This document shows positions 1 through 64,000 of a stretch of 64,000 bases of DNA, in pieces. Numbering within the stretch: position 1 is the stretch's first letter; each line of letters opens with the position of its first letter. Origin of the DNA: Lepidodermella squamata (Eukaryota; Animalia; Gastrotricha); contig JBLDXI010000009.1 in assembly GCA_047495785.1 (NCBI GenBank), forward strand, positions 1,240,001 through 1,304,000, read 5' to 3'. The position numbers and the translations under genes were made by a program. Below the pieces are notes generated by a model. That model did not search any database and had not been told where the DNA came from. It worked only from the letters and a program-made list of their open reading frames with translations.

Positions 1-2171
1 CAGCCTGATAACGAGGTCGAAACTGCTAGCCCTGAAAAAGCCGAACCCGTTAAATCTACGGCTGAATTTTAAGAGATGATTAGAAAAATCGTAAAAAATG
101 AGTCGATTTTCAAAATTGCCGCTTCGTCGATGATCGTACGCGTGGTGCTTGCTCTGTAAACTACTCTCGTGGCTATTTTATGTTAAATCTAGCGGAATAT
201 TTTCGGCGCTTTACCTTTCCCGAATTCGAATGCCAAATCGCTGCGGTAAATAAAATCAGCATAGACACACGCGTATTGTTATTTTCTTGTGATACAGAGG
301 CTTGCTACGTATTATCACCATGAATATATTCGAGAAAAAATCGCACCAGTAGAGAAACGCATGACACAAATTGCGAGGCAAATTTTTCACTATATTCGCT
401 ATCTATACATTACGTTTGTTCATCGGTGGTTGTGCGCTGTTGCCCCTCATCAGTTATTACTGTTATTATTTATTTTAGCACTGTCTTATCAGATTCGACC
501 ACTACCATCATGTTATTGGCTTGCTTCTGATTTCTCCACGTTTTATTTTGAAGCTCTATAATCGCCGTTGCTATTGTAGTTTAATCTATACACGTAATGA
601 TTTTTTCGATCTTTCTCTTGGGCGCGAGCTTGCTTCAATTCGTTTCTTGAATTTATTTGCGATTGTCGAGCATCACCTTTTCTTCTGTTGTCTTCCGAGC
701 CTTCTTTTCTACTCAGTTATTACCACTGATTATATTACGCTATTCTACAATTCTACATCGATTCTTACAATAATAACCTTCGCAATTCTCGGTTATTTTC
801 GTTTTATTCATCATCGATCAGTTGCACAAATTATTCATTCTATAAATTATATGTTTTGCCGCTCCCAAGTCATCGTTTCTAGCTCTTTTTGATTTCGAAG
901 CCGGAACTTCGGAGTTGAAAGAAACGCGCCGCATGTGTAAATAAAAATCAAGTCGTTCCTGTTTCTTCCTTCTTCTTCAGTTTATCTAAACACGGTGAAG
1001 ACAAGTATATAATATCGATTATTGTAATTATTATTGTAACGATAAAATAACAAAGCGTCGTAGCCAGACTGTTAGCTGTTTTTTTTATCAAGTCTAATAG
1101 CTGATTGTTGTGCAATCATGTTGTGTGTCGGTGTTCAAAAAAGAGTAATAACTACTATCTGTGCTTCCTACCTTTTCGACCGGCTAATTGACAGTAATAA
1201 TTATAATTTGATTTCGCAAAGCATCGAACAGTAATTAACCGTACACCTCATGCCTGGAAAAAATGTTGGCTGTAAAACATACTATTGTGCGCGTGTCATC
1301 GCCACGCTTAACAGCTGAAAAAAAATTACTCAATATAATCCGAATTATTACTTATTTGTTGCTGATGCGTCTATCAAAACCAGTCAACTTTCTTTTCTTT
1401 AATTATTTCTGCTCTGCGTTGTTCTATCATTCGGCTTTGTTACAAACAAGTCCGTGGTCTTTGTCTTAAAACTGCTTGACCGATTATTATTATTATTATT
1501 ATAGAAAGAGAAGCCCGAGTTTTTGAGAATTGACAAGAGAAATCGCACGCCCGCAAAAAAAAACTGCGGAAGGTGAAACTTGATAATAATTTAGTAATTA
1601 TTCATTTAAATTGTAGACGGAAACAATAAAATTGCTAAACGATCAAAAACTGGGTGTTTTTTTGGTTGCGTAACTTTGAAAAAGGCGCGTGTTCCGAAGA
1701 TCGCGTGTCACGTTTGAGGCACGCGAATCTCGCAGTGCAAACGATACGAAGGAAAATGTGGCTGCTGAAACATGTTCGCGCGCTCTAAATACAGTGTGTT
1801 TCTTTCGTTTAAGATGATGGTCAACAAAAGCGCGTCAGCTACGTAAAAGGTTGTGTTGTGTCTGGGCCACAATGCTAATTCTGCTGAGGTGAATGAGCGA
1901 CGAACGAGCGCAGAAACTGTTGGCATGTACTCCACTATGTTTTTGCCTTGTCTATAGAAATTTAGCAGCGGCCCAGCTTTGCCTCTAAACTTCAGCTTCT
2001 TTCAGCAGAGAGACGTACTGCTTATGCTGATATTCATAGCTTTGTCCCGCATGTTAGTTATTGTATCACGGTACTCGGTTCGGGAATCTTCGCTGGCGGA
2101 CATTTTAAATTTCAGAAATTCCAATTTACTCACCCTTTTTTATTTTTTTCAGAACAATTTTAGCACACAAA

Positions 2172-3558
2172 ATGGTTACACATACTACGATATTCGGAAT
2201 TTTTGTTGCCTTAATTTTGTTGGGCCAAATGAGCATCAGCGTTGACGCTCATCTCGACACCCAGGAATGCAATTCAGTTTCGTTCCCATGCATGGATGCA
2301 CAAGGTATACCTCGGTGTATACCTAACAGCTGGATCTGTGATGGATTTTCAGGTTTGCCTAATATCTCGAAATCGCCCAGACACAAGCCTTGACCGTTGA
2401 ACTTTTATCAGATTGCTATGACAACATGGACGAAGCGAATTGCTATTACACAGGTTACTATTCTTTTTTCAAATTTTGTTGCCTTTAATTATTCCGAATT
2501 TTTAGAGACCAATTGCACCGCCAATCCGTCAGAAATTTTCCAATGCGGTGCGACAAAATGCTTTTCATCAACTTCGAACATCATTTGCAACGGTATAATC
2601 GACTGCCGTGGCTACAACGGAACTTACGTCAATGCTCCAGTTCGTTCATTTTTTCAACTTTATTGGAAATTTGGCAATCTTACATAATCTGATTTACTCA
2701 ATTCTCTTCGTTCCATCGCTAATTTTCGCAATATTTAATTTGAGATTTAGTATTGAAACATTCCACTTTTTTCTGCAGTATGGTATAGACGAATCGCCCG
2801 AATTTTGCAGCCCCGGCACGACATCGACTACGACGATTTATCCGAGCTCACGTGGCTGGCAACCGGCTACTTATTCGTCATGGGGACCGGTGCTCACCTC
2901 AAGTCTCGGTCCTAAATTACGGCTATCCACGGCACCTTTCTCGCAGATTTCAACGACTGACTCATTCTGGCGTAGCTATTGCAATCGCCAGGTTGCCGTC
3001 AATTAGTGAGTTGAGGATTTTAAGTGCCCTGATTTTATTCAAGTCCCAATTTTTTCCCATAGCTGTCCACGTCGTTGTGAAATTCACGGATTGTGTGCGC
3101 CGTTGCGTGTCAATCCGCCACGGTGGGAGTTGGCAAAGATGGGTGATGAAATGAACCCGCCGGTCGTGGGCCCTCGAGGCAAACTCAGCACCACCCCAGG
3201 TCCGCTAACCACGCCAACAACAACGCCAGCCGCGCCTACTACAACGCAACGGCGACAGCGGTTGTTGAACGAATTGAGTGACGAATTGCTTGAGCGGTTG
3301 TTGCATGACGAGTCGCGGTTGAACGCCGCGGTTGCTGCGCCCACTCCTCCGCCTCAGCTAGCTTTCCCTCGCTCGAATTCGATCGATAATTCGTTGAATA
3401 GTAAAAAACGACGCGATTCGGCAGTCGATCCTGGCGTTATGGCCGACATGATTTACGACTGGTCGGACGACGAATCATCGGACGCGCTCAGATTAACCTC
3501 ATCGCTGGTGCTCATACTCGTCACATTGTTCGCTACGGCAAATAATTTATTGTTTTGA
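2172..3558 (+). CDS. Cell-surface protein with 2 LDL-receptor class A repeats, Thr-rich linkers, a 4-Cys ShK-like motif and a C-terminal hydrophobic (GPI/TM) tail; exons 2172-2352, 2412-2453, 2506-2627, 2779-3005, 3063-3558
   Basis: N-terminal signal peptide; spliced LDLa motifs CIPNSWICDGFS|DCYDNMDEANC and ICNGIIDC...GIDESPEFC; GT-AG introns with compatible phases; hydrophobic C-terminus LVLILVTLFATANNLLF. The donor at 2628 is the least certain. Confidence 0.75.
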
Positions 3559-4626
3559 AGGCCTGCAACAGAAGAGAAACTTTCGAAGCAAATCGGTTTT
3601 CATTTTTCATACATACATATCTCATGTAAATTTGTAAACTTTGAAAGTTGTTAATTTGTGACTTTGTTTATTTCAATCATAATTTAATTTCGAATCGTGA
3701 GAGCTAACACAAATTTGACTGACAACATTGTGCTCAATTTTAAAGAAATAAAAGGAAAAGGCGACACTGAAAAATGCACAATTTCATCACAACATTCTGT
3801 GCAAAATTTTCGAATTGCGGGAGTGAAAAGTCTGAACCATTTTCCCAACTTCAGAGTGAGTCGTGGTTAAACGCGTTTTTTGGCTGAGAAATGAGCTTGA
3901 GAGTCACAGCGGGATATACCCTCGTACACAGCAGGTACGAAGCAAGTTACGAACGGCCGAGGTTCAAGGCTTATCGCTGGCTCACTGATGAAGGCCCGAA
4001 ACTTGGCCGTCGATATTCGCTCAATATTTGCACAGCTTCTGTACTCAGCTTTCGCAGTTAAAATGCCAAAATTATTTTTCTCTCAGACATTGAAATGCCG
4101 TATTACCCAAAATAAGCGAAAGGCTCATAATAATGGGCAGTTTAATAAGGGGCCAAGGTTCGAGCCAATAAAAAAATAAGGCCCTGTTCAAAATCACGTC
4201 CGAAGCAATGGGCTGACATTCCGATCCTATGGAAATACGAGGTGGTTCTTTTATTTCGGGTAATACGGTAGCTTTTTTCTGTGTAGGTAGATTCATGTCT
4301 GCTTTCCTATTACCTATAAACATCCATTTGCACCGCAGTACATCAGCGTAGCGAATTCGCTTGACTCATGGACTTCAGCTTCAGCATCACAAAGCCTAAG
4401 CTAAATTGGTGAACTCAAACCTTTCGCAAAACAATAGCTTGAAGAAAATTGAGGTTTTATTCATTCCAATATTTTATTGCGGATTATCCACAATACTTAT
4501 TTCTTTGTAAGAAAAAAACGAAGAAACAATTCTAGTGAGCCGATGCAGATACGTCTGTACTTTTTTAAAAAAGACGAAAAACGAGGCGAAAATTAATTAG
4601 TCTTCCGATTTCCGATTCGCTAGTAT

Positions 4627-7262
4627 TTAGCCAGCGAACAGCATGTTCAGACCGGAGGGCGCGTCCTCGCCGTTATTGCCGTTCCGTGCGGCTTGTTGAG
4701 CGGCTTTCACCTTGCTGATCAACTGGTTCAGCATTTGCCGCGTCTGATGGTCGAGAGGTATTTGCAGAAACTGCGAAATGAATATCAATTTAAAGTTCAT
4801 CATGATGCTTAAAAATCATATAAAAAATCTTACATCCGCAACATTTTCAGCTGTCACAGATTCGGTGGATTGGATGAACGAAACAACACGCTCATTCATG
4901 TTAGGGTCGGTGCCTAGGTTTTGCGCCGGTCGCCGTTCACCCTGCGGAGGCTGCCCATGCCCATATTGGTGTCTCTGCAAGTCAAAGATTAGTTCATACT
5001 ATGAAATCATGAAAAAGCGCTAACCCGGCCTTGTTGAGGCGGAGCTTGATTACCAGCCGGAGGATAGCCAGGCATTGGCGGGTGTTGAGGCGGGTTGTAA
5101 TGGGTTTGATTTGCGCGCTTTCGCCGCTTCATTTCCATTTCATGGCACTCTTGACCGGTAGGTAGGCTGTAAAGAAAATGAGACAATCAACAATCGGCAA
5201 GACAAATATTTAAGTAATATTACATTGGAGCAGGAATACTGTCTGGGTCGATGTTAGCCAGCCAGGGAGATTCGATGGCTTGTTGCGCTGTTAGCCGAGC
5301 TTTCGGATCGAGGTTCAACAGTTGATCGAGCAAATCTAGGGGCAGTGGCGGGATCAGGGTGCGAAACTCGTCGCGCAACACGCGTTTGTAGATTTTCTTC
5401 GCTTTGAAAGTATGAAAGAGAGGCAGTCGCGCTACATCAGGCCAAACTGCTTGTGTCGGAGTGCCGCAAATCCGGCTGATCAGTTCGAGTTGAGCAAATT
5501 CCTGATTCGCTTGGAACAGCGGTTTCCTGAGGAAAAGTTCACCCAGAATGCAACCGGCACTCCACACATCTACAGCCGGACCGTAATGTTCCTCACCGAG
5601 CAACAGTTCAGGCGGTCTGTACCACAGAGTGATCACCTTATTAGTATACAACCTCTCGTGATCATCGGCGTGGTACAACCGAGCTAGACCGAAATCAGCG
5701 AGCTTCAAGTGACCTCGGCTATTGACTAGAATATTCGAGCACTTCACATCCCGATGTAGGAATCCTTTCGCGTGAACATAGGCAAGTCCGCCCAGTAGTT
5801 GTTTCATTAGCGAGGCTACGTGCAATTCGCTGAAATCAGCTATTCCACTTTCGATAAGGCCCATAAGGTCGTGTTCGCAATACTCGAAGACAAGGTAGAA
5901 CATGGCTGAATCAGGAAGTGGAGAATTATTTGATTCGGTAGGTTCCAATTTATCAGTCACGATTTCTTGTAAGCGAACAATGTTTCGATGATCGAGCTGG
6001 TACAGAATCTTAATTTCTCGCACCGTCGTGATTGGGAAGCCCTCCTTCTCGTTCTCTAAGCGAACACGCTTCAGAGCGACGAGTTCGCCGTTTTCCTTAT
6101 CTCTCGCTTTGTACACCTGGCCGTATGTACCTTCGCCGATTTGAAGTAAAATTTCGAAAGCTTCCGATGTTCTGACGCCCCATTGAACATGACCGGTAGC
6201 TAGATAGCGCTGATTTCGATTGCGACGTAACAGCGACTTGGGATCTGGTGCAGATGAAAGAGTGCCTGTGGAGGACGATAAACGTTTCGATACTTGAGCC
6301 GAATGGCTGCGAGATGAAAGCCCTTCTGTGCTACCGAAAGGTCGCCGCGAATCATTTTCATCACTTTCATCGTCATCACTCTCTCCCACGACCGGCAAAG
6401 GCAGTGAAGAAATGGAATGCATCGATTTACGATGATTGGAATCTGGAGAATTCACAAAAGTTGGTGACTTGATTGTGGGCGAAGCCGGAGAATCGTTTTC
6501 CACCTTGGGCAAAGGAAGGCGTGAAATAGAAGACTTGTGATTACTGGATTCAGATGAACGGTGAGGCCGGTGAGGCGGAGCTGAAGTTGCAGAGCTGCCG
6601 TTTCCTTCGACTTCTTCAGATTTAACTGAATTTTTAGTAGCTTCCTGTTCGGCTTTAAGACGAGCTTTCATCCTAGCTTCTCGTAACGCTCGCATTTCTT
6701 CTTCCAGTAACGTAGAACGCTTGGCAACCGGCGATGAAAACGCTGCAGCCCCTTCACCTGTGGCGGCGGTAGCCAAGGGAGTCGCAGTCGAAGACGATTT
6801 GCTGGGTTTAGGGACAGAATTGCGAACTGGTGATGGCGAAGAATGCTTAGATGGAATCGCAGGCTTAGGTTCACCGTTTGCACTATCAGGGCTAGCAGGA
6901 GGTTCAATTCGCTTGCTATCGCTGCGATGACGTTTATGTCGCCGGCTATCTTGCGACCGATCTCGATGCCTGCTGCGTTTTTTAGACCTCTTGTGCGAAG
7001 AAGATTGCTGCGACGAGTTATCAGCGCTATCATCCATCTTACCGGGAGCATCAGCGCTGTCATTGTTCTCTTGCCGAACAATCATGGACGATGGTTCGTT
7101 CAGCCTCGAGTCGCCGTCTTCATCCGACTGCGTTGTAAAAGCTTCGTCGGGAGACTCGGGTGCATCTTTCGGCCGATCGTGCTTCCTTCTCTTCTGGCCA
7201 TGATGACCATGACGGCTTCTGTGGTGACCTTTAGATCTATCACCGCTGCGATGTCTTCCCAT
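4627..7262 (-). CDS. CDK12: Cyclin-dependent kinase 12/13 (cyclin K-dependent CTD kinase); exons 7262-5224, 5166-5025, 4974-4834, 4770-4627
   Basis: Kinase motifs [70 protein letters not shown]; R/S/H-rich N-terminus; spliced C-terminal extension [18 protein letters not shown] matches the CDK12/13 'DCHE + polybasic' extension; splice phases consistent. Confidence 0.92.
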
Positions 7263-8954
7263 GACAGGAGTCAAAGATAACAATTATACTACATTATGAA
7301 ATGCAAAGTTTAATTAGGGAGACAGAAGCTCGGAGAAAAGAGGTATCAGATAGGATGCAGACAATTAATTCCGCATGTAATTGCAACAGAAAGGCATGCG
7401 TTCAACGGAAAATAGCCATCTGAAATCAATAAAGATTAAGGTCGCAACAGTTCCATTTCACAAAACTAACGATAAGGACATCAACCTAAGGAGCCTTTTG
7501 AATGAATTGGTGGGTGTGATCGAAACTTGTGTTGATTGACAGTTAAGTGTGTGATGAGTGGTGATAGCGTGCTGGCACTCAGCAACCAGCCTAGTAGTCA
7601 AGTTTTAATCACACCCACCATCATCACCGCAAACCGCAGTTAAGAGCTAGACCAAAGCTTCCACCGGAGAAGGCGAAGCCGTCGCATCTGCAACAAACAA
7701 ACAAATCAGGCGATTTTTTGCGATTGATTTCATTCGCCGATTGTCCAATAATTGCGTGCTTAATCTGTTTTGCAGTATAGTGTATAAAATACATGACATG
7801 ACCTCTGCAATAAAAACGGATAAAAATTAACATGCGTCGAAATCAATCAGAGTGAAATTGCGGTAAAAATGCGGACCCGCAGACCGAGAAATGATGGAGC
7901 GAGAGCTCCCTGGCTGGGTTCAGTCGGGCATCCACGAGCCAGATGCGAGTGATCGAAAGCTTCCAGTTTAGTCAAAAGGTCATGCTATTGCTAGCATGGT
8001 GAAGCAGCGAATCGCTTGCCAAGCCATGATCCAACCCTTCATTCCTTGCAAGATGAATGAAAGATCATTCCTGTTGACGATCCGTGAATCTTCACCAGTT
8101 TGCAAAACTAGCGTAAAACTAGCTGAAGAGGTGTCTAATCGTTTCGTGTGCACATCTATTTCGGGTTTATTGACAAAAGAGGCCGTTGTCCACTGACAGG
8201 CTTGCAGTTGTTCTGTTATAGTTTGGCTGGGAGCCTATCTCTGTTGTCGCCCTCTAATCATTTATTAAGATTGCTATTCTCACCATTCACATGTGATTTT
8301 TCTTCATCTTCTTCCTCATTCCACACTCATTCCACACCTTTCCAAAGTTTTAAGCGCTCACTTAGCCTTTTCGAATTGAGCATTTACCTAACAATTCTTG
8401 ACTGTTTGTTCTTCCCGTTTGAAAATGAACGAAATACTTCATGGCGTCCCATAACGCATTGTGATATAATCTCCCGGATCTTCCAAGTAACATTATTCCT
8501 TCTAGCACTGCGCTCCATATTGAACTTGCAGAGAAGTCACAAACTTCAAAGGGGATTTTCCTCTGTCGCCTTTTTCTTATTTCTCTTACTATCTTGCGCT
8601 TTCTCTTATTACTGAGTCAATAAATCGAGGTACAAATTCTTCCACCATTAGTGCTCAGAGTTCAAGGCTTTGTCAGGAACTATACTTACTGCCGCGTTGT
8701 CTCCATCGTGCCCACATAAGTACGTCATTTAACTCATTTCGATCGAGGAATCAAGTCGTGTAAGCGGTTGGATTATTTCCCGGATCTTTCTAAATTGAAA
8801 TAGTTGCAAGTTGTTTCTTCAACAGAAAATATTTAAACAATTCCGGTCTCAGCCTTTTGAAACGCTGATTAACATTGCGTCCCTATATGAATTCGCGGCC
8901 CTGGTACCATTGATTTTTGTTATTTTTGTTTAATTTATAGGCAAAGCTGATTAA
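7263..8954. promoter_or_regulatory. Divergent intergenic region between CDK12 and MRPS23 (probable promoters and 5'UTR exons)
   Basis: Two housekeeping genes start head-to-head 1.7 kb apart; splice acceptors precede both ATGs (minus strand ~7420, plus strand 8940). Confidence 0.45.
7508..7620. repeat. Inverted repeat / hairpin, 22-nt arms with 20/22 matches
   Basis: tggtgggtgtgatcgaaacttg (7508-7529) versus caagttttaatcacacccacca (7599-7620). Confidence 0.7.
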
Positions 8955-9704
8955 ATGGCTGGATCCAGAGCTTACTTGTCAGGCTCAATATTTCAGAGGT
9001 AAATTACTTGCACAGGCCATTTAAATGTACATAAGCGAGTTTTACAGAATGTCTGGCCTCGTTCGATCGGGTGCTATCAAGTACGAAGATCGTCCACTGT
9101 GGTATGATATTTGCGCTGCGTTCCCCCCTAAAGTCGAACCACGCCTCGATCGCCTTCAAGTCGATCGCCATGTGCCTGACATAGTTTATACGGAAGATTT
9201 GATCAGAGCGTAAGCCAATTGATTCTTCGCATATCACAAAATCTAAATATTTCTCTTTGAAAAACAGCAAATTCTACGACACTTATGATACCTCCACTTG
9301 CGTGATTAACATGCTCGACAAATCATCGCCTGAAGCGATGTGTGATAAGTATGTTCAGCTCATGTTTCAGGATAATCTCCTAAATTTTGGCCAATTTTAG
9401 ATTCGTTGCAAAGTATGGTGAACTAAAATCATCTGGAGTGCCAGAAGGCGAACTTATTTCCAGAACCGCTGATGCACTCGCGGCAGAAGGCATGCCTAAA
9501 TTGAAAGCGAAAGAAAGCGAAGCAGTGAAAGCTGCTCGGGTTTTTGAATCCCAAAAGCAAGCCTGGGCAACAAAATGGGAAACTATTCAGCGGCGGCCCA
9601 GTGTCGCCGACGTCTTTGGCGAAAAGGTTGCGAAAATCGAAGGTGAAACTTCCATCGAAACCACAGGGAAAGCTGCTTCTAAAGACTTGAAGGAAAGTGC
9701 TTAA
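8955..9704 (+). CDS. MRPS23: Mitochondrial ribosomal protein S23; exons 8955-8998, 9048-9209, 9268-9348, 9401-9704
   Basis: Spliced protein MAGSRAYLSGSIFQRMSGLVRSGAIKYEDRPLWYDICAAFPP...IVYTEDLIRAKFYDTY...CDKFVAKY matches the metazoan mS23 pattern (MAGSR, PLWYD...FPP, Y.ED.IRAKFY); three phase-2 GT-AG introns. Confidence 0.9.
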
Positions 9705-10452
9705 ATGCCAAATATATTTGCTCAAAAAATCACGTGCTAACCGCTTACGACTGATAAGTCATTTGTTAAAAAAAATAAAATCTAACAATGAGCGATATTG
9801 TTTACAACTTCGACCTCTCTTTTTAACCGCCTTCACTCCATCCGAGTTGTCATAATGATTATTCGGCTGAATGTTTTTGTCGTGTGTGATAAAAAAAACC
9901 ACAAATGCAAACGGAGTGCTGGCTTACATTGCTTACTAGCGTCTAGAAAAAACTTGCTACCACTCTACAGCAAAGGCTCTCACGCATACAAGCGCATAAA
10001 CGCTGAGGAACATGTCATTGTATGTATAAGTTATGTATGTTGAGCATTGGAATCAGATATAGCGAGGTTTTCATTCAGTAGTAGAGATATCTTGAAATCA
10101 GTTTTGATTAGCTGAAACGAAAATTCCCTTTCCCACATGCTCCATGTGAAGCATCAGTTTTTAAACGAATTTGATACAGCGAGAATAGAACCCACTGACA
10201 CGTTAATCTATGTATGTATTCCCGGCGAAATGCCCTTAGCTGACTTTCCTTCTGTGTCAAAATATTGGGACACGAAAGTAGGGGACCATCATTGTGAACT
10301 AGCAGCCTATCTAGATGCATTATCAGTCCACTTACATGGCTGGTTAATTAGTAACCGTGATGTTAACAACTGCGACTGTGATATATCCTCACACGTCCTG
10401 TTAGGCCATTTAGTATTTCGAACTCAATATTTGACGCCGTAATTATTACTAG

Positions 10453-12206
10453 ATGTTAAATAATTTTAATATAAAAGACATCCCACTATTCGTCCAAGTG
10501 GCGACTGGTGTAGCCGTCACTTCGCTGACTTCATTCTACCTTTATCGAAAATTGGTATGCCATCGTTATTTCAAACGGCGCGGAATTCCCGGACCAGAGC
10601 CGCACTGGCTATGGGGTAATCTTCATCAAGTTGCATGCGAAAATCGCCACGAAGTCATGGAAGGATGGGCTAAGAAATATGGCGACTTCTATGGCTACTA
10701 CGAAGGCCCAACACCAATTCTTGTGACGTCGAGCCTCGAAGGCGCTGAGCAAGTTTGCGTCAAGCAATTTGCTTACTTTCAAGGTCACAATGTAAGCGAG
10801 CCATTGCTATTGGTTGTATTGTATTCGTGCAAATGAGTAATTTCTAGTTGATACCAATGGCCCCGGATGCCACGGAAACAGAAACACCGGTTAGCCACAT
10901 GCTTTGGGCAACTGGTGATTATTGGAAACGGTATGCTCTAAAAAATCAGAATTTACTGAACCTACAAATGAATATGATATAGCTTGAGAAGTGCGTGTAA
11001 CCCTGCGTTTTCTACTGGCAAATTAAAATCCTATCAGCCACTGATGGAGCAAACACAAGTTGATTTCATGGAACATCTCTCTGAAAAAGCGAAATCAGGC
11101 GAAAACTTCGATTGCCGAACGTCATTTCAGTATCTAACGTTGGACGTCATCGCCGAAGTTGGCTTTGGTCTCGATTTCAAAGCTATCAAAACCAAGGGAG
11201 TGGGGAACCCTGTTCTGAAGAGCTTGCTAGAACTGTTCTTCATTAGCATTCAACCGAGCCCAGCGATAGATTTTTTCAAAACATTTCCGGCATTTATTCC
11301 TCTATTGAAGGTTTGTGGTGCATTATTGAAATCTTTATCCCAAATTTAATTGTATAGTTGATGCTGCAACGTGATATAAAAAACTTGAGCGGAATGTTCA
11401 AACCTATCGGCTTGCTCATAGATATGGTTGGGAAAATCATGGAGGGTCGCTTGAATAACCCAGCCGCACGGCGAAACGACCTGCTACAGCTCATGCTTGA
11501 TAATTCGGATATGGTGAAGCATGAATCGACCGTTGACAAAGCTTTGATGAACGCGCGTGAAATCAAGGCTCAGTCTTTTCTGTTCTTCTTCGCTGGGTAC
11601 GAGACATCGAGCTCTACCTTGGCCTACATATCCTATTGCCTGGCGCGGAATCAAGACGTGCAGGAGAAGCTTGTCGCAGAAATCTACTCGAAATATCCGA
11701 AAGAGAACAAGGATTTCAAACCAGCATATGACGTAGTAATGAACGAAATGCCGTACTTGGATTGGGTGGTGCGTGAAACCCTTCGTTTGTATCCGATTGC
11801 GATCCACGTGGTTCACCGGTATGTTCTCGGCGAAACCCAACTCTGTGGTATCCCCATTGATCTCGGCTGCAAATCAGTTCTGGTTGACATGTGGTCAATT
11901 CACCAGAATCCTGAATTTTGGGGACCTGTTGATCCGAAGACATTTTATCCTGAGCGATTCTCCCCGGAAAATTCCGCAGGTCGGCCTGACATCGCTTTCA
12001 TGGCTTTCGGCTACGGTCCTAGGCAATGTATCGGAATGCGCTTGGCACTATTTGAGATGAAGACCACGTTGGTCAACCTTCTTCATCGCTTTAAAATTTT
12101 GGAACCGACGGGCGGCTATCCACCCGGTGGTTTGAAACTCACATCTCGCGAGTCTGGCGCTCTGTTACCTATTGGAGATGTCTCGGTAAGACTAGCGTAT
12201 CGCTAA
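10453..12206 (+). CDS. Cytochrome P450, CYP3 clan (copy A); exons 10453-10791, 10848-10930, 10983-11310, 11358-12206
   Basis: N-terminal anchor plus GIPGPEP, WKRLR, AGYETSS (I-helix), ETLR, PERF and heme motif FGYGPRQCIG; intact spliced frame. Confidence 0.93.
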
Positions 12207-12416
12207 AAGAGCGGGGGCCTTTCGAAGCCGAAATGACTGTGCGTGCAAATTTGCCGCTAAATGACCGCTGATATGCAAGACCATATTTTTTGAAGAAAAC
12301 TTTTGTCTGAAAGGAACAATAATTCACAGAAAATCATTGTTTTATATTCAGGGCAGCTTTCATCTCTTTTCCCCTTAAATTTAGTTAATAAATAGGTTAA
12401 TTGAGACTTTTTCTAG

Positions 12417-13288
12417 ATGCTTTTATTCACAATAGATTTGAATAGTTTTCTCAAGTATCTGACAGTGGCAGCTGCGGCAGTTTTAGGCCCATTGGGATCT
12501 TTTTACCTTTACCGGAAATTTGTATGCCATCGGTACTGGAAGCGCCGAGGAGTTCCCGGACCGGAGCCACACTGGCTATGGGGCAATGTACACCAATTCA
12601 CGTGCGAAAATCGTATCGAGGTCATGGCTGAGTGGGCAAAACAATACGGCGAATTTTACGGCTATTTCGAAGGTCCGACCCCGTTTTTATTTACAACAAG
12701 CATCGTCGCAGCTGAACAAATTTGCGTCAAACAATATTCTGATTTCCAAGGCCACTACGTAATTTTAGTCGAAAGTGCCATTCGCTAGGTTTGACTAATT
12801 ATTTTCTTAGATTTTCCCGCTTACGCCTGATCCAAAAGACACGAATAGTCCGAATAACCACATGTTCTGGGCTCAGGGGGATCATTGGAAACGGCTTAGA
12901 ACTGCAACAAATCCCGGATTCTCAACCGGAAAGCTTAAATCTTACCTCCCTTTGGTTGATGAAAGCATGGGAGATCTCATGGATTTAATGGCAAGCATGC
13001 CAAAGTGAGAGCATAAAGATATCGTCGACCTAATTATTTCTGATTTTCAAAAGATCTGGCGAGACATTCGACTGTCGGAAAATCTATCAATTGCTCACGT
13101 TAGACGTAATTGCTGAGGTTGGCTTCGGCCTCGATTTCAAAGCGATTCGTTCCAGAGGCGAAGGGAATCCAGTTCTCGTAGCGATCCGAGCAGTATTCGC
13201 TAAAAGTTTGAATCCCAACCCACTTATTTATTATTTACGAGTGTTTCCCTGCCTGGTTCCTCTCGCTAAATGGCAAATGAGCCGCCAA
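12417..13288 (+). pseudogene. Cytochrome P450 copy B, 5' half only, broken at a Mutator element; exons 12417-12758, 12811-13004, 13054-13288
   Basis: Colinear with copy D up to PLAKWQMSRQ (D: PPAKVWMTRQ), then homology stops abruptly; no I-helix or heme region before copy C. Confidence 0.88.
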
Positions 13289-14170
13289 GGAATTGTTCCA
13301 CTATCCCCTAACTTTAATCCCCATAAAGCGCACCCCAAGGCGATAATCCCCGTGCGCACACACCCAACGCGCATTTCCCCGAAACAAATGCCATTTAATT
13401 AAATAAACTTTATTAGCGCAACAACATCAACAACAACTCGTTAAAAAAGCAGTAATATTAAATACTAAGCGTTAACAACGATTTTTTTCCGAATGAAGTG
13501 AGCATAGTGAGCAAGATTAAAGACAACAATCAAAATATTTTAAAAAATTCAAAATTTTTTCTTTCGGAGAAGTTTTGAGATATTATCGAGAAAATCAAGC
13601 AACAACTGATTTTTCTTTTTATGTTTCAAAGGGTCACGAGATAATTCAATAGAAAGCAAATTTTCTGCGAAACATTTTTCCACAATTTTAATTTCGTCAT
13701 TTTTTTGACACTGATTTTTTTTCATTTTGCCGAGTGTCTTCCCCTGCTTCTCATGTTTCGCCATTTGCACGGCCACTTCGGCTTCTTCGTTCTGGATGGA
13801 CTCAACGAAGAACCAAATAGGCGGGTGCTTGCGGTGGTTGACAACAGCGTTCATTCGATGATGCCAGCCCTCGACGCCGTTGTTGGTCCGCGTGCAGTGG
13901 CCGTGGACGTTCCACTCCTCCTTCGGGAACTTCTTGGCGAGCCAAGTGCGCCGGAAGTACCCCTCGAAATCCTTCTCGCGCATCGGAGGTGGTAAGGTGG
14001 TGAACAACAACTCAGCCGCTGCCTCGACTTCGTCGACTTTCAGCAATGCAAGCGCTTGAAAACGGCGAACCGTCGTGTAGATGATGTTGGGGACATAGCT
14101 GCCGTCCGTCCCGATGATTCACTGCCCTTGATTGTCGACCGGAGCTGGCGCTTCGTATTCACTCTGCAAA
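13289..14170 (-). mobile_element. Mutator-like (MULE) DNA transposon relic: one subrepeat-rich terminus plus C-terminal transposase fragment (13549-~14170)
   Basis: Fragment VRRFQALALL...YFRRTWL...WNVHGHCTRTNNGVEGWHHRMN...HPPIWFFVESIQ carries the MULE RTNNxxExWH motif; in-frame TGA upstream and N-terminus missing; 13289-13385 is built of repeated (a/t)tcccc units, as in MULE termini. Confidence 0.85.
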
Positions 14171-14755
14171 TTAATCTAGATTGAGACATCAATTCTCATG
14201 ATCATCCTTCGCGTAAAAGTGTTGTGCATACACATTTTTGTATGCATGATATTCTCTGCTTCCTCATTTTTTATTCGATAATTCGAAATATTTTGATAAA
14301 TTTGTCAGACAAATCTTTTGCTAAGGATTGAATGTGCGAAGTCTACTGCATAAAAAATATTTTGTGTCAAAAACTGACTCAAAGCGTTAAAATACAGCGT
14401 GTCTCTGAAATATCGTAACCGGGCAATTTCCCCGTCAATCTCCCGAGAACTCCCTTGATTCCCAATTATATTGCTTGATAAAGCCAAGTAATGTAATTGA
14501 CGATCATCTCATTGCTTCTTTCTTTGATTCTTTCTTCGATAGAGCCACGAAAGCTTCGATTAAGGTTGATTAAAAAAATATGCAAACTTATAAATGCTCA
14601 AACGCCCGCAGCTGATATCCGAGACACAATGTATACTTAGTTTATTGCTGGGCTGATGTTAGTGCAAGGGATGTCAGTCAACATTTTCTTCCTGGATGCA
14701 TCTTTCGGAATTTTTTGAAATATTCGCTGAATGAATATTATTGCATTGCATTTAG

Positions 14756-16503
14756 ATGTTAAATAACTTCAACATAAAAGACGTCCCTCTTCTTGTCCAA
14801 GTGGCGACTGGGGTAGCTGTAACGTCGCTGACTTCATTCTATTTATATAGAAAGCTGGTTTGCCATCGTTATTTCAAACGGCGAGGAATCCCTGGACCGG
14901 AGCCGCACTGGTTCTGGGGTAATCTACATCAAATTTCGTGCGATAACCGCCACGAAGTCATGGCTGAATGGGGAAAGAAATATGGCGATTTTTATGGCTT
15001 CTATGAAGGTCCAACGCCAATTCTTGTGACGACGAGCCTCGAAGGCGCTGAACAAGTTTGCGTTAAACAATTCGCTTACTTTCAAGGTCACAATGTAAGC
15101 AAAACAGGTTGAATACAATTTTTGCAAATGAGTAATTTCTAGTTGATACCAACGGCCCCGGATGCTTCGGAAACAGAATCAGCGTTAAGTCATATGTTCT
15201 GGGCAACTGGTGATTATTGGAAACGGTAGGCTCTAAATAGATAGAATTCCCTGAACCTAGGATTGATCTCGCTAGGCTGAGAAGTGCATGTAACCCTGCG
15301 TTTTCAACTGGAAAATTGAAATCCTATCAGCCTTTGATGGATCAAACCCAAGTTGATTTCATGGAACATCTCTCTGAAAAAGCGAAATCAGGCGAAAACT
15401 TCGATTGCCGAACGTCATTTCAGTATCTAACGTTGGACGTTATCGCCGAAGTTGGTTTTGGGCTCGATTTCAAAGCTATCAAAACCAAGGGAGTGGGGAA
15501 TCCCGTTCTGAAGAGCCTACAAGAGCTGTTATTTCTAAGCTTTCAACCGAATCCAGCGATCGAAATTTTCAAAGCATTGCCGGCGTTAGTTCCTCTTGGA
15601 AAGGTTCGTTACTTACAGATTAGTACCAATACGATTCCAAATGTTCTTGTTTAGATGATGTTGCATCATGATGTAGAAAACTTGACCGGAATGTTTAAAC
15701 CCATTGGCTTGCTGATAGATTTAGTTGGAAAAATCATGGAGGGTCGCTTGAAAAACCCGGCGGCGCGGCGAAACGACTTGTTACAGCTTATGATTGATAA
15801 TTCGGAACTGATGAAGCATGAATCAACCGTTGACAAGGCGTTGATGAACGCTCGTGAAATCAAGGCGCAGGCTTTTTTGTTTTTCTTCGCTGGGTACGAG
15901 ACATCGAGCTCTACGTTGGCCTTCATATCCTATTGCTTGGCGACGAATCAAGATGTGCAGGGGAAACTGGTCGCAGAAATCTACTCGAAATATCCGAAAG
16001 AGAAAAAGGATTTTAAGCCAGAATATGACGTAGTAATGAACGAAATGCCGTACTTGGATTGGGTGGTGCGGGAGACTCTTCGTTTGTATCCGATTGCGCT
16101 TCATGTGGTTCACCGGTATGTTCTCGGTGAAACCCAACTCTGTGGTATCCCCATTGATCTCGGCTGCAAATCAGTTCTGGTTGACATGTGGTCAATTCAC
16201 CAGAATCCTGAATTTTGGGGACCAGTCGATCCTAAGAAATTTTACCCAGAGCGATTCTCTGCGGAAAATTCCGCAGGTCGGCCCGACATTGCATTCATGG
16301 CGTTTGGCTACGGCCCTAGGCAATGTATCGGAATGCGTTTGGCGTTATTCGAGATGAAGACGACGTTGGTTAACCTTCTTCATCGCTTTAAAATTATGGA
16401 ACCGACGGGCGGCTATCCATCGAGCGGCTTAAAACTGTCGTCTCGCGAGATTGGCGCTCTACAACCGATTGGTGAAGTTCCAATAAGACTAGCTTACCGC
16501 TGA
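14756..16503 (+). CDS. Cytochrome P450, CYP3 clan (copy C, close paralog of A); exons 14756-15094, 15143-15225, 15276-15603, 15655-16503
   Basis: Same motifs and the same three intron positions as copy A; intact frame. Confidence 0.93.
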
Positions 16504-16752
16504 AAGAGGGGAAAGCTCTCAGACCTAAATAACAAATCACCATTTTTGCAGACTTGCCGACTTAACAAAACACTGTTAAACACTGATATATTTATACTCA
16601 TAGTGGGAGAATCTGTTACCCTCAAGCAATGACTATTCATCGTATAACTACAGAGTCACGAATAATTCTTTGATATTCATGGTTTTTCCGCTTATTTTCA
16701 TATTTTCTTCTGCTAAAATGTGTATCATGAATGTTCTTCGACTTGTTTCTAG

Positions 16753-16875
16753 ATGCTATTCACTTTCGATTTGAATAGTTTGCCTAGATTTCTGACAATA
16801 ACAGCCGGTGCTGTGTTGGGTTCTTTTGGATCCTTCTACTTACACCGGAAATTTTTATGCCATCGTTGTTATTAG
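16753..16875 (+). pseudogene. Orphaned B-type CYP N-terminal fragment (40-aa upstream ORF) directly abutting copy D
   Basis: MLFTFDLNSLPRFLTITAGAVLGSFGSFYLHRKFLCHRCY* aligns with the copy B start MLLFTIDLNSFLKYLTVAAAAVLGPLGSFYLYRKFVCHRY; its TAG (16873-16875) touches the ATG at 16876 in the same frame. Confidence 0.85.
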
Positions 16876-18584
16876 ATGTTAAATAATTTTAATATAAATG
16901 ACGTCCCACTCTTCGTCCAAGTGGCGACTGGCGTAGCCGTCACTTCGCTGACTTCATTCTACTTATATCGAAAATTGGTTTGCCATCGTTATTTCAAACG
17001 GCGCGGAATTCCCGGACCAGAGCCACACTGGCTATGGGGCAATCTTCATCAAATATCTTGCGAAAATCGGCACGAAGTTATGGCAGAATGGGCTAAGAAA
17101 TATGGCGACTTCTATGGCTACTACGAAGGTCCAACGCCGTTTCTGTTTACTACCAGCGTAGAAGCTGCTGAGCAAGTTTGTGTGAAGCAATTCTCAGACT
17201 TTCAGGGTCACTACGTAAGCAAGAGGAAACGATATAATTTTTCTCGAATTTTTGACTTTTTACTCCAGATTTTCCCTCTCGCACCTGATCCGGACGACAC
17301 AAACAGCATGGTCAACCATATGTTCTGGGCTCAGGGTGAGCAGTGGAAGCGGCTCAGAACAGCGACAAATCCAGCATTTTCTACTGGAAAATTGAAGTCT
17401 TATCAAAATTTGATTGAGGAGAGCCAACAAGATATTGTTGAGGTCCTGGGAAAGCTTGCAAAGTAAGTTACTTTCTTGATATTTTATAGCTGATTATTCG
17501 CAATATAATTGACAGAGCTGGCAAAAGTTTCAATTGCCATGAAATTTACCAATTGCTTACCTTGGATGTCATTGCCGAGGTTGGATTTGGGCTCGATTTC
17601 AAGGCTATTCGAACTAATGGCGAGGGAAACCCTGTTTTAATGGCTATTCGGAAAATGTTCGCCGAAACAATGAAACCGAACCCTGTGCTAAACAGCTTTC
17701 GCATATTCCCTATCTTGGTACCACCTGCTAAAGTTTGGATGACCCGACAGCTGAAAACTATGACTGGAATTTTCAAAGAAATGGGAAAATTACTAAGTAT
17801 TGTCGGCGATATTATGCATAAACGGCTTCGGGGCGAGTCGCCGAGGCGTAACGACCTACTTCAGCTCATGATCGATCATTCCGATCTGATTAAGCAAGAA
17901 TCTGCGACTAAAAAGGAACTGCTGAATGAGGTCGATATCAAGGCAATGTCTCTACTGTTTTTCTCCGCTGGCTACGAAACAACCAGTTCATGCCTGGCTT
18001 ACACCTCATTTTGCCTGGCGACTAACCCTGAAGTTCAAGAAAAGCTGTCAGCTGAAATCTACTCCAAGTACCCACTGGAAAACAAAAATTTCAAGCCGGA
18101 TTATGATACTGTTATGAATGAAATGCCGTATCTCGACTGTGTTATTCGCGAAAGTCTACGCGTTTTTCCTATAGCAATTCACGCCGTTAACCGGTTCGTC
18201 CTCAACGATACTCAACTCTGCGGAATTCCGATCGATCCAGGTTGCAAGGCCGTCGTTATTGATCTGTGGTCCATCCATCGAAATCCTGATTTATGGGGCC
18301 CGGTTGACACGAGCAAGTTCTACCCCGAGCGATTTTTGCCGGAGAATTCGGCTGGCAGGCCTGAGGCTGCGTTTCTCGCCTTCGGTCACGGCCCGCGTCA
18401 GTGTATCGGAATGCGATTGGCGTTGTTTGAGCTTAAACTGACGCTGGTTAACATCCTTCATCGATTCAGGATGGTTGAACCCGATGGTGGTTACCCGGCA
18501 AGTGGGCTTCGTCTGTCGTCTCGGCAAGGCTTGATCCTAACACCATTGGATGGAGTTCCTATCAAGTTGGTCGCAAAATATTAG
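16876..18584 (+). CDS. Cytochrome P450, CYP3 clan (copy D, chimera of A/C-type N-terminus and B-type body); exons 16876-17214, 17269-17462, 17516-18584
   Basis: SAGYETTSS, ESLR, PERF, FGHGPRQCIG; intact frame; intron positions match copy B. Confidence 0.92.
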
Positions 18585-19004
18585 AGCATAGGATGCAACT
18601 GACTTATTAATTTATCCGAATGCAAGAACTTATTGAGCGAGCGGAAGTTTTCGAGGCTAATTAATAGGCATTTATACTGTATTTTTTATAGAACGATCAG
18701 GTGATAATGAAGTGAGTCAACAGGGAAATAAAATAAATCTTCTATCTAACGTTTTCTATTCTTTCCATGTTAGATGAATTACTTTTATATCATGAGTTTA
18801 CTGTCTCAAACAATTTGTCTGCTTGTGGCCATTTCGTCAGCTAAACTCCAGGGTTTTCTAATTTCTAATTGAAGTTCACAATTTCCTTATTGTTTGTGTT
18901 TCTCTCGGTTGTTATCTTTTATTTTTACGATTAGCTGTTGATAACTTACAAGATATTCAAGTGTAGCAAATTACGGTTCGTCATATAGAAATTTACATTA
19001 AGAC

Positions 19005-20701
19005 ATGGTGTTACCCTGGTATGGTTACGTTGTGGCGGTGATTGGATCTTCCGGCCTGTTTTTCTATCTATACCGGAAATTCGTTTGCCACCGTTATTTC
19101 AAGAGACTTGGCATCCCTGGTCCTGAACCGCATTGGCTATACGGAAATCTGCATCAACTCTTGGTGAAAGACCGCCATCGAGTGGTGCTGGAATGGTCGC
19201 GAAAATACGGCGATTTTTACGGCTACTACGAAGGTCCGACGCCGATCCTAGTCGTTACCAATATCGAAGCCATCGAACAAGTTTGCGTGAAGCAGTTTCC
19301 TATTTTTCAGGGACATCGGGTAATTTCCGAAATTGAATTCAGTATTTTACCAAAATATAATGCAAAATTCAGGTTGTGCCAACCGATCAACCGGATGATA
19401 TCTTGCTCTTCGCCAAAGGCGAAAAATGGAAACGCCTTCGAACCACTGTGAACCCAGCTTTTTCTTCTGGAAAGCTGAAATCCTACGCCCCATCGTTAGC
19501 GAAGAGCCAGCGCGATTTGATGACTCTGTTTTCACAGAAAGCATCGGATGGCAAATCGTTTGAAATAAGAGACACATTTGGGCGACTGACACTAGGTTTG
19601 ATTCTGCTGAGCCTATCGTTTAAAATATTTAAGAGGGACATTTTTGCAAGATGTGATTGCAAGTGTTGGTCTCAATATAAATTTCAATGCGATATTGGAA
19701 CAAGCGACTCCGAATCCGATGCTTCAAAATCTTCGTGAATTTCTGGATAGCAGCACCAAACCAGCCCCGCCTATGGACCTGGCTCGATCTTTGCCGATAT
19801 TTGTTCCTGTTTTAGAGGTACCAGCAGATCTTTTGACTCGAGGAACATCACCAAGAATTTGTTTTAGGTTTTGACAAATACTTTAATATGGACCAAAGCC
19901 GGCTTATTTGGTTCGGTCGCTAAGCTCTTTGAACTTATTGGACAAATCATGGAACAGCGTCGAAGTGATGAATCATCCCAGCGGCGCGTTGACATTCTCC
20001 AGCTAATGCTTGATTCGAAAGAAAACGGGCGGACACGCTTGACTGACGATGAAATCAAGTCCATGTCGTTCATATTTTTCGTGGCTGGTTACGAAACAAC
20101 GGCTACCACCCTGTCCTAGGCGTCGTATCTACTCGCTACGAACCAGGCTGTTCAAGACAAATTGCGGGCGGAAATTTACTCGAAATATCCGAAGGATTTG
20201 CGGGGTGATTGGCAGCCCGAGTACGATGTGGTTATGCATGAGATGCCATACTTAGACTGGGTTTGTAACGAAACTATGCGCATCAATTCATTGGCATTCT
20301 CGATGTTGACTCGTTTCGTCGTTGGCGAGACGCAGCTGTGCGGAATCCCAGTCGGTCGTAACCTGGGCGGTGTTTACCTCGACATGTACAGCGTCCACCG
20401 TAACATCGATCTATGGGGCCCTGTCGACCCGGAAAAGTTCTACCCGGAGCGATTTTCGCCTGAGTATTCGGCTGGTAGACCGAATGCGGCTTTCCTGGCT
20501 TTCGGCCACGGACCGCGGCAATGCGTTGGAATGAGACTCGCCTTATTTTTGATGAAAATGACACTGACGAATTTACTACATCGATTTAGAATGTTGGAGC
20601 CTGACGAAGGTTATCCGGCGGAAGGTTTGCCCTTGAATTCGAGGGAAGGCAGCATTGGCCCTGCAAATGGAGTTCCAATTAAACTAATGTCGCTTTATTG
20701 A
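19005..20701 (+). pseudogene. Cytochrome P450 copy E with a single premature stop (TAG 20117-20119); exons 19005-19319, 19373-19595, 19651-19817, 19868-20701
   Basis: Full-length paralog of F; F has TAT (Tyr) where E has TAG, just after AGYETTATTLS; downstream frame otherwise intact, including FGHGPRQCVG. Confidence 0.85.
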
Positions 20702-20939
20702 TTTCATTAATTCCAATCATATTTTTAGTTGCTGATTACGTAAACTATGGTGATATTTTTCAAGATGAATCGTCGAAAATACAATCTAATATTTTCGAGC
20801 GTAGCTTATTTTCGATTTCTAACCAAAATGAGCCAGAAAACCTAAATAAGACATGAATTAATATGGCCCACGATAGTTATAAGCAGTGGGTCATATTTTT
20901 CCAGGGATCGAAATACGGGTGAAAAAGCGATGATTACAA

Positions 20940-21300
20940 GATGCGAAGTACTTTGGCGGGCCGACGAAACGATATATTTTACCACTTCTGCGAGCAAAGA
21001 GCTTTCCCCAGATCAGCCACGACCACAACTTAGCTCGTGGAGGGGCCATTTTTGCAGCTCCTCAAAGAACTCCTAAGCGAATTGTCAGAGGTAGTTACGA
21101 ATCATTTCCAGCCACACCCAGCCATGAAGAATAAGTTTTTCGCGTGTGACCGTTCTTGTTTCAGAATGAACCGCCGTAGTTCAACCGCCACAGGATGGTG
21201 CAATGCTTAACGCCATAGACCTGTGAAGCAACTGCACCGACATGTTCTTCGTTCTAACCTCAGCGACTGCTCGCGCAAGGCGGTCGTGGTGAGATTTTCC
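20940..21300 (-). mobile_element. Degenerate pogo/Tigger-like transposase N-terminus (pipsqueak HTH followed by CENP-B-type HTH traces)
   Basis: Manual minus-strand translation across a frameshift gives LARAVAEVRTKNMSV/VASQVYGVKHCTILWRL (psq HTH pattern), then stop-interrupted ...CGRG*...FARRSGKI/SFRRP. Confidence 0.55.
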
Positions 21301-22015
21301 AGGCCGAAAAAGGAAAAAGAAGAAATCGCATGCGTAATCTAGGTCATTGCCCTAAATTGCAAAAACGGTGCCTTGATTGTCTTTCGGGCGCGCACAGCCG
21401 GTTATAGCGAGAAACCTAGGTTATTCATCTGTTTTTGAAATTTTCAATTATCCTGCACAACTGTTGGTCGGCACTAAATCCAGCAATATAGACTATCAAT
21501 GCTGGATAGTGCAGAAGGGGACGAAATTGAGAGCAAAAAACGAAACGGCTTCACCGGCACCCATTCGGCTCAAGAGACGGCTATAAAGAACTACACCACC
21601 AGTGCAGGTGTCGAAATAGGCGGTTAAATGACTTCTGCGACCCTTCTCAAATATTTCAATTCTATTTTTGAGAACGAGCTGGACAATGACGTCACACGAC
21701 GTGGTGCTGGATAGCAAATTGCTTGCCCAAGGCAAATTTATCCAGCACTTAACCAACGAGCCAAGCTACGATTACAGAATTTTTATGTGCATCAAACTGC
21801 ATCAAACAATTTTTCTGCATGGGACTTGGGGTGATTTTCAATTGAACTAATATTGAGGCCTACATTATCCTCGTTGTAAAATTTTCTTTCTGGGGTTTTT
21901 TATATTTTTCTTGGGTTATATCTTCAATTCCAGTTCCACGACTTGCTTTGATAATCTACAAGATAATATAATCAAGCAAATTTCGTTTCATTTTTATAGA
22001 AATTAAGATAAAGCC

Positions 22016-23732
22016 ATGGTGTTACCTTGGTATGGTTACGTTGTTGCCGTGATTGGATCTTCCGGCGTGCTTTTCTATCTATACAGAAAATTCGTCTGCC
22101 ACCGATATTTCAAAAGACTTGGCATCCCTGGTCCTGAACCGCATTGGCTGTACGGAAATCTGCATCAAATGTTGGTGAAAGACCGCCATCGAGTTACGCT
22201 GGAATGGTCGCGAAAATACGGCGACTTTTACGGCTACTACGAAGGTCCGACGCCGATTCTGGTCGTTACCAACATCGAAGCCATCGAACAAGTTTGCGTG
22301 AAACAGTTTCCTATTTTTCAGGGACATCGGGTAATTTCCGAAATTGAATTCAATATTTTACCAAAATACTATAAAAATTTAGGTCGTGCCAGTTCAACCG
22401 GATGCTGAACGAGAGCCAGATCACCCTGTGAATCACTTGCTATTCGCACAGGGTGAAAAATGGAAACGCCTTCGAACCACTGTGAACCCAGCTTTTTCTT
22501 CTGGAAAGCTGAAATCCTACGCCCCATCGTTAGCGAAGAGCCAGCGCGATTTGATGACTCTGTTTTCACAAAAAGCATCTGCCGGAAAAACGTTCGACAT
22601 AAAAGACTCTTTTGCGCGACTGACGCTGGGTAAGGTTTTTCTAAAATTGTTCTACCCATTGTAAGAATGGTATTTTTGATAGATGTAATTGCGAGCGTTG
22701 GTTTCAATGTTGATTTCAACGCGATATTGGACCAAGCCACCCCAAATCCGGTGCTTGAAAATCTTCGCGAATTTTTGGATGTAAGCACCCAACCAGCCCC
22801 ACCGATCGACCTAGCCCGAGCGTTACCAATATTCGTTCCATTTTTCAAGGTAACACCAGATCATCCAACTCAATCAAAATGTTAAGGATTTATTTCAGGT
22901 TTTGACCGATTTCTTGATAAGGAACAATGCCGGGTTGTTTGGTTCGATCGGTAAGCTGTTGGAACTTGTTGGGAAAATCATGGAACAGCGTCGAAGTGAC
23001 GAATCATCGCAGCGCCGCGTTGACATTCTCCAGTTAATGCTTGATTCGAAAGAAAACGGGCGGGCACGCTTGACTGACGATGAAATCAAGTCCATGTCGT
23101 TCATATTTTTCGTGGCTGGTTACGAAACAACGGCTACCACCCTGTCCTATGCGTCATATCTTCTCGCTACGAACCAGGCTGTTCAAGACAAAGTGCGGGC
23201 GGAAATTTACTCGAAATACCCGAAAGTTTTGCGGGGTGATTGGCAGCCCGAGTACGATACGGTTATGCATGAGATGCCCTACCTAGACTGGGTCTGTAAC
23301 GAAACCATGCGAATTAATTCACTGGCTTTTGCGATTTTGACTCGTTTCGTCGTTGGCGAGACGCAACTGTGCGGAATCCCAGTCGGTCGCGACCTCGGCG
23401 GTGTTTTCCTTGATATGTACAGCGTCCACAGAAATATCGATCTGTGGGGCCCTGTCGACCCGGAAAAGTTCTATCCGGAGCGATTTTCGCCGGAATATTC
23501 CGCTGGCCGGCCGGATGCGGCTTTCCTCGCTTTCGGCCACGGACCCCGGCAATGCGTTGGAATGCGGCTCGCGCTGTTTGAAATGAAAATGACACTGACG
23601 AATTTACTGCATCGATTCAGAATGTTGGAGCCGGATGAAGGCTACCCGGCTGAAGGTTTGCCGTTGAATTCGAGGGAAGGCGGTATTGGGCCTGCGAATG
23701 GAGTTCCAATCAAACTGGCGTCTTTGTACTGA
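22016..23732 (+). CDS. Cytochrome P450, CYP3 clan (copy F); exons 22016-22330, 22383-22629, 22683-22849, 22899-23732
   Basis: AGYETTA, ETMR, PERF, FGHGPRQCVG; intact spliced frame. Confidence 0.93.
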
Positions 23733-23981
23733 TTCCCTTCTTTCCTAACTAGCTATATCAATAGTCGCTTTCGCGTAAATTATAGTTTGCTATGATAGTA
23801 TCTTTTAAGATGGATGCACGAATTACAACCAGTGAATTGCCTCAGAAAAAATGACACGAAAAACTGTGCTGTGAATGTTGTAGTGGAAGTATTTTGTTCT
23901 TTCTTCGTCACTGTGACAGAACACCTTTATTTTCTTACTATTTATTTGAAAGTTAATGTTATTTAATAAACTTGATTGTAG

Positions 23982-25948
23982 ATGATATTTTCCAAGTTTG
24001 AAATACCTTTCGACTTGAGTCGCGTGGAGTTGTCATTTCAGTTGAAGTGGTTCCATTACGTGGGTGCGGCTATTGTTGGTTCAACTTTCGCGTTCTATTT
24101 GAACCGGAAATGGCGGCAGAGATTGTTCAAGCGAATGGGCATTCCAGGCCCCGAGCCACATTGGCTGTATGGGAATATGCACCAATTGTGGCGCGAAGAT
24201 CGCCACAACGTCATGGTCGAATGGGCGAGGAAATACGGCGAGTTTTACGGTTTTTACGAAGGATCGACGCCGATTTTAGTGACAACAAGCTTGGAAGCGG
24301 CCGAACAGATCTGCGTGAAGCAGTTCTCCAGTTTTCAAGGTCACAGGGTAAGTTCTTTCGCGATAGCCTTGTTTTGTTCCTAAAGTAACATTTTCCATTT
24401 AAAAATGTGAAGCTTCTGCCGACGCAGCCTGATCCTGATGCCGATCCAGACTCTCCGGTGAGCCATTTACTGTTCGCTCAGGGCGAGCGTTGGAAACGGT
24501 TCGATTTGTTCTAAAGTTGGACTTGATTATTTCTAATTTTATTCATTTCAGACTTCGAACCACCGTGAACCCCGCTTTTTCATCTGGGAAACTGAAATCT
24601 TACGCTCAAGCGATGAATGAAATCCAAGAAGAGTTTCTGGTTCTGCTGTCGCAAGAAGCCAGGTGTGGAATAACCTGTTGAAGAGACATTACTTGATATC
24701 ATTTCATTCCAGGGCGGGAGAACCATTCAATATTCATAACTCGTTTCAATTACTGACCCTGGACGTTATCGGATCGTTGGGGCTGGGAATCGATTTTCAG
24801 GCGATTAAAACAAGAGGCGAGGGAAACCTTTTCCTTAGAAATCTTCGAAAATTCCTGGATGCAACTGTCAATCCTGCTCCGCCTCTGGATCTTGTTAGAA
24901 TTGTCCCTGAATTAACTCCAGTCATGAAGGTAAAATTAGTTATGAATTTAATGAATTTAATGAATTAGACTCTGTTTAGGCTCTTGCCAATTGGCAACTC
25001 AAAAGCATGACAGGCTTTTTCGGGGTTATCGGCGAAATGCTAGGGATGGTTGGAAAAATCATTGAAAATCGGAAATCTGACGACAAGTTCCGCCGACAAG
25101 ATCTTTTGCAATTGCTAATTGACGCTAAACAAATGAGTGACAACGAGCTAAAGGCAATGGCACTACTGTTTGTTTTCGCCGGCTATGATACAACGAGTAA
25201 TACCCTCGGCTTTATGGCCCATTGTTTAGCCGCTAATCCAAAAGTTCAAGAAAAGCTACGGGCGGAAATTTATTCGCATTACCCGGCGGGGGTAGATGCT
25301 ACGCCTGACTATGATGTCGTCATGAATCAAATGCCTTACCTCGATGCGTGCTGCCGCGAAACCATGCGCTTGTACCCGGTTGTTTACAGTTTCGTTAATC
25401 GGTTTGTCGTTGATAATACGACGCTGTGCGGAATTCCTGTTTCGCCGAAACTCGGCAGCGTTCTTGTTGACATGTGTGCCATTCATCAAAATGTCGATTT
25501 ATGGGGCCCGATTGACCCGAAAATTTTCCACCCCGAGCGATTTCTAGACGATAACGCTGCCAATCGACCAGATATCGCGTTTTTAGCCTTCGGTTACGGG
25601 CCTCGGCAATGTGTTGGTGAGTTGTGCGAAAAAATCGATCCAATTTTTTTTTAAGGAGGACGATTATGAAAATTTTCGAGATTACCAGGGTTTTTCGAAT
25701 TTGGAGTTTTCAAATTAATTTGGGCTTCAAATTAATTTATTAAAATTGAATTCGATTTCGGAATTGATTTAATCGATATAGGAATGCGGCTCGCTTTGTA
25801 TGAAATGAAGCTGACTATTACGAACTTGGTTCGGCAATATTTTATCGAGTTACCCAATGATCAATCGAACAGCTTTGTGGTGGCTTCTCGCGAAGGCGCT
25901 ATGGTTCCGAAAAACGGCGTTTTTGTCCAGTTGAAAGCCGTAGATTAA
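23982..25948 (+). CDS. Cytochrome P450, CYP3 clan (copy G); exons 23982-24347, 24413-24498, 24552-24662, 24713-24929, 24980-25616, 25782-25948
   Basis: AGYDTTS, ETMR, PERF, and FGYGPRQCV|GMRLALYEMK joined across a phase-1 intron; all phases consistent. Confidence 0.92.
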
Positions 25949-26481
25949 TTTTGAACTTCATATTCCCAAGTTTGAAACACCGTATACGAAATCTGACTGT
26001 GCCCATTTAATTTGTGAATATTTATTGATAATCGCGTCATTTTCCATAGTCTTAAATGTTCTCATTTTTCTCGAAAATAAAGATTTTCTACCCAATTTTA
26101 TTTGATCATTTCGTAACCATACAATTTTCAAGAAATTTGGAACAGTGGCAGGAACGGCTGGGGAGGAGAGCGTCAATGATTGATTTATTTCCAATCGTCT
26201 AATGAGTACTTGGGCCCCGAAACACGCGCTGCGTTAAGAGATGACAAAAATAGAAAACTCCAGCGTGACGTTGACTAGAATTCATTCACGTCATCGTTAC
26301 TCGGGTCGCTGATTCCGGACGTAAACAGGGTGTTTAATGGCGATGTAATGATCCTCAGCCGCAGTCACTTGAAAATCACGCACGCATCAGGCGGTTTGAT
26401 TGCTATCGATGCTGTAGATGTGATCGAAACGCTAGCAATACCTAATTCACTGGTGAAAAACAATTTTCATGTCAAAATAAA

Positions 26482-28435
26482 ATGGCGTATAACGAAAGCC
26501 ATTGCTACACAGTTGGAGCTGTGCTGAACTCAAGTTTTACCGAGTTGGCACGCAATGAATCCTCTCCGCCGCTGGAGGCTTTCGAAGATAAAGAATTTCT
26601 ACTCAACTACGCCTTTCGAAGCTTCATCGCTCTGTTTTCCTTGGTGCGAAGAATCGGCCCAGAAGTCGCCTGCTTCAGGAAATCGGCCTACAACGATTCA
26701 ATTAGTAGCTATTCGCTGTCGTCTTCCGTTGCAAGGATTTGGCGAAACACGATCGAGTACGACGTTCCAATGGAGAGCTGTTTCGAGAATGCGTACAAGA
26801 TCGCTGAATGCCTGTGTAACATGTCCTCCGTTTTCGCTTGCAAATACACCGACGAAATATGTACCTGCCCATATAACTACGGACCTTCTCCTGCGGTTCT
26901 CTGGAAAGTGACTAAACCATTCGGTCAAAATGTAATCAATTCTGTGGCCACAGCTTTCTATTTCGCCGCAATTCCCATCGCAATTCTAAGTTTGCTTTTT
27001 CCTGTCTAAATCTGATTGAAAATTTCGAATTTGATATTATTTTCACAGCGAATGTATTCGCCATCGCGATTTGGGTTAAAAATTCGCAACTGAGATCGGT
27101 TACTAATTTATTCATTTTTAACCTTATTATTTCGGGCCTAGCAACTACTTTCTTACGCATGCCATTGGACTTGTTGCTGCTCCTTGTTTGGCCTTTCCCA
27201 TGGATCATTCAACACCCAGTGTGGCTCGGTGACGTCACGTGCCGAATTTACAAAGCCTTACGTGAGATGAGCATGGTCGGCACAGTGTATACTTTGGCTG
27301 TGATCGGTTACGAGCGTTATCAGGCGATTTGCAACCCGCTGGAAAGCCAAAGACAGCTATCGCGACGGCGCGCTTACAAACTGATCGCATTCATTTGGAT
27401 CCTAGCATTTGTAATATCGATTCCCGCCATCTATATGCATGTCAGTCCATTAAACGATTTATAAGCTGATTTTTCATTGATTTTATTGAAAGGGTGTGAT
27501 GCTAGGCCCTGAATACTTTGGCTACCTTTACGTATGCGATCTTCAATTCGCGGGTTGGACCTGGGAAGATACTGGAAAGGACCCGCAGACGTATGTGTAT
27601 GCCATGAACAGCTACCAGTTCGCCACATCGATCTCACAATTCTTTGTCCCGATTACAATCCTATCAATTGTTTACGGGAAAGTCCTTGTTACGCTGCGAC
27701 GAAGAATCAAATCCGGCGACTTGCATGTCACCTACTGCAAAAATTGTTCGACTAAGATTTCCCGCCTTAAATCGAACAACTCCGTGGCTTCAGAGTAAAT
27801 TTGACAATATTTATCTATATATTTTATAACAAATTTTCCTTAGAGTATCACACGCCCATTCGCATCCGAAACGTCGCGATAACGATACGACGATTAAGAG
27901 AACTCGCCGTGCTACGCTGATGTGCTGCTTCTGCTTGGGCGCCTTCATTGTAATGTGGCTGCCACTCGAATTTATCCTGCTAATCAACAGTATTTCTTCT
28001 TTGTGGCCAGACCGCACTCGGTGGCTCGAACCATTGTTGCTACACACGAAAAACCCGTCGATGATTTCACTATTCGATGGCTTAGCTTCATTCTTCACCG
28101 TCGCGAATGCCGTAATTTACTGCGGTACCAACGTCGAGTGGGTTCGAACGGCGAAACGTCTCCTGCGAATGAAGACTGACGGCGATGATTCATCGACTAA
28201 CGTTCAAACTGTCTCGTTCAAGCGCAAGAATGTTTCTGATTCTGACGACGCGAATAACTCGAAATCTACGAGTGATAGCTCGAATGTTGTTGAAGAGGTT
28301 GTCAGTATAAAACCGGCTTTTGTTGAGATACCCAGTCGGAAAACGGCTGATTACTTCAACGATGACTTGTTGGAGCAGTCGCTTAACCGCTACGACACAT
28401 TGCTTTCAACTGATTCATTCAAGAAACTAGAATAA
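26482..28435 (+). CDS. Orphan class A (rhodopsin-like, peptide-receptor-related) GPCR with ~150-aa Cys-rich N-terminus (GPCR1); exons 26482-26989, 27049-27440, 27493-27794, 27844-28435
   Basis: Seven hydrophobic segments after splicing; LRSVTNLFILNL (ICL1/TM2), TM3 Cys, IGYERYQAICNPL, FFVP...VY (TM5), MWLP (TM6), NAVIY (TM7). Confidence 0.85.
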
Positions 28436-28447
28436 ATTGAAAAATTA

Positions 28448-29197
28448 CCGTAACGCTGGGTAATTTTGGACAGGCTAAATTTGGACACTACACTTTATCA
28501 GCTAAATTGTGCTCGATCAGGAAGGTGAATAAAAATTTCGGTAAAAATCCTCAGATTCCTTGAGAGTTGGGCTTTCCAACGGTACCAAATACGAGGTATA
28601 ATGGAAGTTACCTGTCTTCTACAAAAATTGAAAAGGTAGGATGTCTCTAAACGTCGATTTGGGACCCCCCTAATTCCCAGTCAATCCGAATATATCTCGA
28701 CTTGAAATTTTTACCAGTGGCAACTGACACCATGAACTCTCGACTGGCAAAAAAATAATTGACCTTTGTCGACGGGAATTCGGTACAGGTGACCTCAAAG
28801 TTTAGGCCACACGTGGGGCAATTTTGGACATGATAAATGCGTTGAGAGAAAAATAGCGGGAAAAAAATTCGAATCGAGTTTGGATGACGTCATCAGTTTC
28901 TTGGCACCATGTGCGCATTTTTTTCGGAATTTCAAGAAAAGTGTCAAGTTCTGCACGCATTCCGACAATTATGAATATGCTAATGAAGTGTCCAAATTTA
29001 CCCCATAAGTGTCCAAATTTAGCCTAACCACGCACAATTTTTATAAAATCAAGGTAAAATGAGAAAATTACCAAATTTTGCCCAGAGATCGGAAGTGGTC
29101 CCCCCCTCATGCTATGAAATTTTCACATTTGTATAATTTTTTCCTGATTTTCAAGAGCTGAAAACCATGTTTTTGTCCAAAATAACCCCCATTACGG
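28448..29197. mobile_element. Non-autonomous Tc1/mariner-superfamily (pogo/Tc2-like) element, ~750 bp
   Basis: TA|ccgtaacgctgggtaattttggaca ... tgtccaaaataacccccattacgg|TA: imperfect ~24-bp TIRs with TA on both sides; internal aa(t)tttggaca / tgtccaaatt subrepeats; no ORF. Confidence 0.8.
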
Positions 29198-29426
29198 TAA
29201 GGTCTGCCAACCAAAAACGTTCAAGTTTAAATAATGCTGATGATAATTATTGAATAAATGTCCGAAACGAATGCGCATGTCCGAAATTTAATCTAAAAGG
29301 TCACGCTTCTCGCTTTTGTCCTAATCAGCGCTGCGTTTTTAATCGGTCTCAGGCCTAAACGTGCGTGTCCTGATACAACAGCCAGATCATGGCTGAGTGG
29401 CCATGTTTGGCGCCAAAACCGCGAGT

Positions 29427-29460
29427 TATAAACGCCCCGTCGTCGACGAAATATTCATCA
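29427..29460 (+). promoter_or_regulatory. TATA box plus initiator-like site for the hevein-expansin gene
   Basis: TATAAA at 29427-29432, TCA at 29455-29457 (28 nt after the TATA start), ATG at 29517; AATAAA at 30321 after the stop. Confidence 0.5.
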
Positions 29461-29516
29461 CATCGACTTGCATCGCTCTCTTTTCTAACTCAGCTTTCAG
29501 CCGCCGATAACTCAAC

Positions 29517-30251
29517 ATGTCTCGCTCGATATTTGTTCTGCTCGCCATTACCGCTGCCGTTTGCGCTCTCGATGCCGGCTACACGACGAAGCCGCCTGGT
29601 TCGTGCAAAACCGACGAAGACTGTACCTCGAGAAAGGCAGGAGTGTGCTGCTCGAAATGGGGCTTCTGCGGCGATAGCTTCTCGTATTGCAAGGGGGACA
29701 AATCCACCGCCCTGCCTACCAAGCAGCCCTCAACCAAGGCAGCTGCTTCAACAACGAAAGCCGCCACGACTTCAACCACGACAACCACGACAGCCACCTC
29801 AACTACCACTACGCAGCTTTCCAGCACCACCACTTCCACCACTGGGTACGTAATGTGTATTTCCAATTGATTTATCTTACTGGATCTTCATTTTAGGGAA
29901 GGCGACAGCGCTATTCCGATGAATCAGGTTTTCGCTACCAACTTCACCTACTACACGGCTAACGGCTACAGCGCCTGCGGTCCGATGGTCAACGCTTCGG
30001 CCGAGCTTGTTGCCGCCGTCAGCTCGCAGTGGTTCACCCAGCAAAACCCGAATCTCGACGCTGTTTGCCACGGCATCTGCGTTACCGTTACCTACCAGAA
30101 CGCATCGCTCACGCTGCCGATCAAGGAGAAGTGCGGTTCGTGCTCCAAGTTCAACCTGCAACTGTCGGAGCCAGCTTTCATTCAGATCGCTAGCGGCAGC
30201 CACGACATCGGCCACGTCAGCGACGCCGAGTTCAGCTTTGTTGCTTGCTAA
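29517..30251 (+). CDS. Secreted protein: signal peptide + hevein/CBM18 chitin-binding domain + Thr-rich linker + expansin-like/RlpA double-psi beta-barrel domain; exons 29517-29845, 29897-30251
   Basis: CKTDEDCTSRKAGVCCSKWGFCGDSFSYC (hevein core CCSxxGxCGxxxxYC); FTYY...GYSACG...LVAAVS..WF..NPNLDAVC..CVTVTY...KEKCGSC...LQLSEPAF (DPBB/expansin-like pattern); 51-nt phase-2 GT-AG intron joins the two ORFs in frame. Confidence 0.88.
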
Positions 30252-30449
30252 AAACTTATGAAATTTTCGAACTTCATTTTCCCCTCTTGATTACGTCTAA
30301 TACGGCGATTGTCATAGGCCAATAAAACTTAACATTGTTTCATCAGCGCTTCATTGTTGAAAGGTTACTCACTCATCTGCTTATAAGGCGAGAAAATTCG
30401 GGTTAAATCAACAAATCTTACTCATTACTAGTAAATAAAAAGTATAGAT

Positions 30450-30969
30450 ATGAGCTGTTTGCTTCGATTCGCTGTTTTTGCCTTGATTTTTGCGGCTTGC
30501 TCAGCCGCGGTTTGGCGTGATTGCGGCACTAACTACGGCAAAGTTGTTTCAGTCCACCTGCCAAGCTGTGGTAATCGTACTCGGTGCCGGTTGACCCGTA
30601 ATGAAACTGAGACGATCGAGGTCAAATTTATTCCAGGTAATTACGCATTTCGCTCAAATGTTCTGGTCTTATGCTTATTTTTTTGCAGGTGCTCAAGTTG
30701 CCAAAGTTCACACTATTGTCGTAGGCATTCTTGGAAACGTTCCCACCCCGTTTCCGCTACCTGACGCCAACGCGTGTAGCGACCCGGAAGTGCTGAAATG
30801 TCCGGTTGAGGGTGGCAAGGTGACAACGTATCGAAACAGCTTCTACGTCTCACCTGCATATCCGAAGCTTTCTCTCACCGTTAAATGGATGCTGGTCGAC
30901 TCTGAAAACTGGAACCGCCGCCTCGTATGCGTTATGACACCCATTCGTATCGGCGACAAAACTGACTAA
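30450..30969 (+). CDS. NPC2: NPC2 / ML-domain sterol- and lipid-binding protein; exons 30450-30636, 30689-30969
   Basis: Signal peptide, WRDCG, six Cys in ML-domain spacing, GNVPTPFPLPDANAC, CPV, YP.L.LTVKWML...VC. Confidence 0.88.
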
Positions 30970-31133
30970 AGACTTACAAGCTATTTATTTCTTCAACTAA
31001 TAAAATTGAAAAAATTTCGCGGATTAATAAAGCTTAACATTGAGGTAGAAAAGGTTAATCACGGGTTGTTGGGGAATTATCATAGCAGAAGCTGATAGAT
31101 TTTCGCTAAAATTGGAAATTCTAACAAGACACT

Positions 31134-34100
31134 TTAAGGATGCTCCTGTTCAGTTGCACGAGTGCCGTGTGTCCTGGTGGAAAATAAAGATGATTCAACC
31201 TGTTCGACAGAATGAATTATTTACCTGGATAGTTTTGTGCCTTCATGCAGTCTGCCGCTTTGAATCATTTCACCTAGACCGGGCTGCTGAGAAAACGCGT
31301 AACTAGAGCCGTGTCGAGTACTACGACGCATCGGGAATCCGTGGCGATTTTTCTCCGAGACTTGTTTGTAATCACTCGGCTGTTTTTGCTCCACTCGCTG
31401 CCGGGATTTAACACGATCCGTCAAAGATACTGCGAACAGCTGGCGAACAGATCGAGTCACAACAACCGGGAACAAGCAGATGAAGATGATTAAAACGCCG
31501 CATAGCCAAAAGTTAGGTGCTGCCCATACCGGGTAATCGATACCGTAGAAATCGAACTGGAAATTAATCGCAGCGAGAATCTCAGCGAACGCGATTTGAA
31601 CGACGAAAATTGACACGAAGCTGATGACGAAAACGCCGATAAATGACCCCATTGTCAGGTGCGACATCTCGAACAGGCAGCGAAGCGTGACAACAATTAC
31701 CATCGTTGTACCTAGGGCGACGCTAAATCCGGAATGACTCGTCAAGATCGGCGAACCTTGCGGCGTATTATAATCAGCAAAACCGTACCGAATGATGAAA
31801 AATGTGACGACCGAGTCGAAAATTCCCTCACAACACGCGAGGAGAAACAGCGGTAGATTGAATAAGGCATTTCTAAGACCGGGTTGGTAAAGCTGGGGGT
31901 AGGATTGCGAGTAGTAAGAATTGACGTCTTGTTCGAACCAGCCGTAGCAGACAATCGGCGCCGCTGTGTAGAGAATGTTGTAGCACATGATGAGCCATCC
32001 GTCGTAGACCGAAAACGCCGACCAGCCGGAGTAGATACCGAACCAGAAGTGGCACATTGTGAAGGCGAAATTTTTGTAGAAGAAATAGCGCAGAAAAATT
32101 GCGATTCTTAGATACGCCCATCGACCGTGGACGAGCAGCAGTTTTTGAAGGTATCGGAACTGGGCGAAGGAAAAATCGCTGGCTAGCACGGCTTGCATGC
32201 CTTCTTGACCGGAAATGCCAACTCCGATGTGAGCAGTCTTGATCATATTTCTAAAAAAAATAGCGGAAAGTTAAAGCGTGTCCCATAAGTTCCGCAATCC
32301 TGTTGTAATTTTGCAATTTTTTGAAATTGAGCCCACCGAGAGAATCTTCCATCCTTTATCCAAGATTTGACCGAAGAAGCTAATAATTCACCGCAGAAAA
32401 CCCTGAAAACCCCGATAGCAACTGGTTCGGTAATTTTCGGTTTTTACCTGGTTGGATCCAATTTCTTCGGATGTTTTGCATGATTATGCTACGATAGATT
32501 ATGCTACGATATTTCTGGTCAAGAGATATGACTACGCTTCTCATTTTAGTTTCTGATCCCTTATCATTTAGTATTTTCTTTGTTTTGTGTTACTTTTATG
32601 GGACAAGCTGTATTTTAATGCTCTCATTTCCAGCTGATTTCAGCTTTCAGCATTCATCAGGAGATTTTTCAAAGAAAAAGTGCTTACACGTCATTTGCTC
32701 CGTCTCCAATAGCTAGGGTAACTGTTTGCTTCGATCGCCTAACTAGGCCAACAACAAGTGCTTTTTGCAGCGGAGTCACTCGGCAGCAAATCACCGTTTT
32801 ACAAGCACAGGCAGCTTCCAGCAGCTTCACCTCGATTTCTGAACCGGTTTTCAGAGCATGAAACAAACTCGCCCCAGTTATGATAAAAGCAAAACCACCA
32901 GGATGATCAGCTAGGGCTTTTTGTTTCTCCAGAACAGCCGTTATTTGTTGCTTAACCTCATCCTCAGTCTCAGCATCGACGATAAATTCTTCCATTGTAT
33001 CATCGAGCATCGAACACGAGTAACCGATATTAATAGCAGTTTCCTGCTTGTCCCCAGTCAAAACCCAGATTTTGATGCCAGCTTTTGCCAGATTGAAAAT
33101 TGTCTCAGGAACGCCGACTTGCAGCTTATCCTCAACGGCCGTCGCGCCGATTAGGCGTAGTTTTTGCTCGATTTCTTCATAACACTGGCTTAGCAAGTCT
33201 TCTCGATTTTCCAATGAAGTACTAGCCGCGTGGTATTTTGCAGACCATTCCGCCCACAGCTCATCGCTGATATCCCGAACCGCACACACCAGGGTGCGCA
33301 ATCCTGTCCCAGCAAATTCGCTCAGATGCACCTTCGTTCGTTCGACGATCGCCTTCTGAGCCGTGTGATCGTGATCAAGCAACGCTAGAACCAGCGTATC
33401 AGCCCCTTTGCAGAGCAGCCGTACCTGCCCGGAGCTTCGGTCTCGAACAATTACAGACATCCTTTTTCGGATGTTGTCGAAATCTAGGACACACAGAAGG
33501 TCAAAGGTCACATCGACCCCTAACGAGTTGATTGTAATCGAATTTGGCGTGCGGCTCTTGTAGACAAATCCGAAATTTCTCGCCGCGGAAACCAGAGCCG
33601 CCTCATCTGGTGACTGAGCCTTGTAAGCTAAAACTCCATCGGGCGTATCTGTATCCGCGATAACCGTGTGGCAAAGCGCGAGAAGGGTGAAAAAATCGCG
33701 AGCCTCTTCGGAACCACGCGTTATTTCCTCAACTAGACTCCAGTCGTAGAATTTAAAACCCGGTTCGAAATACGCTGCGTTATGTCGTGAAAAATCGACC
33801 AATTTCGCTGTCGCGTTCGGTAACAAAGCGTTCGCCGACCTTTCCGGTCTCGCATCGCCGAACATGTGGCCGTTTATCGAGCATTTGTTGAAAGTCATGA
33901 TGTTCTGAGTCAAAGTCCCAGTTTTATCCGTGAAAATATACTCGATCTGGCCAAGCTCTTCATTTAGGCTGGTTGTCCTGGCGCAGGCTGGCGTATCTAA
34001 TTCTTCGTAGTACATATCCAGATCGTGGTTGATGAACGATCGGCTCAGCACGACTCGGATGATTTCGATTGAAATGTAAAGCGATATTGGAATCACGGTC

Positions 34101-35254
34101 TGGACCAAAATCAAGAACGAAAAAACGTTCAGCACAGCGATAATGGCTGGTTGTTCCCGGACAAATGGGAACCAGAACGAGTACAACGACTTGAACTTGC
34201 GGCCGACTGTATTTTCGAAAAAGAAGCAATTGATCGCGGCGATTACCAAAATAACGAAAAGGTAGCCGAAAATGCATAAAATCAGTCGATTCGTCAGCCG
34301 GTCCAGCCTTGTTTTCTTCAGCTTTGTTTTGCCTGAATTTTGCATCAATTTCGTATCTTTTCCGGCAAAAATGATTATTCCGTGCGCCCACGTGGTGTTT
34401 CGAAGGGTGCAACCTCTTAGTAGGATGTTTTCGTTGTTCAGCGAATAGGTTTCCCCGCGCCATGATAAGCGACCCTCAAATCTGTTAAGATTGTTGTTAG
34501 GTGGCTCACATTCGATGGTTCCATCAAACGTCGCAAGCTCAGCATCGCAATCACCCATAGCCTGGGTTGCTCCCAAAGCTTGCCGTACCTTGATATTAAA
34601 ATTAGAGATTAATTAGCGTAAACAAATTGATTTTACCTTTAAATTTGTCTCGCCATCTAGTTCAAGGGTTTCCACGAAACAAAGCCCGTTGTCGTCGCTT
34701 GTAGAAAGCAGCAGCATGTCCGCCGGAACCGGGTCGTTATTCTTCACCAAAACGATTTGGCCGACTTGCAGCTGCTTCCAAGCCGAACGAACTTCACAAG
34801 TCGCCCCAGGTAGCAAGACGAATGCATCACGATTGTTGATTTTACGATCAGATCGATGCCGGTTTATATCATCGACCAAATCTTTAAATGCCGTTAGCCC
34901 CAAAACAATCGCCAGTGGAATGACAGTGACAACGGAATTCATGCTGGAGACCATAGGAATCGACTGAAGTATGACAAGAATCAGGAAATAAATATTAGCG
35001 AAACGGTGGAATTGTTCGAATAAATTTAGCGGTAAAAATGTGATGATGTTGTACTTGTACGTCTTGATTGCATTTTTGCAATATTTATGCTCAGCATTCA
35101 GCCTTTCATCGGCGCCATGAACAACACGCCGAGTTTCGGCCGGTCGCCGGCGCAGGATAACGTCGATGAAGGATCTTTTCGGCTTGTTATTATTGGGAGC
35201 AGCCGCCTGCTTCGGAAGTTCTTCCATTTCGATTGGCTGACTCGAGGCTGCCAT
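31134..35254 (-). CDS. P4-ATPase phospholipid flippase, ATP8B-like (copy 1); exons 35254-34637, 34588-32688, 32250-31225 and probable last exon 31173-31134 (unspliced stop would be at 31221)
   Basis: [46 protein letters not shown]|NMIK, YFFYKN, C-terminal YAFSQQPG. Last exon inferred from AG|gtaa and a 51-nt intron. Confidence 0.9.
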
Positions 35255-36575
35255 TTGACCGAAAATCGCTTGTCACAATATTATGGGAAATAGAATGTCA
35301 TTGATGCACATATATGCAGTCGAGTTTTTTACTACAGCTAATTTAGGCCACCCTGACAAAAGAATCCTCCGCACTGAATCATCATCACTGCTAGATACAT
35401 TTTCCGCAGCCATAACTTTATGGGGCTATATATTTGTTAATTTCAACTCTTTTTACCTCTGGCATGGTTGAGAAATTTCTTATATCAGCTGCGATCGAAC
35501 TCCGATTCAATGACCTGTGAATGATTCATCTCGATCGATGATTAGCCTCCTTAAAAATCTCAAACAAGCGAGAGGTCCGTTTTCATTTGACTGCTTGGTT
35601 GTTTGCTCTACGCATTAGGTGTACCTCTATTGGCATCTCATGGTCTGTCAAGTAAGTCCTGTATGAGGCAATAGGAATACTTGCGATTCTTCGGTCATGG
35701 TGCTGTGAAGCCGTCTTTCTAGGTACAGGTGAAAAATATTCGGTACAATAACGCCAGGCACGAACACAAGCTTCGGTTTTCTTTATTTTTGCGTGAAATC
35801 ATGCCGCATTTTTTTTTATCAGAAATAACAACGATATGCGCCTCTCATCATCATCAAATAAACTAAAATTTGTATCCAACAAAATTGAAAGAAGTTTGAG
35901 AAATTTTTAAAAGTAAAATAGCAGGTATTTACAGTTCACGACACGCGTAAAGAGCCCAACCGTAGAATAGAGAAGAGAGATATCGAAGAAGATCGAAGTA
36001 GCGAGCGTAGATGAAGTATACGGTCAGAATAATGAATCACAACTGTCGAACAGCTTTTAATCATGGTCATCATGCCGAAGAAATTAACGATATGATTGCT
36101 CAATAAATAGTTTCAATTTCTATTTTCAATCGCGTAGTAAAAGCCAAAAGCCATTTTCAGAACTTTGCTTATATACCGCAGTCTGTATCTCAAATACAAC
36201 GAAGTTACTATATGAACTTATTAAATACCGCACAATATAAAGTGAATACGTAGTAGTGTCTTTGACTTGATGAAATCGGGTTTAATCATACATCTTTACA
36301 TTATTTAGAAAAGCACCGGCTACTCAAGTGAATAATGATCCAGACTTCAAATTTATATCATTACGGAGTTTTATCGGGTTGAGAAAATTCGGTTTTATCT
36401 TCATAATATATATTATAAAAGCAGTGAAGAAGAAGAAGTTGAATGGAATTCTTTTTTTTATACAGTTCGCAATCCATCACCGGTGCATCATGAGAAGTTA
36501 TCTGATTTCAAATAGGAATACGTTAGCTTTTCAAAAATAAAAATATGCAAAAAATCGAGCGAACAAAGGCTTGCT

Positions 36576-39500
36576 TCAAAAGAAGGTCATGCGATAGTCT
36601 TGTTGTGACACCCGTTTCGGCCTAGGTTTGGCGGCGCCGGCATGCAAGGTGCCCAACTGATCGGACTCAGGCTCGTCAGCTTGAAACGCAGCGTTGCCGT
36701 AGTACTGAAGCTTTTGGCCATTCGGGTCGCTGTCAGGCGGCGCCGGCGTTTGTTGCTGCTCGGGTATATTGTTGAAATACGCCTTCTGACCGCGGGCCGA
36801 TGCGCGGCCTGTCATTTGACGCGTCGCCGTAGCGCCACGCATGCGCGCACTTTCGCGCAGTACACCCGACTGAATGAGGTCACCCATGCCGGGTTGCTGT
36901 GAGAACGCATAGCCAGAACCGAAGCGGCTGCGGCGGATCGTCGAACCGCCTCGCCTGACTGCCAACTGGTTGTAGTCGTCCGGTTGCTTCTTTTCTGTTC
37001 GCTGGAGTGCGCGAACTCGGTCAGTGAGAGATGTCTATAAAATAGCTAATTGGTACCAAATTAATTTTATTATAAAAAACCCACCTTAACGACTTGAGAA
37101 AATGCTCGAACAACGATGACAGGGATGCAACACGCAGCCATGATGACAGCGAAGCAAAGCCAGAAAACAGGCGATGTCCATACCACGTAAACAATACCGT
37201 AAGAATCGAACTGGTACTGCATAGCTGCGAGAATTTCAGCGAACGCGACTTGCAGCACGAAAACAGCGGCGATGCTGAAAATGAAGATGGAAACAAAGTT
37301 GAGAACAGTCCAGTAGGACATCTCCAGGGCGCAGCGGATTGACACGACAACGACGAGTGTTGTACCAACGGCGCATCCGAACGCCGAGTGGCTGGTCAGA
37401 ATGTTGGAGCCATCGAAATGCATCGAGTCGCCAAAGCCGTAGCGCATGATGAAAAAGCTGACGGCAGAGGCGTAGAAGCCTTCGAAGCAGGACGTAACAA
37501 AAAGGGGTAGGTTGAAGAACGCGTTTCGTAAACCGGGCTGATACAACTGGACGTAAGTTTGCGAGTAGTAGGAATTGACATCTTGCTCCACCCAGCCGTA
37601 GACTATGATAGGCGTTGCGGTGTAGATCAAATTGTAACACATGATAAGCCACTGGTCGTACAGCGAGTTGGCCGACCAGCCGCAGTAGATGCCGAACCAA
37701 AAGTGGCCGAGTGAGAAGGCGAAATTTTTGTAGAAAAAGTAGCGCAGAAAAATTGCGATGCGTAGATACGCCCACCGGCCGTGGACGAGCAGCAGTTTTT
37801 GAAGAAAGCGAAATTGGCCGAATGAAAAATCACTCGCCAGAACGGCTTGCATACCTTCTTGACCAGAAATACCAACGCCAATATGCGCTGTTTTAATCAT
37901 ATTCCTGAAAAATGGGGAAAAAATTAATTAGCATAAAATTCGAATATTCCAAATTCACAAGAAGATAAACTATTTTATTAAATTATTATTGATTAAATTA
38001 TTTTTATTAATTATTAAATTAATAAATTTGTTAATTTGAAAAATAGCGGTTGATTTCATGAGACTTACACATCGTTTGCGCCATCCCCAATGGCCAACGT
38101 GACAGTTTTCTTGTTCCGCTTGACTAGATCGACAACCATAGCCTTCTGCAGCGGCGTGACTCGGCAGCAAATAACGGCCTTGCAAGAGCATGCGACGTCG
38201 AGAAATAGCTGTTCCAACTTTGGGTGCAAGGCATGTACCAGGCTAGGCCCATTTATCACAAGAGCGAAGCCGTCGAATTTCGAAGGAACCGGCAAGGGCG
38301 GTGGCCGCTTTAACGCGGCACTCGGTAGGCCACCGCCTGGCATCTTCGGGTCACCACTCAATGGCGCTAATTGCGAGATGGGCGCCTGAACTGATTGCTG
38401 GGTGAAATAAGTTCCGTGGCTCAGTTGCGTCTGGATCTTATCCATCGACTGGCGAGTTTTGATCAGTTGCTGCTTCACATCGATCGGCATCTCGGCGTCG
38501 ATGATGAACTCTTCCATAGTTTCAGTCAGCATATTGCACGAATAGCCGATGTTGATAGCGGTTTCTTGCTTGTCGCCAGTCAATACCCACAATTTTATAC
38601 CAGCTTTTGCCAAATTGAAAATTGTCTCAGGCACGCCGTCTTGCAGCTTGTCTTCAATCGCAGTGGCTCCGATTAAATAAAGCCCGTTTTCGATTTCTTC
38701 GTAACAAGCCGCAAGTTTCTCATCACGGCCCTCTAGAGAAGTGCTATAAGAAAAAATTGAGATATTTCGAAGAAATGTTGGAGGATATCTTACCTTGCCA
38801 TATGATACTTTCGCGACCACACCGCCCACATATCGTCGTCGATTTCCTTAGTGCCCAAACACAACGTTCGCAGGCCAGTTCCGGCGTATTCATGCAGCTG
38901 AGCTTTGATCTTCTCTCCCATATCACGCGACCGGCGATCGATCAGTCCCAACACCAGGGAGTCAGCGCCTTTGCATAACAAACAACGGCGGCCCTCGCGC
39001 TGCACGATGACTGACATGCGTTTCCTTACGTTGTCGAAATCGAGGACGCAAAGTAACTCGTAGACCCGTTCAACGCCCAGAACGCTGATTGTAATCGATG
39101 TTGGAGTTCGGGACCGGTAGACGAAACCGAAATTTCTCGCCGCCCCGACAAGGGCCGCTTCATCTGGGGACTGGGCTTTATACACCAATTTATCATCTTC
39201 GTCGTAATCAGCGATAACTGTATGGCACAACGCGATAAGGGTCCAGAATTCATGCACGTCCTTCTGGCCCTTTTTGACGTCATCGAGAAGGGATTTGTCG
39301 TAGAAATTGAACCGAGGGTCGAAATAATTAGGCTCGTGATCGGAGAAATCGACATGATGCTGCTTCCTATTTTGATCTGTCAACGGTATAACTCGACCGT
39401 TTTTGTCCCGAGGATCGCCATACATGCGCCCCATAATGGAGCATTTGTTAAAGGTCATGATATTTTGCGTCAAAGTCCCAGTTTTGTCCGAGAATATGTA

Positions 39501-41060
39501 CTCGATCTGCCCGAGTTCTTCGTTCAGCGTTGTAGTTCGCGCACAAGCCGCCACGTCGACCCCGTCGTAGTACATGTCCTTATCCTGGTTGATGAAGACT
39601 CTCGACAGGAACATGCGGATGAATTCGACGGAGACGTAGAGAGAAATCGGAATCAAGGTTTGGATTAAAATTAAGTAAGACAACATGGTTATCAGAGCGA
39701 CAATAGCTGGTTGGTTGTTCGCAACCGCGTGCCATAATGAGTACTGTTTGAAGTAAGTCCCAATAGTACTTTCGAACACGAAACACAACACGCAAGCGGC
39801 AATCAGCAGCGCGCCGAGAAGTCCGAGAATGCCTTGTTAAAAAATTAATAAACTTTTTACTTAATTTAAGGTTCAAAGCTTACATAGAATAAGCTTATTG
39901 GCTAGGATATCGATTTGAGTACGCTTCATCGTCGTTTTACCGGCGTTCTTCATCAACTTAGTATCCTGTCCGGCGAACAGGATGAGTCCGAAAATCCACG
40001 TTGTATTGCGCAGGGTGCAACCTCGCAGGATTACGTTATCATTGCCGATAGAGTACTTTGCACCCAGCCACTCGAGGCGGCCTTCGAATTTGCTCAAATT
40101 ATTGTTCGGCGGTTCGCATTTAATTAAACCGTCGAAGAGTGCCAACTTTTCACGCTCATCTTTCAGCTTCTGGCTATCGGCCAACGCCTGGCGAACTTTC
40201 AAATTCGTCTCACCGTCGAGTTCAAGAGTTTCAATAAAACACAGCCCGTTTTCGTCGCTGGTCGACAGAATCAAAATATCAGCCGGGATGGGCTGGTTGC
40301 ATCGGATCATAACGACTTGGCCCACTCGAAGGCGCTTCCACGGGGTCGCGGTCAATTTCCGACCGCCGGGTGTTATCAAATGAGCATCTCGATTGTTGAT
40401 TCGGCTATCGGACCGGTGCCGTTGGATATCATCAATTAAATCTTTTAGCGCCGTCAAGCCAAGCACAACAACTGAAAAATTAAAAGGTTAAAAATGGCAG
40501 AAAATAAAAGATATTACCGAATGGAATAATTGTAGTCACTGGATTCACCGGAGAAATCAGCGGTATCGACTGTGTTATAAATTACGATTATAGCTAATTA
40601 TTTGACGGTCAGGAATAAAATAACTTGCCTGAAGGATGACTAGAATTAAAAAATAAATATTGGCGAACCGGTGGAACTGCTCGAAGAGATTAAGTGGCAA
40701 AAACGTAATGACATTGTAGCGAGAAGTTTTGATTGAATTATCACAGTATTCAAATTTATCATTGAACTCGGGATGGGCGCCACGGACTATCCGCTGCGTT
40801 TCAACCTTCTGCTTCTGTGGTATGATGTCATCCTCAGATTTAGCGTTCGGTTGAAACGGCACAGGGGGCGGGACGGGCGCGCCTGTTCGAGGCCGCGCTG
40901 ATTTCGGGCCATTCGCGCCTGTCGTCGGCCGGGCCGAGGACGGAGGGGCGCCGTAGCGAGATGTCGCCGACGGCGGCGGCTGTTGCCGGCTAACGGCCGA
41001 CGGCATCGGGTTTCGGGAAACAGCAGAAGTAGGACCATTATAACCACCGGTAGAAGTCAT
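36576..41060 (-). CDS. P4-ATPase flippase, ATP8B-like (copy 2); exons 41060-40629, 40569-40518, 40471-39884, 39832-38794, 38743-38069, 37904-37085, 37034-36576
   Basis: All P-type/P4 motifs intact; C-terminal SGYAFSQ; first coding intron has a GC donor (CAG|gcaagt). Confidence 0.92.
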
Positions 41061-43808
41061 CTAAAAAACTCGAGAATAATGACCTGATTTAATTGAGCAA
41101 TTGACTGACTCACCGATTTATGGTCACTATTAAGAAGTTATTACAGCATTACTATTTGATTATTCTGCCGAAAAAAATCGGCTGTGTTTTTTATGCCTTT
41201 GCGCACCAGGTGTATGGGCGAAGAAGCCGTTGTCGTTCACTTGTTCGCGCTTCGTCGCCTCCGCCTTGTATATCTTCTATTAGTAAATGTTTTGCACCAG
41301 TGTCTTCGCAACGATCAGAAAAACGTCGAAGGTGGCGCGATCGTTATTTTCTCCGCTCCTCTCACAGCAGCAGCAGCAGCGGCAGTCGTCTTATTTTCTA
41401 TTCCGCATGCCAAACATAAGAAGTGTTAACAATAATTTTTTATACTCCCTATACAGTAGTTGTATTAACATATGCACATAGGTATATACACTCACGAAAG
41501 AGAATAAAAGAGTAGGAGAAGAATGGAAAATGTGTCTCATGGTAGATGTTGCGATTAGTAATGCGATGAAGGCGAACAGCAGGTGCTTTGTGCATTTTTT
41601 ATTGCATACCTGTTCGGGCGGCGACTTTTTTGTCATATATTATGCGACAACGAGCGTTTTTTATTGCTTCGCGCCCGCTCGAAGAAGAAGGTCGATAAAC
41701 GCGGGATCGAAGCGTGAAAAAGTATTATCATTTGACAGCAAATAAAAAATTATTTGATCATCACCGAAAGGGATTGGTTTTTTATTGCTGGTAGGGAAGC
41801 CAAGATTTTTCTTGAATTAATTCGAAAAGTTTTCAATAAAACTGTCAGCAATTTGTTCAAGCCAAACGCTAGGCGAGAAAAAAGGCGTAAGTAAACAGAA
41901 GATTTCATCAACGAAAAATAAATATGGAAAAAATTATAATAATAATATATTGGATGTCAACCGCTCCTCATACGGCGTGTGAAATGCATACGAGAGTGTA
42001 GGTAGCCTATCTCGCCTGTAATATTTAGAGCAAATAAAGATGTAGGTGCAGACCGAAGGCGACTTTTACACTATATGCGGCAAATTTTTCGCGGCCAGCG
42101 CATGCTCGCAAAGTATAAGATGACGAGTCGCGAGCGCGGGTACATTTGCGTTTTTTCGGGTCGATAAATACGTACCGCTTCAGCATACATGTAGGTATAG
42201 GTATAAGCACATTCATGCGCTTAGCAGCACGCATTCGCCGCGGATGCGCTACTCACAGCAGTAATAAACCTGTATGTAATAACATACATATTATATATTG
42301 CTCGAATGTACGTATTTTTCAATTGAGATATTACTTATAGTAAAGGTAAGCGCGGCCTCTCCTGGTCGAAAAAATGCGTGTCATCTTGTCGGCGCCAAGC
42401 CAAGCGGCAGCGAAACACGCTCATTCTGTAAAACCAACGACGATCGATTAGAAAAAACAAATAGAAAAAAAACGATGAAACTTTTTTTACTGTTGAGTAA
42501 GCAAAGGTGGCTGTTTTTTCTAGCTCTTTTTTTACACACTCAAGAAAAAAACGGTAATGCACCGAAAATTTCAGTCTCATTACCATAAAACTTGTACACG
42601 AAAAAAGGCACGTGACTTCAAACCAAGATTTTACTTCATTTTTTCAACAATTCAGCGAAAGACTGAAAAGCGCGCAGAAGAAAAAAATATATAATTTGTC
42701 TCCTCGGTTTTTGCATGGCAATAAGCAGCTCATCTTCATCATCAGTTTTTACAATAATAATAATTTTTCGTTTCACCTTGAAAACAAAAAGCGGCAAATC
42801 GCCACCGCAGCCGATTCAAATTTGTATACATTCAATTGGTTTAATAAAGCGAGGCTATATAGCAAAATAAAACATTTTTTTTTCAGCCACTTCCTCGTCA
42901 TTTGCTTCATATCAAATAGAAAGATGATTCGAGCTCTAATAATGTTGTGTATGTGATGATAACCGGGTTGCATCATTTTTCGATATCTTTTCGTTTTTAG
43001 TATTCGATAGATAAGTTATATAAAAATTCGTAATATTTTCAGGCAATCGTGTGACCGTTCGAGTTGTTCGACGACGTTGTTTTTTCACGAGCGGAATTTG
43101 TGCCAAATACCGGTGGGCTGAGACTTTGCCGCTCGTCATCGGAGTAAACAACCGCCTCAGGTGGGGCTTGTCCGACCGAATTTCGTTTCAAGCGAGGTGG
43201 CGGTTGTTTCTTCGCCGCCGTAGCAGTACTACACGAGAATTGCCGGAAAATAGTGTCAGTGAAAAAGTTACAAAAAACCACGGGTTAAATTCGATCACAA
43301 TAATTTAGTAGTAATAATTAGTAGAAAAATAGTTCCAAAAGACGCTTGTTGATATTGTGAAAAACACTCTGCATATGAATTGACGGTGTCACCGAGTTAT
43401 TCGAATCGTGTGAAGGCGCGCTCTCAGCTAAGGCATTAGTCGTCCACACACATCATGCACCAAGCGTGAGTTGTATCTATGAATAATTTCTTCGCAGTGT
43501 CACATATCAATCGCTCTCGCATTGGCTTCAGACGCCAGCTCCGGAAAGCGCCCTAAGTTACAGACAAAAATTAAGTCCATAATTGTTGCTAGGGCTATAT
43601 ATAGATAGCTCTTCTTCAAATCGAAACTTGGAAAAATAAGCGGCATTCAAGCAAAAATTCAAGCGAAATCAAGGGAAAGAAAGCATGCGTCATGAAAAAA
43701 ATGAAAGCGTGCGGGTAATTTTTCACAATTAAACAAGCGTCTAAATTACATTAAATTCGATTCAAACGAAATTTGAATCGAATCGAATGGGGTAGTTAAT
43801 TAGGTTTT

Positions 43809-46800
43809 TTACCTAGGTCTCGACGAAGTGCTTTCGCGAAGAACACCACTTGAAATCATGCTTCCAATGCCGGTTTGTTGAGCGAAAGCAAAGCCTGAGC
43901 TCATTCGGCTACGTCGCAACGCCGAAGCGCCACGCCGGACAGCCAGTTGATTGTAGTCTTCAGGTCGCTTCTTCTCCGTCATCTGTTTAACCTGGCAGCG
44001 GTAGGACAGCGGCGATCGGATGAGGACCCAGAGGTAGCGGATGAAAAGAACCGGTAAGCAGCATAGGGTGACTGCAACTAAGCTCGATAGCCAGAAGTCG
44101 GGCGATTTCCAAACAGCGTAGGCTATACTATAGTACTCAAATTCCTGCTCGAGGTAAGCCAGCAATTCGGCGATGATGATTTGAATAACAAAAATGGCTA
44201 GGATGCTGAGGAAGGGCGTGAAGTTGAGCGGCGTCCAGTTGGACATTTCCATGGCGCAGCGGATCGTGACGACAAACGTTGTTGTCGTGGCAACGGCGAC
44301 GCCAAGCGCGTGGTAACTGCTCGTCACGCCCGTCCCATCCGGCAGGTTGAATTCAGCAAAGCCATAATGCATGAAAAAATAACAGACAACTGAGGCGATG
44401 AAACCCTCGGCGCATGACAGCAGGAAAAACGGCAGGTTGAATAGAATGTTTTTCGGACCGGGGAAGTATAATTTCGGGTAGGTTTGCGAGTAATAAGCGT
44501 TAACATCCTGTTCTATCCACGCGTAGTTGATAATAGGCGTGGACGTGTAGATGACGTTGTAGAAGGCAATGTACCACTGGTCGTAGACGGAGGCCGCTGA
44601 CCATCCGCAGTAGATGCCAAACCAGAAGTGGCATAGTGTGAAGACGAAATTTTTGTAGAAAAAATAGCGCAGAAACATGGCTACTCGAATGTAGCCCCAG
44701 CGGCCGTGTACTAACAGCAGTTTTTGAAGGAAACGAAATTGCCCGAATGAGAAATCACTCGACAGAACGGCTTGCATACCCTCCTGGCCGGATATTCCAA
44801 CGCCAATGTGAGCCGTTTTAATCATGTTTCTGTAAAATAGGGATAAATTAGCATAAATTAAAATATTAAATTAAATTAAAATTCGCACATTGAAAAAATT
44901 TAAATTTAAATTGACCGTTAACAAGTGAAAACTGGAGTTGGCGACATTTTTGACATCGTAGATTTTGATGCCGGCTCAAGATCAATGAACGAGGAAGAGA
45001 TTTTGATAGTGGTCAGGGTTGCTGAGAAAATGGACTTCAAAGTTCACGGATAAAAATTGCTAATTTCGAAAAATGCGCGAATAAAAAATAATTTAGTTTT
45101 TTATTGCATCATTTCAAAATTCCCCACGCAATAAATTCTGATGTTATTTTCTTATGCACAGTTGATATTTCTAAGGGTAATCTGAGGTGAGGAATCTCGC
45201 TATATATTTTAAAATTTTGTTGGGATCAAGATAGTATATCTACGACAACCAGAATCAATAACACTTTTCAGGGCTGCTCTGGGGTTTTTCGTATTTTAAG
45301 GCGGATGGGAGCCGACTAGAGGTCTGAAATTTGAGCATTTCAAATCCTCAAGAAAAACTGAGTCAGAAAACCTTGGAATCCAAGAATTGTCCCAGTTGGA
45401 GTGAAAACACTCTTTGCGATTTGCTGGAAAATTCAGAAAATTCGCCAAACCCCAATTTTCACTTATTTTCGGTCAAATTCAGTTTTTTATGGCATCAGTT
45501 AATAATTCGTCGCGCAATAAAATCTGATGGTCTTTTCTTATGTGCAGTTAGGATTTTTGGGGGTAATCTGAGGTAAGGAATCTTGCTAGATGTTCAAAAA
45601 TTTCGATGGAGTCAAGCTAGTGCTTCCACGTCAACCTAAATCGACAAGCCTTTTCGGCGACACTTTGGGTTCTCTCGTCTTTTGAGGTGGATGGGAACCT
45701 CCAAGAGGTCTGAATTTTTTAAATTCAAAATCCTCAAGAAAAACTTAGTAAGGACATCTAGGTATCCAAGAATCTTCCCTCTTCAAGTCAAGACTCTTTT
45801 TGCTGGAAAATACAGAGAATACGCTAAACTCCACTTTTCACTTTTTAACGGTCAATTTTTTTTAATTTTCCAAACTTTTAGACTCGTGAAATTCGAATTA
45901 GACTTACACATCATTGGCACCATCGCCAATCGCCAGGGTCAAAGCGTTACATTTCCGCTTGACCAAATCGACAACTTTGCCCTTTTGAAGCGGCGCGACA
46001 CGGCAGCAGATGACAGCCTGGCAAGAAGTGGCCACGTTGAGGAACAATTCCTCCATTTCATCGGTTAGGGCGTGGAATAGGCTGTGGCCGTTGATGATCA
46101 ACGCAAAGTGCTCCGAGGTATCAACTGGTAGCCGCGCTGTAGCCGGTCGACTCCTAGCAGCCGCTTGATTATTCATATTATTTTGAGACGACGAGTTGTT
46201 CAACGCAGCGTTCATCGAAACAGGTACCGTAAAACTAGTTTCCTGCATCGATTTGCTGATGTCATCAATCTGAGTACGGTAAAGCCGAAGCTGCCGTTCG
46301 ACGCCGGCGTAGTCTTCCGCATCGACGATAAACTCTTCCATTGTGTCGCGGAGCATGTTGCAAGAATAGCCGATGTTTATAGCCGTCTCCTGTTTGTCCC
46401 CGGTCAGAACCCAAATTTTGATCCCGGCGCGGGCGAGGTTGTAAATCGTCTCTGGGACACCCTCTTGCAGCTTATCTTCCACAGCCGTCGCGCCGATTAG
46501 GGTCATATTTTGCTCGATTTCGATGTAGCAACCATACACCTGACTCTCACGGTTATCTAAAGAGGTACTAGCCCTTTGATACCGCGTGTTCCAGTCATTC
46601 CATTCCGCATCGGTCAGGTCTCTTACAGCGCAGCAAAGGGTTCGCAGGCCACTGCCGGCGAATTCGTTCAAATGCGCCTTGGTTCGCTCAACCATGTCAG
46701 ACTGGCCATCTTTGAGCAGTTCGAGGATGCAGGTATCAGCGCCTTTACATAGCAACCGCTTTTTGCCGTCTTTTTGAACAATTACGGACATGCGTTTACG

Positions 46801-49002
46801 AACGTTATCGAAGTCGAGGATGCAGAGAACGTCGTAGGTAACCTCTTTGCCGAGAACTTCGATCGTCATCGAACTCTGGGTTCGACATTTGTAAACGAAG
46901 CCGAAATTTCTAGCGGCCCCAACTAGGGCTGCTTCATCAGGCGATTGAGCTTTGTATACCAACTGGCCGTCCTCTTCTACCTCGGAATTAATCGTATGGC
47001 ACAGTGCAAGTAGGGCGAAAAAGTCATGCACCTCGGATATGCCATGTCGCACATCGGCTAGCAAAGTCGGGTCGAAAAACTGGAACGATTTCTCCCAGTA
47101 TTTCGGCTCGTGCTTCGAGAAATCGACCTTGTACTTTGCAGCGTTTCGATTCGTAATTAGCACCACTTTACTTGTATCGAAATCGCGAGCGTCGCCATAC
47201 ATTTTCCCAGCGATTGAACACTTGTTAAAAGTCATTATATTCTGGGTTAACGTTCCGGTTTTATCCTAAAATAAAATTGTGTGTAATTCAGTTTGCAGCT
47301 TTCAGTTTTTCCAACTTACAGAGAAGACGTATTCGATTTGGCCGAGTTCTTCGTTGAGGGTAGTTGTCCGAGCACACGCCGGTGTGTCATTCGGCTCGTA
47401 GTACATATCGAGGTCCCCGTTGATGTAACCACGGCTTAGCATAATGCGGATGAGCTCGAATGTGACATAGAGAGATATCGGAATAAGCGTTTGAATCAAA
47501 ATGAGGTACGAAAAAAATTGCAGGACACCGATAATTTCCGGATTGATCTTGGGAACGTCCATCCACAACGAGTATGCCTCCTTGAAATTGTAGCCTTGGC
47601 CTTTTTCGAAGAAAAATCCCAAAACGGCCGCGATAATGAGCAAAGTTGTCAGCAAGCTGAAGATACCTGAAATTAAATTATTTGTAAAAAAATTTTAAAA
47701 TAAATTTAAGGCGCATACTAAGCAGAAATAGGTTGGCTAGCCGGTCGATTCGTGTCCGCTTCAGAACAGTTTTACCAGCATTTTTCATCAATTTCGTCTG
47801 TCTGCCGGTGAAAATGACTAAACCGGTAGCCCACGCCGTGTTTCGGATTGTGCAGCCCCGGTATAGGACAGCGCTGTTGTTCAGCGACAATTGCTCACCT
47901 TGGTAGTCAAGGCGGCCTTCAAATCGCGTCAAATTGTTATTCGGCGCCTCGCAATGAACCTCCCCGTTGAATGTCCCTAGCTGTTGCAGGTCATCGCCAA
48001 GCGGTTGCGTTTGAACCAAAGCTTGGCGGTACTTCAAATTCGTCTCACCGTCGAGATCGGCGGTTTCGATGAAGCACAAGCCGCTGCTTTCACTTGTCGA
48101 CAGCAGTAACAAATCGGCTGGGATTTTTTCGTTGTTTTTCAGCATAACGATTTGGCCGACTTGAACCTCGTGCCACCGGACTGATTTGAGCGTAAAATCC
48201 GGCGCCAGCACCGTCGCCTTGTGATTGTTGATCTTGTTGTCCGATTTATGCCGGAAAATATCGTCAATGCCATCTTTTAAGGCTGTTACGCCCAATACGA
48301 AGGCTATAAAATATTGAGTCAATAAAAAATTGAATTAATTTTAAATAATTACCTAAAGCAAGGGCTGTAGACAAAGGACTAACTGGGGAAACAACCGGAA
48401 TTGCCTGAAATTTTTCAAATTAATTTTAATTTTTTTTAAGCTGGATTTTCGAATTTTACCTGAAGAATCACCAGTAATAAAAAATAGACATTGGCAAATC
48501 GAAGGAATTGTTCGAACAAATTGAGTGGCAGAAACGTTAATATGTTATAACGCGAGGTTTTTATCGAATTATCACAGTAACGAAATTGGGCGTTGAACTC
48601 GGGCGCCGAGCCGCGAACAATGCGCATCGTCTCCTCGTTGTCATCGCGCCCCAGCAGTTGCCGGAAAGCCCGCTGCAGCGACCACGGCTCTTTTTTCACC
48701 GGAGCCGCCGCTGCAGCCGGGGCCGGGGCCGAGGTCGAGCCATTCGCCGGGCGGGCGGTCGTTTTATCCGCATCTGGCTGTTGCTTCGCGGCTGCTCGTT
48801 GCACAGCCGCTTGCTGCTTGTGGGAACTGACCATTTCGCCGGGCGAGACGCTGAGCAAATGCGGCCCGTGTAGCTTGCTGTGACCGGGTGGGGTGTCGAG
48901 GCGGCCACCGCTCGACGGCGCCGGCGATGGGGTGGTAGATTTAGCGATATCCTTGGAATGAATTGCATTTGCTGGGCCGTTTTCACCGGTTTCCTGCGTC
49001 AT
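43809..49002 (-). CDS. P4-ATPase flippase, ATP8B-like (copy 3); exons 49002-48460, 48404-48353, 48303-47719, 47666-47320, 47265-45908, 44829-43809 (a further small 3' exon is possible)
   Basis: DGETNLK, PISL, FS|DKTGT across an intron, GDGANDV, SGFAFAQ tail. Confidence 0.9.
45128..45880. repeat. Diverged tandem duplication (two copies, ~386-bp period) inside the largest intron of P4-ATPase copy 3
   Basis: Matching anchors gcaataaa.tctgatg (45128/45514), gggtaatctgaggt.aggaatct (45175/45561), aaatcctcaagaaaaact (45342/45728). Confidence 0.8.
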
Positions 49003-50863
49003 ACAACGAGGATGATAATTGCGCTACTATACACAATAATAATTATTTTATCTATAAAATCTTCTGCAATTATTACAAAAAATAACTTGCACCGAGTTGA
49101 CACATACAAAAGGTGAGCATAAAAATCTAAAAAACAACTCGTAAAAAAAGCGCTGCCCGGTGCTTGTCATCTTACATTCATGTACGTCAACGCCCCATAC
49201 TTTTTCTCAACTAATAATATTAATGTTGAAGCTGAGAGTTTTTCCTAATCCTTATACCTTTACATGTATAGTATAATATTAAGCTTAAGTGAAAACGCGC
49301 AAAAACTAAATGAACTTGACGTGTCTCGTTCAAAAACAGGGTGTAATGTATCTTGGCGACGCTCCCAGTTCTCCCGTGCGTTTTTTCTACAATATCAAAG
49401 ACGCGCGACTACTGCACTTGCCTCAATGAATAAAATGATCCAACATGTATCACGTGAATTTAAGGTAGTATATTTGATAATTATGACCACGTACTTGACG
49501 CGCGAATTTGTGAGCTAAAACACGCCTTTCTCTGGCGAGTTGTATAATTGAAAACTCGTGTGACTTGCTGGAAAAATTAATATTTAATAAGAAATATGCA
49601 GCGATGAATTAATTATATTATGTGCTGATTTTAATGCAGAGGGATCTACCTAAGTGAAGCAACCACGTAATTTCTAAATTGATATATATCTGGCTTAATT
49701 TATTGAGCTGATGCGTGAGATTATTACGCGGGTGACCACAAATCATAAACAAAAATTAATGCTACAAAATTGAAAAATTAGGAAATAGGACGATTTGTTG
49801 CAGACTGTCGACACATCTACATTGATATTAGCCGATATAGAAAAAACCGAAGCACCTGTAATAACGTTATTATTACTATTGAGAGACTAGCTTATTATAA
49901 TATTGGCACTATCGCTTTTTTTGCGGCAGTAGTCATATGCGTATACAGGTAAATAGAAAGGCTTTCACCATGGCTGTGTCACTCACAATAATATAATTTT
50001 TTATTGCCACACAGTCACGCAGCGTGTGTCATACTATGCAGGTATAATAGTAATTACATATATATAGTCTCGCGAAGCAGAGGGGAGGCAGAAAATTGTC
50101 ATGGCAACCGCGCACAAGACGCAGACACCGTATGAGCGCGGCGTTTTTTGCACATCGTTATATGTATATAAAACATCCGCATCGCTATAAAACGCCGATA
50201 CGTTTACGTGCACTGGATATACCTTCATACCTGCGCTGTTATATACGCTCGCGCACCGGAACTTGCTAACGGCGGAGTCATGTATAATAATCCTTGCAGA
50301 GCTAAAAAATTCAACCTCCCCTCCCTCATCCGCAGCTCGCTTTGTGATGGCGGCATAGCGTGACAACTATCTCATGACTGTCCACCCCTGTATCGTTGCG
50401 TCATGGCTGATTTTTATTGCGCCCTGATATGCTTTAAAATATGTCAAGCCTCGCAGAAATTTCAGGCGGAAAAAAAACGGTTGAGTAAACTTCAATTTCG
50501 CATACTCATTTATATCGCATGGCACACGATTTTTTTGCAGGTAAAAATCGATCTCTAAGTGTTTGCACTGCCAAGTGTACATAGGAACTGGGCGCTGTGT
50601 TAAGTGCTCAATTTAGCGCCATAGCAACGCGCGAAACGATGCGAGTGCAAGCCTAATCGACGTCGAAACAGCGCTGTGTTCGAAAATTGATAACGAAATT
50701 AAAACGCCGGTTGAAGACCCACGCAGCACCTATGGGGAGCACTCGAATTCGATCTACCTATCCTATGGAATAAATTCATTTTATTTGCCAAAAAAAACCA
50801 CCGAACACATTTTATTTTGCCAAAATTAAAATTCAATGATTGGGAAAAAAATGAGTAGAAAAA

Positions 50864-53800
50864 TCAGGCTTGAATTTGATGAACCATCGCTTTCTTTACG
50901 CAGTGCCGGAATACAACTCGATACGCCAGGGAAGGCTGGAAAATTTAATTAAAAATAAACAAATTTTCGAGCTGAAATAAATGGCCCACCTTGAAAGTTA
51001 TCATGAGCATTCGATAAATTATCACCGGAGCGTTGCATGTTACGATACATAACGCGGTTACTAGCCAAAAATTTGGCGATGTCCAAACAGCAGGGGCGAT
51101 TCGGTTATACTCGAACTCGGCAGAATTGCCGGGTAATTTTGTCAAAACTTCCGCTGTGATTAACTGGACGATGAAGCAAAATACGATAGCTAGAGGTACA
51201 ATGAAGCTTAAAACGTTCCAAGTGCTCAATTCCAGACCACAGCGAATAGTTATGACGATGACGATGCTGGTACCAAAGGCGACTCCAAACGCCGCGTGGC
51301 TAGTTGTGATATCATTGCCGTTCGGGTACGTTAAGTCGCCGTATCCGAACCGTAATAGGAAAAACGTAACCGCCGAAACGTAAATTCCTTCAGCTATGTA
51401 GATTAAAAACGTTCTCAACGTGAAAATACTGCCCGTCAAGCCTGGGGTGTATAATTTCGGGTATTGTTGGCACAACTTGGAATTGATTCCCTTTTCAAAG
51501 ATCGCCAGGTAGAGAATAGGAATTGCTGAGTATAGGGCATTGTATGCTCCTATGTACCAATTGTCAACGGTCGAAGTTGCAGACCAGCCGCAAAATATCG
51601 CAAACCAAAAGTGGCACATGACATACGCCAGAGTTTTGTAGAAGAAAAAGTTAAGGTAAGTCGCCATTCTCAGGTAATTCCATCTGCCGTGAACTAGCAA
51701 CAAACGTTGAAGGAAGCAAAATTGCGCCAAGGCATAGTCACTAGCCAATACAGCTTGCGTTCCTTCATTGCCCGAAATTCCCACTCCAATATGAGCGGTT
51801 TTTATCATGTTTCTGAAATTAATAAAATTATTTAGATTTTTGAGCCAATGAGTAAGCTTACACGTCATTTCCGCCATCGCCAATCGCCAGAGTTACGGCA
51901 TGTTCCCGTAGCCGAACTGCCTCGACGATTCGGCCTTTTTGCAGTGGCGCTAGGCGGCAACAAATCACGGCCTGGCAAGCGCAAGCCACATTCAAAAAAT
52001 CATCAGCCAAATCTTCGGATAAGGCATATTGCAAACTGTCTCCAGTTATAACTAAACCAATCGGGTTGCGGTCAGTTTTAGCTACGACCATCTCGGCTTC
52101 TCTCAATTTTGACGTCACACTCGCCAAATCATCCGCGTCGATCTGGATAATTTCTGTCGAGTCGTTTAATAAATGACAAGATTGGCCGATGTTAATAGCA
52201 GTTTCGGGCTTGTCACCAGTTAGCACCCAAATTTTGATACCAGCAAGCTTCAAATTAGCGATCGTTTCAGGCACACCGTCCTGCAACTTATCCTCTACCC
52301 CAGTCGCGCCTAGAAGGGTTAAATTCCGCTCAATCGACTGGCAACATTCGAAAATCCGCTCTTCCCGATCATGCAAGGCCTGACTAGCCTGTTGAAACTT
52401 GGCGTTCCAATCAGCCCATTCAATATCGTCGATATCGCGATAGGCACAACATAAGGTTCGAAGGCCATCTGTCGCAAAATCGTGCAGATGCCTATGAGTT
52501 CGATCGATCATATCTTGCTGGTTGCTATGAAGAATCGCCATCACCGAAGAATCAGCCCCTTTGCATAGGACCCGCCTCTTCCCATTATCGTCCTCGACTA
52601 CAACCGACATTCGCCTTCTCACATTATCAAAGTCAAGAATAGCCAACAGTTTGTAAGTCCGCTCCTTACCCTGGATTTCGAGGGTTAAGGCGGAGTGAGT
52701 GCGATTTTTGAAGACGAAACCGAAATTACGAGCAGCTGAAACCAACGCGGCTTCATCCGGCGATTGGGCTTTGTAAATCAGCTGGCCGTTATCGTCGATT
52801 TCCGAATTCAAAGTGTGGCAAAGTGCGAGTAATACAAAGAAATCGTGGCAATCGCCATTTCGCGCTCCATTGACCAGGGTATGGTCGTAGAATTTGAAGT
52901 TACTCTCCCAATATTTCGGCTCAACCTTCGAGAAATCAACGCGATGTCGAGCTTCATTTTCCGGGTGAATTTCCACAATTTCGCCTGTTTTACGATCGCG
53001 AGGTATGCCGTACTCGATACCATTGGCCGAACACTTGCTGAAGGTCATCAAATTCTGAGTTAAAGTGCCAGTTTTGTCTGAGAAAATGTACTCAATTTGA
53101 CCGAGATCTTCGTTTAGCGACGTCGATTTCGCCTGAGCCGGCATGTCTTTCACCGGGTCATACATCTCCAAATCGCCATTAACAAATCCTCGGCTTAGGC
53201 AGAGTTGGATCAACTCTATCATCGTATACAGCGTTATAGGTAAAATTTGTTGCATGAGGATTAAATAGGAGAAAAATTGCAGAACTGCGATCAAACTAGG
53301 GTTGATTCCTTTAACCGGCATCCACAGGGAGTAGGCGTCTTTAAACTTGCGGCCAACACCACTCTCGAAGATGAACCCCATAATGGAGCAGATGATGAGT
53401 GTAACGATCAAAATTACAAAAATGCTGATGAAGTATTTGTTGGATAACTTCTCCATACGCGTTCGCTTGTACATAGTTATACCGGCATTTTTCATCAGTT
53501 TCGTCTGCCGGCCTGTGTAAACAACAAGACCGAACGCCCATTCCGTGTTTCGAAGGTGGCAACCGCGAAGGGCTACGTTGTTGTTAACAATTGAAATCGT
53601 CTCATTCCGCCACGTCAAGCGACCGGCGAAGCGGGTAAGCAGGTTATTAGGCGCATCGCACTGAATTTCTCCATCAAATTCAGCGAGCTTTTCAATATCG
53701 CCACAAATCGAAACTTGAGTCGCATTCACAGCCTGGCGATACTTCAAATTCGTCTCGCCGTCCAATTCAGCAGTTTCGATGTAGCAAATTCCGTTTGGCT

Positions 53801-54517
53801 CGCTCGACGATAGCAGAACCATATCGGCGGGAAATGCGTGATTTTTCGACATTTTCACAATGTCACCAACTCGAATGTCCCGCCATTTGATGTTATGCAA
53901 TGAAGCTTCACTTCCCTTGTCGCGTTTGGCAACAAACGCTGGCTGGTTGTTGATGCGTTGGTCCGATCGATAACGCATAAAATCGTCGATTCCGAACCGT
54001 ATTGATGTTATTAGCATCACCGCAGCTGAAAATATTGAAATATTTCGGTACCACTTGAGTGGAAATTTAGCTACCTAGGGAAAGCGCTTGAGGATATGGG
54101 GTGATTGGCGATATTGCCGGAATAAACTGTTAACAAAAATTCGAAAAAATTATCATAATAAACAGGATTTGTTTATAATCCCACCTGCAGTAATACTAGC
54201 ACGAGGAAGTAAATATTGGCTGTTCGTAGGAATTGTTCGAAAATAGTTAATGGAATGAAGGTGAGAATGCTGTAGCGTGATGTTTTGATCGCATTGTCAA
54301 CGTGAAGCGGATTGCGCGAATTTGCTCGAACAATCCGGGAGTCTTCGTGCCGATCTTTCGGCTCAAACAGCTGGTAGAAAAGCGTCTGCAAGCTGCGATC
54401 GCTGAATTTAACCTTATGATGAGGATGTTGGTTGGCTTTCGTCACCGACGCTTTTCGATTCGACGGCACTGCCTCCATTTCGAAAGCTGATGTAGTCGGC
54501 ATTATTTTTAGTTTCAT
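50864..54517 (-). CDS. P4-ATPase flippase, divergent ATP8B-like (copy 4) with a short C-terminus; exons 54517-54185, 54126-54075, 54025-51862, 51812-50990, 50935-50864
   Basis: [38 protein letters not shown]; the start could also be the Met at 54502. Confidence 0.88.
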
Positions 54518-55422
54518 AGAGCCATTCCTCTGATCAATGATTTCGTCTTTGTCATTTGTCTACGTTTTGAAGGTCGCGGAATGAAACGTGTCGTGATCAA
54601 GTTACAAGTTACTATGAGCTGCTTATATACTAAATATACTGCTGTGATGGAATAATGGTAGTGAGGTAAAAAAAATACTCTGAGTAAATGCAGAAAAAAG
54701 CTGGAACGCACACAAAACCAGGAATGTAAGGCTAATACGCTGAGCAGCACCGGAAAAAACCAGCCGTTAATGCAAACAGCCGAAAATCTCGAACTCGTAA
54801 ATGGGGACTTTAAAATTTGTTCAGGCTATAAGGCAACACGCACGCCTACAAGGTCTGTGCAGATTTGCGCCGCAACTATACCATATATTACAAATTAACT
54901 TACCCCTTTCGGCTACGAAGCCACATTATTTTGAGTAAAAGTATATTGACATGAGATGTTATAATTTGAATGATTGAAAATCGAAAGAATCGGATTGATT
55001 TTGAATTTTTTTTAAAAATAACACAAAATCAGCTTTCATCTGAAAATTTACTGCACATTTTCTGGCCTAACGGTGACTTATCCACGCGCGCTCTCCTATA
55101 AGTTGGCTCGATTTACGCGTATCGTGCTGCTCCATTATTTCAAACAATAATCGCAACCTAAACTCTTAGGGTACTTTCGCGCGCTGCAAAATCAGCAAGT
55201 CCGAATTAGGACTAGATTTTTTAACAGCGGGTTGTCGTAAAAAGAAAGTTGCCGTTGAGTTTTTCACGATTTGACAAATTGTTGATCAGTTAAATCCTGG
55301 GTTAATTGACCTGAAAAGGCTAAAAAATGCACTAGAAAAAGCTCTTTCACACGGATTTATCACGTCGCCTTGACTGATAATCTCGGCCGAGTTCTCTTTT
55401 CTTTCGAATCAGTTTTTTAAAT

Positions 55423-55874
55423 GTATCTGTCGTACCGTAAAAGGCGATTTCTCCCAATTGCCAATTGAGGTATCTCAATGAGCAATCCGAATCGTTCCCA
55501 ACGTCATTTTCAGTTATTTTAATCAGTTTTAAGAATATGGAAACCAAACAACGTTGCAGAATCGCCCTTCGCCTATCCAGCGGATACCATTTTCCCTAAT
55601 AACTTGTATAGTATCTGCGTGTTTTATGAGTTTTTAAAAAGTTGGCGGATTTTCGCTGTAACTGTTATTGGGCCTCCTCGGCCCATCTAAACTCTTTAGT
55701 AGTATGTTAGCAGACCAATCGATAGGGCTATTCGGGCTCTCTGATATGTGCTAGGTTTTAATTCAATAACCTGAAGACTGATGAAAACAAAAGACGAAAA
55801 GCAATTTTCAGATTGCTCATTGAGATACCTCAATCGGCAATTGGGAGGATTGCCTTTAACGATACGACATATCT
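55423..55874. repeat. MITE-like element with ~60-bp imperfect inverted repeats
   Basis: tgtcgtaccgtaaaaggcgatttctcccaattgccaattgaggtatctcaatgagcaatc (55428-55487) versus gattgctcattgagatacctcaatcggcaattgggaggattgcctttaacgatacgaca (55811-55869). Confidence 0.75.
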
Positions 55875-56426
55875 CGTGGTCAGACTTTTCAGCAGCGACA
55901 CTTCAGCAAATGAGGGTCAAATCAGCAGTGACTTTTCATCAGTGACACCTTGTCAGTAAAAAATCCATTAAAATCAAATTTTTGTATTAACATAAATAAT
56001 TCTTGTAGACAAGTGAGCAGTGACATTTCAGCAGCGACAAAATATCAGTGACTATTGAGCAGTGACTTTTCATCAGTGACAAATGAGCAAGTGACACTTC
56101 ATCAATTTTTATTCATTTATCTCGGGCATTGAACTTGCACTTTTTGAGCTCAACTTCAATGCAGCCCCCCTGCTGAATACGGCTGAAATTCTGTTGATGA
56201 AATGTCCCCGCCGAAATGTCACTGCGCAAATGTCACCGAGATAAAGATGATATATTTGGAAAAATTTATAATAAATTATAAAAAATCACTGCTGACTTGT
56301 CACTGATGATTTGTCACTGCGCAAATGTCTCAGCTCAAATGTCACTGCTCATTTGTCACTGATGGGAAGTCACTGCTTATTTGACCCTCATTTGCTGAAA
56401 TGTCATTGCTGAAAAGTCGTACAACC
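55875..56426. mobile_element. Non-autonomous Mutator/foldback-type element (552 bp) with long subrepeat TIRs and a 9-bp TSD
   Basis: Direct repeat gacatatct at 55866-55874 and 56427-56435; arms gacttttcagca...ttcagcaaatgagggtcaaat / atttgaccctcatttgctgaa...tgctgaaaagtc; many cagtgac / gtcactg units. Confidence 0.88.
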
Positions 56427-56782
56427 GACATATCTATCCGGCATTTTCTTTTCAATGACTGCAAAACTGAGGGAGAAGCGAAAAGACACGTTTTTATTTC
56501 ACAATTATAGTAGAACCTAAAAATCGTCATAGATGGACTTCTTCTCTCAAAAATGATTTAGTATTCAGGCCAATCGAATATCGTCTAAAAAAGTCTATAT
56601 CTTCGGCTGATTCATAAACTCGCTTGCGCATTAAACTTTGTAAAAGCTAGGCAATCCGAAGCAAAAATCAAAGGTTAGTTCAAAAAGGTTACCAATGATA
56701 CCGATAGGATTTTTGTTCATAAGTTTCAAACAGCATTTTTCACGTCTATCATAAATGCTTTATCTTAGACAATTTAATGGCC

Positions 56783-59218
56783 CTAAACGTCAGAGCATAC
56801 AACGTTAGTATCATCAGAGTCATTCGATGTGCGATTTTCCACCGATTTCTCTTCACGCGTGGCAGAATCCGAAGATTTCTCGCGCATTTCCGCCGACAAA
56901 TCGCCGACAGATTGCCGTTGACACCTGCAGACAAGTTGTTTCACCAACGATATCCACTGGCGATTCGCTCCACAGTAGATCAGCGGCGAAAAGAACGTGA
57001 AAGTCATGGCAATTGCGTTGTATAGTACCAGGTTCGTTTCCCAGATAAACGGCATAGGAAGCAAGGGAAGCCAATTTATGACGCCGTCGGTAATCATTCG
57101 AAAATTGCGGAGAACTTCGGCTGTTTGCGACGGCAACCAAAGTAGGACAAAAGCAGCCAGGCAGCAACAACACATTATTGTTACACGGCGAGCCTGGATA
57201 GCCGCTCTTAGTTGGGATCGATCATTGCTACGAGGTGTTGATGATTCCACTGATGGGCTGAAAATGTAAAAATTGTTATCGCCATGAGGATTTCACGGTT
57301 CCTTACTCATAGCGAACAGTTCCTTTCCGATGAGAAACGATTTTCCTTTGCTTCAGTCGCGTTTCAATTGAACTGCGAGGTTTGTCTTTTTCTGCTATCA
57401 ACGCTTGCCGCTCGTTGACTCTTCGAGACACCGTAATTGCGATTTTAGCGTAAACAAAGCACAGAATGACAGCGGGAATAAAGAATTGCGTTATCGGTAT
57501 TACGATCTTAGTGGCATACGCGACGTTGCGCCAATAACGAAAAGCATCTGGGTCGCTGAGCATAGTGTAATCATTGGCAATGTAGCCGCAAAATAGCCTG
57601 TAACCATATTCTTCGAAACCAAGATAAGCACCCTATAGCAAAACGCATCAATCAAATCGACTAAAATTAAAGGTCTGGTTACATTGGCGTATAACCCTGG
57701 ACCGCAAAGTAGGAGCGACCAAATCCAGAGGCAGCACAGCAATTTGTAGGCTCGATTGCGCGAGAGTTGTCGCTGGCTTTCTAACGGATAGCAAATCGCT
57801 TGATAGCGTTCGTAGCCGATAAGAGCCAGCGAATAAACTGTGCAAATCATAGTAAGGTCGCGCAGGATGGAATAACCTCTGCAGGTAAGCTGAGCGGCCC
57901 AAATAGGCTCGGATACGATCCAGGGGAAGTCACTTCCTAACATAAGTGCATTCAGAATCTATGAAAAATAATAATAATCAGATAGCCTTTAATATCGCGA
58001 GAGATACCTTAACAGGTAGACGGAGCAGGGTGGCTATAAGATTCGCGATATTCAAATTTATTACGAATATATTCGTAACAGTCTGCAAATGCGGACACTT
58101 CAGCCAAACAAATAGCAGTAAGCTGCATACTAAATTATATAAATGACAATAATAAATATAAATAAAAATACCCATTAGAGCCCAGAAAGTTTTCGGAAAA
58201 TATTTTTATTTTTCTTTCCCTATTGACACCTGCTTTTCCGATAGAGAAAAATCGGGGATTAAGATTCTGAAAGCCGCATATTTTTATCATCTACCGTTAT
58301 TGAGATACTCCAGTGTCAAGTTGTCACGTGACCTTACCTGTTGTCACCCCCATGGCGATTATCTCTAGATAGCTAGGAAGCCGCTCTCAAAGGAAAGGTT
58401 CATCAGATTGATGAGATCTATCTAGAAATGCATTCAGTTGGGTCATAGTAGGTAATACTTCGTGAAAAATCGATTTTGATGACACTTTAGTGCAGTTTGG
58501 TGACAGTCCCAAAAAACGGCTCCTAGCTCCCCACCCGATCTATACGAGACACTGGTCATTTATCCGTTTTCCCCGAACTATACGATTTCCCGGTGCGGAG
58601 ATATGCCTTTTAGACAACCTGGGGTTTTAGTCGGATATTTTACTGGTTTTTTTAAATATAGGGTGGCAGGAAAAGATATGCCGTTAATTTGCAAAAATTT
58701 GCTATTAGATTTTCCAACTTACATGAAATGGCGCATGGTATTGTTAGACCGTAAAGAACAACCGAGACAAAGGTCGTATAAGGCAAATCATTGATAGGAT
58801 TGATTACAATGGTGGTCTCCGTGAACTTCGTTTGAATGTCGCTGCAGGTAGAACACCGCGTTGTCGAGTTGCAAGCACCTCTACAAAAGCACAGAGCGGC
58901 AATTTTCATCAGCTGGTAGCAACCTTCGGGAATTTTCGATGCGATAACATTTCGTCGGAATAACATTACTGTGTCTAAATCACTGACAACTACTGTCTTG
59001 TTGAATGGCTGCCGATACCAGCAGGCGTTGTCTGGACCAAGTCGGCTGGCCCATTCCATCAGGTTGAAGAAAACCAGAGCGTGAAGTCGCAGTGATGTCT
59101 CCGTCGCGTTGGTCGAGTTATCGGCGTAGATGTCTGCAGGTGCCAGGCCAGCCACGGTTTGTTTCAAGTCCAAAAGCGCCCCTAACGTGGTTGACGGTTC
59201 TTCCTCATCGGCGCCCAT
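56783..59218 (-). CDS. Orphan class A GPCR with Cys-rich N-terminus (GPCR2); exons 59218-58723, 58129-58008, 57958-57683, 57632-57307, 57257-56783
   Basis: LQTVTNIFVINL, IGYERYQAICYPLESQRQLSR, QFFIP, LWLP, SPLIYCG; splice phases consistent and shared with paralogs. Confidence 0.87.
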
Positions 59219-59484
59219 TTTTTTGTGTGAAAAATTAACCACTGTTTACGAAATCGCACAATCAAAATAATCGAAACACCCCGTTTTTCAATTTTCGCAC
59301 TAATTAGCTATAAATTGCGTAGGCGACCCTAGATCGTTCAGTCTGGGGCTCATTCTATTTTGAATAATCTCACGCCACTGATCTCAGGTACATATTGATA
59401 TTGATTATAAATTATTTCCAGCAATTCATAAAATAATGGAATTATTTTATTTATAATAAGGGTCTTGGAACCAACATTGATGAG

Positions 59485-59659
59485 GTTCCAGCGCTAAATT
59501 TTCCCAATTTCGACTTTTCTTGATCGATTAAGAAGCTGGGAATTTTTCTTCCACGAGCTATATATAGAAACATTTTCAATATGGGCTTCGAAACTTCTGG
59601 TATCGGTGAAATCACTGATATTGGGAAACCCATCTTTTGGGAAAATTTAGCGCTGGAAC
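59485..59659. repeat. 175-bp MITE-like element with perfect 22-bp terminal inverted repeats
   Basis: gttccagcgctaaattttccca (59485-59506) / tgggaaaatttagcgctggaac (59638-59659); no clear TSD. Confidence 0.75.
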
Positions 59660-59692
59660 TAAATAGAAATATATTTTTTTATGTCTTTGAAG

Positions 59693-61920
59693 CTAAGAAT
59701 TATGGATTGTTTTCGTTTGAGATCTGACTGCTGGCAGGTCGCTCGAAGTAGACGTTGACGACATTTCTCGAAGTTCAACTGGAGCCGTCTGGTTGCAACG
59801 TAAAGGCAGGCAGCAAAAAGCTTCTTTGACCAAGCTGAACCAGACTTTGTTACCTCCGCAATAGATAACCGGCGAGAAGATTGAGAAAGTCATCGCAATT
59901 GCGTGATAGAGTTTGATGGAATCTGTCGTTAGAAATTGTGTATACCAGCCGAGCGCAAGCACCATTGGTTGGTAATAGACCGAAATACAGGATAGAACAA
60001 TAGCTAAAGAGTAAGGCAGCCATAGCAAGACGAAGGCGGCTAAACAGTAGAAGCATGTCATTGTTGCCCTTCGAGTCTGTTCCAACGCTCTCTGACGCCT
60101 TCGTTCGTATTCCTCCGATCTAGATTCAGTGAAAGAGCTAAAACGGAAAGTTAGCATTAGCCAATATTTCAAAAATTCAAAATTCCCGTTACTCTGAGCG
60201 TAGAACACGTCTGGAGTTGCTAATTTTAGGGACACAACACTGTGAAAGATTAATCCCAACGCGCTTCTTTAGAACGACGAGAACTCTGCCGTAAACTACA
60301 CTGAGGACGACGGCTGGAATGAAAAACTGGGTGATGACTAAGATGAGCTTGTAAATATTCATGGTGGTGACGATGGTGTTGTAGTCGAGATCACTTGATA
60401 TCAATTGATTTAGATCCACTCCGCAGAGTGGCTGGTAAGCATCTCCAGTGCTGTTTAGCGAGATACCCTGCAAGCAATACAAGCAATTCAGGTAATCATA
60501 ATTTTCGATATTTTCTCACGTTGTAAACCATCTGTGGAATACAGGCCGTCACCGACCATGCCCATACAATTGCAGTCAACTTGTAAGCCCTTTTACGAGA
60601 AAGTTGGCGTTGACTGTTCAAAGGATTGCAAATAGCTTGATAACGCTCGTAACCAATTAGAGCCAGCATATTTGCTGAAATCCCCATGGCCAGTGGTGGT
60701 AAAATGGAGTAGAATTTGCAGACAATATCCGCTATCCAGTAAGGATCACTTGCAAACCATGTTATCGCATCGTGCTTGATAAATATCGCATACGTCTAAA
60801 TATAGGACTGAATTTATAATCATCGATTTCTAATAAACACAAAAAACCTATACCGCCCAAGGCAACGTCAAAATGACGACTGCAAGGTTTGCCAACACCA
60901 AGTTTATGATAAAAACGTTGGTAACCGTCTTGAGCTGCGGATTCCTCGCCCAAACATACGTGACAACGCTGTTTACTGGAGTTGAAAAAAATTTGGAAAT
61001 ATTTGGAGTTTGATTTCGAAGTGTAAAAAAGAACGCATTTTCCGCTTAAGTTGAAGTTGCATCTCAATAATGGGTGATATTTTCGATGCCATCTTTATCG
61101 GTAGAGTTAACTTTATCCCATAGGATTATCGCCTGGAAATAAAGTTGACTCTATATTTGTATGATTTTCCAATCTCGCTTGATTATCTTGCTAACGGCCG
61201 ATTTTTGTCCAAACTTTGTCCACGTTTTGACCTCAAAAACACTTTTTGACCTAATTTTATAATGAATCACAGCAATAAAAGAGGCTGGGAAAAGTAGGTC
61301 ACGGCACAGAAATGATGAGCAATTTGAAACTGGATTTTTTTGCTAGATTTTAAGCTGGCTTTATCGATTGAGTCGGCTTCGAAAAAAACCCCCAATTAAA
61401 AATTCTTACAGATGATAGCACCAATCATGGTGACAATGTACACGCCAGCTGCGGCGTAACTTGGCCACCTTGTGAGAATTTCGTCGCGTAAGACATCCCA
61501 GGTTCGCACGTCTAATGTGAGTTTCCAACACGCTTCAATCGTATCGTTAGCCTGACATCCTCTTTCGTTTGTCGAATACGGTGCCTTGCAGACGCATTTG
61601 GAAACCATCTCAACGATTTGATAGCAACCTTCGGGCAAGCCATCCGCGACTAAATTTCTGCGAATGAAATCGCTGTTACTCCAGCCTTGGTTGAACCTCG
61701 CCGATGTGTTGAAAGGAGGACGATGCCAGCATACACTGTCTCTTCCTGTTGTTTCAGCCCAATACATGACCTGAAGGAAGATAGATGCGACCAAAAGCGT
61801 GTACTTCTCCGTCGCGTTGGTCGCATTGTCCGATAAAATCATGTCTTGCGTCAACGTCCGAACTGTCTCGTTCAGCGCGTACATCTGGCTGACTAGCAAA
61901 TCTACGTTGCCCGGTTCCAT
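59693..61920 (-). CDS. Orphan class A GPCR with Cys-rich N-terminus (GPCR3); exons 61920-61410, 60975-60854, 60795-60520, 60467-60193, 60137-59693
   Basis: LKTVTNVFIINL, IGYERYQAICNPLNSQRQLSR, QFFIP, LWLP, SPVIYCG. Confidence 0.87.
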
Positions 61921-61975
61921 TACGGAATTTTAAGATAAATTTGTAGTATTAGGTATTAGCCCAGCACTAATAAAC

Positions 61976-62021
61976 GAAGAAACAATTTCAAATTCATGGA
62001 AGAAACAATTTCAAATTCATG
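61976..62021. repeat. Perfect 23-bp tandem duplication just upstream of GPCR3
   Basis: gaagaaacaatttcaaattcatg x2. Confidence 0.8.
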
Positions 62022-62454
62022 AATAATGATAGAAATTCGAGATTTCAGGTGCATTAATAAAATTATCGGCACCTAAATATCAAATCTAGTTGATGTCTGT
62101 ATTCGATAAAATTAGTCGATTTTGGCGTTATTCCTATAATTAGGATGAAGGTTCAATTTTTTAACAATAATCGTCTAAAAACTGAAATCTCACTAAATAT
62201 AAAATATAAACAGCATCAGATGTTGCTGACGTGGATACTTTTAACCAATTTCCAGACGGCTCAAGTGCAATAGCCTTGATCTAAAAAAATCATTTCGGAT
62301 TCTCTTCAATAAGGATTCGGTTTGAAAATTTCGAATGCAATCAAGCGTGTATTGTTCATTGACTCGATTATCAGGTCATGCAAAGCTTCAAGTGGATACT
62401 GGAATTTTTACTGACAGCAAATTTGAATAAGGACAATATTTATAACAACATTAT

Positions 62455-64000
62455 TTATACTGAGATACTCGAGTAAGCACTGTTAGTAGTTATGTCAAGG
62501 CCATAGTCCTTTCGCGCATTAGATTCCGATGAAGCCCGATTTTCACTGGAGCTGGACGACTTCTCTCGCATTTCGACACCCGAGTCAGCAACAGGCTGAG
62601 CTGTCCGGCAACAAATCATGCCCTTAGCCAGCGTCAACCACTGCCGATTAGATCCGCAGTAGATGAGTGGAGAGAAGAGCAGGAATGTCATAGCGATTGC
62701 ATCGTATAGAGATTGAGATTCTTTGGAGATCAGACCAGTCAGTTCTAGCGATCCCCAATCTAGCTTATTATAGGTCAAATGCCAAAGGCTAAAAAGCGCG
62801 CCGCTAAGCTGCGAAGGGAGCCATAACAGAACGAAAGCAGCTAGACAATAAAAACACATCAAGGTAGCTCGTCGAGTTTGCCGAGCTGTGTTGTCTTGAT
62901 TTGCCTGGGCGACACGCGATTCTGGCAAAGGACTGAAAATCAAATGGTTGAAATGAAACTTTGATAGATTATGGAAATAACTCACGCTGAATGGACCTTG
63001 CTTCTCCGCCGAATAGCGCGGCGACTGATTGGCTGAGTTGATGGTGTTACGCTGTTGTAACCAGCAGTACCAGCTCCTAGTTCCTGTCGATTTTCGAGCC
63101 GCTTTCTCAATACAAGCAAGATTTTCCCATAGACAAAGCACAGAATGATGCCTGGAATGAAGAATTGCGTTACAGGAATGAACAGCTTGTAGCAGTCTAT
63201 CAGGGTGAACAGAAGCTCGTACGACCCAATCGCGAAAGAATCGACCCCGCAAATCAGCGAATAGCCGCGAGTTTCGGGTCCTAGACTCACACCCTTTGAC
63301 AGGAATTAATATAAAAATGGCATTCAATCTCAAAACTTACGTTAAAGTACAACCCTGGGGCGCACATCACAAGCGACAGAAGTAGGATACCTGCGACTAG
63401 CCTGCGAGCCCGTTTTCGCGATAGCTGACGTTGGCTGTCCAGCGGGTTGCAAATGGCCTGATAACGCTCGTAGCCGATCAGCGCCAATGTATAAACGGTT
63501 GTGACTAAACTCAGCTCGCGTAGAATTGAGAAAACGCGACAAGTTACATCCGCAAACCACACTGGATGCGATAGTAACCAAGGTGGGGAGTTTTCAGACA
63601 TTGCCCTCGTCATCTGATGCCAATTTCATTTAATTTTGATTCCTTGAAATTTTGTGATTTCATACCTGAATAGGCAAACGAAACAAAGTGACGACCAAAT
63701 TTGATATTGTCATGGTTACAACGAAGATATTGGTGACCGTTTGCAGCTGGGCGTATTTGGCCCAAGCCAATACTAGAAGACCGTTAACTTGAAGCAAAAA
63801 TTTTAAATATTTTTAGTAAAAAAAGAGGGTCAAAACTAACGAATTAAAGAGCATGGAATTGTTAGGCTGTACAATATTGTAGCTAGCAATACTTGAATAG
63901 GCTTGAAATCGGGTGTAAAGGTGGCATCGCGTAGTTCGAATGTTGTCTGAACCGTTGGGCAAGCGTAGAAAGTTTCGGTCGAGTTGCAACCTAGTTCACT
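62455..64000 (-). CDS. Orphan class A GPCR (GPCR4), 5' end outside the window; exons >64000-63841, 63787-63666, 63613-63341, 63293-62986, 62932-62455
   Basis: LQTVTNIFVV, IGYERYQAICNPLDSQRQLSR, QFFIP, LWLP, SPLIYCG; same intron positions as GPCR2 and GPCR3. Confidence 0.87.

Follow-up and report, generated by a model that had tools for sequence, protein, structure and literature searches.

The Streptomyces papain inhibitor (SPI) from Streptomyces mobaraensis, a single-domain double-psi β-barrel (DPBB) protein with two core disulfides, is a nanomolar inhibitor of papain, gingipains and trypsin, is attached by transglutaminase to the cell surface and is antagonistic to bacterial growth (PMC4757070). 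Protease inhibition is otherwise known only for RsRlpA, an active inhibitor that acts on a papain-type protease (PMC7662947). RsRlpA, Pst-DPBB and PcaLOOL12 exemplify the fungal DPBB effectors and loosenins, small secreted proteins with a single DPBB. Nematode expansin-like proteins (Gr-EXP1/EXPB, Bx-EXPB1, HaEXPB2 and the Aphelenchoides avenae 'expansin B') are also secreted and frequently modular, with a carbohydrate-binding module at the N terminus and a linker. This family has been described as similar to an Amycolatopsis protein, is linked in the literature to Actinobacteria and is regarded as horizontally acquired; wall-extension activity has been measured for Gr-EXP1 (PMC5093861). In BsEXLX1, Asp82 is critical for function in wall loosening (PMC11869483). 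Plant class I PR-4 proteins (prohevein) carry a signal peptide, a hevein domain and then a domain of the DPBB superfamily.

Here we describe an animal gene that joins a hevein-type module to a barrel of the SPI/nematode expansin-like family, a new combination of domains in a family for which movement between microorganisms and animals was already suspected. The gene lies in a 64,000-nucleotide stretch of DNA that was analysed as a whole (the window), and its hevein and barrel domains were searched separately.

A two-exon gene among animal genes

The gene occupies positions 29,517–30,251 of the forward strand and, read directly from the sequence, encodes a product of 227 residues. Exon 1 (29,517–29,845) begins with the ATG at 29,517 and exon 2 (29,897–30,251) ends in a TAA stop codon. 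Between them lies a 51-nucleotide spliceosomal GT–AG intron (29,846–29,896, forward strand; GTACGT...TTTTAG) in phase 2, which contains an in-frame TGA at 29,868 and is positioned exactly at the boundary between the linker and the DPBB. The adjoining ML-domain gene has a GT–AG intron of the same size class (52 nucleotides; 30,638–30,689). Forward-strand signals around the gene include a TATAAA box-like motif about 85 nucleotides 5′ of the ATG (29,427–29,432), a candidate core promoter; a putative 3′ splice (trans-splice) acceptor, CTTTCAG, 17 nucleotides 5′ of the ATG (29,494–29,500); and an AATAAA poly(A) signal about 70 nucleotides past the stop codon (30,322–30,327). On sequence grounds, the gene is predicted to be expressed and its intron to be spliced out.

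Neighbouring genes are of animal type (p450, 7tm_1 GPCR, ML-domain and P4-ATPase genes), the nearest lying 1.1 kb upstream and 199 nucleotides downstream. A sequence-only reading of this DNA had proposed a one-intron gene among animal genes, with codons more often C/G-ending than those of the neighbouring CYP genes. Both points held: the open reading frames are intact, and GC3 is 0.71 (0.76 for exon 2 alone) versus 0.46–0.57 for the CYP genes and 0.50–0.61 for other neighbours. Elsewhere within the window there is no paralogue of either domain, an Rfam search of the window returned no match, and scans of the window for bacterial-type promoters and terminators gave results at chance level.

The gene belongs to the animal genome

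The gene is genuine, integrated in the host genome and part of the animal itself. An independent DNA sequencing run (X1), which differs from the window by 1–3%, covers the gene and its flanks at similar depth (around 100), and read depth across the intron equals that across the exons. Exon 2 differs from X1 at 1 position in 243 nucleotides and the upstream flank at 13–19 positions per 419–561 nucleotides. Diverged copies of the 3′ part of the gene were present in two further runs. About 320 bp upstream of the gene is a MITE-like high-copy repeat with terminal inverted repeats (28,445–29,200, unstranded; arms 28,445–28,466 and 29,179–29,200), with a read depth of 1,600–4,700 versus approximately 100. 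One X1 contig contains the empty-site joint (28,445→29,198), and the insertion is polymorphic. The repeat is host genome context and separate from the gene. This physical integration, expected of a horizontally acquired gene, shows in the genes on either side, the host-type structure with intron and poly(A) signal, the nearby host repeat and a second DNA data set of equal depth.

We considered whether the locus could be an artefact, that is, contaminant DNA or a chimera from multiple displacement amplification (MDA) joined onto an animal contig, or else a dead, untranscribed relic. If the window genome is the published L. squamata assembly, its DNA was multiple-displacement-amplified from one specimen, a treatment that can yield chimeric reads, and that assembly needed the removal of 370 non-metazoan contigs (PMC11660948). 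GC3 above that of the neighbours also fits an artefact, as does the fact that the runs matching the locus in two run searches were of DNA type only, with no RNA run among them. Against these points stand the host-size-class intron, the poly(A) signal and the host repeat family directly upstream; the animal genes on both sides; the equal depth of gene and flanks in a second, non-identical data set, with diverged 3′ copies in two more; and an intact open reading frame in which every Cys of the family is kept. The barrel also has the third disulfide typical of eukaryotic family members (see below), which argues against a bacterial contaminant. Taken with this evidence, an artefact is very improbable. 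Contamination was rejected on the second data set, the upstream repeat and the intron size class.

Predicted signal peptide, hevein module and linker

By eye, residues 1–17 (MSRSIFVLLAITAAVCA; 29,517–29,567, forward strand) form a signal peptide with a hydrophobic core, Val at −3 and Ala at −1, with probable cleavage between VCA and LD, and the protein is predicted to be secreted. Residues 30–58 (29,604–29,690, forward strand) form a six-Cys hevein-type (CBM18-like) module, recognized through Pfam and a PDB phmmer search, with the framework C30-x5-C36-x7-C44C45-x5-C51-x6-C58 and the motif CCSKWGFCGDSFSYC. The match to Pfam Chitin_bind_1 (E = 4.3e-4, 20.9 bits) falls under the gathering score of 27.8 and is restricted to positions 8–31 of the 38-position profile, suggesting a truncated, six-Cys form of the domain. 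The best PDB matches were nearly all hevein-type peptides (Ac-AMP2, cQ2 and hevein; E = 0.003–0.03), with Ac-AMP2 first at 0.003. CCSKWGFCGDSFSYC aligned to these three without gaps, with CCS-W-G-F-CG-Y-C lined up, and the hevein core motif CCS-x-(W/F/Y)-G-(W/F/Y)-CG-x4-YC is complete, placing Ser and three aromatic residues, Trp, Phe and Tyr, at the sugar-binding positions, which had been proposed to be intact. The module would be expected to bind chitin. A single-sequence model of it had pLDDT 69; its top ten Foldseek matches were hevein-type peptides, none of them significant (E at least 0.16), and squash knottins fitted part of the model equally well.

Residues 60–110 (29,694–29,845, forward strand) are mucin-like in composition, with 23 Thr and 8 Ser among 51 residues (61% Thr+Ser), and this linker is probably O-glycosylated. 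With the C-terminal DPBB, all four parts anticipated from the sequence (signal peptide, six-Cys hevein domain, Thr-rich mucin linker and DPBB) were recovered, the signal peptide by eye and the others through Pfam, PDB and composition. Word-index searches with the hevein part and with the barrel found no close relative of 64–205 aa among 5.8 billion clusters, and the barrel likewise had no relative in a metagenome scan.

An SPI-type barrel that has lost the groove Asp

NCBIfam, PDB and Foldseek evidence identified residues 111–227 (29,898–30,248, forward strand) as an SPI-type (papain inhibitor/nematode expansin-like) DPBB. These C-terminal 117 residues matched Pfam DPBB_1 weakly (E = 3e-3) and NCBIfam Papain_Inhib (NF041659) at E = 4.4e-32 over profile positions 27–126 of 130. 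At 110.8 bits, the match stays under the equivalog cut-off (150 bits), so the barrel is a family-level relative rather than an equivalog. The SPI structure itself (PDB 5NTB) was matched at E = 4.8e-23 (residues 6–107 versus 2–101, around 40% identity). In Foldseek, the AlphaFold model of the barrel (pLDDT 92.9) superposed on 5NTB with TM scores of 0.90/0.95 and an rmsd of 1.0 Å over 110 residues, compared with TM scores of 0.68/0.75 for PcaLOOL12, 0.64–0.70 for expansin D1 domains, 0.59 for a papaya barwin-like protein and 0.45 for barwin. The top structure-atlas cluster was 'Cysteine/serine endopeptidase inhibitor' (TM 0.96). The comparison model for expansins, NF041144, reached only E = 4.8e-6 (positions 4–87 of 194), and Pfam Barwin (PF00967) gave no match at E ≤ 1. 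The protein stops at the C-terminal Cys of the barrel and contains no Expansin_C/D2 domain, and hence lacks the two-domain layout of a strict expansin. The barrel is not a barwin, nor is it a classical expansin D1; its closest relative is SPI. Homology to barwin/PR-4 was rejected on the missing Pfam match and the TM scores of 0.45–0.59.

SPI and the window barrel share the single-domain fold, the two core disulfides and the motifs NPNxD, KC..C and LS..AF; Cys 27, 57, 79 and 82 of the domain (in ACG, DPxC, KC and xC) occupy columns with at least 90% conservation among the sequences. SPI is secreted and held at a surface layer by transglutaminase, and the window protein would likewise be secreted and held at such a layer, presumably by its CBM18. 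The window protein differs from SPI in being eukaryotic, in its intron, in its N-terminal hevein module and mucin linker, and in having three N-glycosylation sequons (N125, N142 and N178) and an extra disulfide. The barrel contains six Cys, and the extra bond is predicted to join Cys171 and Cys227. This third disulfide occurs in 19 of 20 eukaryote-group rows of the alignment and in 1 of 44 Actinomycetota-group rows, as well as in the window protein.

The groove Asp of HxDLS is also replaced. Gln198 (30,159–30,161) stands in its place, giving FNLQLS versus HLDLF in 7WVR and HIDLS in SPI, at a position where 124 of 157 family domains have Asp; some nematode paralogues, for example P0076, have likewise lost it. 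The window protein therefore lacks the groove Asp of strict expansins (BsEXLX1 Asp82, in the HFD/HLD motif). The TYY motif keeps its conserved Thr, and the sequon N125-F-T overlaps the conserved groove Thr.

These features bear on a reading of the protein as a chitin-directed expansin or loosenin that loosens chitin fibres without hydrolysis, for fungal feeding or remodelling of the animal's own chitin, with hevein in the role that CBM2 has in the expansins of plant-parasitic nematodes. Membership of the same family as nematode expansin B, in which Gr-EXP1 has wall-extension activity (PMC5093861), is in keeping with such a role, as are the retained Thr, the fusion of homologues to GH18 chitinases, CBM5/12 and LysM, and the action of loosenins on chitin networks (Monschein 2023, as cited in PMC11869483). 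However, the residue here is Gln where BsEXLX1 has an essential Asp (PMC11869483), the conserved groove Thr lies within a sequon, an expansin D2/CBM63 domain is absent and the fold is far nearer to SPI than to any expansin D1, and we regard this reading as possible but rather unlikely. The earlier description of the barrel as expansin-like thus stands in so far as the domain belongs to the nematode EXPB family, but its closest characterized relative is a protease inhibitor.

A patchy family and a proposed old acquisition

The barrel family is patchy, with 263 matches among 1.84 billion representatives. Members were found in Actinomycetota, one myxobacterium, LysM-bearing probable fungi, Tylenchina nematodes and the window animal. 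Prokaryotic matches came from 186 loci, and the best 80 of these 186 are all Actinomycetota. The traceable named eukaryotic relatives (from Steinernema, Ditylenchus, Panagrolaimus, Meloidogyne, Aphelenchoides and Panagrellus) are all Tylenchina nematodes, and one is annotated "expansin B", which places the window barrel in the known nematode expansin-like family. Nematode EXPB, invoked earlier as an animal precedent, is therefore an apt one, in a family that is patchy in animals and common to Actinomycetota. The third disulfide is shared with the nematode proteins, but the window barrel is at most 47% identical to any of them, its host does not seem to be a plant parasite, and is perhaps not a nematode, and its targeting module is CBM18 (chitin) rather than CBM2 (cellulose). 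For eight members, the nematode 'expansin B' among them, Papain_Inhib gave a far higher score than expansin_EXLX1.

In a tree of 66 rows, the window barrel fell outside the Actinomycetota crown clade (support 97/92). Fungal DPBB effectors and loosenins, which are more distant in sequence and have no CBM18, formed a group of their own, and its split from the SPI-like group had support of 100/99. Resolution in the trees was poor, and an approximately unbiased (AU) test did not reject a sister relationship between the window barrel and the Actinomycetota clade (p = 0.6). An old horizontal acquisition best accounts for the barrel in this animal. The foreign origin previously proposed was borne out in part: the patchy family and the physical integration speak for it, but the transfer is not recent and the trees fix neither the sister group nor the donor nor the direction. 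A recent bacterial insertion was rejected on the eukaryote-type disulfide and the position in the 66-row tree. The hevein module need not be foreign at all, as hevein-like chitin-binding domains occur in animals, for example in amphioxus PGRP3 (PMC4610682).

Recurrent association with chitin

Additional modules in 149 homologues comprised CBM5/12 (nine), LysM (six), Chitin_bind_1 (three) and GH18 (two), with CBM2/CBM49 in one protein, indicating that association with chitin recurs across the barrel family. Together with the CBM18 motif, these modules are consistent with the proposal that the window protein may be targeted to chitin.

The hevein–DPBB architecture is not unique to the window. 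P0032, a 177-residue metatranscriptome protein (JGI 3300030632, locus L001) that is probably from a nematode, shares the layout of signal peptide, six-Cys hevein domain, flexible linker and SPI-type DPBB; its scores pass the Pfam gathering thresholds of Chitin_bind_1 and of DPBB_1, and its contig resembles an mRNA, with UTRs and an AATAAA signal. Unlike the window protein, P0032 has a Gly/Ser rather than a Thr linker and keeps the groove Asp (HIDLS). Its barrel is 60–62% identical to Aphelenchoides and Panagrellus proteins and 36% identical to the window barrel, and it is not the sister of the window protein in trees, suggesting that the two fusions may be independent.

By sequence features, the known architecture nearest to that of P0032 is the plant hevein+barwin cluster, a likeness that raises the alternative of a PR-4-like antimicrobial or immune lectin. 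In such a protein, hevein would recognize microorganisms bearing chitin or GlcNAc, leading to harm, agglutination or pattern recognition, and the barrel would act as effector or oligomerization domain. In sequence, the nearest matches are Ac-AMP2 and similar six-Cys hevein peptides, the hevein-like domain of amphioxus PGRP3 helps microbial binding (PMC4610682), SPI antagonizes bacterial growth (PMC4757070) and the gene adjoins an ML-domain gene, all of which fit this alternative. Because the barrel is not barwin (TM 0.45–0.59, no Pfam Barwin match), PR-4 activities are not transferable to the window protein, and we consider a lectin of this kind improbable. The window protein further departs from PR-4 in its hevein domain of six rather than eight Cys and its long mucin linker. 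Since its barrel is of another family (barwin TM 0.45–0.59 versus 0.90 for SPI), the likeness to PR-4 reflects convergence in architecture, as had been suggested, and not homology of the whole protein.

A proposed chitin-docked binder or inhibitor

The reading we prefer, with modest confidence, is of a secreted, glycosylated three-part protein that acts as a chitin-docked, non-hydrolytic binder or protease inhibitor, its barrel stemming from an old horizontal acquisition. The N-terminal six-Cys hevein (CBM18-like) module would dock the protein on chitin, the mucin-type linker of about 50 residues would serve as a spacer, and the C-terminal SPI-type barrel would act without hydrolysis at the chitin-bearing surface. 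Candidate surfaces are the chitinous matrix of the animal itself, its eggs, or fungal or microbial material that it has taken in. With the groove Asp lost and the fold and disulfides kept, a non-hydrolytic inhibitor or shield, or a plain binder, is most likely; the barrel might inhibit cysteine or serine proteases at the protein level, as SPI does, or simply bind. Inhibitor activity of the window barrel itself is suggested by its kinship with SPI. The hevein exon was probably added within animal genomes, through exon shuffling across the phase-2 intron.

Several observations count against parts of this account. The hevein match is below the Pfam threshold and the hevein fold search was not significant, and the window protein falls under the Papain_Inhib equivalog cut-off (110.8 versus 150 bits). 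For the inhibitor reading in particular, the fusion of homologues to chitinases and CBMs would be expected of a carbohydrate-active helper module, and Gr-EXP1 of the same family has wall-extension activity (PMC5093861).

A bolder extension of the inhibitor reading, which we regard as a long shot, is that the gene constitutes half of an undescribed chitin-anchored protease/inhibitor system in which enzyme and inhibitor sit together on one chitin matrix. If so, nematode 'expansin-like' proteins would be, at least in part, surface-docked protease inhibitors and not wall looseners.

Implications

With this gene, the SPI/nematode expansin-like barrel family gains a new animal lineage and a new targeting module, directed at chitin rather than cellulose, and the debate over gene transfer into small invertebrates gains a documented case. 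Modules that bind or cut chitin have repeatedly been coupled to the barrel, in Actinomycetota, probable fungi and animals alike. In sequence and fold, the nematode "expansins" are kin of a bacterial protease inhibitor far more than of true expansins, a link that we did not find in the searchable literature. Whether the barrel inhibits or loosens would also bear on how the plant-parasitic nematode effectors of this family are to be read.

Focal gene structure and genomic integration

The focal gene (29517–30251, + strand) reads as a complete two-exon gene. Exon 1 (29517–29845, +) opens with ATG and is followed by GTACGT at the start of the intron (29846–29896, +), which spans 51 nt, contains an in-frame TGA and ends in TTTTAG; exon 2 (29897–30251, +) continues in phase 2 to a TAA that immediately follows the Cys forming the usual C-terminus of the barrel family. 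TATAAA lies around 85 nt and an acceptor-like TTTCAG 17 nt upstream of the ATG, and AATAAA lies around 70 nt downstream of the stop; we infer that the gene is spliced and expressed. The 227-aa product comprises a signal-peptide-like start (residues 1–17), a six-Cys module (residues 30–58; CCSKWGFCGDSFSYC), a linker of 51 residues, 23 of them Thr and 8 Ser, and a C-terminal domain of 117 residues that contains six Cys and three N-x-S/T sequons. Sequence reading and domain searches thereby bear out the architecture proposed in the sequence-only reading (signal peptide, hevein-type domain, Thr linker and DPBB barrel). Its remark on C/G-ending codons was also correct, because the GC3 of the gene (0.71; exon 2 alone, 0.76) exceeds that of 13 neighbouring coding stretches (0.46–0.61).

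The gene is flanked by cytochrome P450 genes, a rhodopsin-type GPCR gene ending 1.1 kb upstream, an ML-domain (MD-2/NPC2-like) gene (30450–30972, +) and P4-ATPases; together with the intact two-exon structure, these animal neighbours sustain the earlier view of a real gene among animal genes. The ML gene starts 199 nt after the focal stop on the same strand, an operon-like spacing, and is interrupted by a 52-nt GT-AG intron (30638–30689) similar in size to that of the focal gene. At least three CYP3-like members of the P450 group are arranged in tandem (20162–25654, +), two of them near-identical copies with C-terminal exons at 20162–20701 and 22902–23732. Window GC is 43–44%; the published L. 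squamata assembly (122 Mb, 157 contigs, MDA DNA from one specimen) has 43% GC (PMC11660948).

An independent sequencing run, X1, behaves as DNA, covering intron and intergenic sequence, and differs from the window at 1–3% of positions, so that it represents more than the assembly's own reads. Its depth is about equal over the focal gene (88–93) and flanking genes (60–102). Given the animal neighbours, host-size intron and even depth, contamination or misassembly as the source of the gene is very unlikely. X1 differs at 1 of 243 nt in exon 2 and at 13–19 per 419–561 nt in the upstream flank, weak evidence of constraint. Two further runs contain diverged versions of the gene's 3' portion. Between the GPCR and focal genes lies a 756-bp non-coding repeat with 22-nt terminal inverted repeats (28445–29200), whose X1 depth is 16–47x the single-copy level; in one X1 contig, position 28445 is followed directly by 29198, which resembles an empty site. 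The repeat has the look of a polymorphic MITE-like element inserted shortly before the focal gene.

The barrel resembles a protease inhibitor

The barrel matched Pfam DPBB_1 weakly, the NCBIfam profile Papain_Inhib (NF041659) at E = 4e-32 and Streptomyces papain inhibitor (SPI; PDB 5NTB) at E = 5e-23. A model from the family alignment A2 (pLDDT 92.9) superposed on SPI with TM 0.90/0.95 and an rmsd of 1.0 Å, compared with TM 0.64–0.70 for expansin D1, 0.68 for loosenin and 0.45–0.59 for barwin-type folds. The nearest ESM Atlas cluster was an actinobacterial 'Cysteine/serine endopeptidase inhibitor' (TM 0.96). Among characterised proteins, the closest relative is thus the inhibitor SPI rather than an expansin, the type to which the barrel had first been likened; the suggested convergence with plant PR-4 holds, given the low barwin-type scores relative to SPI.

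When 1.84 billion representatives were searched exhaustively with HMMER, only 263 matches were obtained at E ≤ 1e-3, all with at most 51% identity despite well-represented nematode proteomes, which fits a poorly sampled phylum. A scan of 185,579 species genomes placed prokaryotic relatives at 186 loci, of which the best 80 were all from Actinomycetota (including Amycolatopsis, Kitasatospora and Streptomyces), and one myxobacterium also carries a relative. All named eukaryotic relatives are Tylenchina nematode proteins, from Steinernema carpocapsae, S. glaseri, S. hermaphroditum, Ditylenchus destructor, Panagrolaimus species, Meloidogyne enterolobii, Panagrellus redivivus, Aphelenchoides bicaudatus and Aphelenchoides avenae. 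One D. destructor protein is annotated 'papain inhibitor' and the A. avenae protein 'expansin B', in keeping with the kinship to nematode EXPB that had been anticipated. A Steinernema locus (AZBU02000008.1, presumably S. carpocapsae) carries five or more two-exon genes for SPI-type barrels in tandem at 8600–16200, adjoining two trypsin-family genes; the groove Asp is absent from some of these barrels.

The best PDB match of 'expansin B' is SPI (1.5e-17), and this protein and seven other members scored 1e-16 to 1e-56 on Papain_Inhib versus 1e-5 to 1e-12 on expansin_EXLX1. Since these scores so favour the inhibitor profile, the nematode expansin-like family, which the literature likens to an Amycolatopsis protein and regards as horizontally acquired (PMC5093861), is by profile comparison the SPI family. 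Our literature search found no paper linking the two. Across P0103, P0055, P0158 and other nematode 'expansin B' or expansin-like proteins, the papain-inhibitor profile was better than EXLX1 by 10–40 orders of magnitude; the Panagrellus protein P0158 passes the Papain_Inhib equivalog cut-off.

A eukaryotic branch of the family

Trees built from 157, 100 and 66 domains placed the window protein among nematode and unidentified eukaryotic sequences. The careful, 66-domain tree united Actinomycetota with LysM-bearing sequences, which are probably fungal, in a clade (support 97/92) that excluded the window protein; the remainder was a polytomy, and an AU test did not reject a sister placement of the window protein to this clade (p = 0.6). 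A third Cys pair, with one Cys in the central strand and the other at the C-terminus, occurs in 19 of 20 eukaryote-group sequences, 1 of 44 Actinomycetota-group sequences and the window protein. The Cys pair and placement therefore rule out a recent bacterial insertion and assign the gene, on sequence grounds, to the eukaryotic branch. The underlying transfer would be old, the data being compatible with more than one donor, direction and number of events. The Actinomycetota clade, LysM proteins inside it, is short-branched and sits in a polytomy of long eukaryotic branches, so the usual assumption of actinobacteria-to-nematode transfer is not demonstrated by these data.

The hevein-like module

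The six-Cys module matched Pfam Chitin_bind_1 at E = 4e-4, under the gathering score. Its best matches among all PDB sequences were nearly all hevein-type, led by Ac-AMP2 (E = 0.003) and including quinoa peptide cQ2, hevein, pokeweed lectins and WGA, in gap-free alignments that placed Ser, Trp, Phe and Tyr on known sugar-binding positions. A single-sequence model reached a pLDDT of only 69; with it, Foldseek ranked hevein peptides on top, non-significantly, and squash knottins fitted part. With moderate statistical support, the module appears to be a truncated six-Cys hevein-type module of the Ac-AMP2 kind. Amphioxus PGRP3 has a hevein-like domain with demonstrated chitin binding (PMC4610682); such domains are not alien to animals, and this one may be native. 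The proposal of a foreign module is thus weakened for the hevein part and stands better for the barrel, whose family is patchy and described as horizontally acquired.

Proposed function

Papain, gingipains and trypsin are all inhibited by SPI in the nanomolar range, and transglutaminase fixes SPI in the Streptomyces surface layer (PMC4757070), and the fungal DPBB effector RsRlpA inhibits a papain-type protease (PMC7662947). We propose that the window protein, once secreted, would attach to chitin through its hevein module, with a glycosylated spacer holding the barrel out. The Asp of the family's H-x-D-L-S motif aligns with BsEXLX1 Asp82, which is needed for activity (PMC11869483). In this column, 124 of 157 domains have Asp, whereas the window protein has Gln; the Asp is also lost in P0001–P0003, the best-scoring metatranscriptome relatives (tandem double barrels), and in Steinernema P0076. 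Chitin loosening by the window protein is accordingly doubtful, and a lectin-like antimicrobial role seems more improbable still. Over both, with the loosening Asp gone, we tentatively favour a non-hydrolytic binder or protease inhibitor.

Recurrent association with chitin

Accessory domains among 149 homologues comprised CBM5/12 (n = 9), LysM (n = 6), Chitin_bind_1 (n = 3) and GH18 (n = 2); CBM2/CBM49 occurred on just one. At least one other protein shares the window protein's architecture: P0032, a 177-aa protein from an mRNA-like metatranscriptome contig, has a signal peptide, six-Cys hevein module, Gly/Ser linker and barrel, and passes both Pfam thresholds. It is probably from a nematode, because its barrel is 60–62% identical to Aphelenchoides and Panagrellus proteins. 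The hevein fusion has thus arisen or persisted at least twice. A metatranscriptome GH19 chitinase, P0169, is 73% identical to the hevein and linker part of P0032, suggesting that a hevein module was swapped between a chitinase and a barrel gene in one organism.

These accessory domains and the P0032 fusion make association with chitin, as judged from domain content, a recurrent theme of the barrel family; with the hevein-type motif, they lend support to the chitin targeting first proposed. In eight actinobacterial proteins (P0018, P0022, P0005, P0016, P0020, P0035, P0038 and P0043), the SPI-type barrel is combined with a GH18 chitinase-like domain or with CBM5/12, and some such fusions also carry fn3. 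The actinobacterial GH18 and CBM5/12 fusions raise the question of whether the bacterial family acts primarily as a 'papain inhibitor'.

Follow-up and report, generated by a model that had tools for sequence, protein, structure and literature searches.

Has an amplified group of ATP8B-like flippases come to carry a different class of lipid? The question is raised by a window of 64,000 nucleotides from Lepidodermella squamata, i.e., the whole stretch of DNA analysed here, in which four neighbouring P4-ATPase genes share a glutamine in the fourth transmembrane segment (TM4). A sequence-only reading of this window had connected that residue with glucosylceramide (GlcCer) transport, and had proposed a convergent gain of glycolipid flipping in an ATP8B lineage.

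Four tandem genes and their relatives

The genes, named A to D, all lie on the minus strand at 31.2-54.5 kb, and the spliced models give an intact reading frame for each of them. Gene A (31221..35254; 1182 aa), modelled by spliced protein-to-genome alignment and an intact frame, consists of exons 35254-34637, 34588-32688, and 32250-31221, and its protein carries LQSIP in TM1, VQTVIPISL in TM4, and SYAFSQQ in the C-terminal tail. Gene B (36576..41060; 1354 aa) has its exons at 41060-40629, 40569-40518, 40471-39884, 39832-38794, 38743-38069, 37904-37085, and 37034-36576, with a first intron (40570-40628) of the GC-AG type. Gene C (43809..49002; 1301 aa), with exons 49002-48460, 48404-48353, 48303-47719, 47666-47320, 47265-45908, and 44829-43809, has one intron, at 44830-45907, that is unusually long (1078 bp). 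Gene D (50945..54517; about 1138 aa) encodes a divergent P4-ATPase, is built from exons 54517-54185, 54126-54075, 54025-51862, and 51812-50945, and has an alternative 3' end with an intron at 50936-50989 and a stop at 50864. Two further putative introns, 38344-38391 in gene B and 46154-46192 in gene C, are in frame, stop-free, and flanked by weak splice sites, and were assigned to the coding sequence.

A related species has five orthologues or paralogues, known from metagenome scaffolds on which orthologues keep the same tandem order. With these, the four genes make up a group of nine members in two species, hereafter the Q-clade; amplification of the lineage, as proposed earlier, is thus seen in both. 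Gene A is 68% identical to its orthologue (L002a), gene B 75-78% (L001b), and gene C 65-68% (L001a), and the orthologue of gene D (P0216/L083d) reads QQLLPVTL in TM4. A scan of JGI metagenomes returned no further clade member, its best match being 49% identical. Synonymous sites are saturated in the orthologue pairs (pS ∼0.8), so that dN/dS is not computable, with pN reaching only 0.18-0.24. For A-C, a pseudogene reading is ruled out by the intact frames, the conservation of motifs, and a pN far below pS. Gene D too is intact, but it evolves at an accelerated rate, with 39 of 263 invariant columns changed versus 12-17 in the other clade members. Evidence of expression is confined to the 3' part of gene B, whose introns 37035-37084, 37905-38068, and 38744-38793 are absent from cDNA-like contigs of run X2; this run was taken as RNA by guess, and both the removal of the introns and the SMART oligo also present in it support that assignment.

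Database searches used single exons or exon alignments as queries, and joined spliced proteins entered only the local alignments and trees. On the exons, Pfam recognizes Cation_ATPase, Hydrolase, and E1-E2_ATPase, and the orthologues are annotated with PhoLip_ATPase_N and PhoLip_ATPase_C. The TM4 motif P(I/V)(S/T)L, which marks the P4-ATPase superfamily, occurs in A-D (as PITL in gene D), and all four genes encode DGET, DKTGT, TGDK, and GDGxND. Because every catalytic motif is kept, the proteins are predicted to work as CDC50-dependent, ATP-driven inward flippases.

Among known systems, the proteins resemble animal ATP8B (human ATP8B1, ATP8B2, and ATP8B4, P4A-ATPases that work with CDC50) in best sequence match and tree placement, in the catalytic motifs, in the LQxIP of TM1 with its equivalent of Q131, in PISL, and in the YFFYKN of TM5. 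A GYAFS-type autoinhibitory motif, (G/S)(Y/F)AF(S/A), stands in the C-terminal tail of A, B, and C and of their orthologues. The earlier statement that the remainder of each protein looks ATP8B-like describes A-C well. Gene D deviates, with FFFYKT, GNEGTQAV, and the variant GDGGND, and a GYAFS/YAFS-type tail was not found in it. The substrate site of gene D is also further altered, with QQILPITL in TM4, YKT in TM5, PQ replacing the TT of TM2, and changes at the positions of T144, S403, and N958, all departures from animal ATP8B. In gene D and its relatives, where the site is far more altered and the autoinhibitory tail lost, substrate or regulation may differ once more.

The TM4 glutamine and the lipid entry site

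The residue under discussion lies four positions ahead of the TM4 proline (Pro-4) and corresponds to N397 of human ATP8B1, which anchors the lipid headgroup and contacts the serine of phosphatidylserine (PS). A six-frame scan found glutamine at Pro-4 in all four genes, at the places where it had been reported: VQTVIPISL in gene A (34079-34105, minus strand; Gln codon CAG at 34100-34102), IQTLIPISL in both gene B (39639-39665) and gene C (47470-47496), and MQQILPITL in gene D (53229-53255), the last three also on the minus strand and with CAA as the Pro-4 codon. Gene D has a second glutamine at Pro-3, and PITL where the others have PISL. The contrast drawn with reference enzymes was also sound, since alignment with PDB entries sets the asparagine of LNTMVPISL in ATP8B1 and of FNNLIPISL in ATP8A1 against the glutamine found here, and the literature confirms glutamine in Dnf2 (Q655), ATP10A (Q370), and ATP10D (Q381), and shows that Dnf2 and ATP10D need it to transport GlcCer.

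Published work associates this glutamine with more than one lipid. It is described as a hallmark of phosphatidylcholine (PC) transporters and as typical of PC/GlcCer transporters, and ATP10A possesses it yet strongly prefers PC. ATP8B1 is itself a broad-specificity flippase handling PC, PS, and PI, and according to reviews it is still unclear which features of the entry gate set PC, PS, and GlcCer transporters apart. An identical substitution on the same family backbone has been engineered, and the resulting human ATP8B1 N397Q has lower PS-stimulated ATPase activity (Cheng et al. 2022, PMC9168909). Unlike that laboratory point mutant, the change in the Q-clade occurred in nature and long ago, and other changes of the entry site go with it.

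Several of these separate the clade from animal ATP8B along with the Pro-4 glutamine itself: the TM2 position of Thr143 is altered, the Pro-1 Val is replaced by Ile or Leu, TM5 is changed, and the lines of A, B, and D have Ala in place of the TM6 Ser994. In the motif alignment, the TM6 pair reads I-M, I-M, I-A, and I-G in A to D, versus I-S in ATP8B proteins with asparagine at Pro-4 (N-type), a pair that may correspond to L1265/T1266 of Dnf2. The TM1 strings LQSIP, LQSIP, LQAIP, and LQFIP claimed for A to D are all recovered after splicing, but only that of gene A is contiguous in the genome (34955-34969, minus strand); in B, C, and D an intron follows directly after the glutamine, so that the spliced strings are LQ-SIP, LQ-AIP, and LQ-FIP, with the hyphen at the junction.

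TM1 also bears on the glycolipid proposal. In an extended form of that proposal, an ATP8B backbone would have been independently turned into a hexosylceramide (GlcCer/GalCer) transporter by the Asn-to-Gln change and remodelling of the entry gate, in convergence with the GlcCer/PC flippases Dnf1/Dnf2 and ATP10A/B/D, with which the clade shares the Pro-4 glutamine, and might thereby compensate for a missing ATP10. The independent origin of the glutamine and its presence in nine of nine genes would agree with this, as would the other entry-site changes, Ser994 to Ala included, and the small residue (S, A, or C) that follows the TM1 glutamine in six of the nine copies, as Ala does in the GA motif of Dnf. 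However, what has been demonstrated is that GlcCer transport needs the glutamine, and not that the glutamine is enough; the TM1 (GA/NF/NW) and TM6 (LT/LI) motifs are required as well. In TM1, the pairs in A to D are Q-S, Q-S, Q-A, and Q-F, as against Gly-Ala, Asn-Phe, or Asn-Trp in Dnf1/Dnf2 and ATP10A/B/D. The absence of a TM1 QQ motif had been offered in support of glycolipid transport, but this argument points the wrong way, since the first glutamine of QQ is the critical one, and this residue, equivalent to Q131 of ATP8B1, is retained in all nine clade members. When glutamine is placed at this TM1 position in Dnf1/2, GlcCer transport is lost and PS/PC transport is gained. Together with the PC preference of ATP10A, these points make a hexosylceramide flippase an unlikely outcome in our judgement; if it were true, nature would have solved glycolipid recognition in a second way, with a TM1 glutamine in place, and the enzyme might stand in for an ATP10 that had been lost.

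Origin and persistence of the glutamine

All four proteins are members of the ATP8B family. Their best PDB match is ATP8B1, the Q-clade is monophyletic (support 100), and it joins the metazoan N-type ATP8B (99) rather than the ATP8A/Drs2-like or Dnf/ATP10-like proteins, nested above sponge ATP8B (99/95). A grouping with ATP10/Dnf is rejected both by the trees and by an AU test on a 26-row set (the full set has 53 rows), in which a tree that unites the clade with Dnf-like Gln proteins is worse by 125 lnL units (p 9.6e-7); in this comparison animal ATP10 was represented by Gln proteins of Capsaspora and of the fungal Dnf-like type. Measured against these Dnf-like stand-ins, the clade and the Dnf1/2-ATP10 enzymes share no common descent beyond both being P4A-ATPases, and in length the clade proteins fall far short of the fungal Dnf-like ones. 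Within Bilateria the position of the Q-clade is unstable, and an AU test under LG+G4 rejects its union with spiralian or protostome ATP8B.

Outside the clade, the Pro-4 state is uniform. Two word searches gave 197 matches, 195 of which have asparagine; these make up all the other ATP8B proteins retrieved, and the named nearest homologues, 195 in number, are all of ATP8B type. Sponge, coral, rotifer, and choanoflagellate relatives have asparagine too, as does every ATP8B-like environmental contig; in the alignment asparagine occupies Pro-4 in 43 of 43 N-type ATP8B proteins, against glutamine in 9 of 9 clade members. The idea that glutamine is common in invertebrate ATP8B can be set aside, as asparagine is present in all the molluscs, arthropods, and echinoderms sampled (flatworms not being in the sample), and also in the annelid, brachiopod, nemertean, nematode, rotifer, coral, and sponge proteins. 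Among the ATP8B proteins sampled, those of the window share their glutamine only with the five orthologues and paralogues of the related species.

Since the Q-clade lies inside ATP8B, far from the Dnf-like proteins, and asparagine is found elsewhere in the family, the glutamine is independent of that of Dnf/ATP10, and to that extent the sequence-only reading is supported. The change from Asn to Gln in A-D is one inherited event and not four independent ones, and the trees place it early in the lineage, before the paralogues duplicated. As judged from the sequences, the glutamine is retained under purifying selection in all nine clade members of the two species.

A different account of the same pattern is neutral or compensated drift, in which the glutamine was fixed by chance on a fast branch and then held by epistasis, the enzymes keeping ordinary ATP8B substrates. 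The clade does differ from animal ATP8B in its long branch and multiple tandem paralogues, with a stem of 0.38-0.4 changes per site. Moreover, of 449 columns that at least 90% of N-type ATP8B proteins share, 177 vary in one or more clade members, and in two alignments other conserved columns are replaced in every clade member (17/449 and 8/392); with so many conserved sites variable, a single substitution could be compensated drift. Glutamine and asparagine are also chemically close and ATP8B1 already has broad specificity, so that the change may be quantitative only. Nevertheless, asparagine stands at the site without exception from sponge to human, and the N397 column is the only fully invariant one in which all nine clade members carry one identical replacement. 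The step from AAY to CAR takes two nucleotide substitutions, with His or Lys as the intermediate, and N397Q measurably alters the activity of human ATP8B1. Finally, no fewer than four duplications, and a species split for which dS is saturated, have left the glutamine in place. For these reasons drift seems to us a doubtful explanation.

Probable substrates and significance

The account that we hold to be moderately probable is that the Q-clade is a fast-evolving, lineage-specific branch of ATP8B whose headgroup site has been remodelled and shifted away from PS, PC-type lipids being the likeliest substrates. The asparagine equivalent to N397 changed to glutamine early in the lineage, the paralogues duplicated afterwards with the glutamine kept, and further changes of the lipid entry site (the residue after the TM1 glutamine, T143, Pro-1, S994, and TM5) accompanied it. 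The headgroup pocket would probably have been retuned away from phosphatidylserine, in favour of bulkier or uncharged headgroups, most likely those of phosphatidylcholine-type lipids and possibly that of hexosylceramide.

The locus is no new kind of system, and what it offers flippase enzymology is a lead, modest but concrete. The clade is a natural experiment, in which an ATP8B backbone has carried the glutamine of the PC/GlcCer type through several duplications, and its paralogues pair this residue with different changes at T143, T144, S403, N958, and S994. As such, it bears on whether the Pro-4 glutamine is sufficient in a scaffold other than that of Dnf/ATP10, on how a TM1 glutamine relates to GlcCer transport, and on which accompanying changes are required.

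The flippase array and its surroundings

A tblastn search of the window with a crinoid ATP8B protein recovers four tandem P4-ATPase (lipid flippase) genes on the minus strand, the exons of which were modeled by spliced protein-to-genome alignment. Gene A (35254-31221) has 3 exons and encodes 1182 aa, gene B (41060-36576) has 7 exons and encodes 1354 aa, gene C (49002-43809) has 6 exons and encodes 1301 aa, and gene D (54517-50945) has 4 exons and encodes ~1138 aa, its 3' end being uncertain. The reading frames are open throughout in all four, and each gene contains the motifs DGET, DKTGT, TGDK, and GDGxND. Database queries used single exons or an alignment of exons, the joined spliced proteins being reserved for local analyses.

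The typical intron of the array is ~50 bp, and all fall within ~40-165 bp except for a single 1078-bp intron of gene C (44830-45907, minus strand), which may contain an insertion. The first intron of gene B (40570-40628, minus strand) is of the GC-AG type, with the donor GCAAGT, and interrupts the TM1 motif immediately 3' of its Gln codon; this intron position is common to genes B, C, and D and is missing from gene A. Gene D stops soon after TM10 in both of its 3' models (50864-51100, minus strand), neither the gene nor the 1.9 kb searched downstream of it yielded a GYAFS-type autoinhibitory tail, and its orthologue L083d, modeled on a metagenome scaffold, likewise ends without a recognizable tail.

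Gene B is transcribed and spliced, because contigs of X2, a cDNA-like sequencing run from 2015, carry the SMART cDNA oligo and lack three gene B introns precisely at the predicted GT..AG borders. X2 coverage of the gene is skewed toward the 3' end.

Upstream of the flippases, at least five cytochrome P450 genes stand in tandem at 10900-28500 on the plus strand, with large exons at 11358-12206, 15655-16503, 17553-18584, 22902-23732, and 25007-25654, all matching Pfam p450. The C-terminal half of a 687-aa ORF (5220-7283, minus strand) holds an entire Ser/Thr protein kinase domain.

A TM4 glutamine confined to one clade among the sampled ATP8B proteins

The sequence-only reading had reported a Gln four residues before the TM4 Pro (hereafter Pro-4) in all four genes, and the TM4 strings were found where it had placed them; its TM1 strings are correct once the introns that directly follow the TM1 Gln codon are removed. 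The Asn that it ascribed to ATP8B and ATP8A enzymes is indeed present in ATP8B1 (LNTMVPISL; N397 in the human protein) and ATP8A1 (FNNLIPISL), where a PDB alignment pairs it with the Gln seen here.

Gln is not common in the ATP8B family as sampled. Two word searches, which sampled molluscs, arthropods, echinoderms, an annelid, a brachiopod, a nemertean, a nematode, amphioxus, and vertebrates, returned Asn in 195 of 197 proteins, mostly as NTVV, and Asn is also found in representatives from a sponge (Sycon), a coral, the rotifer Seison, and a choanoflagellate. The only exceptions among the 197, P0001 and P0002, are gene fragments on scaffolds of one ENA metagenome. Modeling of these scaffolds, from a related species, gave orthologues of gene A (L002a, 68% identity), gene B (L001b, 75-78%), and gene C (L001a, 65-68%), whose tandem order matches that of the window. 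An exhaustive representative search added the gene D orthologue (P0216, QQLLPVTL) on scaffold L083 and, adjoining it, a fifth, divergent paralogue, L083e (L083:14329-17463, plus strand; TM4 LQTLLPLAL), which has PLAL rather than PISL, and YKT in TM5; a run of N lies inside this gene. Gln thus occupies Pro-4 in 9/9 genes of this set, here called the Q-clade, and a JGI metagenome scan yielded no additional member, its ATP8B-like contigs all reading NT(V/L)V.

The change from Asn (AAY) to Gln (CAR) requires two substitutions. Two intermediates are possible after a single step, and one of them, His, occupies Pro-4 in P0251 (LHSMVPISL), a protein of Balamuthia mandrillaris recovered by the representative search. 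Outside ATP8B, the environmental P4-ATPase L047:386-3961 (plus strand), which belongs to a very different group of protist-like proteins, reads QNFVPISL where its nearest relatives have T or S at Pro-4, and so marks another independent appearance of the Gln.

Family placement and age

The closest solved structure is ATP8B1 (565-595 bits), followed by Drs2 (480-545), ATP8A1 (473-516), and Dnf1/2 (404-470). In a 53-protein tree the nine Gln genes form a single clade (support 100), which joins metazoan ATP8B proteins with Asn (N-type) at 99; the Dnf-like proteins of fungi and those of Capsaspora that carry Gln at Pro-4, which represent Dnf/ATP10 in these trees in place of animal ATP10 and ATP11 themselves, form a distant and separate group. 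The ATP8B-like affinity first proposed from motifs is therefore upheld by phylogeny. Uniting the Q-clade with the Dnf-like Gln group was ruled out by an AU test (log-likelihood difference 125, p 9.6e-7).

With sponge, coral, and Seison sequences added, a site-heterogeneous model nests the Q-clade within metazoan ATP8B, above the sponge sequence, where it pairs weakly with the long-branched rotifer. Plain LG+G4 rejects a placement with spiralian or protostome ATP8B; we read this as a long-branch effect, although the Q-clade may instead be an older ATP8B paralogue. Whichever placement holds, Asn is ancestral and Gln derived, independently of Dnf/ATP10.

The internal tree of the clade is ((A,B),(C,(D,E))), each gene pairing with its orthologue from the other species. 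The duplications are older than the split of the two species, and so, therefore, is the Gln. Between orthologues pN is 0.18-0.24 against saturated synonymous sites (pS ~0.8), which indicates long purifying selection.

The headgroup site and predicted specificity

A conservation threshold of 93% across 43 N-type ATP8B proteins leaves 392 columns, of which only 8 are replaced in all clade members, and only that of N397 is both invariant in the N-type (43/43) and fixed to one other residue throughout the clade (9/9). Of the remaining headgroup-site residues, in ATP8B1 numbering and with roles taken from PMC9168909 and PMC11225554, Q131 (TM1) is kept in 9/9. The residue after it, mostly L in N-type proteins, is S/A/C in six copies, A in L083d, and F in gene D. 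T143 (TM2) is retained solely in gene B and L001b, being V, S, or P elsewhere in the clade. T144 (TM2) and S403 (TM4 PISL) are retained in lines A, B, and C; the D/E line has changed both, and N958 as well. At Pro-1 (TM4) most copies have Ile or Leu instead of Val, and lines A, B, and D have Ala for S994 (TM6).

Our literature search found no paper joining P4-ATPases and gastrotrichs. The proposal that these genes flip glucosylceramide (GlcCer) took Gln as a specificity determinant, a premise backed by Roland et al. (preprint 10.1101/373712): in Dnf2 and ATP10D the Pro-4 Gln is required for GlcCer transport, and Q-to-N abolishes it. However, Gln is necessary and not sufficient, since TM1 (GA/NF/NW) and TM6 motifs are needed too. 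According to a review by the same group, GlcCer transport seems to be blocked when the first TM1 position is Gln, and a G-to-Q change turns Dnf1/2 into PS/PC flippases; all nine Q-clade genes retain this Gln (Q131). GlcCer transport is accordingly a real but minority possibility, and fixation of the Pro-4 Gln by neutral drift is about as likely.

N397 of human ATP8B1 makes contact with the serine of bound PS, and N397Q lowers PS-stimulated ATPase activity, the authors describing Gln as the conserved residue of PC transporters (PMC9168909). This is direct evidence, from the human enzyme, that Asn-to-Gln in an ATP8B backbone alters lipid handling. Because of this effect, the insufficiency of Gln for GlcCer, and the retained TM1 Gln, the most likely consequence predicted for the Q-clade would be a shift from PS toward headgroups of the PC type or others that are bulky or uncharged.

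Follow-up and report, generated by a model that had tools for sequence, protein, structure and literature searches.

A Cys-rich N-terminal domain predicted on ten rhodopsin-class receptors of the gastrotrich Lepidodermella squamata

Ten five-exon genes of Lepidodermella squamata begin with an exon that encodes a Cys-rich module. We consider it reasonably probable that this module is the N-terminal extracellular, ligand-recognising domain of a small, old, and lineage-restricted subfamily of rhodopsin-class GPCRs. To our knowledge, a folded N-terminal domain is almost never found on a class A peptide-type receptor, and the exceptions known among class A ectodomains (LRR and LDLa modules) are both ancient and widespread. 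Our verdict from sequence comparison is that a known receptor type appears to carry a new domain here, a real and narrowly distributed novelty. Literature searches on gastrotrich GPCRs and on Cys-rich N-terminal domains of rhodopsin-like receptors yielded no account of the family.

Results

The window (the whole 64,000-nucleotide stretch analysed, positions 1,240,001 to 1,304,000 of contig JBLDXI010000009.1) contains genes A to D of the family. Three first exons and the cut end of a fourth encode one homologous module of about 140 amino acids. Gene A lies on the forward strand, with the ectodomain in exon 1 (26482..26989) and the 7TM core in exons 2-5 (27049..28435; blocks at about 27049-27164, 27195-27446, 27580-27708, and 27875-28435). 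Its ectodomain is the most divergent copy in the window (18-26% identity to the others), and its donor, A/GTTTG, has the same position and phase as in the other genes. Genes B, C, and D lie on the reverse strand. Exon 1 of gene B (58723..59218) starts with an ATG at 59218, encodes the ectodomain and the first half of TM1, and closes with a phase-1 T/GTAAG donor. An intron of 593 nt separates it from exons 2-5, which encode the 7TM core and C-terminal tail (56783..58129; blocks at about 57981-58129, 57590-57943, 57306-57563, and 56783-57250). Gene C has a similar exon 1 (61410..61920), with an ATG at 61920, an ectodomain of about 140 residues, a linker, the first half of TM1, and a terminal phase-1 T/GTAAG donor. 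The exon 2 acceptor lies 434 nt past this donor, and exons 2-5 encode the remaining half of TM1, TM2-7, and the C-terminal tail (59693..60975; blocks at about 60860-60975, 60511-60759, 60258-60350, and 59693-60106). For gene D, the window end cuts exon 1, leaving its 3′ part (63842..64000); the exon runs on to about 64327, outside the window (G000:C9:1303842-1304327). Its 7TM core occupies exons 2-5 (62455..63788; blocks at about 63663-63788, 63335-63601, 63072-63188, and 62455-62901). The range singled out by an earlier sequence-only reading starts at 58723, the last base of the gene B first exon, and ends at 61920, the gene C ATG.

Six Cys are conserved in the module, as are its N-glycosylation sequons, and one Arg-Asn pair is invariant. 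In gene C numbering, its motif is G-R/P-D-x-x-C64-W/F ... N71-x-S/T ... R88-N89 ... E-G-C99 ... C109-x-C111 ... C122 ... C131, preceded by an amphipathic helix at residues 36-58. The sequence-only reading had reported such a motif and helix in the first exons, and both were found where it had placed them. The two Cys it noted at the visible end of the "GPCR4" exon are the last two ectodomain Cys of gene D. Ectodomain Cys counts were even in 12 of 13 sequences, comprising the ten genes and three environmental homologues. C109 and C122 are both absent from gene H, and this joint absence suggests that they form one disulfide pair.

Sequons and the lack of an obvious signal peptide, also claimed earlier, were likewise confirmed. 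Each ectodomain copy bears 3-5 sequons, and the initiator Met is aligned at the start of all 13 sequences. Kyte-Doolittle hydropathy was at most 0.92 for every 19-residue window in the first 25 residues, which therefore contain no signal-peptide-like stretch. Sequons on either side of the long helix, an even number of Cys, and a non-hydrophobic N-terminus together predict that the module is extracellular. We rejected the long amphipathic helix as an internal signal anchor, given the conserved sequons on both sides and, in 12 of 13 sequences, a hydropathy under the customary threshold for membrane segments. The linker from the ectodomain to TM1 is variable, at 15-25 residues. A tethered agonist was also rejected, because the stretch from the last Cys to TM1, variable in length and sequence and modelled with low confidence, is unlike a conserved Stachel peptide.

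All searches were run exon by exon rather than with spliced proteins as queries. In the 121-Mb genome, a profile built from the ten ectodomain copies recovered exactly these ten and no stand-alone copy. Since each scored between E 1e-37 and 2e-66, their similarity is far beyond chance. With the TM3-4 exon as query, the same ten genes were recovered and no others. In all ten, the ectodomain copy is directly upstream of, and collinear with, four rhodopsin-class 7TM exons. Exon 1 ends inside TM1 at a phase-1 GT donor in the same position (10 of 10), and a frame-compatible AG acceptor is present for every donor. From this conserved structure, we infer a phase-1 splice that joins exon 1 to the remainder of TM1.

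Among 1.84 billion proteins, a profile search revealed a single cluster of relatives, the receptor of an environmental eukaryote, in agreement with the earlier proposal that the ectodomain is lineage-restricted. One homologue, P0001, contains the ectodomain and TM1-4 in one uninterrupted reading frame, as do P0005 and P0006. This single frame argues that the ectodomain belongs to the receptor. P0001 matched the family profile with 94.7% probability (hhalign) and, over TM1-4, scored 82.7 bits to PF00001 (7tm_1). A word-index search with its ectodomain recovered P0001 alone. The equivalent search with its TM1-4 (E up to 1e-3) recovered only P0001, P0005, and P0006, with no named relative. JGI metagenome contigs queried with P0001 and the TM3-4 alignment yielded no confirmed relative.

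Alternatively, the first exons could be small genes in their own right, or could consist of untranslated or decayed sequence, and merely be located upstream of receptor genes. The link between exon 1 and the 7TM exons is drawn from genomic sequence rather than transcripts, and two first introns in the window (434 and 593 nt) are long for this genome, compared with 45-61 nt in the other eight genes. A separate gene would, however, have to end in half a TM helix at a conserved donor with a matching acceptor, and a separate secreted protein would need the signal peptide that is missing here. The invariable collinearity, the zero stand-alone copies, and the open frame of three homologues from another organism also argue against separation. 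This explanation is thus very improbable, and on present sequence comparisons close to refuted. The earlier assignment of the first exons to the receptor stands.

We next compared the ectodomain to known domains. Among the window exons, Pfam gave no match to LRR, LDLa, Frizzled CRD, HRM, GAIN/GPS, Methuselah, or ANF/VFT domains. Extending the Pfam search to 13 members and to E values up to 10 returned five unrelated families, each hit a single time with E 0.16 or higher, and no receptor ectodomain. In the PDB, a sequence profile search returned nothing but a designed coiled coil (E 2.1), and the ESM Atlas contained no usable match to the gene C ectodomain. Independent AlphaFold runs for gene C (m39774c6b03a2) and gene B (m1cd587905ec4), paralogues about 30% identical, predicted the same order of secondary structure elements with moderate confidence (pLDDT 78-79, pTM 0.71-0.73; 10-13 sequences). 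The predicted fold had no structural match among solved members of known GPCR ectodomain families. The sequence-only reading had not recognised the module as LRR, LDLa, Frizzled CRD, GAIN, HRM, or Methuselah, and neither Pfam, the PDB, nor fold comparison did so. Small helical disulfide-rich folds lose sequence signal fast, and our comparison covered the PDB and Pfam using models of moderate confidence. The module might therefore be a very diverged member of a described Cys-rich extracellular fold, such as a helical relative of the Frizzled-type CRD or another helical disulfide module. We consider this improbable.

The 7TM core has the features of class A. Single TM3-4 exons, rather than whole receptors, scored 46.2 and 55.4 bits to PF00001, above the curated cut-off of 30.5 bits. 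E-R-Y, C3.25 and the ECL2 Cys, F-F-I-P, and L-W-L-P were present in nine or ten of the ten genes. The TM7 motif is S-P-L/V-I-Y in eight genes, N-A-V/A-I-Y in genes A (N-A-V-I-Y) and H, and N-P-L-I-Y in the environmental homologues. The class A micro-switch motifs (E-R-Y, TM3-ECL2 Cys, P5.50, W-x-P, and x-P-x-x-Y) are thus kept, and signalling through G proteins is therefore probably retained by the 7TM core. Alignment to the beta-3 adrenergic and A2A receptors placed an Asn at position 2.50 in nine of ten genes and all three environmental homologues, with Gly in gene A. The sodium-site Asp 2.50, common in class A though not a criterion for membership, has no counterpart in the family. Ser at 7.49 was confirmed by alignment to the H2 receptor. 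Engineered Asn 2.50 impairs G-protein signalling in other receptors, so coupling is not certain.

Similarity to solved receptors differed between exons. For TM3-4, the best match was NTSR1 (E 8e-12 to 1e-10), followed by other peptide receptors (about 1e-6); NTSR1 was not the best match for TM1-2 or TM6-7. The TM6-7 exon gave weak aminergic matches and had weak similarity to any solved receptor. The proposed derivation from a neuropeptide receptor is therefore partly supported, by the exon-wise similarity of TM3-4 but not by the weak aminergic matches of TM6-7, and the word-index search gave no named relative at E 1e-3.

Paralogues share 18-50% identity in the ectodomain and 49-80% in TM3-4, and the ectodomain diverged faster than the 7TM core in all 36 gene pairs. 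Faster divergence fits diversified recognition and relaxed constraint equally. With ten genes, all apparently old by these identities, the family does not bear out the earlier comparison to an expanding chemoreceptor family.

Discussion

We propose that TM1 would act as a reverse signal anchor, taking the ectodomain across the ER membrane. Membrane insertion in this manner would be unusual for an N-terminal domain of 140 residues that is rich in disulfides and has no cleavable signal peptide. Within the ER, the domain would be glycosylated and fold into a compact, mostly helical bundle with three disulfides, modelled as one long central helix, four or five shorter helices, and a two-stranded clasp. 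Positioned above the 7TM bundle, it would help to recognise a ligand that is probably a peptide or small protein, either ahead of or during engagement of the transmembrane pocket by that ligand. Two-step ligand capture is known from secretin-class and glycoprotein-hormone receptors. On this reading, the ectodomain would bind ligand.

The ectodomain could also be real and extracellular without being the ligand site, serving instead in folding, export, surface stability, or pairing, or as a lid that controls access to the pocket. Conservation in it is highest at positions of a scaffold-like kind (six Cys, the sequon Asn, and a Gly), the 7TM core retains complete class A architecture, and related peptide receptors bind ligand without an ectodomain. 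However, a structural role is not obvious for the invariant Arg88-Asn89 or for the conserved loop G-R-D-x-x-C-W-x-R-x-P-F-N. Moreover, the ectodomain has been kept open and intact in ten paralogues despite their low identity, and therefore under long purifying selection, beyond that expected of a passive spacer. We regard a purely non-ligand role as unlikely, though to be taken seriously, and continue to favour ligand recognition.

The best solved TM3-4 matches belong to the peptide-receptor branch that includes NTSR1 and the ghrelin, motilin, neuromedin U, tachykinin, and cholecystokinin receptors. The family shares with this branch E-R-Y-x-A-I-C-x-P in intracellular loop 2, the TM3 Cys, P5.50, and W-x-P. 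It differs in having Asn for Asp 2.50 and Ser for Asn 7.49, the likeness being one of exon-wise similarity. In contrast to the ten-gene family, these receptors have short N-termini without a folded domain.

Glycoprotein-hormone and relaxin-type LGRs (LRR with or without LDLa) likewise join a folded, glycosylated, disulfide-bonded module to a class A 7TM core, and a logic of capturing ligand first would match theirs. Unlike LGRs, the domain described here is helical and of about 140 residues, has no LRR or LDLa match, and lacks a signal peptide. Its connection to TM1 is a short variable linker, compared with a conserved hinge in LGRs. HRM and Frizzled CRD are also small extracellular domains with an N-terminal helix. 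They contain three and five disulfides, respectively, and both perform the first step of ligand capture. The ectodomain differs from them in Cys spacing and is borne by a class A rather than class B or F 7TM; it matched neither in Pfam, PDB sequence, or fold comparisons.

Another lineage-restricted orphan group is PROF1, a rhodopsin-like family of platyhelminths predicted by a classifier to be peptide-responsive (2011, PMC3261222). Platyhelminths are close relatives of gastrotrichs according to a microRNA study of L. squamata (PMC6468455). PROF1 genes are intronless, with D-R-C/M/L after TM3 and N-F/G-x-x-Y/F in TM7; they do not significantly resemble other GPCRs, and a folded ectodomain is not described for them (PMC3261222). 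The ten-gene family is similarly lineage-restricted, rhodopsin-like, and orphan. We rejected membership in PROF1, as five exons, E-R-Y, S-P-L-I-Y, and clear similarity to 7tm_1 and NTSR1 set the genes apart from PROF1 as described.

A bolder interpretation, which we hold tentatively, is that the ectodomain represents a new fold family. On this view, a glycosylated helical domain, self-contained and held by three disulfides, would capture ligand and would be translocated across the membrane without a signal peptide. Its origin may lie on a class A 7TM resembling peptide receptors, either within the gastrotrich lineage or in a somewhat broader group of microscopic animals. Ten copies reading ten peptide or protein cues might then constitute a private signalling system, with sodium-independent activation (Asn 2.50/Ser 7.49).

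The practical reach of these findings is narrow, concerning one obscure phylum. The sodium-site model of class A activation gains an interesting natural case in the Asn 2.50/Ser 7.49 pair. If confirmed, the ectodomain would found a domain family of its own, probably with a small fold that is also new, and would be a clean example of ectodomain acquisition by a receptor. It would also offer a natural test case for how a large folded N-terminus crosses the membrane without a signal peptide, and would supply gastrotrich neurobiology, a poorly known field, with ten orphan receptors.

Ten copies of a first exon

In ORF listings, receptor exons occupy the minus strand between 56.8 kb and the end of the window; a single receptor gene on the plus strand, gene A, spans 26.5-28.4 kb. 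These listings and alignment defined the first exons of gene A (26482-26989, plus strand), gene B (58723-59218, minus) and gene C (61410-61920, minus), whose mutual alignment covers their full length. All searches were run exon by exon. The eukaryote assembly comprises 121.2 Mb in 151 contigs (window, G000:C9:1240001-1304000), with a GC content of ~43% and very short introns. Single-exon searches, followed by a profile of all copies, recovered exactly 10 ectodomain copies genome-wide (E 1e-37 to 2e-66), and whole-genome exon and profile searches revealed none beyond these. Contig C9 holds eight of them in ~126 kb, and C1 and C15 carry one each; gene D, the fourth copy in the window, is truncated by its edge at 64000. 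The sequence-only reading had described a motif shared by three first exons and proposed a genomic profile search; the 10 copies place that motif beyond chance.

Other genes share the window. In a 687-aa open frame (5220-7283, minus), a long N-terminus rich in Ser, Arg and His precedes a full protein kinase domain (PF00069, E 1e-67); the frame looks CDK-like, presumably of the CDK12/13 kind. About six tandem cytochrome P450 genes with introns span 10453-25654 (plus), one exon matching PF00067 at 2e-57. Their N-terminal exons are near-identical in places, suggesting recent duplication. Within this array, on the opposite strand, a 165-aa open frame (13549-14046, minus) without a Pfam match carries the motif N-N-G-V-E-G-W-H, which we take to be reminiscent of Mutator-type transposase remnants. 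Three small secreted-looking frames adjoin gene A (29517-30969, plus). The first combines a signal peptide and a Thr-rich tail with a hevein-like chitin-binding motif, whose PF00187 score of 21 bits falls short of the 27.8 cut-off; the second contains Cys and has no Pfam match; the third matches the ML lipid-binding domain PF02221 (E 4e-14). Adjacency to gene A is their sole link to the receptors. Four tandem P4-ATPase genes (ATP8B-like flippase; 31221-54517, minus) separate gene A from genes B-D.

Predicted joining of exon 1 to the 7TM core

All ten first exons break off midway through a hydrophobic helix (typically I-P-C-S-x-x), with a GT donor at an identical codon position (phase 1). In every gene, a frame-compatible AG acceptor follows a pyrimidine-rich stretch, past which the helix runs on into P-Q-L-Q-T-V-T-N-I-F, a conserved segment of intracellular loop 1 and TM2. 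First introns measure 45-61 nt in eight of the ten genes, 593 nt in gene B and 434 nt in gene C. That of gene G, a copy outside the window (L036:5562-5615; G000:C9:1350562-1350615), is 54 nt, in frame and stop-free, so the exon 1 frame is open for 270 aa; retention would add 18 residues within TM1.

Exons for TM1b-TM2 (beginning with the second half of TM1), TM3-4, TM5 and TM6-7 lie downstream of each ectodomain exon, collinear on the same strand within ~2.5 kb; the TM5 exon was not detected among those 3' of the gene H ectodomain exon. Searching the genome with the TM3-4 exon (E up to 1e-5) matched the same ten genes only. Taken together, these results indicate a strict one-to-one association of domain and core.

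Run against 1.84 billion representative proteins, the profile matched a single one, P0001 (E 1.6e-4), from an environmental metagenome assembly; with this one relative, the module's description as lineage-specific held. P0001 carries an ectodomain homologue and TM1, TM2, TM3 and TM4 in one unbroken reading frame, matches the family profile with 94.7% probability (hhalign) and shares 43% identity with gene D over TM3-4. P0005 and P0006, two paralogues of P0001 that share its source, are laid out likewise and occur in tandem arrays. Homologous receptor arrays lie on AT-rich eukaryote contigs (L031:1-4670, L030, L032, L034 and L040; ENA ERZ23486787, ERZ27332993, ERZ27333047 and ERZ23486764; Logan SRR10912798). 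The environmental genes have one intron, at TM4/TM5 only, versus four in the genomic genes. Donors, acceptors, collinearity and the uninterrupted frame of P0001 are four independent lines that agree in making exon 1 a predicted part of the receptor, supporting the joining first proposed.

The 7TM core

The TM3-4 exons exceed the Pfam 7tm_1 cut-off. Their nearest solved structure is neurotensin receptor 1 (E ~1e-11), followed at E ~1e-6 by vasopressin, ghrelin, motilin, tachykinin, cholecystokinin and similar peptide receptors. The suggested derivation from a neuropeptide receptor fits these exons, but TM1b-2 and TM6-7 gave weak, mixed matches to solved structures. A word-index search with TM1-4 of P0001 found no named relatives at E 1e-3, leaving the core rather isolated.

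Family signatures include Asn in place of Asp at 2.50 (confirmed by alignment), C3.25, an extremely conserved loop (L-I-G-Y-E-R-Y-Q-A-I-C-N-P-L-x-S-Q-R-Q-L-S-R-K/R-R-A), F-F-I-P in TM5, L-W-L-P in TM6 and S-P-L-I-Y in TM7. In place of this TM7 motif, genes A and H carry N-A-x-I-Y, and the environmental homologues N-P-L-I-Y; Ser occupies 7.49 in eight of the ten genes. The class A sodium pocket has two polar residues, at positions 2.50 and 7.49. In genes B, C and D, respectively, the former lies in TM2 exons at 57981-58129, 60860-60975 and 63663-63788, and the latter in TM7 exons at 56783-57250, 59693-60106 and 62455-62901. The best PDB match of the TM2 exon, the A2A receptor chimera 5wf5, has Asn at the aligned 2.50, versus Asp in the related 5wf6; we take 5wf5 to be an engineered D52N mutant. 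Gene H is the most divergent copy. Its TM3-4 exon (L037:4710-5004; G000:C9:1391710-1392004) is interrupted within E-R-Y by ~40 nt with a TAA, which points either to a short additional intron or to a gene in decay.

Ectodomain features and predicted fold

In the 10-copy alignment (gene C numbering), C64, N71, R88, N89, C99, C111 and C131 are invariant, and G59, C109 and C122 nearly so. C109 and C122 are absent together from gene H, which hints at a candidate C109-C122 disulfide pair. Environmental proteins have an additional N-terminal Cys in G-C-F-N-F-S/T, which stands in for C99 in two. Twelve of the 13 sequences (ten genomic, three environmental) have an even number of ectodomain Cys. Sequons recur as L-N-E-T near residue 17, N-x-T at 35, N71-x-S/T and N-D-T at 125.

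All 13 have a Met at the alignment start, 4-20 residues ahead of the first conserved motif. No hydrophobic N-terminus was found within the first 25 residues (maximum 0.92; Kyte-Doolittle, 19-residue windows). A long helix (residues 36-58), flanked on both sides by conserved sequons, has the character of an amphipathic helix, not of a membrane segment, in 12 of the 13. Hydropathy and alignment thus bear out the amphipathic segment, sequons and absence of an obvious signal peptide noticed earlier. From these sequence features, we infer an extracellular, glycosylated and disulfide-bonded ectodomain, which TM1 may translocate as a reverse signal anchor.

AlphaFold2 models of gene C with TM1 (10-sequence alignment; pLDDT 78.2, pTM 0.71) and, in a second run, of gene B without TM1 (13 sequences; pLDDT 79.4, pTM 0.73) have an identical element order. 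The fold starts with a short strand, followed by three short helices, a long one of ~23 residues and a further short one with the first Cys. Next come the loop holding the N71 sequon and a pair of helices (11-14 residues) with R-R-N and C-x-C, then a Cys-containing loop whose strand pairs with the first, and a low-confidence linker. Pfam, a PDB sequence profile search and the ESM Atlas gave no match to a known domain, in keeping with the original 'unrecognised' label. A diverged version of a known fold, too distant for these searches to pick up, we consider improbable. In the best-supported interpretation, a class A GPCR resembling peptide receptors carries a new, previously undescribed extracellular domain. 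Our literature search found no published description of the family; the flatworm PROF1 family is set apart by its description.

Family history and putative role

Pairwise identity averages 32% (range 18-50%) for the ectodomain and 59% (49-80%) for TM3-4, the former being more diverged in all 36 gene pairs. All ten first exons retain an open reading frame. The domain tree groups the three environmental sequences in a fully supported clade, which a very long branch separates from the ten genomic copies. The family is thus older than the split between the two organisms; genes A and H have long branches of unsure placement. The receptor family is small and old, with no recent burst, and the proposed chemoreceptor-like expansion was not borne out. 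Overall, the observation behind the sequence-only reading was confirmed and its interpretation in part. As to function, the main rival, a purely structural or regulatory ectodomain, seems unlikely to us; the putative new domain probably has a part in ligand capture.
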